NCBI GenBank assembly: GCA_963789905.1
Contig: CAWBMK010000001.1
Location: 1,218,769 to 1,282,768 of the forward strand
DNA from: an uncultured Chloroflexia bacterium
GTDB taxonomy: Bacteria; Chloroflexota; Limnocylindria; Limnocylindrales; CSP1-4
Direction of reading: 5' to 3'
Length of the DNA: 64,000 nt
How positions within the stretch are numbered: position 1 is the first letter of the stretch; every line of letters starts with the position of its first letter. The position numbers and the translations under genes are program-made. Shown here one piece after another: positions 1 through 64,000 of this stretch. The notes beneath the pieces were generated by a model that saw only the letters and a list, made by a program, of their open reading frames with translations, did not search any database and was not told the DNA's origin.

Positions 1-552
1 CTGACTCGGATGGATCGACTCGAGGCCCGACCGGTATACCTCCGAGACGTATGCCGAGTAGAGCAGGGTCAGGGTGACGATGGCCCAGAACGTCGGGTCG
101 TTGGGAACCCCGGGCAGCTCCAGGGCCGGGATACCGAAGCCCAGGGCGAAGATGACGACGATCCCCGGGACCGCCCGGAAGAGGTCGACGTAGGCGGTGG
201 CCAGGAACCTGACCGGGGCGAACGCAGGCCCGGGCGCGCCACGGCCGATGGCGAGGGCAAGGGCCCCGATAAGGATGAGCACCTCGGCGACGAGAGCGAT
301 GGCAACGTTCTTCCAGAACGGCGGGAGCGCCTGATACCGGCTGTCCGGACGACCGATCAGGACGTCTCTGAGGGTCTCCCAGAAGTACGTCGGGTTGAAG
401 AACTGGTCGCGGACCTCGGGCCAGTTCGGGGCGCTGACGATGAGCCAGCCGAGCAGGCCGAAGACGACGAGCGTGCTGACGGCCGTGATGACGATCGAGC
501 GGCCGTCGCGCTGACGGCCGCCCGATGATCTGGCGCTCGATCGACCCGCCAT
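1..552 (-). CDS. polar amino-acid ABC transporter permease (5' part; gene continues beyond window start)
   Basis: Edge-truncated, so absent from ORF track. Minus-strand translation from ATG at 552 reads MAGRSSARSSGGRQRDGRSIVITAVSTLVVFGLLGWLIVSAPNWPEVRDQFFNPTYFWETLRDVLIGRPDSRYQALPPFWKNVA..., the typical N-terminus of His/Gln-type ABC permeases. It lies 20 bp downstream of the binding-protein gene on the same strand. Confidence 0.7.
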   Translation of the reverse strand, partial: MAGRSSARSSGGRQRDGRSIVITAVSTLVVFGLLGWLIVSAPNWPEVRDQFFNPTYFWETLRDVLIGRPDSRYQALPPFWKNVAIALVAEVLILIGALALAIGRGAPGPAFAPVRFLATAYVDLFRAVPGIVVIFALGFGIPALELPGVPNDPTFWAIVTLTLLYSAYVSEVYRSGLESIHPSQ

Positions 553-571
553 CGGGCCGGCGTCGGGATCG

Positions 572-1507
572 CTACGTCAGCTTGGGAGCGCCCGCGCCGG
601 TGATATACGTGTCGGTGATCGTCTTGAGTGTCCCGTCCGCCTTCATGGCGGCAAGAGCGCCGTTGACACACGAGGTCAACGCACTGTCCTTGGGCAGGAC
701 GACACTGAGGTGCTCGAGTTCGCCGACCGTCGGCAGGACGCCGACGATCGTGCCGTTCTTGAGCTGCGCGGCGACGTTCGTGAACGCCGTCGGCAGATCC
801 ACGACGATGCCGTCGATCTGATTGGCATCCAGGGCTTGGAGCGCAGCATCGAGCGTGTCGTAGACGGCCGGCTCCTTCGTCGGCTTGATGTTGTCGACGA
901 TGTACTGGTAGCTCGTCGTGCCCACGGGCGCACCGAGCTTGAAGTCCGCCAGCCCGGCAACGGTGGTCACGGCGTCGATCGGCTTCCCAGCGTTGCCGAC
1001 CACGGCTTGGTCGAGATCGAAGTAACCGTCTGACAGATCCGCCGCCGCGGTCCGGTCCTCGGTGAACGTGATCTGGGCGAGATACATGTCGAATGGCTTG
1101 TCGCCGGGCGCGAATGACTGGAGATACGGCAGGGGCGTCCAGACGACGTCGGCGGCATCGAAACCGAGCCGCTTGGCGACCTCGTACGCCACGGCGCTCT
1201 CCAAACCCTTGCCGGTCGTCGGATCGCCCATGAAAGGCTGGTTCTCCCAGGGGGCAGAGTTGCCGCCATCGCGGAATGCAAACCAGGGCGGGAATGCCGG
1301 GTTGTCGGTTCCAACGGTGAGCTTGCCTGCTGCGAGCGTCTTGATGTTCTCGGCCGCGCACGCATCGGGCGATGGGGACGGGCTCGGCTCGGTCGAGGCC
1401 GCCGGCGATGGAGACGGCTCCGGCGACGGCGAGGGGCTGGCGCCGCCGCTGCAGGCCGCCGCGAGCAGGATCAGTGCCGCGACCAGGGGAATGGTGGTCT
1501 TGCGCAT
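572..1507 (-). CDS. ABC transporter substrate-binding lipoprotein, polar amino-acid family
   Basis: ORF 572..1561. Start taken at internal ATG 1507, preceded by GGAGGAG. Signal peptide plus lipobox (LLAAAC), then periplasmic binding-protein fold typical of Gln/His/Arg binders. Overlapping ORFs 357..1565 and 1062..1847 are high-GC artefacts. Confidence 0.85.
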   Translation of the reverse strand: MRKTTIPLVAALILLAAACSGGASPSPSPEPSPSPAASTEPSPSPSPDACAAENIKTLAAGKLTVGTDNPAFPPWFAFRDGGNSAPWENQPFMGDPTTGKGLESAVAYEVAKRLGFDAADVVWTPLPYLQSFAPGDKPFDMYLAQITFTEDRTAAADLSDGYFDLDQAVVGNAGKPIDAVTTVAGLADFKLGAPVGTTSYQYIVDNIKPTKEPAVYDTLDAALQALDANQIDGIVVDLPTAFTNVAAQLKNGTIVGVLPTVGELEHLSVVLPKDSALTSCVNGALAAMKADGTLKTITDTYITGAGAPKLT

Positions 1508-1682
1508 GGCGGGAACTCTCTCCTCCTTCAGGATGCGGCGGAGTGTACCGCCGCCGGTCAAACACTCCGCCGCCGCAAATGGCCTGGAATCCCGAAGCGG
1601 CGCGGGAGGAGGCTCGCGCCGCTTCGAGAGATATGACGCCGGTGGCGGGAGGAGGGAACGCCGCCGGTGTCCGGATATTCGG

Positions 1683-1859
1683 TTAGTGGGTCGGCTCGAC
1701 CTTGCCGTCCCCGGAGCCGAAGCGGCCTGTGCGCGCCAGCTCTCTCAGGAACAACAGCCTGTTCACCTCGCCGATCGTCCACTGCCGCTCCCCGATGGGG
1801 ATCCCGCACATGAACGCCGTCAGGTTGGCCGCCTCGTCAGCCGCTAGCCCACGCATCAT
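1683..1859 (-). CDS. hypothetical small protein (about 58 aa)
   Basis: C-terminal part of ORF 1683..2039 (MMRGLAADEAANLTAFMCGIPIGERQWTIGEVNRLLFLRELARTGRFG...) has natural composition. Upstream part is Arg-rich and probably non-coding. Start uncertain. Confidence 0.3.
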   Translation of the reverse strand: MMRGLAADEAANLTAFMCGIPIGERQWTIGEVNRLLFLRELARTGRFGSGDGKVEPTH

Positions 1860-2193
1860 GAGTACCCGAAAGACGGCCCGCGTTCCGAGCGGTCCCGGGA
1901 TCGATCCGTCGTGCCGCCTCGCGGCGCTGCGCGACGCTTCGGTCGTGGCCGCGGGGACCGAGGCGATCGGCCACGGGGGCGCGACCGGCTGTCGCCGTCG
2001 GGAGCCCTGTCGTGTGCGTTCTCGCTGTCGGCCGGCCATCGGTCACGGCCCCATCCTTCCTTCGTACCACCCGGAGATTGCACTCCGGTGAGGTGCCGGG
2101 AACTGTGGTCTTTCCCCCGTCAGGAGGCGAGTAACCGGAGGTACCCAGCCGACCCCGTACTTGTCGCCGCCACCCCCCGGCTAGACTGGCTCG

Positions 2194-3375
2194 ATGCGGG
2201 TCCGTCGGCTGGAGCTTCGGCTCATGGCGCTGACGCTTTCGCTCCTGTGGACGATCTCGGCGGCGCTCCTGTTACTCGGCTATCGGCCGGGCGGGCCCTA
2301 CGACCTCGGCGTCGGCCTGGCCGCGATCCTGTTCGTCGGCGTGGCCCTGGCGGGGCTGGTGTGGCCTCCGGTCGCGAGATCTCGTGACCCGTTCGTGTTC
2401 GTCGTCGCGCTCGGTGCGGCAGCGGCGCTGCTCCTGATCCCATCGATCGCGGGAGTCGTCCGGCAGCTCCAACATGGTGGTCCTCAGACGGTCCTGCCGT
2501 CGCGCGAGGCGATCTACCCGTGGGCCCTGGCCCTGCTCGCCACGGCCATCTTCGGCGGGATCGGGATCGCCCGTCGCCTTCTCGGAGCCAGCAGTCCCCG
2601 GCGGAGGCGCCTGGCGACTGGGGCAGTCATGGGGGCGTGCGGCGCACTCCTCGCCGGGATGGTCTTCGGTGCCGTCGCGATCGCCAACGAGGTCGCCCTC
2701 GCGGACCAGCCCATGCATGCCTCCCGCTACGGCCCGGTGAACGTCGAGGGCGACCCGCCCGCCTGTGGAGATTCGCTGGCGATCCCCGTCTCGGCTCGTC
2801 TTCGAGGCTCCGTCGGGGGGACGGTCGATCGCGCCTCGATCGGCGATGCGGATCTCGCCGGACCGCGGAACGCGAACGACTTCCAATGGACCGCTGCGGT
2901 GGCCAGCGACGTGAGCCGCGGTCGCTACGGCGCCGCACGCGTTTCGGGGTCCGCCTGGGCCGCCGAGCCTGGCCTCGAGTGGGTGCCGGTCGCACCGGCG
3001 ACGGTCGACGGCCTGGCCCTCGATCGTCGGTTCGTCCTGATCGCCCTGTCGCCCGATCAGACCGCGATCGCCCAGGACCTCGGACTGGCGGTGATCGGTG
3101 GGGCACGCGCACGCCACTGTCGGATCGCCACAGACGGGGCCGTGATCAAAGATGCGCTGCCGATCGTCCGCTGGATCGTCGGCGATTCCGACATCGCTCG
3201 CTGGCGCGGCGAGATCGACTACTTCGTGTTCCTGGACGGCGCGGTCGGCGTGGCCCGAGGGTCCCTGAGCGGGGAGGCTTTTGTGCTGGGTCGGCCGGGC
3301 CTGCTCGGAGCGCTCGACTTCGAGCTCGACGTCCTCGATCGCGGTCAGCCGATCACCGTCGAGCCGCCGGTTTGA
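2194..3375 (+). CDS. integral membrane protein (4 N-terminal TM helices plus extracytoplasmic domain), function unknown
   Basis: ORF 2194..3375. Hydrophobic N-terminus (LSLLWTISAALLLLGY..., AAILFVGVALAGLVWPPV...) then soluble domain. Stop 13 nt before the WYL regulator start. Confidence 0.55.
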   Translation: MRVRRLELRLMALTLSLLWTISAALLLLGYRPGGPYDLGVGLAAILFVGVALAGLVWPPVARSRDPFVFVVALGAAAALLLIPSIAGVVRQLQHGGPQTVLPSREAIYPWALALLATAIFGGIGIARRLLGASSPRRRRLATGAVMGACGALLAGMVFGAVAIANEVALADQPMHASRYGPVNVEGDPPACGDSLAIPVSARLRGSVGGTVDRASIGDADLAGPRNANDFQWTAAVASDVSRGRYGAARVSGSAWAAEPGLEWVPVAPATVDGLALDRRFVLIALSPDQTAIAQDLGLAVIGGARARHCRIATDGAVIKDALPIVRWIVGDSDIARWRGEIDYFVFLDGAVGVARGSLSGEAFVLGRPGLLGALDFELDVLDRGQPITVEPPV

Positions 3376-3388
3376 TCGCGCCCCGACG

Positions 3389-4387
3389 ATGATGGACGAG
3401 GGCAACGATCGCCTGACCGCGAAGCGCGACCGGCTGGCGCGCTTCTATCGCGTTCTCCGAGTCCTCCAGGCATACGGTGAGCAGGGCGTTCGGATCGAGG
3501 AGATCGCGCGCCGCGTCGGGATGTCCAAGCGGACGGTCTATCGGGACCTGCGGGCGCTCGAGGACGAGATCGGAGTGCCCGTCTGGAGCGACGAGGGGCG
3601 CTGGGGGGTCGAAAGCGAGGCGTTCCTCCCACCCCTCCGCTTGACGGTTCCGGAGGCGATGGCGGTCGTCCTGTCGGCACGCCTTATGACACGCTACGCC
3701 AACACGTACGACCCCGATCTTGGGGCGGCGTTCCAGAAGCTCGAGGAGGGCCTGCCACCGGCGCTCCGCGACCACGTCGAACGGACCCTCGAGATCCTGT
3801 CACGTCGTCGCTTCGACGAGCATTTTCAGCGGACCGTCCGCGACTTGACCCGAGCCTGGGCAGACGGGCGCATCGTCACCTTCCGCTACACCGGCGCCTA
3901 CGGCACCGAGCGGGGGCCTCGTCAGGCGCGTGTGCGCCCGTACCTGCTCGAACCGTCCGTTCAGACGCACGCGCTGTATCTCATCGGTCACGACGAGGAG
4001 CGCAATGGCCTGCGCACGTTCAAGGTCGAGCGGATGACCGACCTGACCGTGACCTCCGAGACCTTCGAGCCGCCCGAAGGGGGGGCGATGGAGGAGCTCC
4101 TCGGACACGCCTGGGACATCATCGCCGACCAGGCCGAGGTCGATGTCTTGTTGCGATTCGCGCCCGGGGTGGCGGCCCGCGTCCGCGAGGCGACGTGGCA
4201 TCCGACCGAGCAGGTCACGACCGAGGACGACGGCTCTCTCGTCTGGCGGGCCAAGGTGTCGGGCACGATCGAGATCCGCCTCTGGATCCTCTCCTGGGGC
4301 GCAGATGTCGAGGTGCTGGCGCCGATCGACCTGCGCGAGGATGTCGCGGCGACGTTGCGAACCGCCCTCGAGCACTACGAGGCCTGA
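3389..4387 (+). CDS. HTH-WYL-WCX family transcriptional regulator (PafBC/BrxR-like)
   Basis: ORF 3281..4387. ATG ATG at 3389 directly after upstream stop. N-terminal wHTH (RVLRVLQAYGEQGVRIEEIARRVGMSKRTVYRDLRALEDEIGVPV), central WYL region (RIVTFRYTGAYGTERGPRQARVRPYLLEPSVQTHALYLIGHDEERNGLRTFKVERM) and C-terminal extension. Confidence 0.8.
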   Translation: MMDEGNDRLTAKRDRLARFYRVLRVLQAYGEQGVRIEEIARRVGMSKRTVYRDLRALEDEIGVPVWSDEGRWGVESEAFLPPLRLTVPEAMAVVLSARLMTRYANTYDPDLGAAFQKLEEGLPPALRDHVERTLEILSRRRFDEHFQRTVRDLTRAWADGRIVTFRYTGAYGTERGPRQARVRPYLLEPSVQTHALYLIGHDEERNGLRTFKVERMTDLTVTSETFEPPEGGAMEELLGHAWDIIADQAEVDVLLRFAPGVAARVREATWHPTEQVTTEDDGSLVWRAKVSGTIEIRLWILSWGADVEVLAPIDLREDVAATLRTALEHYEA

Positions 4388-4455
4388 CCGCTCGAGCCGT
4401 GCCGCCGGCGCCGGCGGCTCCTGGCCACCGACGACCGGCGGGTATCCTCTGGCCC

Positions 4456-5868
4456 GTGGAGACCCATCCTGGGCGGCGCCTGCAGTTTGCCGCAGTCAAT
4501 CTCATCAGCGACCCGATCCACGGCTATCTCGAGCTGACGCGCCGCCTGTCCCCTTCCGAGGCCGTCGGGGCCGGCCTCCCGATCGAGGAGAAAGCCGAGG
4601 AGGACCTTCTCGATAGCGCCTGGGTCCAGCGCCTTCGCCGGATCAGCCAGCTCCAGTCCGCCCGCTGGGTCTTCCCGACCGCCGAGCATTCTCGATTCAC
4701 CCATGGCCTGGGGGTCATGCACGAGGCGGGCCTGTGGGCCAGATCGCTGTTCCCGTCCCTCGCGGCGGCGCTGCCGAGCCTCGCGCCCGGTGAGACTCTC
4801 CCGAGCGAGGGCCTGGTCGTCGAGACGATGCGCGTCGCCGGTCTCCTCCACGACGTCGGCCACGGACCGTTCGCTCACTACTTCGACGACCACGTCCTGG
4901 CGGCTTTCGAGGCGCCAGCGGATCGCCGGCGACCGACGGGCAAGCGCCTCGCGCACGAGGATCTGTCGCAGCTCATCATCGAACGCGAGCTGGGGCCCAC
5001 GATCCACGGGCTGCGGCGGGCTCCCGGAGCGACACCCGCCCGCGACGCGTTCGCCGACAGCGAGGCGATCGACCCGGCGTGGGTGAGCTTCCTCGTATCG
5101 AAGCCCGCCCTCACGGACGCGACGATGCCGCGCTGGGTCCGGCTCCTCCAGCCATTGCTGTCGGGGGTCTTCACGGTCGACAACCTCGACTACGTCCGCC
5201 GAGATGCCTACATGACCGGCGTGGCGATCGGTCCGGTGGATGTCGAGCGGATCCGGCGCTACTCCTTCATCTCGGAGCGCGGGCTGACGCTGCTCGAACC
5301 CGGGCTGGCGGCGGTCGAGATGTTCCTGACCGCGCGCCTATTCATGCATCAGCAGGTCTACTACCACCGCACCGTACGGGCACTCGACCTCGACCTGGCA
5401 CCGATCTTCCTGCCGTCCGTCCGGGCGATCTTCGGCGACGGATCGCCGGTGGATCGATTGTCCGACTATGCCGACCTCGATGAGTACGCGCTGCTCCACC
5501 AGGCCGCCCGCTGGGCCCGTGGCGAGATGCTCTCCAGCGACCCGCTGCCCGGCGACGGCACTGTGCCATCTGCCGTCGCCGATGGCTGGCGCCAGATCCT
5601 TCTGCGGCATCCGCGCTGGCGGGCCGAATCCGAGGAGCGGCTATCGTCCGAGGATGGGACCTGGCCCGACGACGTCCTCGCCCGTCTCGGTCCAGCCGAC
5701 GACCGAGTTGCCATCGACCTGGTGGCGATCGACGCTCGTCCGCCCCGGGCGGACGAGCTCCTGGCGATCGAGGCCCGCGACGGCTCGCCGGGCCGACCGG
5801 CCTCTGTAGCACTGGCCGGCATCCCGGCCTTCGTCCACGTGGGACGCCGTTACCGGCGGATCGACTGA
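4456..5868 (+). CDS. HD-domain dNTP triphosphohydrolase-like protein (SAMHD1/Dgt superfamily)
   Basis: ORF 4195..5868. In-frame GTG at 4456 after WYL gene stop. HD motifs: SDPIHGYLELT, RLRRISQLQ, FPTAEHSRFTHGLGVMHEAG (His...HD) and VAGLLHDVGHGPFAHYFD, plus DNLDYVRRDAYMTGV. About 470 aa, as in COG1078 dNTPases. Confidence 0.75.
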   Translation: METHPGRRLQFAAVNLISDPIHGYLELTRRLSPSEAVGAGLPIEEKAEEDLLDSAWVQRLRRISQLQSARWVFPTAEHSRFTHGLGVMHEAGLWARSLFPSLAAALPSLAPGETLPSEGLVVETMRVAGLLHDVGHGPFAHYFDDHVLAAFEAPADRRRPTGKRLAHEDLSQLIIERELGPTIHGLRRAPGATPARDAFADSEAIDPAWVSFLVSKPALTDATMPRWVRLLQPLLSGVFTVDNLDYVRRDAYMTGVAIGPVDVERIRRYSFISERGLTLLEPGLAAVEMFLTARLFMHQQVYYHRTVRALDLDLAPIFLPSVRAIFGDGSPVDRLSDYADLDEYALLHQAARWARGEMLSSDPLPGDGTVPSAVADGWRQILLRHPRWRAESEERLSSEDGTWPDDVLARLGPADDRVAIDLVAIDARPPRADELLAIEARDGSPGRPASVALAGIPAFVHVGRRYRRID

Positions 5869-5999
5869 CGGTCTGACACCACCCGGCCAGTGACCTCTAC
5901 CGAGCCCGGCCAGAGACTGGACCGGCGCGGCTAGAATCCGGCAAGCGCGTGTCGGCGAGGCGCCCTCCCGCCGCAGCGTCGCGATCAGGAGAGTCCCGG

Positions 6000-6909
6000 C
6001 TGTCTCGATACGACTACCCCGACGCCTCCGATGCGGTCGTCACGCCTCTCACGGAGGAGCAGCTCGCCGCTCAACGGACGCGCAACGGCGAGAGGGTGCG
6101 GTTCGCACATGGACGGTATTGGCGCGAGACGAGCCGCGGGTTCTTCGAGCCCATCCACTGGCTGTCGCGTCTGACCCCGGCGGAGGCGATCCGACCGGGG
6201 TTCGGATGGGGTTTCCGAGCGACGCTCGACGACGGACACGCATCCGCGGCAAACGCCAGCCTCCCACTCCACCTGCTGTCCGATCTCTCGACATATGAGG
6301 CCTCGGCCCTGCCGCGAGACGCCCGCAGAGCTATCCGCAGGATGGCTCGACAGCATGTCCGGATCGTCCAGCTGACCGATCCGCGGGTCCTCAGCGATCA
6401 GGGCTACGACATCCTCCTCGATTGGCATGAACGGGTCGGTCGGGCCAGAGCGGTGCCCTCGCGGGAGGACTTTCTCGAGGAGATCGGCAGGCAGGTCAAC
6501 GACATCGGCTGGCTGACCCTGGCCGGCATGGATGGCGACCGCCTGCTCGGGCTACCAGACGGCGTTCGCGGTCGAGGATGTGGGGTATTTGCACGAGATC
6601 AAGGTCTCGACGACCTCCTTGAGCCGAGGTCTAACAGCCGTGCTCGATTTCGAGACTGTGCAGGCTTTCAAGAGGATCGGATCCGTGGTCCGGGCGACGA
6701 CCGGACTGCACGAGCCGGAGAAGCCGAACCTCACTATCTACAAGGTCCGCAATCGGTTCCCAGTCGTTCGGGTGCCGGCCCGTGTCTGGATGCTCAAGCC
6801 GGCCGAGCTGCTGTTACGATGGCGCGACCCGCTGGCCTATTACCGCCTCACGGGTCGGGGTCCCAGCAGCGTCACCGAGTCGTACGGCAGCTCGCCGCCA
6901 CCGGACTAG
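6000..6909 (+). pseudogene. FemABX-like GNAT-fold protein, paralog copy 1 (subfamily A), frameshifted
   Basis: ORF 5949..7004 carries the N-terminal half (LSRYDYPDASDAVVTPLTEEQLAAQRTRNGERVRFAHGRYWRE...WLTLAGMDGDRLLG) then loses frame near 6551. ORF 6532..6909 in another frame carries the C-terminal half (YQTAFAVEDVGYLHEIKVST...YKVRNRFPVVRVPARVWMLKPAELLL...). One extra base relative to copies 3/4 (ctcgggctaccag vs cttggctatcag). Family start position here is CTG (6000), preceded by AGGAGAG. Confidence 0.6.
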
Positions 6910-6919
6910 GCTGGCGGAG

Positions 6920-7000
6920 ATGTCGCGCTACGACTATCCGGACGTCGTCCGATGCCACCGTCCGACCGATCTCAGAGGACGATCTGGCCGTCGAGCTTGA
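6920..7000 (+). pseudogene. 5' fragment of a further Fem-like copy (MSRYDYPDVV...)
   Basis: ATG at 6920 (within ORF 6782..7000) encodes MSRYDYPDVVRCHRPTDLRG...stop. First 8 codons match the family start, then degrades. Confidence 0.4.
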
Positions 7001-7141
7001 GTAAGGCGGCACGTCTCTGCGACGGGCCCATGGAACCTCGCGCGCCATCCGACGATGCCGCGACATCGACCGGGCCATCCATGTCAGTGCGGGCAGTCGA
7101 TGAGCGTGACCGCCACCGAGTACGAATAGACTCACCGAGCG

Positions 7142-7471
7142 ATGCCCGATCCCGAGCCTGGTAGGCAACAGCTATCGCAGGCCGACGTCGATCTGCGCCT
7201 GGCCAGTCTCGATTCGGCATGGCATCACCAGGATGATCGCCTCGTCCGCGCGTTCACGTTCAGCTCGTTCAGTGCGGCCTTCGGGCTCGCGACCCGCGTG
7301 GCCCTCCTCGCCGAGGCGCAGGGACACCACCCAGACCTCGAGGTCGGCTGGGGCCGTCTCGTCGTCATCTTCACGAGCCACGACATAGGCGGGCTGTCAG
7401 AACGGGACTTCGCGATGGCGACGAAGGTGGATCGCCTCGTCGAGCGGGGCCTCGGCACCAAGGAAGGCTGA
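7142..7471 (+). CDS. pterin-4a-carbinolamine dehydratase (PCD/DCoH family)
   Basis: ORF 7142..7471. RAFTFSSFSAAFGLATRVALLAEAQGHHPDLEVGWGRLVVIFTSHDIGGLSERDFAMA matches the PCD signature (F.F..F..AF.......AE..HHPD......V......H...GLS..D...A). Confidence 0.8.
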   Translation: MPDPEPGRQQLSQADVDLRLASLDSAWHHQDDRLVRAFTFSSFSAAFGLATRVALLAEAQGHHPDLEVGWGRLVVIFTSHDIGGLSERDFAMATKVDRLVERGLGTKEG

Positions 7472-7555
7472 TCCGGGCGGCGGTCGCGAACCCGGTGGAC
7501 TCGACCTCGATCCTGCGGTGCTCACGGCCCGACGGGAGCCCGGTTGACCAGGTCC

Positions 7556-7590
7556 TACAAGATCCGCCACGGCTTCCCTGTCGTCGGCAC
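7556..7590 (+). pseudogene. 3' fragment of a Fem-like copy (YKIRHGFPVVG...)
   Basis: Frame +1 relative to ORF 7495..7680 reads YKIRHGFPVVGTGRGF..., matching the conserved C-terminal motif (Y/F)K(V/I)RHGFP(V/L)V of the family, then diverges into a short stop-terminated tail. Confidence 0.35.
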
Positions 7591-7690
7591 CGGCCGCGGA
7601 TTTGCGCGGACGACTCCACATGGGGCGGCGCGGGCGCCAACCGAACGTGCAAGGATCCGGCAGAGTTGATGGTCGGATAGGCTCCCCGCC

Positions 7691-8575
7691 ATGTCGCGAT
7701 ATGACTATCCGGACGTCTCGGTTGCGAGCGTCCGACCCGTCACGGAGGAACAGCTCGCCGCGCAGTTGACCCGAGACGGCGAGACTGTGCGCCTGGCCCA
7801 CGGGCGCTACTGGCGTGAGTACAGCGGTGGGTTCTTCGAGCCAGTCCATCGGATGGCACGCCTGTCGGCCGGTGAGGCCCGCCGACCCGGTCTTTGCTGG
7901 GGCTTTCGGGCTACGCTGGATGAAGCTGCTGCAACCGCGGCCAACGCGAGCTTGCCGATGCATCTCATCGTCGATATCGCGGCGCACGATGCATCGGTGC
8001 TTCCAAGGGATGCGCGCTACAACCGGAACAAGCAGGCGCGACAGGGAGTTCGGATCGTCCAGGCAATCGACCTGCAGGTCATCCGAGACCAGGGATACGA
8101 GGTGATGCTGGACTGGTGGCAGCGCATCCCGCGGCGTGGAGCGATCCACACACGCGAACGCTACCTAGCTGAATTGGGACGGCGCGTGCCCGCTGACGGC
8201 TGGCTCACTCTGGCCGCCTTGGATGGCGATCGCCTCCTTGGCTTCCAGCAATCGCAGGTCGTGGACGACACCGCTTATATGGAGACCAACACCGTGACCG
8301 CCATGGGCCTCGACCTCGGCCTCAGCGGCAGGCTCGACTTTGAAGCCACCCAGGTGTTCAGGCGGAACGGGTCCATCGTTCGCGCTACCTCCGGCGTGTA
8401 TCAACCTGAGATGCCGCGCCTCGCTGCATTCAAGGTCCGTCACGGTTTCCCGGTCGTCCGTGTACCGTCACGGTTCTGGATGCTCAAGCCGATGGAGCTC
8501 GTGGTTCGTGCGCGGCGCCCGCTCACCTACTACCGGCTTACTGGGCGCGGCATAGACCGGGCGGTGGGCCACTAG
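7691..8575 (+). CDS. FemABX-like GNAT-fold protein, paralog copy 2 (subfamily B)
   Basis: ORF 7691..8575 (ATG). MSRYDYPDVSVASVRPVTEEQLAAQLTRDGETVRLAHGRYWRE...WLTLAALDGDRLLGF...FKVRHGFPVVRVPSRFWMLKP. Antisense ORF 7397..8149 rejected. Confidence 0.65.
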   Translation: MSRYDYPDVSVASVRPVTEEQLAAQLTRDGETVRLAHGRYWREYSGGFFEPVHRMARLSAGEARRPGLCWGFRATLDEAAATAANASLPMHLIVDIAAHDASVLPRDARYNRNKQARQGVRIVQAIDLQVIRDQGYEVMLDWWQRIPRRGAIHTRERYLAELGRRVPADGWLTLAALDGDRLLGFQQSQVVDDTAYMETNTVTAMGLDLGLSGRLDFEATQVFRRNGSIVRATSGVYQPEMPRLAAFKVRHGFPVVRVPSRFWMLKPMELVVRARRPLTYYRLTGRGIDRAVGH

Positions 8576-8645
8576 AGATCGAGCCTCCCGTGGAGGTGGC
8601 GCAGGGCGAGCTTCTCTGGAGTGAGGGGCGGGCCGCTTCCTCACT

Positions 8646-8963
8646 CTACGCAGACTTCTCTTCTCGATGGATGCCGTCGCGGCAGAAGCCGCACGTGACG
8701 ACAACTGCTTCTCGGCAGGTGCAATCTGGGCAGCTACACGTGATGGCAGGGAGTGGAAGAGGGCGGCAACTCTCGGTTGAAGGAACTGCGATTGCAGCCG
8801 GGTCGCCGTTCCGTTCCGCCCTCTTCCTCGCCCTGCGGACCTTCTCCCGATCCCGATAGTCGGGGTTCGCCGCGCGCCAGGCTCTGTGGTAGGCGCGCCG
8901 GAACTCGGGTTCGTGCCATCGTCCGCCGCGGCTTCCGGGACCCGTCGGCAGGCGGTTAGCCAT
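8646..8963 (-). CDS. small Cys-rich protein (putative zinc-binding), function unknown
   Basis: ORF 8646..9101. Start tentatively at internal M (MANRLPTG..., 8963). Basic helical region WHEPEFRRAYHRAWRAANPDYRDREKVRRARKRAERNG followed by C-terminal cluster PLPLPAITCSCPDCTCREAVVVTCGFCRDGIHREEKSA (6 Cys). No clear RBS at any candidate start. Confidence 0.35.
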   Translation of the reverse strand: MANRLPTGPGSRGGRWHEPEFRRAYHRAWRAANPDYRDREKVRRARKRAERNGDPAAIAVPSTESCRPLPLPAITCSCPDCTCREAVVVTCGFCRDGIHREEKSA

Positions 8964-9371
8964 CGGCTCATCGCCGACTGGCCGTCGAGATCTCGGCGTC
9001 GCCCGGTCGACGAGGTCGCGAGAGTCCTTCATCAGCGGCCGATGGCCTCGAGGAGGACCACTGCGAGCCCGTATGTCAATTCCCGACCCCTTCCCACCCA
9101 TCTGTCACGGGCGTGTGCCTCGCCCGATCGACGGGCATCGTGCAGGCACGCCAAAGAACCCTTGGGCGGGGCCGGCGGATGTAGACGGGGGCGGGATGCC
9201 AGCGCACGCTCGGCCTTACGAGGCCTGGCGCGTCGGCGAGAGCAGCCGGGCCGTTCGTACGGCGAAAGCCCCCGTGGGCTGCGCAAGGCAGGGTACAGCG
9301 GGTCGACGAGGGCTGCAGGAATCAGCCGGTCGGGGGCGTGCCTGCCGGAGACTCGCCCTCGTGGACTTCGA

Positions 9372-10967
9372 CTACGGAGCTGCGGCCCTGTGCCTGTCCG
9401 CGGAGGGCAACAGGTGGCTTATCACGTCGTCGACCGCGTAGTGCTTCTGCTGGACGGACTCGACTCCCCATGCGAACAAGAAGGACGGCGCGCCCACACT
9501 GCACGAGTACCTCCTGGGCCAGGAGTCGATGCGAAACAGTGTCCCGAAGAGGAAGACGCCCTTCCTGCGGAGCAGGATGTTTGCGAGGTACATGTAGTAG
9601 GGGATCACCCGAAGGCGGGTGATGGACAATCGCCGGCGACGTTTGGCCAGCTGGTAGTAGGCGGCAAACCTCTCGAAACTTGGCGGAGGCATGATCCGCC
9701 TGAGTACCGACAGGTTCCCGAACCGCAAGTTGCTGCCAACCCCCCCACCCTTGCTGGACCCAAACATGTCTCTGGGTACCCCGTGTTCCTCCAGGATGCG
9801 CCGGGGGATCGGCCGGTCGTAGTCGGCTCGGATTGACCAGGGAGTCATCTCCGGTGACTTCGAGATGGCGCATGTGTCGGCCTGCCGCATCACGCCAAGG
9901 AAAGGCACGGAGAAGTTGAGGAACCCGGTGATCAGCCGGAAGTCCTTCTTGGCGGTCTCCGGAAATTCCTCGCGAACGATCTCGTCACTGATGCGCTTGG
10001 GCGTGCCCCACACGCCGTCCCCGTAGGTGCCGCTGAACATCAGCCGGCCCTTGAGCTCTTCCTCGGCGCCGGCATAGAAGACCGAAGTGCCCAGCTCGCC
10101 ACTCGATACAAAGAGGTCGGCCGTATCGTGGGTCAGGTAGTCCAGCTCCTTCTTCTGGATGACGTTCGAATAGCCCAACGCCTTCGCAATGTCATGGCCG
10201 TTATCGCTGCGTACGGACTTCTTGGTTTCGAACGTGACGGCGTCACGGCAGCCGGCGTCATAGGCAAGAGCCGCACAGGCGGGGGAGTCGTACCCCTTTG
10301 AAAGAAACGCGATGGGCTCGAAGGCATGGACTCTGGCTGGATCCGTGGCGTTCTCCACGACACCGCGGACCTCTCGTTGAAGGAAGCCGAAGTAGTCGTC
10401 GAAGGACGTGAATTGTTGCGGTATGGGTTTGCCGGCCTCGGTCAGGTCACCCTGCGGAGAGACATGGACGTTGCAGTAGTAGTGGAGGCGGAGCCGATGC
10501 TCCCCTTCCAGCGGCAATTCGCGCGTGTACTGCCTCAGGCCATCCAGGATTGAGAGGACGTCGTTCTCGTAATCGACGTAGTTGAGATCCAGATGCTCAT
10601 CCGCTGCCCGAAGGATGAACGGCACGGAGTTCGAGAAATAGACGAGACCACCTTTGCGTATGGAGTACACGCACTCCTGCGTGTTGCAGGGAGCTACCAC
10701 GATCAGCTGACCGTCGCGCAGCACGGCGCCGCTTCCGATGAACGAGTACGACTGCTCGATCCCTCCCTGCCCGAAGGGTCCCGCCCAGGCACCCTCGCAG
10801 AAGAAGTCATCGCGGCAGTCAACCCATGATCCGGCCACGACAACTAGTTGGCCCGTGTCGACCTCATACCGAAGGCACCAAGCGAGTTTGGGTAGCCGAT
10901 CGCTCCGAAGGTAAGTGAAGCCCGGTATCTGAGCGGTAGCAGGAGGCGGCTCTCCTCCGGTCCTCAC
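9372..10967 (-). CDS. asparagine-synthetase-like (PP-loop ATP pyrophosphatase superfamily) protein without N-terminal Cys nucleophile
   Basis: ORF 9372..10967, GTG start overlapping the upstream stop (GTGA). Segment HAFEPIAFLSKGYDSPACAALAYDAGCRDAVTFE parallels the AsnB/lasso-cyclase PP-loop (LSGGxDSS...). No MCG start, so no glutaminase active site. Confidence 0.55.
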   Translation of the reverse strand: MRTGGEPPPATAQIPGFTYLRSDRLPKLAWCLRYEVDTGQLVVVAGSWVDCRDDFFCEGAWAGPFGQGGIEQSYSFIGSGAVLRDGQLIVVAPCNTQECVYSIRKGGLVYFSNSVPFILRAADEHLDLNYVDYENDVLSILDGLRQYTRELPLEGEHRLRLHYYCNVHVSPQGDLTEAGKPIPQQFTSFDDYFGFLQREVRGVVENATDPARVHAFEPIAFLSKGYDSPACAALAYDAGCRDAVTFETKKSVRSDNGHDIAKALGYSNVIQKKELDYLTHDTADLFVSSGELGTSVFYAGAEEELKGRLMFSGTYGDGVWGTPKRISDEIVREEFPETAKKDFRLITGFLNFSVPFLGVMRQADTCAISKSPEMTPWSIRADYDRPIPRRILEEHGVPRDMFGSSKGGGVGSNLRFGNLSVLRRIMPPPSFERFAAYYQLAKRRRRLSITRLRVIPYYMYLANILLRRKGVFLFGTLFRIDSWPRRYSCSVGAPSFLFAWGVESVQQKHYAVDDVISHLLPSADRHRAAAP

Positions 10968-11770
10968 GGCGCACCATCAAGAGGCCGGGAAGAGGGGCCG
11001 ACGGGGTAGGAGCGTGCGATCTCCGCCATCGACGCGTACGCCTTCAGGCTCTCCACAGCCTTGTCCAGCCGGTCCGGGAGTGGGATCGGCGGCCACGATT
11101 GGGGGCGAAGCCGAGCGATGAGAGACCCTTTCCAGCCGTGCTCGAGGCGAAGTTGGCAGTAGATCTTCCGATATCCCATCCTCTCTCGGAACTCCTGACG
11201 ATTCGTTTGATGCAGGAGCACACGAGTGCCGCCGCTGTGGTATCTCATCCCCCGCTCGAGCAGGTAGTGCCGCGTCACCTCGTAAACGAGGGCGTTGTTG
11301 GGGTGGTACTTGTGATACGTCGGGTCGGACTTCGAGGACGACGAGAGCGAAGCGTCCCCGACGACGAGGCAGCTCTCCCAGGCGACCAGCGTTCCGCCGA
11401 CGAAAGCCCCCCACGTCTCACGGCCTGGATAGCGAGCGTGCTCCGTGAACTCCCGGACAAATCCGTCCTCCGAAAGGGGCGGCGGTGTCCCGTAGTGGCG
11501 GAATGCGGCCAGGTACACCGCATAGCCGTTGCTGGCGAACCAAAGCGGGTCCACCATCCTGACTTCGCATAGCGAAAGGCCCTTCCGAACCTCGTGGCGC
11601 GGACCCTTCCTGAGACGGCCGAGGCCGTACTCGCGATCGTCACAGCAGACGTACCACCATCCGCTCGGGGGTGTATCCCAGCCCTCTGTCCACTGGGCGA
11701 ACGCCGCTCCGGTTCGCTCCAGAGCCCGACGAACTTCATCCCTGTCCACAGGCTTCCATCGGTGCGGCAT
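10964..11770 (-). CDS. FemABX-like GNAT-fold protein, distant member of the paralog family
   Basis: ORF 10964..11974 (GTG at 11974). Alignment with the family begins at internal MPHRWKPVDRDEVRRALERTGAAFAQW (11770), cf. MSRYDYPDVS..LTEEQLAAQRARNGE. C-terminal GAFVGGTLVAWESCLVVGDASLSS...YHKYHP fits the Fem/Acetyltransf_6 pattern. The 5' 200 nt may be an N-terminal extension or non-coding. Confidence 0.5.
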   Translation of the reverse strand: MPHRWKPVDRDEVRRALERTGAAFAQWTEGWDTPPSGWWYVCCDDREYGLGRLRKGPRHEVRKGLSLCEVRMVDPLWFASNGYAVYLAAFRHYGTPPPLSEDGFVREFTEHARYPGRETWGAFVGGTLVAWESCLVVGDASLSSSSKSDPTYHKYHPNNALVYEVTRHYLLERGMRYHSGGTRVLLHQTNRQEFRERMGYRKIYCQLRLEHGWKGSLIARLRPQSWPPIPLPDRLDKAVESLKAYASMAEIARSYPVGPSSRPLDGAP

Positions 11771-12087
11771 AGCTAGTGGTCGCAGGCCCGGCCCATGCCG
11801 CTGCCATGCCGTGTCCCCGATCCAGACAACGTTCGATGTGCTGGAGACGTGCTCGACGAATGACGTCGGATCTGCCACCGCGAGCCTCCACACACGTTCG
11901 AGTGCTGGATGGGACGCCTGGGGTCGCTGGATCGCAAACGGCTCGCACCGGACTCCGATCGAACGCCCGAACACCCCGCGAAGCGCGCACCATCCTACCG
12001 CGCCTGGACTCCCATCTCGGGGCCGGCGGAAGAAGCTTCAGGCCCGGCGAAGGATCGAGTGTTACGCTCCGATTGAGCGTAGATTGC

Positions 12088-12125
12088 GCGCCCGTAGCTC
12101 AGTGGACAGAGCATCTGACTTCGGA
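12088..12125 (+). other. 38-nt duplicate of the 5' half (acceptor to anticodon loop) of tRNA-Arg(TCG)
   Basis: gcgcccgtagctcagTggacagagcatctgacttcgga matches positions 1-38 of the intact tRNA at 16508 with one mismatch. Sequence then diverges (gtcttccgagg...). It is translated inside ORFs 11529..12140 and 11776..13611 as ...RARSSVDRASDFG.... Confidence 0.7.
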
Positions 12126-12240
12126 GTCTTCCGAGGCTAGCGGTGTGCTTGTCCGAGCGGCTACGCGAGCGAGAGCTGGCGAGTTATCTGCTGTGCGACG
12201 TGTTGAGGTCGCCACTCGCACCGGGCCGCAGGATCGTGGG

Positions 12241-13611
12241 ATGTTGCACGGCGACGCTATCTGGGGTGCGTACCCTAGTCTGGTGGAGGAGTCGAGGCAG
12301 CCTGAACCGGTAGTCGGTCGACCCGAACCTTCAGGCGGATTCATCCTCGGTCGTGAGCCGGTGGCAGCGCCCAGGCGGGATCTTCCAGCTTCGATCCGGC
12401 GACCGCTAGAGCGCCTAGCGCTCATCGGTGTGGCTCCAGATGACTCGGACGATGTCCGTGTCCAGAAGGTCACACTGACGCTTTCGGCCGTGACCGTGAC
12501 AGTGCTGGCCGTTGCCTGGGTTGGTACCTATCTTGCGCTCGGGCTGCCGCTATCCGCTGCGATCCCGTTCACCTATCAGATCGCGTCGGTCGTGACGCTC
12601 GTCGCATTCGCGCGATCGAAGGACTACCGGTTCTTCCGATTCAGCCAGATCGTCCTCATCTTCATCCTTCCGTTCCTCCTGCAGTGGAGCCTGGGCGGCT
12701 ACGTCACCTCGAGCGCTGTCAGCCTGTGGGCGCTGGTCGGTGTCTTCGGTGCGCTCTTCTTCTACAACGCCCGAGAGGCTGTGCCGTGGTTCGCCGTGTT
12801 CGTGGTGCTGACGGTCTTCTCCGGGTTGATCGATCCGAGGCTGGCTGCCTCTGCGCCCACGATCCCGATGGGCGTCCAGGTGTCGTTCTTCGTCCTGAAC
12901 ATCCTGGGGGTCTCGGTGACCGCCTATCTCCTGCTTCAGTACTCGGTCCGAGCCCGTGACACCGCCCTAGCCCAGTCGGACGGGCTGCTTCTCAACGTCC
13001 TTCCGCGCTCGATCGCCGAGCGCCTGAAGCGTGAGCCGGGGATCATCGCCGAACGCTACGACGATGTAAGCGTGCTGTTCGCCGACGTCGCCGACTTCAC
13101 ACCCTTTGCTGAGCGAACGAGCCCGGAGCAGGTCGTCGGCGTCCTCGACGAGATCTTCAGCGCATTCGACGTCCTGACCGAACGACACGGACTCGAAAAG
13201 ATCAAGACGATCGGCGACGCCTACATGGTCGCTGGAGGTTTGCCCGAACCTCGGCCCGACCACGCCGAAGCGATCGCGGCCCTCGCGATAGAGATGCACG
13301 CCGCGTTGGCCCGTGTCTGCGGGGCGCTCGGGCTCGACCTGGCCATCCGGATCGGGATCGCCACCGGGCCCGTGGTTGCCGGCGTGATCGGCCGCCGCAA
13401 GTTCATCTTCGACCTTTGGGGCGACACCGTGAACAGCGCCAGCCGGATGGAGTCGCACGGCGTCGCCGGCAGGATCCAGGTGACGGAAGCGACATATCAA
13501 CGGCTCCGCGCTCGGTACCCCTTCGAAGACCGGGGCGAGACCGAGGTTAAGGGCAAGGGTCGCGTTCGCACGTATCTCCTCATCGTGGAGGCGGCTCCGC
13601 TCACGAAGTAG
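12241..13611 (+). CDS. membrane-anchored class III adenylate/guanylate cyclase (6 TM plus CYCc domain)
   Basis: ORF 11776..13611. Start tentatively ATG 12241 (5' part of ORF covers the tRNA fragment). TM region 12470-12960, then catalytic domain VSVLFADVADFTPF...KTIGDAYMVAGGLPEP...GIATGPVVAGVIG...WGDTVNSASRMES. Confidence 0.8.
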   Translation: MLHGDAIWGAYPSLVEESRQPEPVVGRPEPSGGFILGREPVAAPRRDLPASIRRPLERLALIGVAPDDSDDVRVQKVTLTLSAVTVTVLAVAWVGTYLALGLPLSAAIPFTYQIASVVTLVAFARSKDYRFFRFSQIVLIFILPFLLQWSLGGYVTSSAVSLWALVGVFGALFFYNAREAVPWFAVFVVLTVFSGLIDPRLAASAPTIPMGVQVSFFVLNILGVSVTAYLLLQYSVRARDTALAQSDGLLLNVLPRSIAERLKREPGIIAERYDDVSVLFADVADFTPFAERTSPEQVVGVLDEIFSAFDVLTERHGLEKIKTIGDAYMVAGGLPEPRPDHAEAIAALAIEMHAALARVCGALGLDLAIRIGIATGPVVAGVIGRRKFIFDLWGDTVNSASRMESHGVAGRIQVTEATYQRLRARYPFEDRGETEVKGKGRVRTYLLIVEAAPLTK

Positions 13612-13724
13612 TTAGCCTCAAGAAGCGGGTGGATCTCGGGCCGTTAGCCACTGCCGACTGTCCGGCCACTTGACGATGCGAACATCGACGACATTTCCGA
13701 CACATACTCGATGCGGGAGGGCAC

Positions 13725-14126
13725 ATGGCTGAGCAACAGCGGACCATTGGCGACCTGCTCGAGGAGGCGCGACGGCGCATCGACCGCCTGGCGCCCACCC
13801 GGGTGCAGGCGGAGGTGGAGTCCGGCGGGATCCTCATCGACATCAGGTGCCAGGAACTGCGCGATGAAACAGGGACGATCCCGGGTGCACGGCATATACC
13901 GCTGTCGGTGCTGTATTGGCGACTCGACCAGACGTCGGAAAGCAACGATCCGAGCGTCGGCGACCGCGACCGCCGCATCATCCTGATCTGTGCCCATGGC
14001 TATTCGTCGAGTCTGGCTGCGGCGACCCTTCGGGATCTCGGCTTCGCACGAGCGACCGACGTTGAAGGTGGCTTCGAAGCCTGGGCCGCTGCTGGACTGC
14101 CGGTCGCAATCGGTGCCGACCCGTGA
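13725..14126 (+). CDS. single-domain rhodanese-like sulfurtransferase
   Basis: ORF 13725..14126. ...RHIPLSVLYWRLD...RRIILICAHGYSSSLAAATLRDLGF...VEGGFEAWAAAGLPV, rhodanese fold with active-site Cys loop (CAHGYSS). Confidence 0.8.
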   Translation: MAEQQRTIGDLLEEARRRIDRLAPTRVQAEVESGGILIDIRCQELRDETGTIPGARHIPLSVLYWRLDQTSESNDPSVGDRDRRIILICAHGYSSSLAAATLRDLGFARATDVEGGFEAWAAAGLPVAIGADP

Positions 14127-14258
14127 CGAGCCCTGTCGAAGGGCCCGAGTCGCGGGACGCCATCGCGCGGAGGGGTGACGCGCGCAGCGACACCTCCTAC
14201 TTCCTTCCCGATCGAGATCAGAGATGGCTACGATCATGTCGGGCGCAAGAGGATCCGA

Positions 14259-15068
14259 ATGCCACTCTTCATGGATCGCCATGATCTGCCTGGGGTTACG
14301 GCCGAACAGGTCGCACAGGCGCATCTTGCCGACTTGGAGATGGGGGCCAAATTCGGGGTGCAGTTCCTCGCTTACTGGTTCGATGCCGATCAAGGCGAGG
14401 CATTCTGCCTAGCGAGAGCACCCAAGGGTGATTTGATGACGGCCGTGCACCGGGAGACGCACGGCCTCATCCCCAACGAGATCATCAGCGTCTCCGAGGA
14501 CAATGTCCTGCGGCTCCTCGGGAGGATGAGTGACACCGGCGGTGAAACCCGAGAGGTCAACCCGTTCCGGACGATCCTCTTCACGGATCTGCATGGTTCG
14601 ACGTCGATCCTGCAGTCGGTCGGGCAGACGGCGTTCATGGTCCTTCTCACGGAGCACGACGTGATCATTCGGCGAGCGCTCGTGGCCTCGCGCGGACGAG
14701 AGGTGAAGCACACGGGCGATGGGATCATGGCCTCGTTCGAGGATGTGGCAAGCGCGCTTGAATGCGCGATGGTCATCCAAGGCGGGTTCGAGGAGCGGGC
14801 CGCCGAGGCCCCGGTGCCGGAGCTTCGCGTGCGGATCGGGATCGCCGCCGGCGAACCAGTCGACCACAATGACGACCTATTCGGCTCGACAGTCACCCTC
14901 GCCAGGCGAATCTGTGATGCCGCCGATGCTGGGCAGATCCTCACGTCCGACCTCGTCCGCGAGTTAGGCGGCGAGCGAGGCTTTGCGTTCGATGGTGGTC
15001 GCGAACTGGTCCTAAAGGGGTTCTCAGGTCCGACTCGCGTCTTCGAACTTGCACTTCGGGGGTCCTGA
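14259..15068 (+). CDS. DUF4242-like N-terminal domain fused to class III nucleotidyl cyclase domain
   Basis: ORF 14175..15068, ATG at 14259 (MPLFMDRHDLPGVTAEQVAQAHLADLEMGAKFGVQFLAYWFD...). C-terminal RTILFTDLHGSTSI...KHTGDGIMASF...GIAAGEPV...LFGSTVTLARRI is a cyclase homology domain. Confidence 0.7.
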   Translation: MPLFMDRHDLPGVTAEQVAQAHLADLEMGAKFGVQFLAYWFDADQGEAFCLARAPKGDLMTAVHRETHGLIPNEIISVSEDNVLRLLGRMSDTGGETREVNPFRTILFTDLHGSTSILQSVGQTAFMVLLTEHDVIIRRALVASRGREVKHTGDGIMASFEDVASALECAMVIQGGFEERAAEAPVPELRVRIGIAAGEPVDHNDDLFGSTVTLARRICDAADAGQILTSDLVRELGGERGFAFDGGRELVLKGFSGPTRVFELALRGS

Positions 15069-15143
15069 GGCGCCGTTCGGCGAGGCGTTCGGACGGCCTC
15101 CGGTGATGGTTGGCCCGCGGAGCTCACGACTGCGCATCTTATC

Positions 15144-15179
15144 CATGCTGTATTAGCGACTCGCTGGACTGCCGGTCGC
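15144..15179. other. remnant of a second rhodanese gene (internally deleted, about 35 nt)
   Basis: tgctgtattagcgactcg matches rhodanese 13908-13926 (SVLYWRLD codons), immediately followed by gctggactgccggtcgc, which is identical to rhodanese 14092-14108 (AAGLPVA codons). Located in the intergenic region after the second cyclase. Confidence 0.5.
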
Positions 15180-15212
15180 CCCGGCCTAGCTATCGGCGAG
15201 CGTTGAGACTGA

Positions 15213-15833
15213 TCAAGCCGCCGCACCCACTCGAGAGAACAGCGAGTAGACGAAGGTCTGCGGAATGCCGCGCGGTGTCGTGTGCAGGTAGGGCTCGCTC
15301 CGCTCAAGATGGAAGCCGGGACCACACTGATGGGCGAGCTGACGGGCGTCGTAGCGGCGGACGGGGAGTCCGCTGCACCGCTCGGGACCATCGGGCGCGA
15401 ACGTCGCCATGATCGCGCAACCACCGGGATTGATCGTTCGCTCGGCGAGCTCCACATAGCGGCGACGAGCGCCCGGCTCGATCAGGAAGTGAAACACGGC
15501 TCGATCGTGCCATACATCAAAGCGCCCTAGGTCCTCGATGGCGGTCACGTCGCCGACTCGCCATTCGACGCGATCAGCACGATCGCCGAGTCGACCGCGT
15601 GCGACCTCGAGCCCCGCCCCAGAGATGTCGACGACCGCGACGCGATCGAGACCGAGGTCGAGCAGGTAGTCGACAAGCGACGAGGCGCCACCGCCGACAT
15701 CGATGACGCTGCGAGCCCCGGCCTCGACGGCCTCGGCGACGAAGCGAGCCGACATCAGGGGCACGGGTTCATACCAGCCCACCTCGTCGGGCGACCGCGT
15801 CCGATAGATGCGCTGCCAGTGCTCCTCTGTCAC
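15213..15833 (-). CDS. class I SAM-dependent methyltransferase
   Basis: ORF 15213..16244. Start tentatively GTG 15833 (VTEEHWQRIYRTRSPDEVGWYEPVPL..., the usual N-terminus of this family). Motif I VIDVGGGASSLVDYLLDLG and AVVDISGAGLEVAR. Upstream 400 nt of ORF is Arg/Ser-rich junk. Confidence 0.7.
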   Translation of the reverse strand: MTEEHWQRIYRTRSPDEVGWYEPVPLMSARFVAEAVEAGARSVIDVGGGASSLVDYLLDLGLDRVAVVDISGAGLEVARGRLGDRADRVEWRVGDVTAIEDLGRFDVWHDRAVFHFLIEPGARRRYVELAERTINPGGCAIMATFAPDGPERCSGLPVRRYDARQLAHQCGPGFHLERSEPYLHTTPRGIPQTFVYSLFSRVGAAA

Positions 15834-16234
15834 GGCGACAGGATAGGACCTCGTCTTCAGGCGTGGCCTGCGTCCTCGAGCCGGCGCCGTCGTGCGTCTC
15901 GAGCCGGAGCGTGCTGTGCTCGACGTCGAAGTTGCCCGCCAGGCAGCGACACAGCTCGTCGAGAACGGCCGCTGGGTCCGCGCCCGCTCGAACGACCACG
16001 CGAGCCGAGACCCATGATGTGTTCGCGGACCTCGACACTTCGTCGTTTGGACCTTTAGGCCCGAGGTCCCACTCCGACCCAGCCTCGAACGAACAGGAGG
16101 GCTCGTGTCCTCGCTGAGCCCGCCGGCACCTTTTGGTCTGCGACTCGCCTGTGGTGGACGAGCGTCCGGGGGATGCGACAAGGGCTCATACCAGATGTAA
16201 CGAGTCAATCGATGTGCTGGGCTAGAGTCTCGGC

Positions 16235-16447
16235 GTGGATCCAATCACAGCCTTTGGCGTCGCCGCATTGACTTTCATGATGCTGATGTACGCGCTGGAG
16301 GCGCGCGGGCGCGTGTTCATCCTTGCCTTCGCTCTTGGGTGCGCGCTGTCGAGCCTCTACGGCTTCCTGTCGGCAGCGTGGCCGTTTGGTGTGGTCGAGG
16401 CGGTGTGGTCAGTCATCGCCCTTCGACGGTACGCTGCGGCTGGGTAG
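16235..16447 (+). CDS. small 2-TM membrane protein (70 aa)
   Basis: ORF 16235..16447 (GTG). AFGVAALTFMMLMYALEARGRVFILAFALGCALSSLYGFLSAAWPFGVVEAVWSVIAL, hydrophobic hairpin. Immediately upstream of the tRNA. Confidence 0.45.
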   Translation: MDPITAFGVAALTFMMLMYALEARGRVFILAFALGCALSSLYGFLSAAWPFGVVEAVWSVIALRRYAAAG

Positions 16448-16507
16448 GTCGTGGAGCCAGCCGAGCGCGACGTGCGCGTAAAGGTCTGGCGCTATCATCG
16501 GCCGGCC

Positions 16508-16583
16508 GCGCCCGTAGCTCAGCGGACAGAGCATCTGACTTCGGATCAGATGGTCGGGGGTTCGAATCCCTCCGGGCGCGCCA
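16508..16583 (+). tRNA. tRNA-Arg, anticodon TCG (UCG)
   Basis: 76 nt cloverleaf: GCGCCCG TA GCTC AGCGGACA GAGC A TCTGA CTTCGGA TCAGA TGGTC GGGGG TTCGAAT CCCTC CGGGCGC G CCA. Anticodon at 16541-16543. Genomically encoded CCA. Confidence 0.85.
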
Positions 16584-16835
16584 GAACAACAAAGATCGAC
16601 GCGGCATCGGACACGATGCGCATGTGTGTGCCTGGCGCATGGCCGCCCTTAGGGCACCACCGGGTTCTTGGTCTGCACCATGCTCTTACGCGGCTAGGCC
16701 AGGATCGGTTGGTCGTTCAGCCTATCGGCTGGTTGCCCTGTCCTCGGCTGCGACACAGGCCAGCTCGGCTGTCCGTGGCGGCCGGCCCATCTCCTCGGTC
16801 AACCGGGCGGCAAGTCAGCCCTCCACTAGCTGCGT

Positions 16836-18492
16836 CTAGCCGGCGCTCGCCTGGCTCTGCGTCGGCTCTTCCATCTCGAAGGTCTCGCGCATCGGCTCCT
16901 CGTGTAGGAACAGCGCGAACGCGGCTGCGATGAGCGCTCCCACGATGCCGACCCAGAAGGTCGCGGCGAGGGCGATCGAGAAGGCGTCGTGGATGGCCTG
17001 GACGATGGCCGGAATCAGCGGTTCGACGGCGGCTCGGAACTGCTCCGGGACCGCCGCAAGGATTCGCTGGCCGAGGTCGCCAGTTCCCTCGAGATCGACG
17101 CCCTCGCCATTGCCGTTGCTCCCGGCGAACTGATTGGCAAGTTCCGGCGGGATGCCCGCCGAGATGAGCTGCGTCGGAACTTCCGTGGCCATCCGGCTGG
17201 CGAAGAGCGTCCCCGCGATCGTCAGCCCCACCGTTCCGCCGATCTGCTGGAAGAAGGTCAGGCTGCTGGTCCCCACTCCCACCCGCTCGTGCGGCACCGA
17301 GTTCTGGACGACAAGCGTGAAGACGGCGAACGAGGGTCCGATGCCCACCCCGGTGACCGCCATCCACAGCCACAACGAGACCCGTTCTGTGTCTGCCTCT
17401 AGGTGGGTGAGCATGAACAGGCCGAGAGCCAGACACAGGAGCGATCCGAAGATCAGCACCTTGTAGCGCCCGGTCCGGGCCACGATCTGTCCCGACGCGA
17501 TGGCGCTGATGATCAGGCCGCCAAGCAGCGGCAGGATGTTGTAGCCGGATTCGGTCGCGCTTGTCCCCGCGACGGTCTGGAACCAGCGAGGCAGGAAGAC
17601 CACGGCGGCGAAGAACCCGAATGCCGCCAGGAACATCGCCGCCACCGAGATCGTGAAATTGCGGATCCGGAACAGGTTGAGAGGGACGATCGGATCGAAC
17701 GCCCGCGACTCGACCCAGATGAAGACCAGCCCCAAGAAGAGTCCGACCAGGATCAGGCCTCCGACAGCCGGATCGGTCCACTCATGGCCGGTCTTGTTGG
17801 TCAAGCCGATCAGGAAGAGGGCGATGGCTGCCGTGAAGACCGCGGCGCCGAGGTAGTCGATGTGGCGCGTAGCGTCAGGGTGACGGATCGCCGGCAGCAG
17901 CCGCCAGAGGCCGAACAGCGAAACGAGGCCGACCGGCACGTTCACAAAGAAGATCCAGTGCCACGTGAAGGTGTCTGTGATCCAACCACCGATCGCCGGG
18001 CCAATGATCGACGATAGGCCGAACACAGCGCCGAAGAAGCCCAGGTACTTGCCACGCTCGGCCGGGGTGTAGAGGTCGGCGACGACGGCCAGCGCTACGG
18101 GGAAGACGGCGCCTCCGCCGAGGCCCTGGAGGCCACGGAACAGGATGAACTGCCACATTGTCTGGCTGAGGCCGGCCAGGACCGAGGCGATGATGAACAA
18201 GCTCACCGCGGTCAGCAGGATCGGCCGGCGCCCGAAGAGGTCGGACAGCTTTCCCCAGATCGGTCCGCTGATGGTCGCCGTCAGCAGGTATATCGTGATC
18301 GACCAGGTGTAGAGGTCGTTGCCGCTGAGGTCGGTGACAATCCGGGGCAGCGCGGTCCCGACAACGGTCTGATCGAGAGCGAAGAGGAACAGCGCCAGCA
18401 GGATCGCGCCGAGAATCTCGAGGCGCTGGCGGTCGGTCAGGTGAAAACTCGGCTCAGGGCCGGACAGGGTTTCGGTGGCCGGCATGGACATG
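16836..18492 (-). CDS. MFS transporter, DHA2 (14-TM drug:H+ antiporter) family
   Basis: ORF 16836..18767. Start ATG 18492 (MSMPATETLSGPEPSFHLTDRQRLEILGAILLALFLFALDQTVVGTALP...). Motifs LSDLFGRRPILL and GLGGGAVFP. Many antisense ORFs across it rejected. Confidence 0.85.
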
Positions 18493-18685
18493 GTCTTCTC
18501 CGTAGGCTCGGAAGGGACGCCGAGACCAGGGCGACGCGCCCGTCGCCACGAGTCGATGGGTGCATCGGGGCTTGCGGACCGGTTGCCCAGGGCCGATATT
18601 AACCGGAGACCGCCATTTGCGTAGGCCCGCTTCCTACGGGGATCGCGAAGCCCGACAGCCGAAGTCCGCCGGCCACAGCCTGGTG

Positions 18686-18722
18686 GTGGTTCCTCCGCGC
18701 CTGACGCCCTCCGGGCGCGCCA
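18686..18722. repeat. tRNA-Arg 3'-end-derived GC-rich palindromic hairpin, copy a
   Basis: ggtggttcctccgcgcctgacg + ccctccgggcgcgcca. The last 16 nt equal tRNA positions 61-76. Lies between the divergent MFS and sigma-factor gene starts. Confidence 0.7.
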
Positions 18723-18862
18723 TTTCCGACCGTTTCGGGCTGTGTGAGTGTCAGGCTGTGGGCGCACGCCGACGGCGTCAGCCCGATCGTCACGAGCGTC
18801 CTCCCTGAGACCGCGTCGGTCGCCGGGGAATCACTTCGCGCGTACCGTGCATCTATGCGGCG

Positions 18863-19417
18863 ATGGTCACCACGATGAGCGGCGCTGGCGAGACTGCGGC
18901 AGCACTGATGAGCAGTGCCGTGAAGGGCGACGAGGTCGCCTTCGCCCGGATCGTCGACGCCCACCACGCCGACATGGCGAGCGTCTGTTTCGTGGTCACA
19001 GGCGGTGACGCGGATCTAACCGAGGAAGCGGTCCAGTCGGCCTGGACGATCGCCTGGCGTAAGCTGGACACGATCCGCGACCCAGAGCGCCTCCGGCCGT
19101 GGCTCATCTCGATCGCCGTCAACGAGGCCCGTCAGCTCGCGCGCCGCCAGAGACGTGGTCGCGTGCTCGAGATAGCGGTCGCCGCCGATCCCTCGACCGC
19201 GAGCTTGACGGATCCGGCCGGTCACGCCAGCGACATCGACCTGCGGAATGCCCTGGCCAGGATGAAGCCCGAGGACCGGACGCTGATCGCGCTCCGCTAC
19301 GTCGCGGGCTTCGACTCCACGGAGCTCGCCCGCGTGCTCGGCATGAGTCCGTCTGGCACCCGGGCCCGACTCGCCCGTCTGCTGGACAGCCTTCGATCGG
19401 AGTTGGGTGATGGATGA
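18863..19417 (+). CDS. ECF (sigma-70 family) RNA polymerase sigma factor
   Basis: ORF 18863..19417. Region 2 (AFARIVDAHHADMASVCFVVTGGDADLTEEAVQSAWTIAWRKLDTIRDPERLRPWLISIAVNEAR) and region 4 (LIALRYVAGFDSTELARVLGMSPSGTRARLARLL). Confidence 0.85.
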   Translation: MVTTMSGAGETAAALMSSAVKGDEVAFARIVDAHHADMASVCFVVTGGDADLTEEAVQSAWTIAWRKLDTIRDPERLRPWLISIAVNEARQLARRQRRGRVLEIAVAADPSTASLTDPAGHASDIDLRNALARMKPEDRTLIALRYVAGFDSTELARVLGMSPSGTRARLARLLDSLRSELGDG

Positions 19418-20792
19418 CATGGTGCTGTTCGAGCGCCGATTCGAGGAGCGCGTCCGTGCGTTCGGCTGGGCCGGCGTGCAGCCGGTGGACGCGGCGGTCA
19501 TTGCCCATGCCATCGCGGTCGGCCATCCCAGAAACGCTGATGCCGGCCGACGCCGAAGCCTGTTCGGGTTCGCCGTCCCTCGCCGGGCGCTGACGTTCGT
19601 GCTGCTCCTCGGCCTGCTCCTGGCCCTGCTCGGCGGAGCCCTGCTGGTCGGTGCTCGCCTCTTCACTCCCGCGCTTCAGGGCGCGCTCGGGTGGATCGCG
19701 TTCACCGTGTCGCAACCCCTGTCCGGCCAGGATGAGGACCTCGACATCTGGCTGGTCGCCCTGGACGCGCGAGCCCGGCGTGCCGTCGGCACCGATACCG
19801 ACAGCGTCGATCAGCTCTGTCCCGCCTTCTCGCCAGACGGTGTGAGCCTTGCGTACGGGCGGACCGAGACGTCGGCCCTGGTGGTTGCCGACGTGAGCCC
19901 TGACGGCCGCGTCACCGATCGCCTGACGATCGACGTGGGCGACGACCTGCCACCACCGTGTCCCGTCTGGTCGCCGACGGGTGGCCAGATGGCGTTCGGC
20001 GTGAACCGCACTTCGCCCATCAATGCACAGGCGCCGGCCGCGGGGAGCGAGGTATGGATTGCGACCCTCGGGGATGGGTCCATCAAGGTTCTGCCGGACC
20101 TGTTGGCGACCGACCTCGAGTGGTCACCCGATGGCAGCGTCCTGGCGATTGCGAGCGGAACCGGAGAACTCGACGGTGGCCACCTGCGTGACGGGCGGAT
20201 CCACCTCGTTGCGCCGTCGTCAGGCGAGGATCGGACGCTCGACGAGACGGCAGGAGCCATCGAACTGACGTGGTCACCCGATGGCCGGTACCTCGCCTAC
20301 GCGGCCCTGGACCTCTCGGCGCCGGGCGACACCGACGTCGTGCTCCGCGTCATCGAGGTCGCAACCGGGCAGCAACGCACGCTGGCGGGCCCGTACACGA
20401 TCCTGCACGGGATCGGACCTGTCTGGTCGCCCGACGGCGAGACGATCGTCTACCAGCGGGGGGGCGGGGGCGGCGAGCGGAGCGAGGTCGTCCTGTTGAC
20501 CCCGGGTGACCTGTCTGACCCGTCTGCTGACCCCCACGAGGTGGTCGTACCGGCGACCGAGAATGGGTCCCGAGGACAGCTCTCTCCGTACCGTGTCACT
20601 TGGTCGCCGGACGGCCGGCACCTGCTCATGATGGCGTGGGGAGGCCCGCCGGACGGCCTCCTGGCAGTTCCGGTCGACCCGGCGGAGCCGCCAGTCGTCT
20701 TGTCCCAGGTGGAGGGTCTGGTGGCGTACGACGGCTACGACGACTCGACCTTCGTGCCGATCCAGGTCTGGGGGCGCGCTCCGGCGGACTGA
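19407..20792 (+). CDS. putative anti-sigma factor: single TM plus extracytoplasmic PD40/TolB-like beta-propeller
   Basis: ORF 19407..20792, start overlaps sigma stop. TM at RALTFVLLLGLLLALLGGALLVGA. Repeated WSPDG motifs (WSPTGGQMAF, WSPDGSVLAIA, WSPDGRYLAYA, WSPDGETIVY, WSPDGRHLLM). Confidence 0.65.
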   Translation: MMDDMVLFERRFEERVRAFGWAGVQPVDAAVIAHAIAVGHPRNADAGRRRSLFGFAVPRRALTFVLLLGLLLALLGGALLVGARLFTPALQGALGWIAFTVSQPLSGQDEDLDIWLVALDARARRAVGTDTDSVDQLCPAFSPDGVSLAYGRTETSALVVADVSPDGRVTDRLTIDVGDDLPPPCPVWSPTGGQMAFGVNRTSPINAQAPAAGSEVWIATLGDGSIKVLPDLLATDLEWSPDGSVLAIASGTGELDGGHLRDGRIHLVAPSSGEDRTLDETAGAIELTWSPDGRYLAYAALDLSAPGDTDVVLRVIEVATGQQRTLAGPYTILHGIGPVWSPDGETIVYQRGGGGGERSEVVLLTPGDLSDPSADPHEVVVPATENGSRGQLSPYRVTWSPDGRHLLMMAWGGPPDGLLAVPVDPAEPPVVLSQVEGLVAYDGYDDSTFVPIQVWGRAPAD

Positions 20793-20934
20793 GCGATGCC
20801 GCGCGACGGTTCCCGCCGCGCTTGGGCAGCCACCTGGCAGCACGATCGGACGTCAGCGGGTGGTCGGCGGCGGACTCTCCGCCGCGCCACTCACCACGCG
20901 ATCGGCCAGCTGCCGGACCGGCACGCTAGTACCT

Positions 20935-20982
20935 GTGTTGTTCCTGCGCGCCTGACGCCCTCCGGGCGCGCCAGAACAACAC
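20935..20982. repeat. tRNA-Arg 3'-end-derived palindromic hairpin, copy b (near-perfect 17-bp stem)
   Basis: gtgttgttcctgcgcgcc tgacgccctcc gggcgcgccagaacaacac. 25 nt (ccctccgggcgcgccagaacaacac, shown as ccctcc gggcgcgccagaacaacac) identical to tRNA 3' end plus flank. Left arm is its inverted complement. Sits between convergent gene ends (19407..20792 + and 21098..21973 -). Confidence 0.75.
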
Positions 20983-21097
20983 GATGCGAGGCTTTACGAC
21001 CTCCTGCCCGAGTTCCGGTCGCTCTTCACGGCCGAGGCCAGGCTCTGAGCACGATAGTGCCGCGACCGTTGACGGCCGCGGAGCTGGAGCGAGCAAC

Positions 21098-21973
21098 TCA
21101 CGAGGACACGGGGTGGGTGACGATCGGCATCGGCGTGTCCCACCGGCCCGTCCCGATCGACACCGCCACCAGCGCCGCAGCCAACCGCCGGCGAAGCTCG
21201 CTCGCGACGGCCGTCTGAGCACCGGTCGGGACCCGCTGCTGGAGCCTGATCGATGCGCCGTCCATGCCGATCCCGGTGACCCAGATATCGATCGGGGCAT
21301 CGGCGACGAACGTGTCGGCCCACGCGGCGTCATCGCCCATGTCACCCGCGACCTTAGCGGCGATCGCCAGGGCGTGATCTAGGTCGGCGGCTTGCAGGAC
21401 CTGGAAGTCGACGACAGCCACCGAGAACAGGCGCGTGAGGTTGGAGGAAATCCTGATGAATCCGTTCGATACAGCGTGCGAGGAGCCCATCGCGTCGCGC
21501 AGCATCGTCCGGCGCAGACCGATCTCCTCGACGACCCCTTCGACTCCGGGTTGACCGCTAACGGTCACGTAATCGCCGTTGAAGTACGGACCCTCCACGA
21601 GGATCAGGAACCCCATCACATAATCCAGGACTACGTCCCTCGTGGCGAACACGACGGCCACGAGCATGAGGACGATGGCGCCGAGGATGGCCCATAGTTC
21701 GAAGACGGCCAACAGCATGACCACAAACCCGGCCAGCACACCTACGCGGACGAGCTTGAGGAGCAGGTCTTCGATCGTCCCGATGCGCTTCTGTACCTCG
21801 TCGGTTGAGCGCGTCTCGGACGGTAGGTGAGCTGCCTGCGCATTGATGACGGCGGGTACGACGCGGTGGATGGTCGTGACCCCTACCCGATAGATCAGGA
21901 GCAGGACCGCCGTGCCTATCAGGAGCTGTGCCCCATGGCCGAGGACCCAGCGGATCACGTCGTTCAGGTCCAT
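21098..21973 (-). CDS. small-conductance mechanosensitive channel (MscS family)
   Basis: ORF 21098..22000. ATG 21973 preceded by GAGGT. TM helices then beta-domain (GDYVTVSGQPGVEGVVEEIGLRRTMLRDAMGSSHAVSNGFIRISSN). Confidence 0.8.
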   Translation of the reverse strand: MDLNDVIRWVLGHGAQLLIGTAVLLLIYRVGVTTIHRVVPAVINAQAAHLPSETRSTDEVQKRIGTIEDLLLKLVRVGVLAGFVVMLLAVFELWAILGAIVLMLVAVVFATRDVVLDYVMGFLILVEGPYFNGDYVTVSGQPGVEGVVEEIGLRRTMLRDAMGSSHAVSNGFIRISSNLTRLFSVAVVDFQVLQAADLDHALAIAAKVAGDMGDDAAWADTFVADAPIDIWVTGIGMDGASIRLQQRVPTGAQTAVASELRRRLAAALVAVSIGTGRWDTPMPIVTHPVSS

Positions 21974-22192
21974 ATCACTACCTCGATGAGGATCCTCCAC
22001 CTGCGTAGGTTGCCGGTCGGATGTGGCGGGATGACTCGCGACAGTCTGCCTGAGCCGATTGGTGCATTGTGCGAAACGTGGCGGATGGGAGGTCGCGCCT
22101 CGTCGGGGGTCATCTTGATCCTATCCCGGGTGCCCCTGTTCGAGCTCGAGAGGAACACTCTGACCCTTCGTCCGTAGCTGGACGGACTGACA

Positions 22193-22234
22193 TTGTTGTT
22201 ACTGCGCGCCCTAAGCCCTCCGGGCGCGCCAGAT
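22193..22234. repeat. tRNA-Arg 3'-end-derived palindromic hairpin, copy c (more diverged)
   Basis: ttgttgttactgcgcgccctaag + ccctccgggcgcgccaga. Located just 3' of the MBL-hydrolase gene stop (22263) and 5' of the MscS start. Confidence 0.7.
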
Positions 22235-22262
22235 ACGGATGACTCCCCGGTCTCTCCCGTGA

Positions 22263-23096
22263 TCAGGCCGGATGCCAGCGCTGACTGCGGCCACGTCCCC
22301 GCACCCAGCCGAACGGTCGTCCGAAATGACTCACTGCCATGCCCCAGCGCTCGTCCCGTGCCCGGGTGAGCAATCCGATCCGCGATGCGACCCCGAGCCC
22401 GGGCTCCACGTCATGGCTCGACTCCCACTCCGGGTGGGAGACCTGGATCGGCAGATGCAGAATGTCGCCCGTGAGGAGCATCGAGGATGCGCCGTCGGTC
22501 AGCACCACACTGCGGTGACCCGGCGTGTGCCCGGGGCTGTGCAGGACCCGCACCCCTGGAGCGACCTCACGATCAGCGGGATCCAGGTCCAGCATCCCGA
22601 GCTCCTCGAGTCGGCGCATCGCGCTCCGTCCCTCGGACTCCTCGGTGCCGTCTTGGCGCGCGAAGAAGTCCCAATCGGCGGGGTGGACGTGATGGACCGC
22701 ATTTGGGAACCGAGGTTCACCGCCCGGCCGGCACGCGCCACCGGCGTGATCCGAATGGAGATGCGTGTGGATCACGTGCCGCACGTCCGCCACGGTGACG
22801 CCCGCCGAAACTAGCTCGTCGTCGATCCGCCCCGTCACGTCGTACGGGGAACGTCCGAGGTGGCCGATCCCGCAGTCGATGAGCACCGATCCGGCGCTGA
22901 GCCGCAGCAGGAACGCGTGAACGTGCCAGGCCCAGCTGTCGATATCCTCACCGGCGAACGCCCACGGGAACGCCTCGCGCTCCGAAGACCAGTCGACGTC
23001 GTGGCCGGGCACCTCGCCCGCGAGCGGCAATGACACCCAACCGTCGCAGAGGGGAACGACCTCGACGCTCCCGACCCTAACCAAGGGATGGACCAT
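22263..23096 (-). CDS. MBL-fold metallo-hydrolase
   Basis: ORF 22263..23096. HxHxDH motif (VIHTHLHSDHAGGA), downstream HSPGHTPGH and TGD. Confidence 0.8.
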   Translation of the reverse strand: MVHPLVRVGSVEVVPLCDGWVSLPLAGEVPGHDVDWSSEREAFPWAFAGEDIDSWAWHVHAFLLRLSAGSVLIDCGIGHLGRSPYDVTGRIDDELVSAGVTVADVRHVIHTHLHSDHAGGACRPGGEPRFPNAVHHVHPADWDFFARQDGTEESEGRSAMRRLEELGMLDLDPADREVAPGVRVLHSPGHTPGHRSVVLTDGASSMLLTGDILHLPIQVSHPEWESSHDVEPGLGVASRIGLLTRARDERWGMAVSHFGRPFGWVRGRGRSQRWHPA

Positions 23097-23344
23097 GTCG
23101 GTAGCCTAAGACACGGGGGAGGCACCGAGGAAGGGCTCGGGAGGCACCAGGGACCTGCGGCTTGGCACCCGGCCGCGATCACACAAAGACCCACAACCAA
23201 CGCCAATCGCGTCACGTGCCGCTGTCGGGCAATGCTCGCCAATCGACGGTCACTTGACCTTCAAGTGACTCGAAGGTGTAGGGTTCAGCCTGTGAAGGTC
23301 GCCCTGCGAGCCTCAGGACGAGGGCGCCGCGCGTCCATCGCCAG

Positions 23345-23989
23345 TTGAGGTCCCTCCCGCTTGGGCCGGCCATCGTCGCGGAAACGGTGGGCACGTTCGC
23401 CCTCGTCTTTGCGGGGTGTGGCGCGATAGCGGTCGGCTCCCTCGGTGGGACAGGGATCGCGGCAGCGTTCGGGCTCGCGATCATGACGATGATCTACGCC
23501 CTTGGGCATGTCTCGGGGGCGCACTTCAATCCCGCCGTGACCGCGGCATTCGTCGTCGGTCGACACTTCCCGTTATCCCGCGCCCTCCCTTATTGGGGTG
23601 CCCAGGCGGCTGGGGCCATCGCCGCGGCAGCGCTCCTGCAGCTGACGCTCGGCGACTCCGTAAGCCGTGCGGTAACGCAGCCGACGGGCAGCGACGGGCA
23701 GGCCCTTATTTGGGAGATGGCGCTGACGTTCTTTCTCATGCTCGTGATCGTGGCCGTCGCCACGGACACTCGCGCCCTGGGTGAGGCAGCAGCTATTGCG
23801 ATCGGTGGCGCGGTCGCGATGGGGTCTCTCGTGGGCGGGCCCGTCAGTGGGGCCTCCATGAACCCGGCGCGCTCGCTCGGCCCCGCCCTCGTGACCGGAG
23901 ACCTCAATGATCTCTGGATCTACGTCATCGGACCGATCATCGGGGCGACACTCGCTGTGCTTCTCTATGGCTACATTCACGACCCGTGA
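23345..23989 (+). CDS. MIP-family channel (aquaporin/glycerol facilitator)
   Basis: ORF 23345..23989 (TTG start in track; true start uncertain). Two NPA boxes (SGAHFNPAVT and SGASMNPARS), 6 TM. Confidence 0.85.
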   Translation: MRSLPLGPAIVAETVGTFALVFAGCGAIAVGSLGGTGIAAAFGLAIMTMIYALGHVSGAHFNPAVTAAFVVGRHFPLSRALPYWGAQAAGAIAAAALLQLTLGDSVSRAVTQPTGSDGQALIWEMALTFFLMLVIVAVATDTRALGEAAAIAIGGAVAMGSLVGGPVSGASMNPARSLGPALVTGDLNDLWIYVIGPIIGATLAVLLYGYIHDP

Positions 23990-24002
23990 TCCGGACGCAA
24001 GC

Positions 24003-24047
24003 GTTGTCGTTCGCACGCGCCTGACGCCCTCCGGGCGCGCCAGAACA
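24003..24047. repeat. tRNA-Arg 3'-end-derived palindromic hairpin, copy d
   Basis: gttgtcgttcgcacgcgcctgacg + ccctccgggcgcgccagaaca. Between convergent ends of the aquaporin (+) and PHP-domain (-) genes. Confidence 0.7.
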
Positions 24048-24156
24048 GCCCTGCTCCGTGCGCGTCGAGGTCAGGTGTGGCCCGCAGGTCCCCGACCAAT
24101 AGGTCGTCGAGACCGCCACCTGGGTCGTCTATCCGTTCAAATGCGGCAACTAGCGG

Positions 24157-24858
24157 TCAGCTGGCTCGCTGATCGACACCTCGACCGAGGAGGTCGCGGA
24201 TGGTAGCCCGGCGCCCTTCACCCCGGGTGACGCGATCGCGGATCGCCGTCACGAGGTCGTCCCAGGTGTTGCCCGGGAAGGTCGTCAGGCCTCGGCCGAC
24301 CATGCGAGGACTGTGGGCATCGGATCCGCCGACGAGCGCGTAGCCGCAGGCCACGGCGATCTCCTCCACCCGTCGCCGCCAGCGCGGCAGCCAGAGGGCG
24401 GTCGGGTGCATCGTCTCGAGGGCATCCGGGCGATGGCGGACATCCGCCTGGGCCAGGTCCAGCAGGACATCGGCCTGGGCGGCCACGCGGGCGTTCACCA
24501 GCGGGTGGGCGACGACGGCGATCCCACCCTGGTCGTGGACGGCCGCCACGGAATCGGCCATCGGCATGCCGGCCGAAACGAAACCCCGGAGGCCGATCCC
24601 GAGCAGGTGACCCTGGCGCGTGCCGACCTCCTCGCCGAGGACGACCGTGGTCCGGAGCCCTTCGTCCTGCGCCCGTGCGACGAGCGCCTTCGCGACGTCG
24701 ATCCAGTCGTGGTCGGTCAGCACCGCCAGATCCAACCCACAGGTTGCCAGCGCGGCGTACATCGCCCGTGGCGTCCGGCGGCTGATGGCGTCGCCGCTGG
24801 GATGGATGTGCAGGTCGGCTCGGCCGATCGTCGGATTCGGCTGCATCCGGCCGATCAT
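24157..24858 (-). CDS. PHP-domain (polymerase/histidinol-phosphatase-like) metal-dependent phosphoesterase
   Basis: C-terminal 233 aa of ORF 24157..25719. RADLHIHPSGDA, LAVLTDHD, GGSDAHS motifs. N-terminal 290 aa of the ORF are antisense to the flavoprotein gene and rejected. Confidence 0.7.
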   Translation of the reverse strand: MIGRMQPNPTIGRADLHIHPSGDAISRRTPRAMYAALATCGLDLAVLTDHDWIDVAKALVARAQDEGLRTTVVLGEEVGTRQGHLLGIGLRGFVSAGMPMADSVAAVHDQGGIAVVAHPLVNARVAAQADVLLDLAQADVRHRPDALETMHPTALWLPRWRRRVEEIAVACGYALVGGSDAHSPRMVGRGLTTFPGNTWDDLVTAIRDRVTRGEGRRATIRDLLGRGVDQRAS

Positions 24859-24936
24859 CCCAGAGCGCGGCTGATGCTGTAGCCAGCCGCCACGCCACAG
24901 GTCCCTCGATCCGGCGGTTCGGCTAACGTAGGCCCG

Positions 24937-26214
24937 ATGACGCGGCAAGGTCCGGCCCGGAACATCGACACCGTCGTGGTGGGAGCCGGACAGGCCGGTC
25001 TGATCGTCAGCGACCAGCTGCGGCGCGTCGGCCGGGAGCACGTCGTCCTCGAGCGGCGAGCGACGCTCGGCGGCGGCTGGCAGGATCGCTGGGACGCGTT
25101 TCGGTTGGTCTCGCCGAACTGGACGACCTCGATCGACGGATTCCCCTACCGCGGTGCCGATCCGGACGGTTTCATGCCCCGCGACGAGATCGTCGATCAC
25201 TTCCGGGCGTACGCGGCGTCGATCGGCGCCTCGGTCGAGCTCGGCACGGACGTCACGAGCCTGGAGGCGAGCGATGGTGGCCCGGTCCGCTTCCGCCTGG
25301 CGACGAGCCGAGGCCGGATCGACGCCAACCTGGTCATTGTCGCCGGTGGGCCGTTCCAGGTGCCGTTCGTGCCGGCGATCGGGCGAGCCATCGATCGTTC
25401 CGTGTACCAGCTCCACGTGCACGACTACCGAAACCCGGACTCCCTCCCACCCGGCGGCATCCTCCTCGTCGGGAGCGGCCAGTCCGGAGTCCAGCTGGCC
25501 GAGGAGCTCATCGCCGCGGGCCGATCCGTGACGATGGCCGTCGGCCGCTGTGGACGGTTCCCCAGAACGTATCGTGGCCGCGACATCTTCTGGTGGCTGC
25601 GGGAGCTCGCGACGCGGGGCCCCAATGTGGGAACCGGTCTGCCCACGCCGGCATCGCTGCCGGACTCGAAGCTGCGATTCGCGTGCAATCCCCAGCTGAG
25701 CGGTCACGGCGCGCGACACGACACGAACCTGCGCACGATGGCGGCGTCCGGCCTGCGGCTCGTCGGCCGCCTCGAAGCCGCCGCCGGCACGCGCCTCCGG
25801 TTCGGAGCGGACCTATCCGCCAGCCTTCGCTTTGCCGACGGCTTCTTCGGCGAACGGTTCAAGCTCAGCTTCGACCTGTTCGCCGAGCGCACTGGCCTTG
25901 CGCTGCCTCCTGATGACCTCGCCCAGGTCGAGTTCGAGCCACCCGAGGTGGCCGAGATCGACTTGGCGGCCGAGAACATCACGAGCGTTCTCTGGACAAG
26001 TGGTTATCGGCCGGCCTTCGGCTGGATCCACTTGCCGGTCTTCGATGAGCTCGGGCTGCCGATCCAGGTCGGCGGGGTCGCGAGCGTGCCCGGTCTGGCT
26101 TTCATCGGCACGCCGTGGTTGGTCGACCTGGGCTCCGCCAACCTCGTCGGCGTCGAGCGGGATGCGGCCGCCCTAGTGACGACGTTGGCGGCCACCGGGA
26201 TCGCGTCAGCCTAG
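24937..26214 (+). CDS. FAD/NAD(P)-binding flavoprotein oxidoreductase (flavin-monooxygenase-like)
   Basis: ORF 24937..26214. Two dinucleotide-binding motifs VVVGAGQAGL and LLVGSGQSGVQLAEEL. Confidence 0.75.
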   Translation: MTRQGPARNIDTVVVGAGQAGLIVSDQLRRVGREHVVLERRATLGGGWQDRWDAFRLVSPNWTTSIDGFPYRGADPDGFMPRDEIVDHFRAYAASIGASVELGTDVTSLEASDGGPVRFRLATSRGRIDANLVIVAGGPFQVPFVPAIGRAIDRSVYQLHVHDYRNPDSLPPGGILLVGSGQSGVQLAEELIAAGRSVTMAVGRCGRFPRTYRGRDIFWWLRELATRGPNVGTGLPTPASLPDSKLRFACNPQLSGHGARHDTNLRTMAASGLRLVGRLEAAAGTRLRFGADLSASLRFADGFFGERFKLSFDLFAERTGLALPPDDLAQVEFEPPEVAEIDLAAENITSVLWTSGYRPAFGWIHLPVFDELGLPIQVGGVASVPGLAFIGTPWLVDLGSANLVGVERDAAALVTTLAATGIASA

Positions 26215-26429
26215 GGTCAGGGGGCCGGGTGGGATGGCTCCTCACGACCAGACGTCGCAGTTGCGACCGCCTCGGTATCGGGAACACCGCCGGGAAGGGT
26301 GTGTCGCCTCTCGACGACAGCGCGACAATGCCATGGAGTTCGGAGCGATTGCCCCTCACAGGCGGTCGAGGCGCCCGACGAACTCTTGAGGGATGCGGCG
26401 AGAATGTTCAGCGCATCGCGGCCACGGGA

Positions 26430-26987
26430 ATGAGCCCGATCGAGGTCATCGCGGTCGCCCTGATCGTTGCGGCGAAGTTCCTGCTGCCCCTCCTGATCAT
26501 CCCCTTCCCGTTCGCGGCCGGGTGGGCGAACTTCTTCCTCGACGGCTTCGACGGCGACCTGCTCGTCCCGCTGGGTCTGCCGAACGAGATCTACCAACCT
26601 GTCGACAAGCTGTCCGACTGGGTCACGTATGTCGCGATCGTCATCGTGGCCTACCGGAACCTGTGGCCGACGAAGCACCTGATGCTCGGTCTCTTCGTGT
26701 TCCGCTCGATCGGCCAGGTCAGCTTCCTCATCACCGGCAACGAGCTCCTGCTCGCATTCTTCCCGAACTTCCTCGAGCCGCTCTTCCTCGTGACCGCATC
26801 GATCCTCGCCTGGGAGCGGGTGGTGCGCCACTTTCCCGACTGGCAGGAACGCGGCTTCGCCGTCCTCAAGCGATACCGCTGGCTCATCGGCACCGTGATC
26901 GTCGTCTACAAGCTGGTGGACGAGTGGCTCACCCATGTCGGCAACATCGACCGGAGCGAATGGCTCCAGAGGCTCCTCGGCGGCTAG
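26430..26987 (+). CDS. integral membrane protein, function unknown
   Basis: ATG 26430 within ORF 26115..26987. Four or five hydrophobic helices (MSPIEVIAVALIVAAKFLLPLLIIPFPFAAGWANFFL...). Antisense ORF 26217..27107 (Asp/Glu/Arg-rich) rejected. Confidence 0.5.
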   Translation: MSPIEVIAVALIVAAKFLLPLLIIPFPFAAGWANFFLDGFDGDLLVPLGLPNEIYQPVDKLSDWVTYVAIVIVAYRNLWPTKHLMLGLFVFRSIGQVSFLITGNELLLAFFPNFLEPLFLVTASILAWERVVRHFPDWQERGFAVLKRYRWLIGTVIVVYKLVDEWLTHVGNIDRSEWLQRLLGG

Positions 26988-27069
26988 CTCTCGGAGCGGG
27001 GCAATCCTTCGGCATCGCCAGGCGCTCGCAGGGCGCGCCTGAACATGGAGTGTGACGTAGAGTCGGACG

Positions 27070-27735
27070 ATGGCTGCCTCGCCCAGAGCCTTCGTCCTGC
27101 GCCACACGCAACTTCAGCCGATCCCGGGGCTCGAGGAGATCCGTCTCCACCTCGCTGACGACCCGCTGCCGCTCTGGCGTGCCGTCCAGATCGAGACACA
27201 GGACGTAGATGCGGCCATTCCGTACTGGGCGTTCGCGTGGGCCGGCGGCCTCGCGATCGGGCGCTACCTTCGTGAGCACCCAGAGGCCGCAGCGGGTCGG
27301 CGAGTCTTCGATCTGGCATCCGGCTCAGGCCTGTGCGCGATCGCCTCGATGCACGCCGGCGCGGCCGAGGCTACGGGCGCGGACATCGACACCTTCGCCG
27401 CCGCAGCGATCGAGCTCAACGCGCGCGCGAATGGTCGCCGCGTGACCATCGTGCGTCGCGACGTCCTGGACGAGGAGCCCCCCGACGTCGACGTCATCCT
27501 GGCCGGCGACTGCTGGTACGAAGCCGGCCTTGCCGAACGCGTGTTGCCGTGGCTGCATCGGGCGCGGCACCGCGGAACGGATGTCCTGATCGGCGACCCG
27601 GGCCGCCGCTACCTGCCCACCGACGAGCTGGTCGAGCTCGCGGCCTACGACGTTCGCACCACGACCGAGCTCGAGGACCTCGAGCGCACGCAGGGCCGCG
27701 TCTATGCCCTGCGACCCGCCGACGATAGGACGTAG
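27070..27735 (+). CDS. class I SAM-dependent methyltransferase (PrmA/Methyltransf_16-like)
   Basis: ORF 27070..27735. IPYWAFAWAGGLAIGRYL...GRRVFDLASGSGLCAIA (motif I), DVILAGDCWYE. Confidence 0.65.
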   Translation: MAASPRAFVLRHTQLQPIPGLEEIRLHLADDPLPLWRAVQIETQDVDAAIPYWAFAWAGGLAIGRYLREHPEAAAGRRVFDLASGSGLCAIASMHAGAAEATGADIDTFAAAAIELNARANGRRVTIVRRDVLDEEPPDVDVILAGDCWYEAGLAERVLPWLHRARHRGTDVLIGDPGRRYLPTDELVELAAYDVRTTTELEDLERTQGRVYALRPADDRT

Positions 27736-27957
27736 GGTCGCGAGGCTGCGATGACCCGAGTCACCGCCGCCTACGGGTGGGATGCCAACGAGATGGGGCA
27801 GATGGCGCTCGAGGGGATCGAGTCGACGTGGCTCGATCCACACCCGATCGGACGGCGCTCGCCCGGGAATTCGAAGGTGTCCTCGCCGCCCTCTGACCGG
27901 CCGGAACTCGCCGCCGCCCTATCATTGCTCGCTCCCCCGACCTAGCGAACTGGATCC

Positions 27958-28932
27958 ATGAAGGCATACGTCCGAGACCGCTATGGCTCCCCCGATGTCC
28001 TCGAGCTTGCGGACGTGCCCACGCCGACGGCCGGGGATGTCGACGTCCTGGTCCGGGTGCACGCGGCGTCCGTGAACCGCGCCGACCTGGACTACCTGAC
28101 GGGCGTGCCATTCCTCACCCGCATGGGCACCGGCCTGCGCTCGCCGAGGAACCGCGGGCTTGGCCTGGACGTGGCGGGGGTGGTCGAGGCGGTCGGCCGC
28201 GACGTGAGCGAGTTCGAGCCCGGGGATGAGGTGTTCGGGGACCTCACCCAGTTCGGTTACGGCGCTTTTGCCGAGTACGCCTGCGCCCCACAGCAGGCAT
28301 GGGCCCGCAAGCCGGCTCGCCTGACATTCGAGGAGGCGGCAACCGTTCCCCAAGCGGCGATCCTTGCTCTCCAGGGTCTGCATGGCGGGCGGGCGATCAA
28401 GTCCGGCGACGCAGTGCTGATCAACGGCGCATCGGGCAATGTGGGGCCGTTCGCGGTTCAGCTGGCGAAGGCGTTCGGGGCCGAGGTAACCGGCGTCTGC
28501 AGCACCGGCAAAGTGGACTTCGTGCGATCGCTGGGCGCGGATCACGTCGTCGACTACTCGCGCGAGGACTACAGGCGAGGATCGTCGCGTTACGACTGGA
28601 TCCTTGACGTCATGGCCAAGGGCTCGATCCTCCGCGTCAGGCGGGCACTCAAACCAGGTGGCGTCTACGTCATGGTCGGCGGCACGACCGGCGCGATCCT
28701 GGAGGCGCTGATCCTTGGTCCGTTGATCTCGCTCGCCGGCTCGCGGAAGATAGGTCTTCTCCTCGGGTGGAAACCCGGAGACCACGACGACATGGCGCGC
28801 CTGTCGTCGTTTCTGGAGTCGGGGGCACTCGTGCCCGCGATCGATCGCCGCTATCCGCTTACGGAGGTCCCCGACGCGCTGCGCTACCTCCAGGCAGGCC
28901 TCGCCCGGGGAAAGTTGGTCATCACGATCTAG
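27958..28932 (+). CDS. zinc-binding/quinone oxidoreductase, MDR (medium-chain dehydrogenase/reductase) superfamily
   Basis: ORF 27958..28932. MKAYV...GDVDVLVRVHAASVNRADLD..., NAD(P) motif VLINGASGNVGPFAVQLAKAFGAEV. Confidence 0.85.
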   Translation: MKAYVRDRYGSPDVLELADVPTPTAGDVDVLVRVHAASVNRADLDYLTGVPFLTRMGTGLRSPRNRGLGLDVAGVVEAVGRDVSEFEPGDEVFGDLTQFGYGAFAEYACAPQQAWARKPARLTFEEAATVPQAAILALQGLHGGRAIKSGDAVLINGASGNVGPFAVQLAKAFGAEVTGVCSTGKVDFVRSLGADHVVDYSREDYRRGSSRYDWILDVMAKGSILRVRRALKPGGVYVMVGGTTGAILEALILGPLISLAGSRKIGLLLGWKPGDHDDMARLSSFLESGALVPAIDRRYPLTEVPDALRYLQAGLARGKLVITI

Positions 28933-29063
28933 GGGGCCGTCCCTTCAGGACGCGGATCCAGCGGCCGACACATCAAGTCGTCGATCTTGTGCTTGGTCGA
29001 ATCAGGTGCCGCCGGCGGCGAGGGGGACCCTCGCTCGCCGGCGGCCTGAACAGAGCTTGGTGA

Positions 29064-30664
29064 CTATCGGGTGGCAAATGCCTGGCTGCCGGCCTGTCGG
29101 GTCGACATCCGGCCAGCCGACTGAATGCTGGTCGTATCGCCGTTGACCGCCTCGGTGCTCCGAGCGAAGGTCAAGGTCGCGTAGGCCACCGCGTCGGCGT
29201 TCAGGTCGAGGGCCTTCTTGTTGACGTTGCGATATGTGTCGCAGGCCTGGTGGTAGCAGGGATCGAATGCCTCACCGGCGGTGCCACCCCAGAGCGCCGC
29301 TTCCTCGGCCGACTTGATCTCTTCGGCCCCAGAGAAGAGACCGCCGGATGGGATGCCGGCCTCGATGAAGGGGCCGTAGTCGGAACGACCGTCGAAGTCG
29401 GTGCCTTTGAACGGACGGTCTCGTCGTGCGTAGAAGCGCTCGAACACCTTCTCGATCGCTGCCGATCCATCCGGCCCGGGCCCTCGCCGACGGCGTCTGA
29501 GTCGTCGCCGTCGTAGATGAAGAAGCCAGGGTTCGGAGAGCCGACCATGTCGAAATTGAGGTACAGAGCGATCTTCGAGAGCTCATCGGGGCTGAGCCCC
29601 GCCACGTAGTTGGTCGAGCCGACGAGACCGGCCTCCTCGGCACCCCAGAAGGCGAAGCGGACCTTGTTGTGGGTCTTGACCTTCGACATCTGGATGGCAG
29701 TCTCCAGGATGACGGCGGTGCCTGAGCCGTTGTCGTTGATGCCCGGCCCATCACCGACCGAGTCCAGGTGGGCGCCCACCATGACCACGTTGCCCGGGTC
29801 GCCATGGCGGGACTCGGCGATGACGTTCTCGGTCTTCGCTACCCCCCGGAACGCGTCGACGACGATTCGCATGATCAGGCCAGCGGTGGCCGTCCACTCG
29901 GCGCCACGGTCGTATGTAGCTTCGATCACGGGGATGCCGCCGATGTATGCGTCCGACACGGTGCCGCTGATCAGCCCGGTTCGGTCTGGCGTGTTGCCCT
30001 GGTTGAAGATGATCGCCCCAACTGCTCCGGCGGCCGCGGCATTCTCCGCTTTCTGCTGAAACGAGCACGTCCCCCGCTGAAGGAGCGCGATTCGGCCGGC
30101 CGTGAAGGCGGCGAAGTCTGCCGCCTCGCAACCGCTCGTGGAGGTGTTGTCGAGGCCCAGCTGGACGTCGACCGGCGCAACGGCGGCACTCACGTCACCC
30201 GGTACGGACTGGTCAATGGCGTCGAAGTCGACACCCTCTTCGTAGGTCACTGCACCTGGCGCCGTCTGCTGGGCGATGGCTGGACCTAGCTTCAGGAACG
30301 CATTGAACTCGAAGGGCTGACGAGTCACCTTGTAGCCGGCCTTCTTCAGCTTCCAGGCGACGTAGGCGGCCGACTTGTTGAAGCCCGGCAGCCCCGACGC
30401 GCGGGTGCCGTCGTTTCGGTCGGCGATGTGCTGGAGTGCCTTCTGGTGCGCACGCACTCCGGCCAGCGTCACGCAGTGGAGCAGCTTGCCGACGGTGTTG
30501 TTGTTCCGTGACGGACAGGCTGGCGGGTGGCTGGAGTGGCTGGATTGCGATCCGCCATGTGACCCGCCGGCGGCCACAGGTGCAACCGCAAACGATGAGG
30601 CAGCCAGGACGACCACCATGACGAGAGACATCCGGCCGAACAGGCGGCCACGGCGTCTGGTCAT
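29064..30664 (-). pseudogene. secreted M28-family aminopeptidase with PA domain; apparent frameshift near 29455
   Basis: ORF 29201..30742. ATG 30664 preceded by GGAGGA. Signal peptide, PA domain, catalytic HLDSVGDGPGINDNGSG...AFWGAEEAGLVGS...NFDMVGSPN. Reading frame is lost after ...DDSDAVGEGPG and the authentic C-terminus (ERFYARRDRPFKGTDFDGRSDYGPFIEAGIPSGGLF...) continues in ORF 29064..29447. Confidence 0.65.
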
Positions 30665-30830
30665 CTTGTCCTCCTTCAGACGTCCACGACGAACTCGACG
30701 GACGGACCCGTGCCCGCCGGGCGGGTCGCGAAGGATGGCCAATTATGGACCACCGGCGCTGGTCGCGTGGCGTGACCGAGCGCGGGGCATCAGATCGTCG
30801 TCAGTCTGCGGCCCGGATCAACCGCGCGGA

Positions 30831-31769
30831 TCAGGCTCGGACGCGGGCCAGGACCTCGCTGAATCGAGCGGTCGCCAGGCCGATCACGGTATCGGCGGCG
30901 CCGTAGTAGAGGTGCAGCCGATCGGCCGCTTCGTCGAGGATCCAGCCGCACGGGAACACGACCCGGCCGACATCGCCGGTGACCTCGTAGGGTGAAGCGG
31001 GACCAAAGACCCACTCGTCGGCTCGGTGCAGGACCTGACGCGGGTCCTCGAGGTCGAGGAGCGCAAGCCCGGCTCGATAGATCGGGCCATCACCAGTCAG
31101 ATGGACGCCGTGGTACATGATGAGCCAACCCCCGCTCGTCTCGAGTGGCGGCGGGCCGAGGCCGATCTTGCCGGCATCCCACCAGGCGCCGGCGCGCGCC
31201 TCGAGAAGCAGCGTGTGATCGCCCCAGTGCCGGAGGTCGGGCGAGAAGGAGATCCACATGTGGGCTCCGGCGTGGAGCGGCGAAGGCCGGTGGATCATGG
31301 CCCAGCGACCATCGAAGCGACGCGGGAACAGCGCCGCATCCTTGTCCTCCGGCTGCGTGATCGGACCGAGCCGCTGGACGGTCCGGAAGTCGCGGCTGGT
31401 CGCCAACGACACGAGGGGTCCACGGCGGCTGTAGGCCGTGTAGGCGATCGCCCATTCCTCGCGTTCGGGCAACCAGGTGAGGCGCGGGTCCTCGCAGCCC
31501 CAGATCTCTTCGGAGTGGTGATCGACGTCGGACCGAAGGAGCGGCTGCGGATCGAACCGCCAGTTGGAGTAGCCATCGACGCTGCGGACGACGTGGAGCT
31601 GCGAGATGCCGCGGAGATCCTCGATGCGAGCCAGGAGAATCGTCTCGTCGCCGACCCGGGCGGCGCCCGGATTGAAGACCGAGTTCGAGGGATAGGGAAC
31701 CTCAGCTGTCGTCAGGATCGGGTTTGCCTCGGACCGCACGAAGAGCATCTCGTCCCGCGGTCGGGTCAT
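30831..31769 (-). CDS. glycoside hydrolase family 130 (beta-mannoside phosphorylase-like)
   Basis: ORF 30831..31769. ANPILTTAEVPYPSNSVFNPGAARVGDETILLARIED...GCEDPRLTWLPEREEWAIAYTAYS...MYHGV is typical of GH130. Start overlaps upstream stop (ATGA). Confidence 0.8.
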   Translation of the reverse strand: MTRPRDEMLFVRSEANPILTTAEVPYPSNSVFNPGAARVGDETILLARIEDLRGISQLHVVRSVDGYSNWRFDPQPLLRSDVDHHSEEIWGCEDPRLTWLPEREEWAIAYTAYSRRGPLVSLATSRDFRTVQRLGPITQPEDKDAALFPRRFDGRWAMIHRPSPLHAGAHMWISFSPDLRHWGDHTLLLEARAGAWWDAGKIGLGPPPLETSGGWLIMYHGVHLTGDGPIYRAGLALLDLEDPRQVLHRADEWVFGPASPYEVTGDVGRVVFPCGWILDEAADRLHLYYGAADTVIGLATARFSEVLARVRA

Positions 31770-32863
31770 CGCGTCGACGTCGCGAGGCTGAGATCCTTCG
31801 AAGATGCGGGCGCCGGCCGGGCAGCGCGGATGGCTCGGGTATGTTCAACCGCGGTGAGCCACATGAGGGTCGACTCGGCTCCTTCATTGGTGTTCACACC
31901 ACGCCGGGTGAGCCCGTCACGGCACGCGCCGCGCTCCGGATCGGCGATGTCCATCCTGACATCGTTGTCGCCGAGAAACCAGGCGTACGCTCGCTCCATC
32001 GCGGTGCGGTATCGCTGATCGTCGGTCAGGAGGTAGGCCGACTCGGCGGCGAGCAGGAGGGCCGTCGGTTCGATCGGTTGCTGGTCGAAACGGGCCTTCT
32101 CGCCACCCCGCTCCCACCATCCGTTGCCGACCGGCGAGAGGTGGCCAGACGGGGCTGTCTGGCCGACGATGAGCCAGTCGAGGAGGTCCAGGCCCTTGTC
32201 GACCATCGGGCCCGAGCCGAGATATCGGCCGGCGACGATCAGGGCCCGAACCGGTAGAGCGTTCTCGTATGTCAGCCGGGGCTCTGGCCACGGCCACGTC
32301 GCCGCGGGACCCGACTGGAAGGTCGAACGAAGGTGTCCGGCGAGCTCGCCGTAGGCATGAGCGGTCGCGTCGGACGGTCGCGCCCTCATGGCTGCGTCGC
32401 AGCCGAGCAGGACCGAGGAACGTGCACGGAGGGCCGCGACTTCGCGAGCGGCGGGCAGGGCCCCATCGAACAAGTGGGACGCGGCCTCGGCCAGACCACC
32501 ATCGGGCACATCGGCGATCGCGTCGCCGAGCGCGTGCATGGCACGGCCCTGGCAGTCTTGGGAGCCGGGGCCTGGCAGCCACGATCCGTCCACGGCACGG
32601 AAGTTACGGAAGCGTCCTAGGTCGGCGTTGAAGGCTTCGCTGAGGAACAGGATGTTTCGCTCCACGCTGTCGCTGACGGCGGGCCAGCCGAGCACCCGAG
32701 CGTGAAGCAGATCGACCTGAAGCGACCGGGCGACGTCGTCTGTGCAATACCCGTGAGCCGGATCGGGTCGCGACCCGATCGCATGCTGCATGATCCCGAC
32801 GTCGTCGCTCAGCTCTTCGAGATGCCGGCGGCTGACGGGATACATGGCCTTGAGATCAGGCAT
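31766..32863 (-). CDS. glycosidase-like hypothetical protein, middle gene of GH130/GT4 operon
   Basis: ATG 32863 within ORF 31766..33028, overlapping the GT4 stop (ATGCCTGA). MPDLKAMYPVSRRHLEELSDDVGIMQHAIGSRPDPAHGYCTDDVARSL... Family not recognised with certainty. Confidence 0.5.
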   Translation of the reverse strand: MPDLKAMYPVSRRHLEELSDDVGIMQHAIGSRPDPAHGYCTDDVARSLQVDLLHARVLGWPAVSDSVERNILFLSEAFNADLGRFRNFRAVDGSWLPGPGSQDCQGRAMHALGDAIADVPDGGLAEAASHLFDGALPAAREVAALRARSSVLLGCDAAMRARPSDATAHAYGELAGHLRSTFQSGPAATWPWPEPRLTYENALPVRALIVAGRYLGSGPMVDKGLDLLDWLIVGQTAPSGHLSPVGNGWWERGGEKARFDQQPIEPTALLLAAESAYLLTDDQRYRTAMERAYAWFLGDNDVRMDIADPERGACRDGLTRRGVNTNEGAESTLMWLTAVEHTRAIRAARPAPASSKDLSLATSTR

Positions 32864-34283
32864 TGACGGCCGCCATGGCCCGCTGGTCCACGGCCACCGG
32901 AGCGCGGCGCGCGATGCGCTGGAAGAGGCTCGAGTATTCGGCTCCGACCTGGGACCAGACCATCGATCTGCTGTGCGCGTAGGCGCGGCGTCCGATGGCG
33001 GCCCGCAGGCGATCGTCGCCGAGGACATCGTTCACGGCCGCCCCGAACCTCGTCGGCGAGCCCGGCGCGACAAGGACCCCTCGCCCATGGGCAAGAAGCT
33101 CAGCCGCATAGGCGTATGGCGTCGAGACGATCGCTCGGCCGGCACCCATCGCGTAGGAGAGCGTCCCCGACACGATCTGATCGAGGTTCGGGTACGGGGT
33201 GACGAAGACATCGGCGGCCTCGAGCCAGCGCGTCAGCTCGACTCGGCCAACGAAGCGGTCGACGAATCGAACGTGGTCGGTGACCCCGAGGGCGGCAACG
33301 CGCGCCTCGAGGGCGTTTCGATACGCCTCTCCCTCGCGTCGGAGCAGGTCCGGGTGGGTCGCACCGACGACGACATAGCAGACGTCGGGGTGCTCGGCAA
33401 CGATGGTCGGGAGGGCGTCGATGGCCAGCTCGTACCCCTTGCCGGGCCCGAGGAGGCCAAAGCTCAGGATCACGTCGCGCCCTTCCAGGCCGACGGACGG
33501 CTTGATCGTGTCAGGATCGACGAGCGGCAGGTCCGGCACTCCATGAGGGATGACGTCCAAGCGTCGGGCATTGATGCCGTACGCACTCGTGAGGAGCGCG
33601 GCAGCCGCCCGGGACATCACGACCGTTGCCGAGACGCTGTCGATCAGGTCGGCGAGAACTCTGCGCTGGCTGTGGGTCGGGCCGCGGAGGACGGTGTGAA
33701 GCGTGGCGACCGCCGGGACATCGAGCGCACGGACGAGATCCAGGACGTATCCGCCGTCGACCCCGCCCCAGATGCCGTACTCATGCTGGATCGATACGAC
33801 GTCGACGCAGCCATTCAGGTCGCGTGCGGTCCGCAGGTAATCGGCCGGCTCATCGCGCCTGATCCGATGATGGACCTCGAGCGGATATGGCATGGGCGAC
33901 TCGGTCGGATGGAGGGCGACGATCTCACGGGTACCAGTGGCTCGTGAGAGGTCGTGGGTGAACGTGGCGATGCCGCAGCGTCGCGGGGGATATGTGGAGA
34001 TGAAGGCAGTGCGAACTATGGCGTAGGTCCTCTCTGGGGAAACAGCCAAGCCGAGCGAGCTCGCTCGCAGCGTCGCGACCGCGTTCCGGGATCCGAGGGC
34101 GGCCCGCCGATGGCGGGCCGCCTCCGGGGTTCTAGGCGGCTCGCACCTGGACGGCGCGCGGGCCCTTGGGGCTCGCTTCGACTTCGAATGTGACGCGCTC
34201 GCCGCCGACGAGACGGTCGAAGTCGATCGACGAATCAAGTCCGCCGCGATGGAAGAAGTATTCCTTCTCATCCTCGGCGGCAA
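32856..34283 (-). CDS. glycosyltransferase family 4 (retaining GT-B)
   Basis: ORF 32856..34283. Conserved core starts about RTYAIVRTAFISTYPPRRCGIATFTHDL; C-terminal EX7E-like region. True start probably internal (N-terminal 80 aa are Ser/Arg-rich). Confidence 0.7.
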   Translation of the reverse strand: MPPRMRRNTSSIAADLIRRSTSTVSSAASASHSKSKRAPRARAPSRCEPPRTPEAARHRRAALGSRNAVATLRASSLGLAVSPERTYAIVRTAFISTYPPRRCGIATFTHDLSRATGTREIVALHPTESPMPYPLEVHHRIRRDEPADYLRTARDLNGCVDVVSIQHEYGIWGGVDGGYVLDLVRALDVPAVATLHTVLRGPTHSQRRVLADLIDSVSATVVMSRAAAALLTSAYGINARRLDVIPHGVPDLPLVDPDTIKPSVGLEGRDVILSFGLLGPGKGYELAIDALPTIVAEHPDVCYVVVGATHPDLLRREGEAYRNALEARVAALGVTDHVRFVDRFVGRVELTRWLEAADVFVTPYPNLDQIVSGTLSYAMGAGRAIVSTPYAYAAELLAHGRGVLVAPGSPTRFGAAVNDVLGDDRLRAAIGRRAYAHSRSMVWSQVGAEYSSLFQRIARRAPVAVDQRAMAAVNA

Positions 34284-34335
34284 TGAAGCCGAAGCCGCGG
34301 TCTGAGACGACCTTCTTGATGGTACCGGTGGTCAT
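34132..34335 (-). CDS. cspA: cold-shock protein (CspA family)
   Basis: C-terminal 67 aa of ORF 34132..34512. ATG 34335 preceded by GGAGGT. MTTGTIKKVVSDRGFGFIAAEDEKEYFFHRGGLD...GERVTFEVEASPKGPRAVQVRAA (RNP motifs). Confidence 0.9.
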   Translation of the reverse strand: MTTGTIKKVVSDRGFGFIAAEDEKEYFFHRGGLDSSIDFDRLVGGERVTFEVEASPKGPRAVQVRAA

Positions 34336-34501
34336 GATGACCTCCAACGCTTCCCGAACACGACTGGCAGACGCACGGTCCGTTCGAGAAGGGGGTTGAC
34401 CACGCGGAGCATCGCCACGAGGCGTGGCGTGTTGCCAGCATAGCACAGGTGTTCGACAGCGGACCGCCGAGGTGCCGTCGGGAGCCGGCTCGTCCCGCAC
34501 A

Positions 34502-35698
34502 ATGATGGCCATGAAGTCGGTCGCCGCCGCCGATGTGACGCTCGCGAACTGGCAGGATCCTCCGTTGAACCGATGGAGCTTCCTCCACGTCCGTGAGATC
34601 GTCCCGACTGCCCGGATCGGACGTGGCGACGGACCCGTGACCGAGCTTTCCCGGGATGAGCACCGGCTCGACGCGATCCGCTTCCATGTCGGACATCACG
34701 CCTACACGGTCAGCGGAATGCTCGAGCAGACATTCACCGACGGCTTCCTCGTCATCCATGAGGGCCGCGTGGTCGCCGAGTCGTACCCGAACGGGATGAC
34801 GCCCGATACGACGCACCTTCTCATGTCCGTCTCGAAGTCCCTGACGGCGGGTCTCGTCGGTGCCCTTGCAGGACAGGGGATCATCGATCCGGAGGCCCTC
34901 GTCACCGACTACGTCGACGAGCTTCGGCACACGAGCTTCGAGGACTGCACCCTTCGCGACCTGCTCGACATGCGTGCCGGAACGCGGTTCGTCGAGGATT
35001 ACGACGACCTCGACGCCGATGCTCGTGTGTACGAGCGGGTATGGGGCTGGCGCCCGCGGGAAGGGCTCGAACTTCCACCCGATGGCTACGCCTACATGCG
35101 CGGCCTGCCAAACGTCCGTCCGCACGGCGGACCATTCCAGTACCGCTCGATCCTCACCGACGTCCTGGGCTGGGTCGTCGAGCGGGCCGGCGGAGCGTCG
35201 TTCGCGAGCCTGTTCTCGACCCACATCTGGTCCCATCTGGGCGCGGAACAGGACGCCGAGATCACGGTCGGGCCACACGGCTGCCCGTTTCCCGACGGCG
35301 GGATCTGCGCGACCCTCCGCGACCTGGGGCGCTTCGGGCTGATGCATCTCGAGCACGGCGTCATCGCCGGCCGTCGCGTCGTGCCCGAGACCTGGGTCGC
35401 CGACATCCTTCGCCCCGATGACGACCTGCGGTCCGCCTACGCGGCCTCGCCGGACGTTCGCTCGTACCCCGCATTTCCGGACATGCACTACCGCAGCCAG
35501 TGGTGGGTCCTCGACCCCAAGCGGGGCATCTATACGGGGTCCGGGATCAACGGCCAGCAACTCTTCATCCATGAGCCATCGCGAACCGTCATCGCCAAGC
35601 TCTCGACGTGGCCCGTGGCCTGGGACGAGCGACTTGGCAATCTCCACAGCGCTGCGGCTCTGGCAATCGCCGAGGCCCTCGGGTCTGGCGCCGTCTGA
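34502..35698 (+). CDS. beta-lactamase-fold serine hydrolase (class C / penicillin-binding-protein-related)
   Basis: ORF 34424..35698, ATG 34502. SxxK motif (LLMSVSKSLTAG), YRS, HEGRVVAESY. About 400 aa. Confidence 0.8.
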   Translation: MMAMKSVAAADVTLANWQDPPLNRWSFLHVREIVPTARIGRGDGPVTELSRDEHRLDAIRFHVGHHAYTVSGMLEQTFTDGFLVIHEGRVVAESYPNGMTPDTTHLLMSVSKSLTAGLVGALAGQGIIDPEALVTDYVDELRHTSFEDCTLRDLLDMRAGTRFVEDYDDLDADARVYERVWGWRPREGLELPPDGYAYMRGLPNVRPHGGPFQYRSILTDVLGWVVERAGGASFASLFSTHIWSHLGAEQDAEITVGPHGCPFPDGGICATLRDLGRFGLMHLEHGVIAGRRVVPETWVADILRPDDDLRSAYAASPDVRSYPAFPDMHYRSQWWVLDPKRGIYTGSGINGQQLFIHEPSRTVIAKLSTWPVAWDERLGNLHSAAALAIAEALGSGAV

Positions 35699-36181
35699 AT
35701 GCCCGATGCGCTCGATCCGAAGGTCGAGCTCCGGCGAGCGACCCTCGCCGACGCGCCTGAGGTGACCGAGGTCTATCTCACGGCGTTCCGGGACGCGATG
35801 CCCGAGATTCGTCTGGCTCACACCGACGAGGAAGTCGCGGCGTACCTCCGCGACGTGTGCATCGCGGAACAGGAGACATGGGTGGCAGAGGCGCCGGCTG
35901 GCGGCCGCGCCGTCATCGTCGCGATGATGGTGGTCGGTGAGGGATCGATCGATCAGCTCTACGTCCGACCCGGATGGCAGCGGCGCGGGATCGGGTCACG
36001 TCTCCTTGATCTCGCCAAGTCGCGGCGGCCCGGGGGCTTCGAGCTGTTCGCCTTCCAGATCAACGAGCGTGGGCGCCGATTCTACGAACGCTCTGGCCTC
36101 GAGGTGGTCGACCTGGACGACGGGTCGCGGAATGAGGAGGGCGAGCCCGACGTGCGCTTCCGTTGGCGGCCCCGCCCGTAG
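35699..36181 (+). CDS. GNAT family N-acetyltransferase
   Basis: ORF 35699..36181, start abuts upstream stop. LYVRPGWQRRGIGSRLLDLA (acetyl-CoA binding motif A). Confidence 0.8.
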   Translation: MPDALDPKVELRRATLADAPEVTEVYLTAFRDAMPEIRLAHTDEEVAAYLRDVCIAEQETWVAEAPAGGRAVIVAMMVVGEGSIDQLYVRPGWQRRGIGSRLLDLAKSRRPGGFELFAFQINERGRRFYERSGLEVVDLDDGSRNEEGEPDVRFRWRPRP

Positions 36182-36211
36182 CCCGTCGGGGCTCAGCGAC
36201 GGAGCCGACCA

Positions 36212-36817
36212 TCAGCCTTGCGATGCTCGCGGCGCGAGTTGACCGAAGGTGAGGTCCTCCTCGGCGACTACCTCGATCCATTCCGCGAGGTCTCGGTTGA
36301 CGACCATCGTGCCGACCCATTGACGGCGGCGATGGCCACCGGCCCAGAACTCGGCCCAGGCGTTCGTCAGTGGGATCATGGCCGGGCGGGCGCGGATGTC
36401 GACGATCGGGTCGACGCCCGGCGGCGAGTGCATGTACCCGCCGATCAGGTACGGACCGGACTGCACGGCGACCGGGTGCGTCCTGGTCGGGCGCCGGCGC
36501 GTCTCGTCGCCGCGCGGGCCGCTGGCCTGGACGGCTATGAGCTCCTCGCGCCGGACGAGGACCTCGTCGGCGCTGATCGTCCGACCATCGATCAGGCTCT
36601 CGACCTCGACGTTCACGAGGAGCAGCTCGTCGGCGTCATTGAGGAGATCGGTCAAGCGGTCGGCCCGCAGGCTGACCCAGCCGAAGACACGCCAGTCGCG
36701 GGCGTAGGCGTCGATCCGGACGAGCGGCAGCTCGGACACGGATTCAGGTTCCCAGGCGACTTCCGGGACGCGCTGAAGGATCAGACAGAGGCGCCCCATC
36801 GAATCGGGCGGATGCAT
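36212..36817 (-). CDS. hypothetical protein
   Basis: ORF 36212..36817. Natural composition (GPYLIGGYMHSPPGVDPIVDIRARPAMIPLTNAWAEFWAGG...). No family recognised. Confidence 0.4.
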   Translation of the reverse strand: MHPPDSMGRLCLILQRVPEVAWEPESVSELPLVRIDAYARDWRVFGWVSLRADRLTDLLNDADELLLVNVEVESLIDGRTISADEVLVRREELIAVQASGPRGDETRRRPTRTHPVAVQSGPYLIGGYMHSPPGVDPIVDIRARPAMIPLTNAWAEFWAGGHRRRQWVGTMVVNRDLAEWIEVVAEEDLTFGQLAPRASQG

Positions 36818-36849
36818 CGCCGTTCGGAGGCTATCGGTGCCCCCACGAT

Positions 36850-37641
36850 GTGGGAATGGCCCGAACGTACCTGGCCGGCGCCTCGACGCACCGGCCGGAT
36901 GGCATCCTGTTCGTCGTGACGCTCCTCGAACAAGCCTTCGCGCTGCCGACCTACCCGGCCGACGACGCCGACCGCCGAACGGTCCGAGTCGCAGGCCTGG
37001 CCCTGCCGTTGCGGGCGACCATCGCCCTCGTCCTCATCACCACGATCGTCCTGCTCGACTGGAGCCGGACCTTCATCCCGCAGGACATCCTCGACATGCA
37101 GCGGGCAGCACCGGCGATGCGCTACGTGGCGCTCCTCCGTATCGTCCTCTACCTGGCAATCCCTCTGGCCGTGATCCTGGTCGTCTTCCGCGACGATCCT
37201 CGACACTACGGACTGAGGATCGGCGACTGGCGTTGGGGCATCTCGCTGGCATCGGCAGGCATCCTGGTCATGGTGCCGGTGGCCATGTTCCTCGGCCAAC
37301 AGGCCAGCTTCCGCGAGTTCTATGCGATGTCGTCGGCGCCCCTCCCCGACCTCGTCGTGACCTACTCGATCGACATCTTCTCGACCGAGTTCGCATTCCG
37401 CGGCTTTCTCATGTTCACGCTGATCCGGACGATGGGGCCGTTCGGGGTGGTCGTCGCTCAGCTGCCCTTCGTCTTCGGCCATCTGGCGAAGCCCGAGCTC
37501 GAGCTTCTGACCGTCTTCGTCGGCGGGCTCATCTACGGCTGGCTGGCCTATAGAACGGGCTCGATCGTGTGGGGTGCGGTCGCCCACGTCGTCATCGTGG
37601 TGACGCTGGTCGCCTCAGCGGGGGCGATCCTGCGCCTCTGA
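36850..37641 (+). CDS. CPBP family intramembrane glutamic endopeptidase (CAAX protease-like)
   Basis: ORF 36850..37641. Motifs TEFAFRGFL (EExxxR), FVFGHLAKP (FxxxH) and GLIYGWLAYRTGSIVWGAVAH (HxxxN/D-like). Confidence 0.8.
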   Translation: MGMARTYLAGASTHRPDGILFVVTLLEQAFALPTYPADDADRRTVRVAGLALPLRATIALVLITTIVLLDWSRTFIPQDILDMQRAAPAMRYVALLRIVLYLAIPLAVILVVFRDDPRHYGLRIGDWRWGISLASAGILVMVPVAMFLGQQASFREFYAMSSAPLPDLVVTYSIDIFSTEFAFRGFLMFTLIRTMGPFGVVVAQLPFVFGHLAKPELELLTVFVGGLIYGWLAYRTGSIVWGAVAHVVIVVTLVASAGAILRL

Positions 37642-37647
37642 AGCCGT

Positions 37648-39042
37648 TCAGGTCTCGGTCCTGACCTCCAGCCGACCGGCACGGATGGCCGCGATCATGG
37701 CCTGGTGATCGCTCACCGTCTGGTCGGCATATGCCGCGGCGAAGCCAGTGATCGCGTCCTCGAAGGCGGTGCCCCCGCCGAGGTAGCCGGTCAGCGCCAC
37801 CGCGTCGGAGGATCTGGCATGGGCTCGGGCGAGCGCCCATCCGCACGTCCGCGCGTAACCGACGAGGTTCTGCGGGGTCATCGTCTCGACTACGGGCTTG
37901 ATCTTCGCGTCGCGCAGCTGGCGAACGTAGAAGTGGCCGCCTTCGAGCCCGGTGAACCAGCCGAGGAAGATGTCGCTGGCCGACTGCATGAGTCGCTGGC
38001 CGACGACGACACGCTCGCCGTGATGATTGAAGGGCGCCTTGCCCGCGTGCGGCTCGAGCACAGACGCGCGGGCCTCCTTGAACTGGAGGAAGAGCGGATC
38101 GCCGTTGCCGGCGATGAACAGGGCGATCCCGCAGAACGTCCCGACGCTTCCCACACCGACGACCTTGATCGCGGCGTCGACCATCTTGAACCGCTCGACC
38201 AGGACGCGCCGCTCGGGCGGCAGCGTCGCGACGTAGCGGGCGAGGCTCTTTTCGGCGTTCCGGCGGAAGCGCACGTCGGTGATGTCGGTGTGGAAGATGA
38301 GGGGCGGATCGTCCATGATCCTGGGGTGCTCGCCGTGCTGATAGGCGAGGCGAGTGAACTCCTTTTCGTGTGCGCTCTGCTCGGTCGCAACCTTGATCCG
38401 CCGCCGGTAGTACGCGACCAGCTGCGGATCCTGTGCCTCATCGAGCAGGGCTTCGAGATCGAGGAACGAATACCAGGCGTCGAGGATCGGCATATCCGCA
38501 TAGGCCGCCATCCGACTGCGGTATGACCACGCGGCCGCTCGGGCCGCCTCCAACGCCACGGCGTTGTCGAACTCGTTTTCCCTGGCGGCGAGGACGAAGC
38601 TCGTGGCGAGGCGCTTGACATCCCACTCCCACGGTGCGATCGATGTCTCATCGAAATCATTGATGTCGAAGACGATCCGACGCTCCGGCGAGGCGAATCC
38701 ACCGAAGTTCAAGAGGTGGGCGTCGCCGCACGCCTGGAGGACGATGCCCGTCGTCGGCGTCCCGGCCAGATCGTTAGCCATGATCGCGGCCGCGCCGCGA
38801 TAGAACGCAAACGGCGACGCCAGCATCCGGCCGTGACGGATTGGGATGAGGCTGGGATCGCGGCCCTCGTTCGAGGCGATCAGGATCTCGATCGGGTCGG
38901 GTCGATCGGTCGGTGGCTCGTACGTCGCCTGGGCGCTGCGGGGACAGCGCTGCCGGAGAGCTTTGCCGTCGGCCTCACGTTCGGGGACTGGCCGGGCATG
39001 GAGCGGCGGCATCGCGGCCGTGGCGCTTCGCTTGCGGCTCAT
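37648..39042 (-). CDS. DUF2252 domain-containing protein
   Basis: ORF 37648..39042. Long conserved block (LQACGDAHLLNFGGFASPERRIVFDINDFDETSIAPWEWDVKRLATS...) typical of DUF2252. Confidence 0.7.
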   Translation of the reverse strand: MSRKRSATAAMPPLHARPVPEREADGKALRQRCPRSAQATYEPPTDRPDPIEILIASNEGRDPSLIPIRHGRMLASPFAFYRGAAAIMANDLAGTPTTGIVLQACGDAHLLNFGGFASPERRIVFDINDFDETSIAPWEWDVKRLATSFVLAARENEFDNAVALEAARAAAWSYRSRMAAYADMPILDAWYSFLDLEALLDEAQDPQLVAYYRRRIKVATEQSAHEKEFTRLAYQHGEHPRIMDDPPLIFHTDITDVRFRRNAEKSLARYVATLPPERRVLVERFKMVDAAIKVVGVGSVGTFCGIALFIAGNGDPLFLQFKEARASVLEPHAGKAPFNHHGERVVVGQRLMQSASDIFLGWFTGLEGGHFYVRQLRDAKIKPVVETMTPQNLVGYARTCGWALARAHARSSDAVALTGYLGGGTAFEDAITGFAAAYADQTVSDHQAMIAAIRAGRLEVRTET

Positions 39043-39084
39043 GGTCGAACAGTGTGGGACGTCCGTGGCCCAGAATCCAAGCCC

Positions 39085-40473
39085 ATGGACTCGCAGATGT
39101 GTCGACTATCCGCAACGGAGCTGGCCGCCCGCCTTCGGGCACGAGAGATCGGTGCCCTCGAGCTCGTGGACGCGTCGATCGAGCGGATCGAACGGCTCGA
39201 CCCACTCATCAACGCCATCCCTACGAGGACATTCGAACGGGCCCGGGCCGAAGCCGCGGCCGCCGATGCCGCGATGTCCAGGGGCGAGAGCCTGGGGCCC
39301 CTTCACGGCCTCCCTATCGCCTTCAAGGACCTCCAGGAGACGGCCGGTATCCGCACGACCAAGGGGTCGCCGCTCCTGGCCGACTGGATCCCCGACGCCG
39401 ACTCGGTCACCGTCGCCTCGTTGCGGGCGGCCGGGGCGATCTGCGTGGGCAAGTCGAACGTCCCCGAGTTCGGCGCCGGCTCGCAGACGTACAACCCGGT
39501 CTTCGGGCCGACGCGCAATCCGTACGATCCCTCGCGCACGCCGGGCGGGTCGTCAGGCGGCTCGGCGGCTGCCCTGGCGACGGGCATGATCGCCATCGCC
39601 GACGGGTCCGACTACGGCGGGTCCCTTCGCAATCCGGCGTCGTTCTGCAACGTCGTCGGCTTTCGACCGTCGCTCGGGCTGGTCCCCCAGGACCCGTCGG
39701 CGGGACGGGCGCCCGGGCTGTCGGTGGTCGGACCGCTCGGTCGGACGGTCGCCGATGTCGCCCTGGTCCTCGGGGCGATGATCGGTCGCAGCGTCGATTC
39801 AACGCCGCCGGGCGACGCTGAGCTGCGGAGGACGCGGGTCGCCCTCGCGCCGGCCTTCGCGGGCCTCCCGTTCGATCCTTCGGTTCGGCAGGCATTCGCA
39901 GAAGTCCCGGCTGTGGTCGAGGCGATGGGCTGCCAGGCGGACGAGGCCGAGCCACCGATGGAGGGAGCCGACGAGGCGTTCATGGCGACCCGGCATGCCT
40001 CGTTCGGCGACGAGATCCGGGCCATCGCAGGAGACGAACCTGAGTGTCTGGCGCTCATCAAGCCCGAGGTGCGCTGGCACGTCGAGGAGAGCCGCCGGAT
40101 CGGGCCGGTCGAGCTCGAGGCCGCCGAGAGGGCACGAGCGCGGATCTGCGACGCCTTCGAATCGTTCATGCGCGGCTTCGACATCCTCGTCCTGCCAGTC
40201 TCGCAGGTCCTGCCGTTCGCGGTCGAGGAGACATGGCCCCGCGAGATCGATGGCACCGCGATGCCCACCTACCTCGACTGGATGCGATCGTGCTGGTACA
40301 TCTCGCTGACAGGGGCACCGGCCGCGTCGGTGCCCGCGGCGTTCGTCGCTGGGCTCCCTGTCGGCGTCCAGATCGTCGGCCGGCCCGGAGGCGATCGCAC
40401 CGTCCTGCGGTTCGCTGCGGCATTCGAGGCAGCCAGCGGAGAGCTCTGGCGGCGCGATCCACCCAGCCGCTAG
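39085..40473 (+). CDS. amidase (amidase-signature family)
   Basis: ATG 39085 within ORF 38716..40473. Signature GGSSGGSAAALATGM, Lys (FKDLQETAGIRTTKGS) and Ser-cisSer-Lys triad context. Confidence 0.85.
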   Translation: MDSQMCRLSATELAARLRAREIGALELVDASIERIERLDPLINAIPTRTFERARAEAAAADAAMSRGESLGPLHGLPIAFKDLQETAGIRTTKGSPLLADWIPDADSVTVASLRAAGAICVGKSNVPEFGAGSQTYNPVFGPTRNPYDPSRTPGGSSGGSAAALATGMIAIADGSDYGGSLRNPASFCNVVGFRPSLGLVPQDPSAGRAPGLSVVGPLGRTVADVALVLGAMIGRSVDSTPPGDAELRRTRVALAPAFAGLPFDPSVRQAFAEVPAVVEAMGCQADEAEPPMEGADEAFMATRHASFGDEIRAIAGDEPECLALIKPEVRWHVEESRRIGPVELEAAERARARICDAFESFMRGFDILVLPVSQVLPFAVEETWPREIDGTAMPTYLDWMRSCWYISLTGAPAASVPAAFVAGLPVGVQIVGRPGGDRTVLRFAAAFEAASGELWRRDPPSR

Positions 40474-40532
40474 ACTTCGCGCGGACCGGGCAGCCCAGCT
40501 CCGCCCGACTCCATCATCCAACGCTCAAGGTG

Positions 40533-41693
40533 ATGCCCATGAAGGTCGGCGTCGCCAGGGAGACGGCCGTCGGTGAGCGGCGGGTTGCCCTGGTACCCGA
40601 GGTGCTCGGCAAGCTCCAGGCGGCCGGGCTCGAGGTCCTCGTCGAGACCGGTGCCGGCGGCGGGTCCGCCATCCCGGACGCCGCGTTCGCGGAGGCTGGT
40701 GCGCGGGTGGTTGGGCAAGACGCTCTCTATGGCGAGGCCGATCTCATCCTCCGCGTCCAGAAGCCGGGCTCGGACGAGGTCGCTCGGATGCGGAGCGGGC
40801 AGGCCATCATCGCCTTCCTCCAGCCGCTGATCGATCCGGCGACGGCGAAGGCGCTGGCCGATCGCGGCGTGACCGCGATCAGCCTCGACGCCATCCCTAG
40901 GACGCTGTCTCGGGCGCAGACGATGGACGCCCTCTCGAGCCAGGCGAACGTCGGTGGTTACAAGGCGGTCCTCATCGCGGCCAACGAGTACGGTCGCTAT
41001 TTCCCGCTCCTTACGACCGCTGCCGGGACGGCCAAGCCGGCCAACGTCCTAATCCTCGGCATCGGGGTGGCGGGCCTTCAGGCCATCGGCACCGCCCGTC
41101 GCCTCGGCGCCGTCGTCAAGGCTTACGACGTCCGGCCGGAGACCAAGGAGCAGGCCGAGTCGCTCGGCGCCACGTTCGTGAAGCTCAAGACATCGATCGA
41201 CGCGACAGGTGCGGGCGGTTACGCACGTGAGTTGACGGCGGAGGAGCGGGCTGCCCAGCAGGCCGAGCTCAACGAGGTCATCGGCGGCATGGACGTCGTG
41301 ATCACGACGGCCCAGGTCCCCGGCCGCAAGCCTCCGGTGCTCGTGACCGCGGAGGCGGTCCTCCAGATGAAGCCGGGCTCGGTGATCGTCGACATGGCGG
41401 CCTCGGCCCTCGGCGGCAACTGCGAGCTGTCGCGGGCGGGCGAGACGTTCGCGACGGACAACGGCGTCACCATCATCGCCCCCGAGAACCTGCCGGCGAC
41501 GATGCCCGCCGGCGCATCGGCCTTCTACGCCCGCAATATCTCGGCCCTGCTGCTCGGGATGGTGAAGGACGGCGCGCTCAATCTCGACTTCGACGACGAC
41601 GTGACCAAGGCGACCGTCATCACCCACGGCGGCGCGGTCGTGTCCGAGCCGGTGACCAAGCTCCTCGAACAGAGCGCTGGAGGGAACGCATGA
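40533..41693 (+). CDS. pntAA: NAD(P) transhydrogenase subunit alpha part 1
   Basis: ATG 40533 (MPMKVGVARE) within ORF 40044..41693. Alanine-dehydrogenase/PNT N-terminal and NAD-binding GIGVAGLQAIGTARRLGA. Confidence 0.9.
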   Translation: MPMKVGVARETAVGERRVALVPEVLGKLQAAGLEVLVETGAGGGSAIPDAAFAEAGARVVGQDALYGEADLILRVQKPGSDEVARMRSGQAIIAFLQPLIDPATAKALADRGVTAISLDAIPRTLSRAQTMDALSSQANVGGYKAVLIAANEYGRYFPLLTTAAGTAKPANVLILGIGVAGLQAIGTARRLGAVVKAYDVRPETKEQAESLGATFVKLKTSIDATGAGGYARELTAEERAAQQAELNEVIGGMDVVITTAQVPGRKPPVLVTAEAVLQMKPGSVIVDMAASALGGNCELSRAGETFATDNGVTIIAPENLPATMPAGASAFYARNISALLLGMVKDGALNLDFDDDVTKATVITHGGAVVSEPVTKLLEQSAGGNA

Positions 41694-42016
41694 GCCCCGA
41701 GACGGCCGAGCTCCTGGCCGCGTTCACGATCTTCGTCCTGGCCATCCTTTGCGGGTTCGCGGTCATCAGCAAGGTTCCGGCGACTCTCCACACGCCGTTG
41801 ATGTCGGGCGCCAACTCGATCCACGGCATCGTCCTCGTCGGAGCGATGATCATCGCCGCCGAGGCGAACGATCCGATCAGCCAGGCCCTCTCCCTCATCG
41901 CGGTCGCCTTCTCGACGATGAACGTCGTCGGCGGCTATGTCGTCACCGACCGGATGCTCCAGATGTTCAAGAAGAAGCCGGCGGCTCCGAAGGCGACAGA
42001 GCAGGCGGAGACGTAG
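41690..42016 (+). CDS. pntAB: NAD(P) transhydrogenase subunit alpha part 2 (membrane)
   Basis: ORF 41690..42016, ATGA overlap with pntAA. Three TM helices. MSGANSIHGIVLVGAMI motif. Confidence 0.9.
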   Translation: MSPETAELLAAFTIFVLAILCGFAVISKVPATLHTPLMSGANSIHGIVLVGAMIIAAEANDPISQALSLIAVAFSTMNVVGGYVVTDRMLQMFKKKPAAPKATEQAET

Positions 42017-42017
42017 G

Positions 42018-43457
42018 GTGGATACGGCAACGGTCAGCGGCACGATCGAAGTCCTCGTCCGCCTCGGCTGGCTGACCGGCGCGGTCGCCTTCGTGCTGGG
42101 CCTGATCCGGATGAACTCGCCGGCCACGGCCCGCAACGGCAATCTTGTCTCGGCGGGCGGCATGGTCGTCGCCGTCGGCTCGACGGCCGTCCTCCTGCTG
42201 ATGGAGCAGCTCACGGGCGACGGGATCGCCCCTGTCGGCTGGGCCATCATCATCGTCGGGGTCGCGATCGGCGGCGGTCTTGGCCTGTACACCGCCCGGA
42301 CCGTGAAGATGACGGCGATGCCGCAGCTGGTCTCGCTGTTCAACGCGGTCGGCGGCGGCGCGGCCGCCCTCATCGCGATCGATGACTACCTCGGGCTGGT
42401 GGACCTCGGAGCCACCGTCCGGCTGGACACGAACATCTTCATCGTCCTCGACATCATCATCGGCTCCATCACCTTCACCGGCTCGCTCATCGCGTCCGGG
42501 AAGCTCCAGGGGCTCATCAGCGGCAAGCCGATCCTCATCCCGGGTGGGCGGATCGTGACCGCCGTCCTGGCCCTGGCCACGGTGGCCGCGGCGCTCTACC
42601 TGTTCGCCACGGGTCAGCCGAACCTCGCCGTCATGGTCGTCATCCTGGCCGCCGCCCTCATCTTCGGCGTGACGATGGTCCTGCCGATCGGCGGGGCCGA
42701 CATGCCCGTCGTCATCTCGCTCCTCAACTCGTTCACGGGCACGGCCGTGGCCATGGCCGGCTTCGTGATCGACAACCCGGTCCTCATCATCGCCGGCGCC
42801 CTCGTCGGCGCGTCGGGCGCGATCCTCACCAAGCTCATGGCAGACGCCATGAACCGGTCGGTCATCAACATCATGATCGGCGGCTTCGGCGGTGGCGAAG
42901 GGACGATCGCCATTGCCGGTGAAGGCGGCAGCGTGCGAGAGATCAATGCCGACGATGCTGCGATCCAGCTGGCATACGCGTCATCGGTCATCGTCGTGCC
43001 GGGCTACGGGCTCGCCGTCGCCCAGGCGCAACACGCGGTCCGGGAGCTGGCGGAACTGCTCGAGTCTCGCGGCGTCGACGTGAAGTACGCGATCCACCCG
43101 GTCGCCGGTCGCATGCCGGGCCACATGAATGTCCTGCTCGCCGAGGCGAACGTCCCCTATCCCCAGCTCAAGGAGATGGACGACATCAACCCGGAGTTCG
43201 AGCGGTGCGATGTGGCTCTCGTGGTCGGCGCCAACGACGTCACGAACCCTGCCGCCCGGCGACCGGGCTCGCCCGTCTCGGGGATGCCCATCCTCGATGT
43301 CGACAAGGCGAAGTCGATCGTCGTCATCAAACGCTCGATGGGCCGCGGCTACGCCGGGATCGACAACGAGCTGTATACGAACCCCAAGACGGGGATGCTG
43401 TTCGCCGACGCCAAGGACGGCCTGGCTTCGCTCACCGCGGCCGTAAAGGCGCTCTAG
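42018..43457 (+). CDS. pntB: NAD(P) transhydrogenase subunit beta
   Basis: GTG 42018 within ORF 41937..43457, 1 nt after pntAB stop. TM domain then NADP(H)-binding dIII (VVPGYGLAVAQAQHAV...AIHPVAGRMPGHMNVLLAEA...). Confidence 0.9.
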   Translation: MDTATVSGTIEVLVRLGWLTGAVAFVLGLIRMNSPATARNGNLVSAGGMVVAVGSTAVLLLMEQLTGDGIAPVGWAIIIVGVAIGGGLGLYTARTVKMTAMPQLVSLFNAVGGGAAALIAIDDYLGLVDLGATVRLDTNIFIVLDIIIGSITFTGSLIASGKLQGLISGKPILIPGGRIVTAVLALATVAAALYLFATGQPNLAVMVVILAAALIFGVTMVLPIGGADMPVVISLLNSFTGTAVAMAGFVIDNPVLIIAGALVGASGAILTKLMADAMNRSVINIMIGGFGGGEGTIAIAGEGGSVREINADDAAIQLAYASSVIVVPGYGLAVAQAQHAVRELAELLESRGVDVKYAIHPVAGRMPGHMNVLLAEANVPYPQLKEMDDINPEFERCDVALVVGANDVTNPAARRPGSPVSGMPILDVDKAKSIVVIKRSMGRGYAGIDNELYTNPKTGMLFADAKDGLASLTAAVKAL

Positions 43458-43469
43458 GTCTGCCTCAAT

Positions 43470-43946
43470 CTAGCCGCCCACGCCGTAGGTCACGCTGACG
43501 ACGCTGCCTTGTCCGTCGGAGTTCGGGGCCACGATGACGAGCCCGCCCTTGTCCCCCTCGCCGAAGATCCAGGAGAACCCCCCGGCCGCCTCAGTCTTGA
43601 AGATCTGGTCGGCGGGGACGCCGAGTGAGGCGATCGCGGCGTCGTAGAACGACTTCAGCTCGTCGATCGAGGCGGTGCTCGTGAACGCGGTCACCCCGCC
43701 CTGCGAGCTGGAGAACCCGCCCGTGTAGGTCGAATTGGGCGGGATCAGCTTGTCCTCGAACCCCTCGGGGACGCTGCCGCCTCCGAGATCGATCGAGACG
43801 CTTGGATTGGGCTCACTGCTGGCGTCGCCGGTCGAGGCAGCCGCGCTGGGCTCACTGCTGGCGCCACCGGACGATGCGCCGGGCGACGCCGCGCCGCCAC
43901 AGGCGGCAAGAAGAAGTGAGGCACAGGCAACGAGCGCGAGCGCCAT
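43470..43946 (-). CDS. lipoprotein, function unknown
   Basis: ORF 43470..43991; start at MALALVACASLLLAACGG (lipobox). Gly/Ser-rich linker then small globular domain. Confidence 0.55.
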   Translation of the reverse strand: MALALVACASLLLAACGGAASPGASSGGASSEPSAAASTGDASSEPNPSVSIDLGGGSVPEGFEDKLIPPNSTYTGGFSSSQGGVTAFTSTASIDELKSFYDAAIASLGVPADQIFKTEAAGGFSWIFGEGDKGGLVIVAPNSDGQGSVVSVTYGVGG

Positions 43947-44072
43947 CAGGGATCGTCGTTGATCGATCACGGGGAGTCCTCCGAGTAGCATCGGTTTGGG
44001 CGGATGCTGGCGGCCAGCCTAGCATGCGACCCCTCGACGAGCCCTCGGCGAGGCGCGCGACACCCGCCGCTG

Positions 44073-45098
44073 TCAGCTGACCTGACGCTCCAGGAGCCGG
44101 AATACGACCCATAGGATGACCGGCAGGACAAGGGCGGTCGTGAAGCCTCGGAGAGTCTCGGGCTGCCACGGCCAGGTGGGCGTGCGAGCGACGACATCGC
44201 GTTGGGTGATGAGGCTCGAAAGGTGCTTATTGAACGCATCAGCGTCGGTCAGGTCGCCGGCGTCAGCCTTGCGATCGAGATCCTCAAGGGCGCGGTTCAG
44301 CCGTTTGTTCACGGCGGCAAGCCGACGTGCCTTCTCGGCCACGATCCTCACATGCGTGCCCCACAGCGGAACGACGAAGCACGAGGTGGCCAGGAGGACC
44401 GTGAACCCGAGCAGCACGAAGAGAGCCGGGTTCGCGAACGTCGCGGGGTCGGTCAGGACGGAGACATAGACGATCGAGATCAGGAGGATCCCGGTTGCCG
44501 CCGTCACGCCGGAAAACGCGTGCAACGGATCCAGATGGAGGAGATCAACGGTTTCGACATAGCCATGGACGCGCCCGACCAGGCGCAGCTGATGGATCGA
44601 GTGATAGCCGAGGAGACCGGTCCCGATGAATGAGACGAGGCTAATCGCGATCGTCACCGTGAGGGTGACCGGTTCGCGCGTGAAGTCGACGGCCGTGGCC
44701 GGGAAGGCAAAGTAGAGGATGCATGCGACGACCGCCCCAAGGGTCCAGACCAAGGTCGTCGTCGCCGGCATGGTCGTGAGCTGGTACGAGAGCGCGCGGG
44801 CCGACTCGTCGTCGATCGAGAGTGCGGGTCGGAACGTCGACCAGGCTCGCGCTGCCGCATGATCGAGGTAGTGGATCCCGGCGTATCCGACCACGACGTA
44901 GATCGCGAGTGAGGTCTGATAGCTGTCAAAGGCCCCGACGTCCAGGCCCCCGTCAACCCAGGCAGCGGCGTTCGCGACCACCGCCACGGCCACGAAGAGA
45001 ACCGCATAGACGACCCAGGGCGGCACGCCCGAGCTGTCGATTCGATCGATGAGACGGTCGACCCAGCTCGGCGCGTAGGGCACCGCAGGCGCGTTCAT
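44073..45098 (-). CDS. polytopic membrane protein, function unknown
   Basis: ORF 44073..45098. Start overlaps AlaX-like stop (ATGA). About 8 predicted TM helices. Confidence 0.55.
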   Translation of the reverse strand: MNAPAVPYAPSWVDRLIDRIDSSGVPPWVVYAVLFVAVAVVANAAAWVDGGLDVGAFDSYQTSLAIYVVVGYAGIHYLDHAAARAWSTFRPALSIDDESARALSYQLTTMPATTTLVWTLGAVVACILYFAFPATAVDFTREPVTLTVTIAISLVSFIGTGLLGYHSIHQLRLVGRVHGYVETVDLLHLDPLHAFSGVTAATGILLISIVYVSVLTDPATFANPALFVLLGFTVLLATSCFVVPLWGTHVRIVAEKARRLAAVNKRLNRALEDLDRKADAGDLTDADAFNKHLSSLITQRDVVARTPTWPWQPETLRGFTTALVLPVILWVVFRLLERQVS

Positions 45099-45868
45099 GG
45101 ACCTTGGCTACCGATTGACGGGTCGGAGGGCTCGACCAGCGCGATCCGGATGCGCTTGTTGATGCGCCCCTTCGATTCATAGCCGGTGACCCGGATCGTG
45201 CCGACCTCGCGAGTGTTGGCGACGTGGGTCCCGCCGTCGGCCTGGAGGTCGAGGCCGACTATCTCGATGGTCCGGATCGCCTTGATGCCTTCGGGCAGCA
45301 GGTTGACCTTCGTCCGGATTAGGTCGGGGATGGCGAGCGCCTCGGCGCGCGGAAGGGAGTCGACGCGGACCTCCCGTCCCGACAGGAGCTCAACGTTGAC
45401 CTTCGCTTCGATCTCGTCGACGAGGTCACCACTCATCCGTTCGAACTCGAAGTCCATCCGACCGCTGCCCGGCTCCATATTGCCGCCCGTCACGAGGGCA
45501 CCGTAGTCGCGCCACACGACCCCGCACAGGGCATGGAGCGCCGTGTGAGTCCGCATGAGCAGAAGGCGTCGGGCCCAATCGAGCTCCGCCATCACCAGGT
45601 CACCGACGGACGGTGCCTCGGCGGCCCGGTCGATATCGAGCTCGTGAACCAGGTCCGAGCCGATCCGTCGCGCCGACCTGACCGTCCATCGCCGTCCATC
45701 GGCGGTTCGCAGCAGCGTCCCCCGATCGGCTGGTTGTCCACCACCACCCGGGTAGAAGATCGTGGAGTCGAGGACAACCAGAGGGGCGTCGTCAACGGAG
45801 TCGACCGTCAAGACGCGGGCTTCGATCGCCCGGGCGTAAGCGTCGGCGTAACAGATCAATTCAGCCAC
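45095..45868 (-). CDS. alanyl-tRNA editing protein (AlaX-M-like; AlaRS second additional domain)
   Basis: ORF 45095..45868. Zn motif HxxxH (MRTHTALHAL) and DGGTHV. Confidence 0.8.
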   Translation of the reverse strand: MAELICYADAYARAIEARVLTVDSVDDAPLVVLDSTIFYPGGGGQPADRGTLLRTADGRRWTVRSARRIGSDLVHELDIDRAAEAPSVGDLVMAELDWARRLLLMRTHTALHALCGVVWRDYGALVTGGNMEPGSGRMDFEFERMSGDLVDEIEAKVNVELLSGREVRVDSLPRAEALAIPDLIRTKVNLLPEGIKAIRTIEIVGLDLQADGGTHVANTREVGTIRVTGYESKGRINKRIRIALVEPSDPSIGSQGP

Positions 45869-46014
45869 CTACGAAACTCTATCCGACCCACGTTGAGTCG
45901 CAGCTAACCAGTCAGTGGTAGGGTTCCAATCGGTGCCTGAGAGCACCAACGTAAACGGGGCGCACGGCCGGGATCACGAGCGCCCGCTCACGGTCACGGT
46001 TCGAGGAGGCCCCG

Positions 46015-46113
46015 ATGTCACACCGGCTCACTCAGGTCAGGCAGATCGTTGTTGCGATCCTGCCGCTTGCCGTCATGGTTCTGGCCGCGATCGCTCAGAG
46101 GCGGTGGGCCTAG
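46015..46113 (+). CDS. 32-aa hydrophobic mini-protein (copy 1 of tandem pair)
   Basis: Not in ORF track (<60 aa). ATG 46015 preceded by GAGGAGG at optimal spacing. MSHRLTQVRQIVVAILPLAVMVLAAIAQRRWA: single TM, basic N-terminus, QRRW tail. Confidence 0.45.
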   Translation: MSHRLTQVRQIVVAILPLAVMVLAAIAQRRWA

Positions 46114-46251
46114 AGTCGGCGGCGTGTCGTCCTAGGTTCCGACCGGTACCTTTGGGGGGGTGGTAGCCGGGCGCGCCTGGCAATACGGTGACTTTCCCCC
46201 CGGACCGCGCGGGGAATCTGTCGACGCACCGTCATTGCAGGAGTGCCCGAG

Positions 46252-46350
46252 ATGAAGCACAAGATCGCTCGGATCTGGCGGACCGCGGTCGCTCTGGCGC
46301 CGCTTGCCGCCTTCGCCCTCGCGCTGATCGCACAGAAGCGCTGGTTCTAA
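46252..46350 (+). CDS. 32-aa hydrophobic mini-protein (copy 2 of tandem pair)
   Basis: ATG 46252 preceded by GGAG. MKHKIARIWRTAVALAPLAAFALALIAQKRWF. Same architecture as 46015..46113 (about 45% identity). Confidence 0.45.
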   Translation: MKHKIARIWRTAVALAPLAAFALALIAQKRWF

Positions 46351-46417
46351 GACCAGAACTTCCGAGGAAAACCAGGGACCCGGGCCGAAGGGCTCGGGTC
46401 TCTTGATTCCCCGGGCC

Positions 46418-49400
46418 CTACGCCCTCGCGACGAGGCCCAGACGCACCGCGACCATGGCCGCCTCGACCCGTCCCGAGGCGCCGAGCTTGGCCAGGATGT
46501 TGCCGACATGGACGCCGACCGTCTTCTGACTGATGTAGAGCCGTTCGCCGATCTCGCGGTTCGTTCGGCCCTGCGCCACGAGGGCAAGCACCTCCCGCTC
46601 CCGGGATGACAGGGCGAACGGGTCCTTCTTCGTCGGGACCTCGGCCGTAAAGGCGTCGCCGATCGCATCCGCGTCGCCATTGCCATGGATTTGGATCGCG
46701 ACATACTGCCGGCCGTCCTCGTCCGCGGGCTCCGTCTGCGTCTCGACGGCGATCATGGCCCTCGCGGCCAGCTCGAGCAGCTCGCGTCGGAGCGGACGCG
46801 CGTCGAGCCGCTCGGCGATCTCGAGCGCCTCGGCGAGGCTCCGCCGCGCCAACCGCCGACCCTCCCGCGCCTCTGTCGAGGCCAGGATTGCCTCGGCCTG
46901 ACGCCAGCGGGCCTTGGCGACCTGGTAGACGGCACCGAGCTCGGCCCACATCCTCGCGACGCGATCCCACGCCTCCGGGCTGTCCGAACCGTCGAGCCGG
47001 CGGTAGTAGGCCTGCGCGGTCGCGATGTTTGCCTCGGCCTCGCGGCGCGACGGCGCTGTCGCACGAAGACCGACCGCGGACATCGCGCGCTCCGCCTCGC
47101 CAACGACCGCTCGTGCGGTCTCGCGCGCGGCCGCCAGCTCGACGAGGTCGCGCCTGTCGTGCGCGTCTGCCACCCGGGCGGAGGCGACCTCAAGGGCTGA
47201 ATGGGCCAGCCGGCAGATGTTGACCCAGTCCTCGGCCAGTCGAACGATGTCCCACCCGAGCTCGATTGCCCGCGAGGCGTCGCCCACGTCTCCGCGCCAG
47301 AGTGCGAACGAGGCCGAGGCCCTGCTGGCGCTGAGGAGAGATTGTGGGTCGGGCGTTGCCCGGAGCTCGATCAACAGACGACCGAGCAATCGTGCGGTCT
47401 GCTCGTCGGACCGGGATTCGACCTCCACCACGGCAAGGCCGATCGCGGAATCCATGTAGGCCTCGGGACTGACGCTCCATTCCAAGGCGGTGACGGCCAT
47501 ATGCCGGGCCTCGTCCCAGCTCCCCGTCTGAAAGAGAGACTCGGCAACGTTTCCCCGAAGAGCATTGCCGTGCGCCGTCTCGAGACCGTCGAGACGCGTC
47601 TGTTCCACGCCAGCCACCGCGGTGGCGATCGCATCGGCGCGCCGACCGATGATCTCGAGGGCTGTCGTCAGGTTCGCCGTCGCCCGGAACCTGTCGTCGA
47701 GCTGTCCGAGCTCCTCGGCGATGGCGCGTGCCTCCTCGAGCAATGGGATGGACTCGTCTGGCTCGGTGCCCCACGCGTGCGCGATGCCGAGGGTGCAGAG
47801 GGCGTGTCCTTCTTCTCGTCTTGCGGATGGACCGACCGCCCGGGCGGTCGTGATCGCGTCCCGCGCCGTCCGCTCGCCTTCGGCAAACCAGCCATCGAGC
47901 ATGAGCGACTGGGCAAGGGTGGCAAGAACGACTGCGCGTTCGCGGGTGCGCCCACGCGGCACGAGCTCGACAGCTCGTCGGTGAGCGGCAAGTCCGGCGG
48001 CGTGCTCACCCAGGACGCGTCGATACCGCCCGATTCGCTCGAGGAGCAGGCCGACCTCGACCCGATCGGTCTTCTCGTCGTACCGGGCGACGGCGTTGTC
48101 GAGGTAGGCGACGGCTCTCGCCGGGGCACCCGAGGCGAACGCGACGTCGCCGGCCCGAGCGAGAAGTCGAGCGCCCTCGCTCCAGTCGCCCTTGGCCCCG
48201 CGTCGCTCGGTCGCACCGAGCTCCATCGCCAGCTCGAGGGCCGCCAGGGCATCTGCAGGCGCGCCGGCCGCGTCGGCCACATCGGCGGCCCGAAGCGCGG
48301 CCGCCCGGGCTCGTGCCGGGTCGTGCGCCGACAGCCGATGTTGGGCGGCCGCACCCGGACGATCGGCCATGGCCGTGGCCAGTGCAACGTGGACTCGTCG
48401 ACGATGCTCGGGCAGGAGGTCCGCCAACAGCGCTCTGCCGATCCGATCATGACGGATCGCGTAGCCATCCTCCCGCTCGACGACGAGGCCGACCTCCATT
48501 GCCTCAGCCAGACCCGCCGACAGGTCGGCGTCGAGCCCGCCGTGGCCTCGGCGCGGACCGCTCGCCGATCGTGGAGCGACACCGCGAGCCGTCGACTCGT
48601 AGGCGGCAGAGGTCGAAGCGAGCTCTGCCGCGGTCAACGGAGCCTCTGCCGGCGCCAGCAGGCGAAGGACGCGACGACACTCCGGCCCGAGGAGAGCCAC
48701 CCGAGCGGCGACGAGATCGTCGAGCGTGCCGCCTGGCGCGACTCCCTCACGTGCACGTCGAGTCGCCAGGACCTCCTCGGCGACGAGAGGGTTGCCGCCC
48801 GATCTCTCGAAGGCCAGGAGCAACAACGATGCCGACGGACGTGCCCCCTCGACGCCCTCGATGATGTCCGCCAACTCGTCGCGCCCAAGTGGCCCGAGCT
48901 CGATATGTGTCGGAGCGGTCATCGCGTCATCGATCGCGGCCAGGTCGGCCATGAGCGGGTGGACCGGGGTCAGCTCGTCCGGCTGGTACGTCAGGATCGT
49001 CAGGAGACGACCCGGACGTCGGACGCGGGCAACGAACCTCGCCAGAGCCCGCGTACCGGCATCGGCATTGTGAAGGTCCTCCAGGGCGAGGATGATCGGG
49101 CGTCGTTCGGCAAGCCTGTGGAGGAACGAGAGGACAGACTCGAAGAGCCGCGCCTGCCGATGCTCGGGCGCGAGGATGGGCGTCCGCCCGATCTCGCCGA
49201 GGCGAGGAGCGATCGCCGGCAGGAGATGCGCGATGGCATCGGCGCCGACCTCGACGGACGATCGGAGCTCCTCGTCGTCGATCTCATCGCAGAGGTGTCC
49301 GAGCGCATCAGCCAAGGGCCGATACGGCTCCCCTGCCCGACCGGCGTATGCGCGGCAGCGTACGACGCGGAAGGGCTCCGCAAGAGCGAGGACGCGACGC

Positions 49401-49558
49401 TCGGTCTCGTCGATGAGTCGGGTCACGCCGATGCCGCCTGGGCCTGTCAGGAGGATCGTCTGCGGGCTACCGGCCGTCGCATCGCGAAGGGCCACCGCAA
49501 GCGTCTGCAGCTCCTGACGTCGGCCCACGAAGCGCGCGCTCGACGTCGTGGCGGGCAT
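46418..49558 (-). CDS. LAL-type regulator: N-terminal AAA/STAND ATPase, TPR-like middle, C-terminal LuxR HTH
   Basis: ORF 46418..49657. Probable ATG 49558 (MPATTSSARFVGRRQELQTL...). Walker A TILLTGPGGIGVT. C-terminal LuxR HTH SSREREVLALVAQGRTNREIGERLYISQKTVGVHVGNILAKLG. Confidence 0.85.
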   Translation of the reverse strand: MPATTSSARFVGRRQELQTLAVALRDATAGSPQTILLTGPGGIGVTRLIDETERRVLALAEPFRVVRCRAYAGRAGEPYRPLADALGHLCDEIDDEELRSSVEVGADAIAHLLPAIAPRLGEIGRTPILAPEHRQARLFESVLSFLHRLAERRPIILALEDLHNADAGTRALARFVARVRRPGRLLTILTYQPDELTPVHPLMADLAAIDDAMTAPTHIELGPLGRDELADIIEGVEGARPSASLLLLAFERSGGNPLVAEEVLATRRAREGVAPGGTLDDLVAARVALLGPECRRVLRLLAPAEAPLTAAELASTSAAYESTARGVAPRSASGPRRGHGGLDADLSAGLAEAMEVGLVVEREDGYAIRHDRIGRALLADLLPEHRRRVHVALATAMADRPGAAAQHRLSAHDPARARAAALRAADVADAAGAPADALAALELAMELGATERRGAKGDWSEGARLLARAGDVAFASGAPARAVAYLDNAVARYDEKTDRVEVGLLLERIGRYRRVLGEHAAGLAAHRRAVELVPRGRTRERAVVLATLAQSLMLDGWFAEGERTARDAITTARAVGPSARREEGHALCTLGIAHAWGTEPDESIPLLEEARAIAEELGQLDDRFRATANLTTALEIIGRRADAIATAVAGVEQTRLDGLETAHGNALRGNVAESLFQTGSWDEARHMAVTALEWSVSPEAYMDSAIGLAVVEVESRSDEQTARLLGRLLIELRATPDPQSLLSASRASASFALWRGDVGDASRAIELGWDIVRLAEDWVNICRLAHSALEVASARVADAHDRRDLVELAAARETARAVVGEAERAMSAVGLRATAPSRREAEANIATAQAYYRRLDGSDSPEAWDRVARMWAELGAVYQVAKARWRQAEAILASTEAREGRRLARRSLAEALEIAERLDARPLRRELLELAARAMIAVETQTEPADEDGRQYVAIQIHGNGDADAIGDAFTAEVPTKKDPFALSSREREVLALVAQGRTNREIGERLYISQKTVGVHVGNILAKLGASGRVEAAMVAVRLGLVARA

Positions 49559-49605
49559 GGCCGAATTGTAGGCACCGCCGCCGGCTCGCCGGTTACTCTC
49601 AGACC

Positions 49606-50580
49606 GTGCCACGAGCATCGAGCCCCACCGACGACACGCGCGCGCCTGTTCACCCATCGAACGGCCTGAACGAGCTGACCGGCGAAGAGTGGCTGTACTT
49701 CACCAAGTCCCTCTGGTCGACGGCCTATCCGTCTGAGCTCGGGCACGACGTCAGGCGGGCGCACGGCGCAAACAAGCCACCGCGGCTCATGGCCCGCCTG
49801 ATCGAGTTCTTCACGACCACCGGCGAGCTTGTTCTCGATCCATTCGCCGGGGTCGGTGGAACCCTTCTCGGGGCGGCGATCGCCCGGGGCCCACGCAGGG
49901 CCATCGGGATCGAGCTTGACCAACGGTGGAGCGATGTCTATGACCGCGTCGTCGTCGATGCGATCGAATGGCGCGATGGCGGCGGCACCCTGTCCGACCT
50001 CGGCACGACAGATCCGGGCGGGCCCCGCGGATTCGACCCGTCCGGTTGCCAGATGGTCGTCGGCGATGCCCTGACCGTGCTGCCGACCCTGGCCGACGAA
50101 AGCGTCGACTTCGTGGCGACCGATCCGCCGTACAACATCCAGCTCTCGATGACGATGTCGGGCGGTCGCCTTGCCGAACGTTTCGCGAATCGCCGGACGG
50201 ACTACGCGATGATCGGCGACGACCCGGCCGACCTGGCGAATCGGGGCGACTACTCCACCTATCTCGATGCGATGGGCGAGGTGATGGACGAGCTGGCTCG
50301 CGTGCTTCGTGTCGGCCGCTACGCCACCGTCATTGTCCGCGACGCCTACCAGGCCGGGCGGTACGTGTTCACAGCCTCAGATCTCGCCGAGCGGGCAACT
50401 CGGGCGGGCCTCACCCCCAAGGGCGATGTCATCTGGTACCAGGCGGGATCACGTCTGCGGCCGTACGGCTACCCGAAGGTGTTCGTGCCGAACATCGTCC
50501 ACCAGCACATCCTCATCCTTCGACGCGAGCGAGGATCGGCCGCTCCGAGGTCTGCCGAACGGGATTCGGCGGGCGGCTAG
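49606..50580 (+). CDS. DNA methyltransferase (N6-adenine/N4-cytosine, DPPY class)
   Basis: ORF 49606..50580 (GTG). AdoMet motif I (KPPRLMARLIEFFTTTGELVLDPFAGVGGT) and catalytic motif IV (VDFVATDPPYN). No adjacent restriction endonuclease recognisable. Confidence 0.8.
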   Translation: MPRASSPTDDTRAPVHPSNGLNELTGEEWLYFTKSLWSTAYPSELGHDVRRAHGANKPPRLMARLIEFFTTTGELVLDPFAGVGGTLLGAAIARGPRRAIGIELDQRWSDVYDRVVVDAIEWRDGGGTLSDLGTTDPGGPRGFDPSGCQMVVGDALTVLPTLADESVDFVATDPPYNIQLSMTMSGGRLAERFANRRTDYAMIGDDPADLANRGDYSTYLDAMGEVMDELARVLRVGRYATVIVRDAYQAGRYVFTASDLAERATRAGLTPKGDVIWYQAGSRLRPYGYPKVFVPNIVHQHILILRRERGSAAPRSAERDSAGG

Positions 50581-52376
50581 TTCGCGGCGCGCCGACCAAG
50601 GAACGCAGCGAGGACGTCGCCGTCGAGTTCGTCGTTGCTCGGAGCGCTCGCCGCAGGATGGCCCAGGCCGTCCGACTCGACGATATCTCCAAGCGTCATC
50701 CGATGGATCCAGCCCTGCTGGCCATTGGCGCAGTGCACGAGCCAATACGCTCCAGCCTGAGCGACGAGCTGGACTTCGTCACCTTCGTCGAGGTATCCGA
50801 TCTCACCGGCCCTGAGCTCGTCGGGGCCGTCGAGGAGGCGAACGAGGCGGTAGCGGATGCGGCGCCGCTCAAGCCCGTCGACTGCGGCGACACCGCCGGC
50901 CACCGACACGACTGCCGATCGGGCAGCCGTTGGGCCGCCGGTGAACGTCATTGCCACATGCACCTGTTCCGATCGGGAGGGATCGGCTTTGCGTGCCTCC
51001 TGGAGGGAGGGGCGCCGCCATCGAGGAAGATGACCCTCCGGATCGTCGGACTGCGGGGTCGGCCAGCTGGGGCCGCCGTCGATTCCGGCTGCGCCGACCG
51101 CGGGCACCAGGGTGGCGGTGGCGAACGAGCCGGCTCGGGCAGAGCGAGCTTCGAGCACCTCGTCTGGGTCGGTCGGATCTCCATCGCGACGGCGCTTTGC
51201 GAAGAAACCGAAGGCGAACGTCATCACGACGGCGCCGGTCGTGGTCACCGTGACCGACAACACGCGGACGTATGGGGGAATGTCGGGACCGCTCAGCTCG
51301 ATCGGGAGGCTCGCCGATGCGATCTCCTTTGGCCACGGGCGGATGGCACCCCGGCCGTACGAGAGAAGCGAGCTTGTGCCCTCGACTCCGGCTCCGGACG
51401 GGGGGCCAGGTGGGTCGCCGATCACCGCCTCGTCCTCGAAGCCAAGCGAGTCGAGGGATGTCGATCCTTCGGATGACGCTGACCCTGCGGCGGATCGATC
51501 GGAGGCCCCGCTCGGTCCTGTATCAGCGGTGCCGGGATTCTCACCGGAACCGCCACCGGCGCTCGCGCCGCCGGCCGAGCCGACATGGCTTCCGCCGCTT
51601 GTCGCGCCCCCATGGCTCTGGCCGCCCGTCGCGCTTCCATGGGTCGTCCCGCTGACTGTGCCGGAGCCACCCGTCCCGGCGCCAGCACCGGAGCCACTGC
51701 CGCTGTCGGACGGGCTTGCTGGGGATCCATCGCTCGAGCCTCCGGCGCCGCCGCTCGATCCTGACCCGCCGGCGTCGGAACCCGTGCCACCGCCCGGCGC
51801 AACCGATCCCGGCTCGTCGCTTGGGGTGCCGGCCCCGCCCGAGCCTTGATCGGTAGCAGAGCCCGGACCTGCTCCTGAGCCCTCCTCCCCGGTCCCCGAC
51901 CCCGTTCCACTCGAGGCCGGGGCGGCCTTGACGGTCAGCCGACGACCACTCAGCTTGGCCGCGTCATCGCCGGATGTTGCATGGAAGATCGCCCGGTGCC
52001 GGCCGACCGGAAGATCGGAGATGACGACCGCAAACCTGACACCGTCCGCCCACGGTCCTTCTCCTCCCTGCATCGGGTATTCGTGACCGGCGACGTCGAC
52101 CCATACCGCGTCAGGGGCCGCGCCGGTGAGGTTCCGGTACCGCACCTCAAAGGAGATCGGATCGCCGACGGTGGCGGTCGCCGGGCCGACCTTCGGCTGG
52201 GACAGGCGGATCGGATCATGGTGGGCGCCGACCGGGGCAGCCGCCATCAGCAGCGCCATCAAGGCGACCGCCAGGGCCGCGGTGAGCGCACGAGCCGGCG
52301 CTCGACCAGTTGCGGGCAAAACCACGCGGATGAGTCCTCCGCTCCGGGCAATAGGCGCCCGTCGCGAGTTGAGCAT
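50577..52376 (-). CDS. single-pass membrane protein: secreted Ig-like/CopC-like domain, about 170-aa Gly/Ser-rich linker, TM, cytoplasmic SH3-like domain
   Basis: ORF 50577..52637. Start about ATG 52376 (signal peptide ...ALAVALMALLMAAAPVGA/HHDP). Low-complexity linker 51440-51900. TM VLSVTVTTTGAVVMTFAFGFFAKRRR. C-terminal GYLDEGDEVQLVAQAGAYWLVHCANGQQGWIHRMTL (SH3b-like). Confidence 0.55.
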   Translation of the reverse strand: MLNSRRAPIARSGGLIRVVLPATGRAPARALTAALAVALMALLMAAAPVGAHHDPIRLSQPKVGPATATVGDPISFEVRYRNLTGAAPDAVWVDVAGHEYPMQGGEGPWADGVRFAVVISDLPVGRHRAIFHATSGDDAAKLSGRRLTVKAAPASSGTGSGTGEEGSGAGPGSATDQGSGGAGTPSDEPGSVAPGGGTGSDAGGSGSSGGAGGSSDGSPASPSDSGSGSGAGAGTGGSGTVSGTTHGSATGGQSHGGATSGGSHVGSAGGASAGGGSGENPGTADTGPSGASDRSAAGSASSEGSTSLDSLGFEDEAVIGDPPGPPSGAGVEGTSSLLSYGRGAIRPWPKEIASASLPIELSGPDIPPYVRVLSVTVTTTGAVVMTFAFGFFAKRRRDGDPTDPDEVLEARSARAGSFATATLVPAVGAAGIDGGPSWPTPQSDDPEGHLPRWRRPSLQEARKADPSRSEQVHVAMTFTGGPTAARSAVVSVAGGVAAVDGLERRRIRYRLVRLLDGPDELRAGEIGYLDEGDEVQLVAQAGAYWLVHCANGQQGWIHRMTLGDIVESDGLGHPAASAPSNDELDGDVLAAFLGRRAAN

Positions 52377-52626
52377 CGGTGGAGGCCGTGGCGGCCAGCA
52401 ATGGTACGGGGGTCCGGGCGGTGGCCGGACCCACGGTTCCTTCGTGAGGGCATGGCCGGACGAGCGGGCCGTGGCGTCCAACAAGGTGGTGCGTCCGGTC
52501 CACGGGCCGGGGTTTGGTCCGATGCAGTCCGGTGCACTCGACGTCCCAGGAATGACCCGGACGGATGGCCGCACATGGGAGGGGAAGGGCATACCCGTCG
52601 TGGCTCGTGCGATCCACCATCCTTGC

Positions 52627-53382
52627 ATGCAGGTCATTCCAGCGGTACGCGCGCGCGGTCAGCGGCGCCCGCTCCCATCGATCGCGCTCGGAATGACTGT
52701 GGGTATCGTGCTCCTCGTCGGTGGCCTCATCGTCGCCTACCTGTCGCTCACAAGCGGCGTCATCGGGCGGTTCCTTGGGGCCACCCGACCGAGCAGCGCC
52801 GAGCTGGCGACCGGTGCGTTCGTCTGGGCCATCACCCTCGTCGCCCCACTCGTCTTCATCGGCGTCGGTTCGCTGCGCATCGTCTCGTCGATGACCGATC
52901 TCGGCGGACGTCGCCGACGGCTTGGCAGGGTGGCCAGCCTCGATGCCGCGGCGGCCGGCGACATCACCGTCGCCCCGGTCGTGATCCTGCCGGACGGACG
53001 TCGCGTCGGCGAACTGGTCATCGGCCGATTCGGGGCGGCCGTCGTCGCCGAACTCCCTCCCCGCGGGGCTACGCGAGTCCGGCATGGCCACTGGGAGGTT
53101 CGGGTGGCTGACGGTCGATGGCTGCCCATCGAGAACGCCCTCGACCGAGTCGCTCGGGATGCCGATCGCGTCCGGCGCTGGCTCAGCGATGCCGACGCCG
53201 ACCACCTGGTGAAGGTCTACGCCGCCGTCCTATCCGATGACCGGTCGATCCAGCGGACGTCGACCTGCGCCGTCATCTCCCCGGATCAGATCGGCGACTG
53301 GCTAGCAGCCCTCCCTCCGCAACGAGGGCTCTCCGGAGCTCGCATCGATCGTCTCGTAGAGGCCGTTCGAGCTGCAGCCTGA
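52627..53382 (+). CDS. membrane-anchored NERD (nuclease-related domain) protein
   Basis: ATG 52627 within ORF 52126..53382. Two TM helices then ITVAPVVILPDGRRVGELVIGRFGAAVVAELPP...GHWEVR, resembling NERD. Divergent from the SH3 protein gene. Confidence 0.5.
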   Translation: MQVIPAVRARGQRRPLPSIALGMTVGIVLLVGGLIVAYLSLTSGVIGRFLGATRPSSAELATGAFVWAITLVAPLVFIGVGSLRIVSSMTDLGGRRRRLGRVASLDAAAAGDITVAPVVILPDGRRVGELVIGRFGAAVVAELPPRGATRVRHGHWEVRVADGRWLPIENALDRVARDADRVRRWLSDADADHLVKVYAAVLSDDRSIQRTSTCAVISPDQIGDWLAALPPQRGLSGARIDRLVEAVRAAA

Positions 53383-53472
53383 CGGTCGTCGCATCGGACC
53401 ACGATCGCCGAGCGCTACACGAGCGGGTGGACTGGTGTCGAATTCGAGCCACCGACGTTAGGATGGGCCCAC

Positions 53473-54405
53473 GTGCCGCGATACGACTACCCTGACGTCT
53501 CCCTTGCGGTCATCCAACCTCTGACCGAGGAGCAGCTAGCTGCGCAGCGGGCCCGCAACGGCGAGAAGGTCCGACTGGTACACGGACGATATTGGCGAGA
53601 GACGCTGCGTGGTTTCTTCGAGCCGATCCACTGGCTCGCGCGCCTGGCGCCGGATGAAGCCACCCGTCCGGCGCTCGGCTGGGGCTTCCGCGCGGTTCTC
53701 GACGAGAAACACGCCGCCACCGCCACCGCAAGCCTCCCGCTCCACCTGATCGGCGACCTGTCGACATACGAGGAAGCGACGTTGCCGGGCGACGCCCGTC
53801 GAGCCATCCGGAGGCTTGCTCGCCAGGGGGTCCGGATCGTCCACGTTACCGACCCTCGGATCCTCCGGGACCAGGGCTACGACATCCTCCTGGACTGGCG
53901 CCAACGGGTCGGTCGGCCGGGATCGGCACGATCGCGGGACGACTACCTCGCTGAGTTCGACAAGCGCGTGAGCGACCCAGGCTGGCTGACGTTGGCAGCC
54001 ATCGAGGGCGACCGCCTGCTTGGCTATCAGACGGCCTTCGCGGTCGACGACGTCGCCTACCTGCACGAGATCAAGGTCGCGACGACCGCCTTGAGCAGAG
54101 GGCTCACCGCCGTACTCGACTTCGAGACCATGCGGGTCCTCAAAGGGACCGACAGCGTGCGCCGGGCGACGATCGGACTGCACGAACCCGAGAAGCCGAG
54201 CCTGACCGCCTACAAGGTGCGTCATGGGTTTCCCGTCGTCCAGGTACCGGCTCGCGTCTGGATGCTCAAGCCGGCGGAGTTGCTCCTCCGTTGGCGCAGC
54301 CCGATGGCCTACTACCGGCTCACCGGTCGCGGTCTGATGAGCGTGATCGGCTCCGTCGCGGGGAGCCTTCTCTTGGCGGCGCTGGAGACGACGGTGCCAG
54401 CCTGA
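53473..54405 (+). CDS. FemABX-like GNAT-fold protein, paralog copy 3 (subfamily A)
   Basis: ORF 53473..54405 (GTG, preceded by AGGATGGG). MPRYDYPDVSLAVIQPLTEEQLAAQRARNGEKVRLVHGRYWRETLRGFFEPIHWLARL...WLTLAAIEGDRLLGYQTAFAVDDVAYLHEIKVAT...YKVRHGFPVVQVPARVWMLKPAELLL. Confidence 0.7.
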   Translation: MPRYDYPDVSLAVIQPLTEEQLAAQRARNGEKVRLVHGRYWRETLRGFFEPIHWLARLAPDEATRPALGWGFRAVLDEKHAATATASLPLHLIGDLSTYEEATLPGDARRAIRRLARQGVRIVHVTDPRILRDQGYDILLDWRQRVGRPGSARSRDDYLAEFDKRVSDPGWLTLAAIEGDRLLGYQTAFAVDDVAYLHEIKVATTALSRGLTAVLDFETMRVLKGTDSVRRATIGLHEPEKPSLTAYKVRHGFPVVQVPARVWMLKPAELLLRWRSPMAYYRLTGRGLMSVIGSVAGSLLLAALETTVPA

Positions 54406-54539
54406 GGCCTGACAGGTTGGTGGGGGAGGGTTGATTGGAACCGGCGTCGGTCTATAGTTCAGCCGGCCATATCGTGTCGCGAGGCAATCAGCAGAACCGG
54501 AACCAGCCATCTCGATCGACAAGGCAGAGGCGCAAGGTT

Positions 54540-54917
54540 TTGGCCATTCGAGGACCTCTCCAGCGACGCGTGCTAGGTCAGCTCTGGAGCGCCGGCCCGT
54601 CAACGACCGGCGAGATCCGTGCCGCATTGAACGCAACGACATCGCAACAGCTCGCGTACACGACGGTGAACACGATCCTCGGCAGGCTGTGCGATGAAGG
54701 ATTCGTCCACCGAATCCTGGAGGGTCGGCACTACCGATACGAGGCTGCGTTCGACGAGAGCGAGCTCGAATCCGAGATCGGGCGCCGAGATTTGCGCAAG
54801 TTGATCGATCAGCATGGCTCGGCGTCTGTCGCGGGGTTCGCCGCGGATCTCGGGGGGCCAACGAGCGACCTTGCCGTACGTCTGCGTCGCCTTGCCGACG
54901 GGGTTCCGCGGGCGTGA
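54540..54917 (+). CDS. BlaI/MecI/CopY-family (penicillinase repressor) winged-helix regulator
   Basis: ORF 54435..54917. Start tentatively TTG 54540 (AGAGG upstream). PLQRRVLGQLWSAGPSTTGEIRAALNA...LAYTTVNTILGRLCDEGFVHRILEGRHYRYE. Confidence 0.7.
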   Translation: MAIRGPLQRRVLGQLWSAGPSTTGEIRAALNATTSQQLAYTTVNTILGRLCDEGFVHRILEGRHYRYEAAFDESELESEIGRRDLRKLIDQHGSASVAGFAADLGGPTSDLAVRLRRLADGVPRA

Positions 54918-55720
54918 CCGGATCGCTGCGTTCGATCGCCATCGCGCTAGCGGTTCTCATCGGCGCGATCGCCGCCTGCGCGCTGTTCTCATCCGAGGAT
55001 CCGCACTGTTCGAGTGGCCCGGTCCCGGGCGGCGAGCTTGTTGGATGCTCCGAAGCGCCCGAATGGCTGCACCACCAGCCAATGGGCCTTCTCGTCCTGG
55101 CGATCTTGGTCTTTGCCGTCGCGGCTGCCGGTTTCATTCTTCTACAGGCGATCGCGCATCATCGCTCGGCGCGAGGGCTACAACGGCTCGCTCGCCCAGC
55201 GTGGCTCGCGGGCGAGAGCGTCGGCCTTGTGCCTGGACACGGCATCGCATTGGTGGCCGGCCTCCGCCAACCGCGGATCTTCTGCTCCGAGGATCTCGAT
55301 GTGGTGCTGAATGCGGATGAACTCCGGGCAGTGCTCCTTCATGAACGTCACCATCAGTTGACTCATGCCCCGACGCAGCTCGTCGTCCTCTCCGGGTTGG
55401 CCCAGATCGTCGGGCGAATTGGGCGCGGTCGGGTTTGGGTCGATGGGAGACGCGCGCGGATCGAGATCGCCGCTGACGCCCATGCCCTTCGATCCGGCGC
55501 CTCCCGCTCGACCTTGGCCGCTGCACTGCTGAAGCTGGACGGCTTGTCGCCGTCGACGTCGCTTGCGGCCATGGGCACGGCGAGCGAGCTTCGAGTCCGA
55601 GCGCTTCTCGGCGAACCGCCGCCGCCGCCGGACCGATTCTTGTCACAGGCACTCGCGGCGGGAGTCGGCACGGCCTCGATCGTCGCCGTTCTCTGCCTGA
55701 TCCTCTGTGTTGCGTTCTGA
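54914..55720 (+). CDS. M56-family (BlaR1-like) membrane metallopeptidase, short form without extracellular sensor domain
   Basis: ORF 54914..55720. GTG start overlaps BlaI stop (GTGA). TM helices. Zinc motif HExxH (LLHERHHQLTH). 268 aa. Confidence 0.7.
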   Translation: MTGSLRSIAIALAVLIGAIAACALFSSEDPHCSSGPVPGGELVGCSEAPEWLHHQPMGLLVLAILVFAVAAAGFILLQAIAHHRSARGLQRLARPAWLAGESVGLVPGHGIALVAGLRQPRIFCSEDLDVVLNADELRAVLLHERHHQLTHAPTQLVVLSGLAQIVGRIGRGRVWVDGRRARIEIAADAHALRSGASRSTLAAALLKLDGLSPSTSLAAMGTASELRVRALLGEPPPPPDRFLSQALAAGVGTASIVAVLCLILCVAF

Positions 55721-55858
55721 GGCTTAGCCGACTCTCGGGACTCGCCGCCTCCCATTCGACTTCTACACTCGATGTAGTAGACTGGTTGGAACGCCGGGTG
55801 GGTGACGGAGCGCCGGCGCGAAACACGTCCCGCCGCAGCGTCGCTGCAAGAGGCATAC

Positions 55859-56791
55859 GTGTCGCGATACGACTACCCGGACGCCTCCCTTGCGGTCGTT
55901 CAGCCTCTGACCGAGGAGCAGCTTGCTGCGCAGCGTGCCCGCAACGGCGAGAAGGTCCGTTTGGTCAACGGACGTTTCTGGCGAGAGACCCTTCGTGGAT
56001 TCTTCGAGCCGATCCACTGGCTCGCGCGTCTCGCGCCCACGGAAGCCACCCGACCGGCGCTCGCCTGGGGCTTCCGCGCCGCTCTCGACGACGAGGACAC
56101 CGCCGCCGCAAACGCAAGTCTCCCGCTTCACCTGATCGGCGACCTGTCGACATACGAGGAGTCGACGTTGCCCAGTGACGCCCGTCGAGCCATCCGGAGA
56201 CTTGCTCGCCAGGAAGTCCAGATCATCCAAGTTACCGACCCGCGGATCCTCCGGGACCAGGGCTATGACATCCTCCTGGACTGGCACCAGCGCGTCGGTC
56301 GGCCGGGGCCTCCCCTATCGCGCGACGAATACCTCAACGAGGCCGACAAGCGCGTGAATAGTGACGGGTGGCTGACGCTGGCAGCGATCGAGGGGAACCG
56401 CCTGCTGGGCTATCAGACGGCCTTCGCGGTCGACGATGTCGCCTACCTCCACGAGATCAAGGTGGCGACGGCCGTTCTCAGCAGAGGGCTCACCGCGGTG
56501 CTCGACTTCGAGGCCGTCAAGGCCTTCAAGCGGATCGACAGCGTGCGCCGGGCGACGATCGGACTGCACGAGCCGGAGAAACCCAGCCTGACCGCCTACA
56601 AGGTGCGTCATGGGTTTCCCGTCGTCCAGGTCCCGGCTCGCGTCTGGATGCTCAGACCGGCTGAGTTGTTCTTGCGATTGCGCAGCCCAATGGCGTATTA
56701 CCGGCTCACGGGCCGCGGTCTGATGAGCGTGATCGGCTCCATCACTGGAAGCGTCATCCTGACGGCGCTGGAGACCAAGGCGCCTCTGTGA
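55859..56791 (+). CDS. FemABX-like GNAT-fold protein, paralog copy 4 (subfamily A)
   Basis: GTG 55859 (AAGAGG upstream) within ORF 55802..56791. VSRYDYPDASLAVVQPLTEEQLAAQRARNGEKVRLVNGRFWRE...; about 85% identical to copy 3. Confidence 0.7.
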   Translation: MSRYDYPDASLAVVQPLTEEQLAAQRARNGEKVRLVNGRFWRETLRGFFEPIHWLARLAPTEATRPALAWGFRAALDDEDTAAANASLPLHLIGDLSTYEESTLPSDARRAIRRLARQEVQIIQVTDPRILRDQGYDILLDWHQRVGRPGPPLSRDEYLNEADKRVNSDGWLTLAAIEGNRLLGYQTAFAVDDVAYLHEIKVATAVLSRGLTAVLDFEAVKAFKRIDSVRRATIGLHEPEKPSLTAYKVRHGFPVVQVPARVWMLRPAELFLRLRSPMAYYRLTGRGLMSVIGSITGSVILTALETKAPL

Positions 56792-56995
56792 GCCCTGGCC
56801 TGGTGGAAGGTGGATTCGACCCGCCGGCGCATATGCCTGGGAGATAGCCTCAGGGTCGGAGGCCGCCGTCCCGGGCAGTGTCGCCGCGAGGATAGATCGG
56901 CGGCGGGGCCGACCGCTGGTCTACGCGTGGCCGCCCGCAGCCGTAACTACCGAGGTTGTAACCGAAACATCCGCGCTGCCGCTACCGGAGACCCT

Positions 56996-57892
56996 ATGTC
57001 CCGATATGACTACCCGGAGGTCTCAGAGGCGAGAGTCCGGCCTCTAACCGAGGAGCTGTTGGCCGCGCAGCGGTCACGACTGGGTCGCGTCGTACGCCAC
57101 AGACACGGACGTTGGTGGCAGGAGAGCAGGCGTGGCTTCTGGGAGGCCGTCCATTGGCTCGCTCGCATGAGCCCGGAGCAGGCCAAGCGGCCGGCTCTAT
57201 GTTGGGGGTATCGAGCGACCGTCGACGATCGAGCGAGCGGTTTGTCCAACGCCAGCTTGCCGATCCACCTCCTTACCGACGTTGCCCACTACAACGAGGC
57301 GCTCCTGCCGGAGCGGGCCCGCTACGACCTCCGGAAGCTTGCGCGGATCGGGGTCCGGATCGTTCGGGTGACAGACATGCAGATCTTCGGCGACCAGGGC
57401 TACGCGCTCCTTGCGGATTGGAGTCAGAGGATTCCCAGGAGGAATCTGGTCACGCCGAGCGAGGAGCGCTTCCTGGAAGAGATCGAACGGCGGCTCGGCG
57501 ATGAGAGCTGGCTGACTGTGGCTGCTCTCGACGGCGACACGCTACTCGGCTATGCCACCGGTTGGGCCGTTGACGATTGCGGATACATCAACGAGAACTA
57601 CGTCGGCTCGGCCGGCATCAAGCTCGGGTTGAGCAGCGCCCTCAATCACGAGATTGTCGAGGCGTTCAAGAGAACCGGTGGCGTGGCGAGGATCGGCTGC
57701 GGCCTCCACGATCCGAATGAGCCAGGCAGCACGAATTTCAAGATCCGCCACGGCTTCCCACTCGTCCTTGTGCCGGCCCGAGTATGGATGCTCAAGCCGG
57801 CCGAGATGATCTTCCGCGCACGCCGCCCGCTTGCCTACTATCGGATGACAGGTCGCGACATCCAGCGCGCCGCTGACGGGGCGGCGACGTAG
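56996..57892 (+). CDS. FemABX-like GNAT-fold protein, paralog copy 5 (subfamily B)
   Basis: ATG 56996 within ORF 56810..57892. MSRYDYPEVSEARVRPLTEELLAAQRSRLGRVVRHRHGRWWQE...WLTVAALDGDTLLGY...FKIRHGFPLVLVPARVWMLKPAEMIF. Groups with copy 2. Confidence 0.65.
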   Translation: MSRYDYPEVSEARVRPLTEELLAAQRSRLGRVVRHRHGRWWQESRRGFWEAVHWLARMSPEQAKRPALCWGYRATVDDRASGLSNASLPIHLLTDVAHYNEALLPERARYDLRKLARIGVRIVRVTDMQIFGDQGYALLADWSQRIPRRNLVTPSEERFLEEIERRLGDESWLTVAALDGDTLLGYATGWAVDDCGYINENYVGSAGIKLGLSSALNHEIVEAFKRTGGVARIGCGLHDPNEPGSTNFKIRHGFPLVLVPARVWMLKPAEMIFRARRPLAYYRMTGRDIQRAADGAAT

Positions 57893-58091
57893 GCCATCGG
57901 GGCCCAGGGTCGTCGGTCCTCCCTTAGCCCCAGGGATCCTGCGGGGTCCGCCTGCCGGCCGAATGGCGCCCCACCCGCGCGACATCGCCGAGCGCGCGGA
58001 GTTCGGTAATGCCATCGCCGCCTCCGCCCGCCCGAACACCCACCGAAGGGCTATCGAACGAGCAGAGATCGGGCCATAGAGCCGATTCCTA

Positions 58092-58167
58092 TGGTGGGGG
58101 AGGCTGGATTCGAACCAGCGACAAGGGGTGTATAAGACCCCTGCTCTAACCGCTGAGCTACTCCCCC
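58092..58167 (-). tRNA. tRNA with anticodon TAT (UAU; Ile by anticodon)
   Basis: Reverse complement GGGGGAG TA GCTC AGCGGTTA GAGC A GGGGT CTTATAC ACCCC TTGTC GCTGG TTCGAAT CCAGC CTCCCCC A CCA. 76 nt, canonical arm lengths, encoded CCA. Confidence 0.75.
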
Positions 58168-58212
58168 TACCCGGCCGATGCTACACCGGGCCAGGCCGGT
58201 GCGATCGAGGCG

Positions 58213-58539
58213 TCAGGTGCGAGAGCCGTTCCCGAGGAAGCGGGAGGTGAAGGACCGAACGCGGAGGCCGCGGGACTTGGACGTTGCCGGCGAGCTCTGA
58301 TCCTCGCGCCGGCCGCCCGCCGGAACCGCGACGAACGGCTGCGAGCGCAACTCGCGTGCGTGCTCAAGCTCGTCGCCATCGAGGAACACTTCGAGGGGGA
58401 GATCGTCGGGGTCGAGGGGACGGACAACCGTCATCAGCGTATGGCGCGGTGGTCGCGCATACGCGGGCTGGCCCATCAGTTTGGGCAGCGCGACGTGCTG
58501 CTCGTCGATCGCCACGATGACCCCTGTGTCCAATGTCAT
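58213..58539 (-). CDS. hypothetical protein (108 aa)
   Basis: C-terminal part of ORF 58213..59031 from ATG 58539 (MTLDTGVIVAIDEQHVALPKLMGQPAYARPPRHTLMTVVRPLDPDDLPLEVFLDGDELEHAREL...). Upstream part of the ORF is Arg-rich junk. Confidence 0.35.
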   Translation of the reverse strand: MTLDTGVIVAIDEQHVALPKLMGQPAYARPPRHTLMTVVRPLDPDDLPLEVFLDGDELEHARELRSQPFVAVPAGGRREDQSSPATSKSRGLRVRSFTSRFLGNGSRT

Positions 58540-58679
58540 TCCCCTACCCGGGTAGCCGGGCTTCGGGCCGGATGATAGCGGCGGCAGAATACAGGGGAAT
58601 GGTACGAACGGGCCACGGATGGTGCACCCGACGGGCCGCTTCGATGCCGTGCGCGGCGGTTCGGTGTCGTCTGGTGCGG

Positions 58680-59090
58680 TCAGCCAAGGATGGCCGGCCG
58701 GACGATCTGGAGGAGAACGACGAGGACGAGATAGGCGATCGGGATGGCCGCGAACAGACCGAGCGCCGCGCTCCACGCGCTTCGCCGCGGTCGTCCGCCC
58801 GCACCTGTCGGCTGGAGAACGACGAGGTACGTCCCGATCGCCCCCGCCGTCAGAACGACCACGACGTACAGGAACAGCATCGCCGGTCGGAGCGCGGCGG
58901 CGGCGGCGATGCGTCCAGTCGTCAGGGCGATGTCGACTGCGAGGTAGGCGACACCCACCACGACGGCGACGGCGACGCTGACTGCGACCGCCCGCACGAC
59001 GGGCCGCGGTGCGTTGCGGAACTGTCGCCACCTGACCTCGACGAATCCGCGCTGACGGATCGGCGGCCGTGGAGACGCGTCGGCGCTCAC
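58680..59090 (-). CDS. small 4-TM membrane protein
   Basis: ORF 58680..59090. RGFVEVRWRQFRNAPRPVVRAVAVSVAVAVVVGVAYLAV... Hydrophobic helices. Confidence 0.45.
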   Translation of the reverse strand: MSADASPRPPIRQRGFVEVRWRQFRNAPRPVVRAVAVSVAVAVVVGVAYLAVDIALTTGRIAAAAALRPAMLFLYVVVVLTAGAIGTYLVVLQPTGAGGRPRRSAWSAALGLFAAIPIAYLVLVVLLQIVRPAILG

Positions 59091-60308
59091 CCGAGGACGG
59101 TCAGGGTGCGCCGCGGCGGCAGGCTATCGGGTCGATGGCTGGCCAGGAGCTCGACGCCCTCGGCCAAGACGTCGAGCTCCGTTTCGGTCGTGAAGAAGGC
59201 CGGCGAGATGCGCAGCGCGTCGAGCGCAGGGATCGTCCGGGCAATGAGGAAGATCCTCGCCGACAGCTCCTCGAATGCCTCGGCGGCTGTCCAGCCCTCG
59301 ATCCGGAAGGTCACCAGGGTCGCCATGGCATCGGCCGGTGTCAGGATCGTCACGCCGGGGATCGCACCGAGCAGGTCGATTGCTCGAACTGCCATCGCGC
59401 GGCCGCGGGCATGGATCCAGTCGAGGCCGACATACATCGACAGCCAACCGATGCTTCGGGCAAGACCGACGACAGAGGGTCGGTGGAACATGTCGAACTC
59501 GAAGCGGCGCGCCGTCGACCACAATCGTCCCTCGGCCAACGACTCGAACGACGAGTATCCGGCGGTGACCTGGCGGGCCTCGGTCGCCGCCCGGGGAGAG
59601 GCCCACAAGCCTCCGATCCCCTCCGGCCCGAGCAACCATTTCTGACCGGCGAATGCGAAGAAGTCCGCGCCGAGCTCGTCCGGGGCGACCCGGATGGCGC
59701 CTGCCGATTGCGCTCCGTCGACGGCCACGAGGGCGCCTCGTTGTCTGGCGATCGCGGCGATCCTGGCGACCGGCAGGAGGCGGCCGGTCATCCACGAGAC
59801 GTGCGATATCGAGACGAGACGAGTGTCATCCCCGATCGCGGCGTCGAACGCCTGCGACGATCGCGTCGTCATCCTTGTCGTGCAGATCGACGAACCGGAC
59901 GTCGACGCCCCAGTCGTTCCGCAGAACGAACAGCGGCCCAAGCGCCCCCGGATGCTCCTCGGTCGTGGTCACCGCGCTCCCACCGCGACGCCAATCCGGC
60001 GCGAAGGTCGCCGCATTCATCCCCTGTGTCGTCGAGTGGACGAGGGCGACGCGATCAGGGTCGCTCGAGAGCAGGGCGGCCATGGTCCCGCGGGCTTCCT
60101 CGATCCGCTCCAGGACGTCGACGAACGAGTCCGGATGCCCGCGGCCGATGGCCAGCTCGTGCTCGGCTCGTTCGGCCATCGCCGCTCCCACTTCGGCCGG
60201 GATCGGTCCGGCCGTTCCGGTGTTCAGGTAGATGCCGGCGGACGTGGCAGGCAACGCATCGCGGATCGCGACGAGTCGTTCCGCGTCGGGCAGGTAGGGG
60301 GAAACCAC
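59087..60308 (-). pseudogene. class V aminotransferase / cysteine-desulfurase-like (SufS/CsdA family); apparent frameshift about 59830-59940
   Basis: N-terminal part in ORF 59826..60308 (GTG 60308; VSPYLPDAERLVAIRDALPATSAGIYLNTGTAGPIP...). C-terminal part in ORF 59087..59941 (...DDTRLVSISHVSWMTGRLLPVARIAAIARQRGALVAVDGAQSAGAIRV...FAGQKWLLGPEGIGGLW). The two frames overlap by about 115 nt. Confidence 0.6.
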
Positions 60309-60328
60309 GGCTCCCTATCATAGGCCGC

Positions 60329-61174
60329 GTGAGCGGCTACCTCCGACCGGAGATCCTCGCCACCACCGACTGGCTGGCCGAGACGCTCCGCCGAGGTGAG
60401 ATCCGGATCATCGATGCGCGCTGGCGCCCCGATGGGAGCGGAGCCGCCGTCCACGCTCGCGGCCACATCCCGGGCGCCGTCCATCTCGACTGGACCGAGG
60501 ACCTGGTCGAGCCCGACGAGGAGACGGGAGTCAACCGGCTGGCAGGTCCCGAGCGGGTTGCGGGACAGCTGCGGGCCACCGGCATCTCAGACGGGATGAC
60601 CGTGATCGTCTATGACGACGCGAACGGCCTCCACGCGGCTCGTGTCTGGTGGACCCTCCGAGCCTACGGTCTTGAGTCGGCCCGGATCCTCGACGGCGGC
60701 TACCCGGCCTGGGTCGCCGAAGGCCTGCCGGTGTCGAATGCGTCCGCCCCGCTGCAGGCGGGCTCGTTCACCCCGCGGGCGCAGTTGCGAGCGACGCTGA
60801 CGACGTCGGAGATCCGCCTGCTTCTCGGGTCGGATAGCGTCATCCTCGCCGATGCCCGGGCGCCGGCCGAGTACCTCGGACACGAGGGCACCTCGCGGCG
60901 ACTCGGTCACATCCCGGGTGCCGTGAACCTGCCCGCCGGCTACCTGACGACGCCTGGGAGCCAACGCCTTCGACCGGCGTCCGAGCTGCGCCGGATCCTG
61001 GCCAAGGTCGGGCTGGCCAAGGTCGGGCGACGCATCGTCTGCTACGACACGTCGGGCGTAGCCGCCGCTCGGCTCGCCTTCGTCCTCCTGCTCATGGGCC
61101 ACGTCGACGTCGCCGTCTACGAGGGCGGGTGGGCCGAATGGGGCGAGCGGCTGGACCTGCCGGTCGACCGCTGA
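60329..61174 (+). CDS. tandem-rhodanese thiosulfate/3-mercaptopyruvate sulfurtransferase (SseA-like)
   Basis: C-terminal 281 aa of ORF 59069..61174 from GTG 60329. Two rhodanese repeats; catalytic loop RIVCYDTSGVAAARLAF. The 5' 420 aa of the ORF are antisense to the aminotransferase gene. Confidence 0.75.
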   Translation: MSGYLRPEILATTDWLAETLRRGEIRIIDARWRPDGSGAAVHARGHIPGAVHLDWTEDLVEPDEETGVNRLAGPERVAGQLRATGISDGMTVIVYDDANGLHAARVWWTLRAYGLESARILDGGYPAWVAEGLPVSNASAPLQAGSFTPRAQLRATLTTSEIRLLLGSDSVILADARAPAEYLGHEGTSRRLGHIPGAVNLPAGYLTTPGSQRLRPASELRRILAKVGLAKVGRRIVCYDTSGVAAARLAFVLLLMGHVDVAVYEGGWAEWGERLDLPVDR

Positions 61175-61198
61175 GCGATCCGCCTGTCGGAGGAAGGG

Positions 61199-61765
61199 TC
61201 AGCCGGCCTGGGGCGAGTCCGGGTCCTCGATGACCGGCCGCGGGATGTCCGCCCACGGATCGACCACGGTGTACGGAGCGAAGATCTGCGCCCGCCGATG
61301 GTTCACCGCCAGCATGACCGCCGACATCCGCGACTCTCCGATCGTCTCGGACCAGTAGTTCGCATCGGTCACCGGGACGAACCGGCCGGTCAGGCTCGTG
61401 AGGCCGTCGCGGATGCTCGCCTCGACCGCCAGGTGGACGTAACCGATGACCTTGAACGGTGGGACGCTGACGAGCGCCTTCTGGGGCTCGCGGGGAATGC
61501 GCAGCTCGGGCAGCGGGGCGACCGGCGTGTCGCTGACCGCGAACAGGATCGAATCGAGGTTGACCTGGGCGAACTCCGCCCGGGTTGCCTCCGCTCGTGA
61601 GCCGAACTCGTCGATGACGACGTCCTCGAGAACCAGGAACCCGGTTTCTGCGCCGTTGAGCATGTCAGTGATCCGGTGCTGTCTCGTCGCCACGTGGCCA
61701 CGGATGACATACGCATCGGTGTACAAGGTGAGGTTGCGGCGCTCTTCGGGAACGACCTCGAACAT
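61199..61765 (-). CDS. hypothetical protein
   Basis: ORF 61199..61765. Natural composition. No family recognised. Confidence 0.45.
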   Translation of the reverse strand: MFEVVPEERRNLTLYTDAYVIRGHVATRQHRITDMLNGAETGFLVLEDVVIDEFGSRAEATRAEFAQVNLDSILFAVSDTPVAPLPELRIPREPQKALVSVPPFKVIGYVHLAVEASIRDGLTSLTGRFVPVTDANYWSETIGESRMSAVMLAVNHRRAQIFAPYTVVDPWADIPRPVIEDPDSPQAG

Positions 61766-61814
61766 GGACAGAGGATACGCCCGTCGGACAACCTCGTGAC
61801 GCTCGGTCCGATGA

Positions 61815-63527
61815 TCAGTCCGCGGACTGACCGGCCGAACGCGCGGCCGCCGTGACGAGGTGCTCGACGCCTGCCTGGAGCCCCTGGAAGATGGCCTCGA
61901 CGGTCGTCAGGGTGTCGATCTCCGAGGGATCCTTGTCGGTCCGAAGGCGCACGATGCGAGGGAACCGCAACGCGAATCCGCTCTTGTGGCGGGCCGATCG
62001 CATGATGACGTCGAAGGCGATCTCGACGACCACGACCGGCTCGACCTGGCGGTAGCGACCGAAACGCTGGATCGTGTGCGCCTCGAAGAAGCGGGTCATC
62101 TCGGCGATCTCGGCATCGGTCAGGCCGCTGTAGGCCTTGCCGATCGTGACCAGGTCACCGCTGGCGTCATCCCGGACGGCGAACGTGTAGTCGGAGAGCA
62201 CGCCATGACGCTTGCCGTGGCCGACCTCGACGCCGACGACGACACAATCGATGGTGGCCAGGGCCTTCTTCATCTTCAGCCAGCCCAGACCTCGTCGCCC
62301 GGGCGAGTAGACGCTGTCGGGGTCCTTGACCATCAGGCCCTCGTTGCGGCGCCCGCGTGCGTCGGCGAACGCCGACTCGAGGGCCTCGGCCGAATCGGCG
62401 GTCGCCATGTGGGACAGTGCGAAAGCTCCTCCCTCATTCGCGAGCGGGAGCCCCAGGCTCTCGAGCCGACGGCGGCGGACCGAGAGTGGCTCCTCGAGGA
62501 GCGGCTCGATGTTGCTGCCACGCGGCCCGTGGGCGAGCAGGTCGAACGCGACGTAGATGACCGGCACGTCGGCCCGGATCGCTGCCGACGGCGCCTTCCG
62601 GCCGAGCCGGGATTGGAGGGCCAGGAACGGCAACACGACCCCACCGCGCCAACCGAGGATCTCGCCATCGAGGATGCCGTTCCATTCGAGGACAGCCGCG
62701 GCCTCGATAATCTCGGGAAACGTCGTCGAGACATCGTGGAGGTCGCGCGAGTAGAGCCTGACCTCGCCACCGAGCTTGTGGAGCTGACAGCGGATCCCGT
62801 CGTACTTGTCCTCGACCCAGACGACCGGCCCGAGGCGCGCGACGATCTCGGCCGCATCCTCGGCCGGCGAGGCGAGCATGAACTTGAGCGGGTTGAACAG
62901 ACCGAGGCTGGCCTCGGCCAGCCGATCGTCCCGCGCCAGGGAAGCCGTCCGCCCGACGTCACCGGTCAGCATCCCTGCTCGCTTCACGTCGGCCAAGGGG
63001 CGGTCGAAGGCACGAGCGAGAGCGGATTCGAGAAGACCGTCGCGGAGCCCGATGCGCAGCTCGCCGCCCAGGATGCGGGCGATGTACTTCGCGGTCAGCG
63101 GGTTCGCTCGACGGATGAGATCGGCGAGAAGATCCGCCTTGGCCGCGGCGTTCGACGAGCGTTCGATGCTCGCGAAAACGTCGGCCACCTCGATGACGCT
63201 CGGGCCACCGTCCTCGGACCCCCGATGGCCGGCCGCCTCGAGGACGTCGGCCACGGCAAGTCCGAGATCGGAGTAGCGGTCGTATGCCCGGCCCAGAGCG
63301 TCGTCGTCGACTGAGGCGACCGCGATCACCGCGGCCCGGATCGATGCCCAGCCGAGACCGAGGGTCCTCTGGTCCGCCTGGGCGAATGTCCGGCCGGTCA
63401 GAAAGACGCAGCCGATCGACAGCGTCTCATCGTCTAGGGTCCGCAGGTAGTCGGCCAGGATGGACGCCTTCTCCGACGTCCTGGATGTGGCCGCAACAGC
63501 CTCGGCCGTCTCCGCCCAACGTTGCAT
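61815..63527 (-). CDS. ATP-dependent DNA ligase (LigB-type, with N-terminal DNA-binding domain)
   Basis: ORF 61815..63557. Start probably ATG 63527 (MQRWAETAEAVAATSRTSEKASILADYL...). Adenylation motif I KYDGIRCQ; motifs EGLMVK, DxVVVG..G.GKR; C-terminal OB domain. Confidence 0.85.
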   Translation of the reverse strand: MQRWAETAEAVAATSRTSEKASILADYLRTLDDETLSIGCVFLTGRTFAQADQRTLGLGWASIRAAVIAVASVDDDALGRAYDRYSDLGLAVADVLEAAGHRGSEDGGPSVIEVADVFASIERSSNAAAKADLLADLIRRANPLTAKYIARILGGELRIGLRDGLLESALARAFDRPLADVKRAGMLTGDVGRTASLARDDRLAEASLGLFNPLKFMLASPAEDAAEIVARLGPVVWVEDKYDGIRCQLHKLGGEVRLYSRDLHDVSTTFPEIIEAAAVLEWNGILDGEILGWRGGVVLPFLALQSRLGRKAPSAAIRADVPVIYVAFDLLAHGPRGSNIEPLLEEPLSVRRRRLESLGLPLANEGGAFALSHMATADSAEALESAFADARGRRNEGLMVKDPDSVYSPGRRGLGWLKMKKALATIDCVVVGVEVGHGKRHGVLSDYTFAVRDDASGDLVTIGKAYSGLTDAEIAEMTRFFEAHTIQRFGRYRQVEPVVVVEIAFDVIMRSARHKSGFALRFPRIVRLRTDKDPSEIDTLTTVEAIFQGLQAGVEHLVTAAARSAGQSAD

Positions 63528-63583
63528 CGATCCGGGATTGGCGGAGCCGTCGGGCACGGCGGGATGGTATACCTAGGCACCTC

Positions 63584-64000
63584 ATGCGCCCCCGACCCTG
63601 GTTCCCCGATGAATTGGCCGGCCAGTCGATCGTCCTGAGACGACATGTCCCGGGAAATCTCGGCGCCGTCCGTCGGTGGTACTCGGATCCGGAGATCGGC
63701 CGCCTGGCCCGTCGCGCCGAGTCGCCGATGACCCCCGACGAGATCGTGCGCTTCTTCGAACGCTACGTCATCGGGCCTGAGTCACTTGCCATGGCCGTAC
63801 ATGAGCGTCGGACGGGTCGGCTTATCGGATCATGCGCCTTCTCCGCGCTCGATCCCGACAACGGATCGGTGCTCTTCCATATCACCATCGGTGAGAAGGA
63901 CGCCTGGGGTCGGGGATACGGGACCGAGGCCACCCGCCTGATGCTCAGCCATGCCTTCACGACGCTCGGCCTTCACCGCATCGGTCTGACGGTGTTCGGT
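63584..64000 (+). CDS. GNAT family N-acetyltransferase (RimJ/RimL-like), 3' end beyond window
   Basis: Not in ORF track (edge). ATG 63584: MRPRPWFPDELAGQSIVLRRHVPGNLGAVRRWYSDPEIGRLA...LIGSCAFSALDPDNGSVLFHITIGEKDAWGRGYGTEATRLMLSHAFTTLGLHRIGLTVF. Confidence 0.65.
   Translation, partial: MRPRPWFPDELAGQSIVLRRHVPGNLGAVRRWYSDPEIGRLARRAESPMTPDEIVRFFERYVIGPESLAMAVHERRTGRLIGSCAFSALDPDNGSVLFHITIGEKDAWGRGYGTEATRLMLSHAFTTLGLHRIGLTVFG

Follow-up and report, generated by a model that had tools for sequence, protein, structure and literature searches.

Gene content of the locus

Three genes on the minus strand, all of them predicted in a preliminary description of this DNA and all present, lie within the 64,000-nt stretch analyzed here (the window): a predicted Fem-type double-GNAT transferase of 304 aa (10964..11878; hereafter GNAT), a Cys-less PP-loop enzyme of 531 aa resembling AsnB and beta-lactam synthetase (9372..10967; AsnB-like), and a small Cys-rich protein of 105 aa (8646..8963). 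The longest open reading frame of the GNAT, the first gene of the pair, spans 10964-11974; according to the family alignment, translation begins with the GTG at 11878, and the resulting 304 aa equal the deposited protein (P0121), whereas the alternative start at 11770 given earlier found no support. The stop codon of the GNAT overlaps the start codon of the AsnB-like gene in a GTGA (10964..10967), read from the sequence as ...GCG CCG TGA / GTG AGG ACC..., and the overlap claimed earlier is thus real (junction CCG TGA / GTG AGG). It is not conserved: the two genes are separated by 186 nt in the closest relative (L084) and by 22 nt in a third locus (L004).

The deposited AsnB-like protein (P0001) has 488 aa and begins at V44 of the 531-aa frame, a start that loses the family-conserved P26, L28, and W30 together with three confidently modeled strands. 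Since the frame contains no further ATG, GTG, or TTG ahead of residue 17, the GTG at 10967 is its sole canonical start, and the annotation is corrected here from a deposited start that is 43 codons too short. A sigma-70 scan of 8400-12600 returned no promoters, terminator-like sites in the same interval occurred at chance level, and the sole Rfam match was a tRNA.

The AsnB-like protein

At E ≤ 0.1, neither Pfam nor NCBIfam, PF00733 and TIGR01536 included, gave a match for the 531-aa protein, and a single-sequence phmmer search against PDB gave no match. Its predicted structure was of high confidence (pLDDT 92.7), and a Foldseek search with this model recovered beta-lactam synthetase (BLS) at E 1e-10, the closest structures being BLS, CarA, and TsnB9, all enzymes of secondary metabolism. 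In the model, an Ntn/class-II-GATase-like domain at the N terminus (about residues 17-180) is followed by an ATP-pyrophosphatase domain at the C terminus. The segment singled out in the preliminary description, AFLSKGYDSPACAALA (residues 218-233), holds a variant PP-loop, SxGYDS (S223-K-G-Y-D-S228, codons at 10284..10301, minus strand), which is conserved in 39 diverse homologues: S223, G225, Y226, and D227 are invariant, S228 is retained in at least 90% of the sequences, and the first Gly of the usual SGGxDS is replaced by K, N, S, Q, T, or L. The variant was aligned on the SGGxDS of PF00733 proteins by hhalign (E 6.6e-5, probability 64%), and a PDB profile search aligned it, weakly, with the SGGxDS PP-loops of QueC and GMP synthase (E 0.32 and 2). 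G313 and G316 are likewise invariant in the 39 homologues and match the G.GGD of PF00733 proteins in the alignment; the Asp that follows G316, aligned with the Asp of that motif, is Gly in several homologues, which counts against the glycan-directed function proposed below.

No N-terminal Cys is conserved among the 39 homologues, position 2 being R, K, N, H, T, or I with none before strand 1, and C31 is not invariant. On the basis of the predicted fold, we place the protein in the AsnB/beta-lactam-synthetase superfamily, as a two-domain member whose PP-loop is a variant and which lacks the Cys nucleophile. An AsnB-type PP-loop segment without that nucleophile, as first described, is therefore borne out by the 39-homologue alignment, Foldseek, and hhalign, and the profile and structure searches then proposed point to beta-lactam synthetase rather than to any Pfam or NCBIfam family. 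The protein is nevertheless distinct from its structural neighbors. BLS (1jgt/1m1z) and CarA (1q15) share 10-14% identity with it and have no detectable sequence-profile match, carry SGGxDS where this family has SxGYDS, and differ in lacking the family's own invariant motif, YDRPIPRR..E..G..R..F; they belong to clavulanate or carbapenem clusters, whereas the AsnB-like family belongs to glycan clusters, and no clavam or carbapenem genes were seen in the flanks of the window pair. Enzymes of the BLS type have an intramolecular amine as substrate, and BLS itself relies on a Tyr-Glu dyad and Lys443 for catalysis. Class-II amidotransferases combining PF00733 with GATase_6/7 carry Cys1, unlike this family; the amine therefore cannot derive from glutamine hydrolysis. 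Glycan uronamide amidotransferases of the AsnB/class-II family include WbpS and WbtH.

The Fem-type transferase

The 304-aa protein matched Pfam Acetyltransf_6 (PF13480) just below the cut-off (E 3.5e-4, 21.2 bits, cut-off 22), did not match Pfam FemAB (PF02388), and has a homologue (P0142) with a precomputed PF13480 match. In its AF2 model (pLDDT 90.1), two GNAT-like halves built on beta-sheets are accompanied by a long helix at the C terminus (269-290), and its best 20 Foldseek matches were all aminoacyl-tRNA-dependent transferases, led by Sbb17/Sba18, FemX, and MprF/aaPGS (E 1e-9 to 1e-7, TM 0.52-0.62). As judged from this model, the protein carries the Fem-type double-GNAT fold of the Fem/MprF/Sbb17 transferases, in agreement with its original assignment as Fem-like. 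This fold is shared with FemX/FemABX, the MprF aaPGS domain, and Sbb17/Sba18 (Orf11-type), but identity to these proteins is only 11-14%, and the GNAT differs in having no FemAB Pfam match. By hhalign to FemAB-positive neighbors (weak, E 0.0077), the position of the catalytic Lys305 of FemX Wv, in the F/Y-K-x-x-F motif, is Arg231 here, and 20 family sequences have K, R, L, Q, N, or Y in the corresponding column, so the GNAT is at most a candidate tRNA-dependent enzyme, which also counts against the function proposed below. H223, R219, and R237 of the GNAT are invariant. Orf11 of the BD-12 pathway is described in PMC12945691, which cites PMC4959175, as a Fem-like enzyme that aminoacylates an amino sugar. 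Action of Orf11/Sbb17 on an amino sugar fits the glycan context of the GNAT family.

The Cys-rich gene

Homologues support a start for the Cys-rich gene at M47 of its long frame, that is, at 8963; the gap to the stop of the AsnB-like gene is therefore 408 nt, and the 270 nt given earlier had rested on an ATG at 9101. By codon position, GC content is flat (0.67/0.63/0.68), and this, with the lack of a tblastn match, had raised the possibility of a spurious frame, which was overturned by exhaustive phmmer: 45 representative homologues were found at E ≤ 1e-3 (best 1.7e-29), so the gene is conserved. The flat GC profile derives in part from an Arg/Gly/Pro/Ala-rich composition, because the copy in one viral locus (L090) has a GC2 of 0.62 and a GC3 of 0.86. 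Family motifs include PTGPGSRGGxWH, AWRAAHPEYRERE, and CxCxxCxC..CGFCRxGxH, and an HTH insert in some members suggests, from sequence, a possible DNA-binding role for the family. PHROGs and Pfam gave no function for the protein, and its exact sequence was absent from a 15-billion-protein collection.

Relatives of the Cys-rich gene occur in 27 viral contigs in IMG/VR. The two annotated loci among these (L090 and L085) have an integrase just upstream, L090 also has a terminase and portal downstream, and neither enzyme of the pair is present in any of the 27. Conversely, tblastn found the Cys-rich gene in none of the AsnB-like loci among L001-L084, the closest relative, L084, included. The gene is a phage-derived orphan, unrelated to the enzyme pair, and these distributions remove both the three-gene arrangement envisaged in the preliminary description and the proposed role of the Cys-rich protein as a substrate or Zn-ribbon partner. 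They also contradict a reading in which the enzymes perform a lasso- or RiPP-like peptide modification with this protein as substrate or partner. Lasso cyclases are likewise Cys-less AsnB homologues, and a small conserved Cys-rich frame does lie on the same strand downstream; the viral relatives, never found with these enzymes, and the HTH insert in some family members argue against such a role, and neither a B-protein/RRE nor a precursor was found in the flanks, nor any NCBIfam lasso or macrolactam match for the 531-aa protein. We consider this reading very improbable.

Genomic context and mobility of the pair

Neighbors were counted with seed-based HMMs over 83 AsnB-like loci, single-linkage clustering of neighbors having been discarded because Bac_transf, GNAT, and PALP proteins were chained together through fusion proteins. 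The AsnB-like family was found in 320 species genomes. Within 3 kb of the AsnB-like gene, Bac_transf was found in 20 of the 83 loci, DegT in 17, and GT4 in 15; over ±7 kb, GT2 was found in 12 and Polysacc_synt_2 in 10. In about a fifth of the 83 loci the gene is flanked by an ATP-grasp ligase and an ACC-deaminase-like PLP enzyme, tandem paralogues occur in about 17, and NRPS C-A-T genes are neighbors in six. In a Blastococcus locus the AsnB-like gene sits amid GT4/GT2, Wzx, LytR, and UDP-glucose dehydrogenase genes, and one homologue (P0003) is fused to a GT2 glycosyltransferase within a Wzx/Wzy cluster, with a GNAT gene directly upstream. GNAT homologues in turn adjoin Wzy, GT4, DegT, and Bac_transf genes. 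Overall, Wzx/Wzy-type polysaccharide clusters, and not mur/fem contexts, are by far the predominant setting for homologues of both enzymes.

Co-occurrence of the two genes, a check also proposed earlier, was found but is rare: members of the same GNAT family adjoin the AsnB-like gene in only three of the 83 loci (the window, L084, and L004). Five further loci encode a FemAB/Acetyltransf_6-type protein at a distance of about 1 kb upstream of the AsnB-like gene, and GNAT homologues were found beside other Cys-less Asn_synthase-like proteins (L115 and L116) and without any AsnB-like gene (L112 and L114). The window and L084 have only the GNAT and AsnB-like genes in common (79-85% nucleotide identity) in otherwise unrelated flanks, which points to mobility of the module. 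No glycan-biosynthesis genes were found near the pair in the window, where the flanks encode an HD-domain protein, a pterin dehydratase, adenylate cyclases, a rhodanese, and an MFS transporter, and contexts in the closest subclade are heterogeneous. L084 holds a VanW/PG_binding_4 gene and a class-I aaRS, and the Indiicoccus homologue adjoins an SLH-SH3-NlpC/P60 wall hydrolase and an amidase; Spo0A and GDPD accompany the Jeotgalibacillus homologue, and transposases that in L118. The homologue in L117 overlaps the gene of a 1393-aa membrane protein that is not Fem-like. The rarity of the pairing, the loci with a GNAT and no AsnB-like gene, the window flanks, and the heterogeneity of the subclade all weigh against a glycan-directed function.

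Several of these contexts bear on the earlier proposal that the pair modifies a peptidoglycan precursor, with the AsnB-like enzyme amidating or extending a stem-peptide carboxylate (cf. LtsA/AsnB1 on mDAP) and the Fem-type enzyme adding a bridge amino acid from aminoacyl-tRNA. The Fem fold, with FemX among the best Foldseek matches, and the wall-related genes beside the L084 module and the Indiicoccus homologue are in keeping with this proposal, and stand-alone copies such as that of Jeotgalibacillus would need a ubiquitous substrate. Nevertheless, Wzx/Wzy/Bac_transf/GT clusters account for the majority of loci in both families, one homologue carries a glycosyltransferase fusion, the FemX Lys is not conserved in the GNAT family, and the 531-aa protein matches no Asn_synthase model, unlike the known mDAP amidotransferases, which are canonical Cys-containing PF00733 proteins. 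The proposal thus retains the fold and some wall-gene neighbors but is weaker than the glycan reading, since polysaccharide clusters dominate, and we regard it as unlikely.

A pathway in which the pair makes or tailors a diffusible, amino acid-derived metabolite is also conceivable. Enzymes of both types act in such pathways, namely beta-lactam synthetase, TsnB9, and dapdiamide amidotransferase on the one side and the Fem-like VlmA, PacB, DhpH, and Orf11 on the other. The nearest structures of both proteins (BLS, CarA, and TsnB9; Sbb17/Sba18) come from secondary metabolism, some family members neighbor NRPS genes, and the pair is isolated and mobile. In neither the window nor L084, however, does the pair have linked genes for further biosynthesis, for resistance, or for export, and glycan assembly is the dominant context of the AsnB-like family, which makes this pathway distinctly improbable.

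Proposed function

The interpretation that we favor, at roughly even confidence, is that the pair forms a self-contained, horizontally mobile two-enzyme module that adds amide-linked amino acid-type substituents to a cell-envelope glycan or a sugar-linked precursor. The 531-aa enzyme would, by analogy to beta-lactam synthetase, AsnB, and lasso cyclases, adenylate a substrate carboxylate with ATP, most likely a uronic acid or other sugar-borne carboxyl, and a directly supplied amine, not glutamine-derived ammonia, would displace AMP to form the amide. The conserved, nucleophile-less N-terminal domain probably binds the second substrate. The Fem-type partner could move an acyl or aminoacyl group to a free amine of the same substrate, comparable to Orf11/Sbb17 on an amino sugar, and the stop/start overlap may couple expression of the two genes in the window genome. 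A more specific version is possible but doubtful: the pair may represent, in minimal mobile form, an undescribed "glycan peptidation" chemistry in which the ligase adenylates a sugar carboxylate and couples it to an amino acid, and the free amine is extended by a tRNA-dependent transferase of the Fem type. If so, surface polysaccharides or wall polymers would acquire short peptide-like stems independently of the classical Mur/Fem pathway, and many of the amide-linked amino acids of O-antigens and capsules would have their missing enzyme class in the AsnB-like family.

Comparable pairings are known from other systems. In PEP-CTERM/exosortase EPS loci, a FemAB-family protein (TIGR03019) accompanies AsnB-type amidotransferases (TIGR03108), and in the NAGGN "trio" of osmolyte loci TIGR03104 occurs with a GNAT; both systems, like the window, combine an enzyme of the AsnB superfamily with a Fem-like or GNAT protein. 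Weak matches to these models were found among neighbors of AsnB-like homologues, specifically a Fem-type neighbor in L014 (TIGR03019) and PF00733-type neighbors (TIGR03108 and TIGR03104). Unlike the components of these systems, the window proteins match none of the three models; the amidotransferases of PEP-CTERM and NAGGN loci are canonical Cys-containing enzymes, and no exosortase or PEP-CTERM genes were seen around the pair. No description of the family or the pair turned up in the searchable literature on FemAB, on enzymes resembling AsnB, or on polysaccharide or amide-linked amino acids, a preprint on the Lipocone superfamily proved irrelevant, and the family is absent from Pfam and NCBIfam; what stands of the earlier statement that the arrangement is undescribed therefore concerns the two enzymes, not a three-gene unit.

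Significance

In many bacterial O-antigens, capsules, and wall polymers, uronic acids or amino sugars bear amino acids in amide linkage, and to our knowledge the responsible enzyme is unassigned in most cases. The AsnB-like family is widespread yet invisible to Pfam and NCBIfam, with an unambiguous AsnB/beta-lactam-synthetase fold, no glutaminase nucleophile, and a strong glycan-cluster context, and Fem-type transferases, PLP enzymes, and ATP-grasp ligases are among its recurrent neighbors; it is thus a concrete, testable candidate for amide-linking amino acids to glycans. In practice it would serve annotation and glyco-engineering more than it would establish a new principle. If the Fem-type partner is tRNA-dependent, tRNA-dependent aminoacylation would reach surface polysaccharides, beyond peptidoglycan, lipids, and antibiotics.

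Gene Boundaries of the Fem-Type and AsnB-Like Pair

All three minus-strand open reading frames that the preliminary description placed between 8.6 and 12 kb were present: a Fem-type double-GNAT transferase gene (10964–11878; hereafter GNAT), a 531-aa AsnB-like gene (9372–10967), and a small Cys-rich ORF (8646–8963). The longest reading of GNAT begins at 11974; an alignment of 19–20 homologs and the deposited protein, P0121, agree in placing the start at the GTG at 11878 (304 aa). Read directly, the sequence has the GNAT stop overlapping the AsnB-like start (…CCG TGA over GTG AGG…). The deposited AsnB-like protein, P0001 (488 aa), begins 43 codons downstream of the GTG at 10967; this start would drop three strands modeled at pLDDT >90 together with W30, which is invariant, and P26 and L28, each conserved in ≥90% of family members, and no further canonical in-frame start precedes residue 17 of the 531-aa ORF. 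The public annotation thus begins 43 codons too late, GTG 10967 is the sole workable start, and the GTGA overlap described from the sequence is how the two genes truly join in this genome. The overlap is not conserved: a 186-nt spacer takes its place in the closest relative and a 22-nt spacer in a homolog fused to a GT2 glycosyltransferase.

Fold and Motif Conservation

GNAT scored 21.2 bits against Pfam Acetyltransf_6, just short of the threshold of 22. The highest-ranking Foldseek matches to its AlphaFold model (pLDDT 90.1) were all aminoacyl-tRNA-dependent transferases (Sbb17/Sba18, Weissella FemX, and MprF aminoacyl-phosphatidylglycerol synthase domains), so the Fem-like label given to this gene holds at the level of fold. 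The protein appears to differ from Fem transferases in lacking the conserved Lys: the position of FemX catalytic Lys305 is Arg231 here and the column is variable across the family, and for this reason we only infer the use of aminoacyl-tRNA. The fold would suit action of the pair on a peptidoglycan precursor, which we consider unlikely; members of the small GNAT family (26 homologs) adjoin Wzy, Wzx, GT4, DegT, and Bac_transf genes, and at one locus (L112) the second gene downstream of the GNAT homolog is of the CapK type (Pfam CapK_C).

Pfam and NCBIfam searches (E ≤ 0.1) gave the 531-aa protein no match, Asn_synthase included, and none was found by sequence in the PDB. Its AlphaFold model, built with 39 homologs as input (pLDDT 92.7, pTM 0.93), had beta-lactam synthetase as its best Foldseek match (E 1e-10), with carbapenam synthetase, TsnB9, human ASNS, and E. 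coli AsnB ranking next. Within the proposed PP-loop segment, S223, G225, Y226, and D227 do not vary within the family, and at least 90% of its members have S228; beyond the segment, G313 and G316 are likewise invariant. Profile-profile alignment with Cys-less, PF00733-positive proteins encoded by neighboring genes (E 6.6e-5) placed SxGYDS on SGGxDS and G..GD on G.GGD, and in a PDB profile search SxGYDS aligned with the QueC and GMP synthase PP-loops, matches that are non-significant alone. No conserved N-terminal Cys was found in the family alignment. The early structural reading, an AsnB/lasso-cyclase-type PP-loop enzyme without the Cys nucleophile, was therefore correct, and the protein is a Cys-less member of the AsnB/beta-lactam synthetase superfamily too divergent for existing profile libraries. 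Strongly conserved N-domain motifs (E58-G59-x-W61, G78-S-G80, and S112-N-S114) suggest that ligand binding has been retained in this domain. Beta-lactam and carbapenam synthetases are likewise Cys-less, ATP-dependent amide formers, the activity predicted here, but differ in the PP-loop; although this likeness would fit a pair that makes or tailors a soluble metabolite, we find that decidedly unlikely given the glycan-gene neighborhoods described below.

Distribution, Mobility, and Genomic Context

The AsnB-like family comprised 385 proteins in a word-indexed search and occurred in 320 species in a scan of species-representative genomes, spanning Bacillota, Actinomycetota, Pseudomonadota, Acidobacteriota, Gemmatimonadota, Planctomycetota, Bacteroidota, and one archaeon. 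Among 83 non-redundant loci, both families were paired in only three (the window, its closest relative L084, and L004), while pairing by type was commoner: five more loci encode FemAB/Acetyltransf_6-positive proteins ∼1 kb upstream. At L115 (7409–9067) and L116 (1999–3924), GNAT homologs adjoin different Cys-less Asn_synthase-like proteins with canonical PP-loops (LTGGLDS and LSGGNDS), one of which weakly matched macrolactam-cyclase models; the Fem-type/AsnB-type partnership thus crosses clade boundaries. The window and L084 share the two-gene module alone, at 79–85% nucleotide identity between unrelated flanks, so the pair behaves as a unit, and the module is mobile. At L117, an AsnB-like homolog (7001–8518, 48% identical) has a 4-nt overlap with the end of a gene (2823–7004) for a 1393-aa multi-pass membrane protein with a signal peptide and no Pfam domain.

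Within 3 kb of the AsnB-like genes, the 83 loci encoded Bac_transf sugar-phosphate transferases (20 loci), DegT aminotransferases (17), GT4 glycosyltransferases (15), ACC-deaminase/D-Cys-desulfhydrase-type PLP enzymes (19, 16 of them adjacent), and PylC-like ATP-grasp ligases (21, 17 adjacent); within the ±7 kb examined, GT2 glycosyltransferases (12) and Polysacc_synt_2 dehydratases (10) were found, and ∼17 loci carried tandem paralogs of the family. A Blastococcus homolog is surrounded by GT4/GT2, Wzx, LytR-CpsA-Psr, and UDP-glucose dehydrogenase genes, and in P0003 the AsnB-like domain is fused to a GT2 glycosyltransferase within a Wzx/Wzy cluster. Confidence in a glycan role is limited because no glycan genes lie near the pair in the window and the closest subclade has mixed contexts.

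A conserved cassette recurred in Bacillota and other phyla (L013, L014, L015, L018, L026, L040, L041, and others; ∼19 of 83 loci), in the order Bac_transf, small GNAT or FemAB-like gene, PLP enzyme (ACC-deaminase/D-Cys-desulfhydrase/CuyA-like), one or two AsnB-like genes, and PylC-like ATP-grasp ligase. No description of it was found; its product may be an unusual sugar substituent derived from an amino acid.

A Phage-Derived Cys-Rich Gene

Flat codon-position GC, a lack of tblastn matches, and the absence of a called protein from the collection had suggested that the 105-aa Cys-rich ORF was an artefact, a view overturned when an exhaustive search of representatives recovered 45 homologs (best E 1.7e-29 at 57% identity), so the ORF proved conserved. 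The homologs (∼105–130 aa) start at the predicted Met, 8963, and share the motifs PTGPGSRGGxWH, AWRAAHPEYRERE, and CxCxxCxC-x8-CGFCRxGxH, some members having an HTH insertion ahead of the final Cys pair. The family, absent from PHROGs, recurs on high-GC viral contigs, with 27 relatives (identity up to 68%) in IMG/VR; on annotated contigs L090 (7992–8315) and L085 (8001–8303) the gene is directly downstream of an integrase, followed in L090 by terminase large subunit and portal genes. Neither pair enzyme occurs in the 27 viral loci, and none of the enzyme loci L001–L084, the closest relative included, encodes the Cys-rich protein. It is a real gene and a phage-derived orphan, not the candidate substrate or partner once proposed. 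Action of the pair on a peptide or RiPP is very improbable. A 21-nt inverted repeat (8746–8766/8816–8836; 90% complementary, 49-nt spacer) lies inside the ORF.

Flanking Features of the Window

A truncated tRNA-Arg(TCG) copy (12088–12126; 5′ half, acceptor stem to anticodon loop) is identical at ∼38 of 39 nt to 16508–16546 of the intact tRNA-Arg (16508–16583), 4.4 kb upstream of it in the same orientation, and the long cyclase ORF (11776–13611) must consequently start downstream of 12126. The direct repeat brackets two adenylate-cyclase genes, a rhodanese, and a methyltransferase, with no integrase present, and looks like the scar of integration or duplication at a tRNA.

The window also holds a lineage-specific expansion of a rare Acetyltransf_6/Fem-like family (‘MSRYDYPD...RYWRE’; only 26 homologs in 5.8 billion proteins) at 5949–7004, 6907–7000, 7691–8575, 53473–54405, 55802–56791, and 56810–57892, comprising four intact paralogs (52–84% identical), one frameshifted copy (5949–about 6540, other frame 6532–6909), and a stray 5′ fragment (6907–6946). 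They are distant relatives of GNAT (HMM E 3e-9 to 3e-4) but retain the Fem-transferase F/Y-K motif that it lacks. Between two of the paralogs (54435–55720) are genes for a BlaI-type repressor (Penicillinase_R) and a short BlaR1/Peptidase_M56-like protein, which hints at a cell-wall-stress-regulated set; tRNA-Ile (anticodon TAT, 58092–58167) is directly downstream of the cluster.

Predicted Function

PEP-CTERM exopolysaccharide loci are known to carry Fem-like and AsnB-like genes together (TIGR03019 and TIGR03108); the window proteins match neither model. By analogy with AsnB, beta-lactam and carbapenam synthetases, TsnB9, and lasso cyclases, the AsnB-like enzyme would adenylate a substrate carboxylate with ATP before attack by an amine, which must be supplied directly since the glutaminase nucleophile is missing, and its Fem-type partner would transfer an acyl or aminoacyl group onto an amine. 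The AsnB-like family is an uncatalogued clade within the known AsnB/beta-lactam synthetase superfamily, here paired with a divergent Fem-type protein, and we put about even confidence in the pair performing amide-bond decoration of a cell-envelope glycan.
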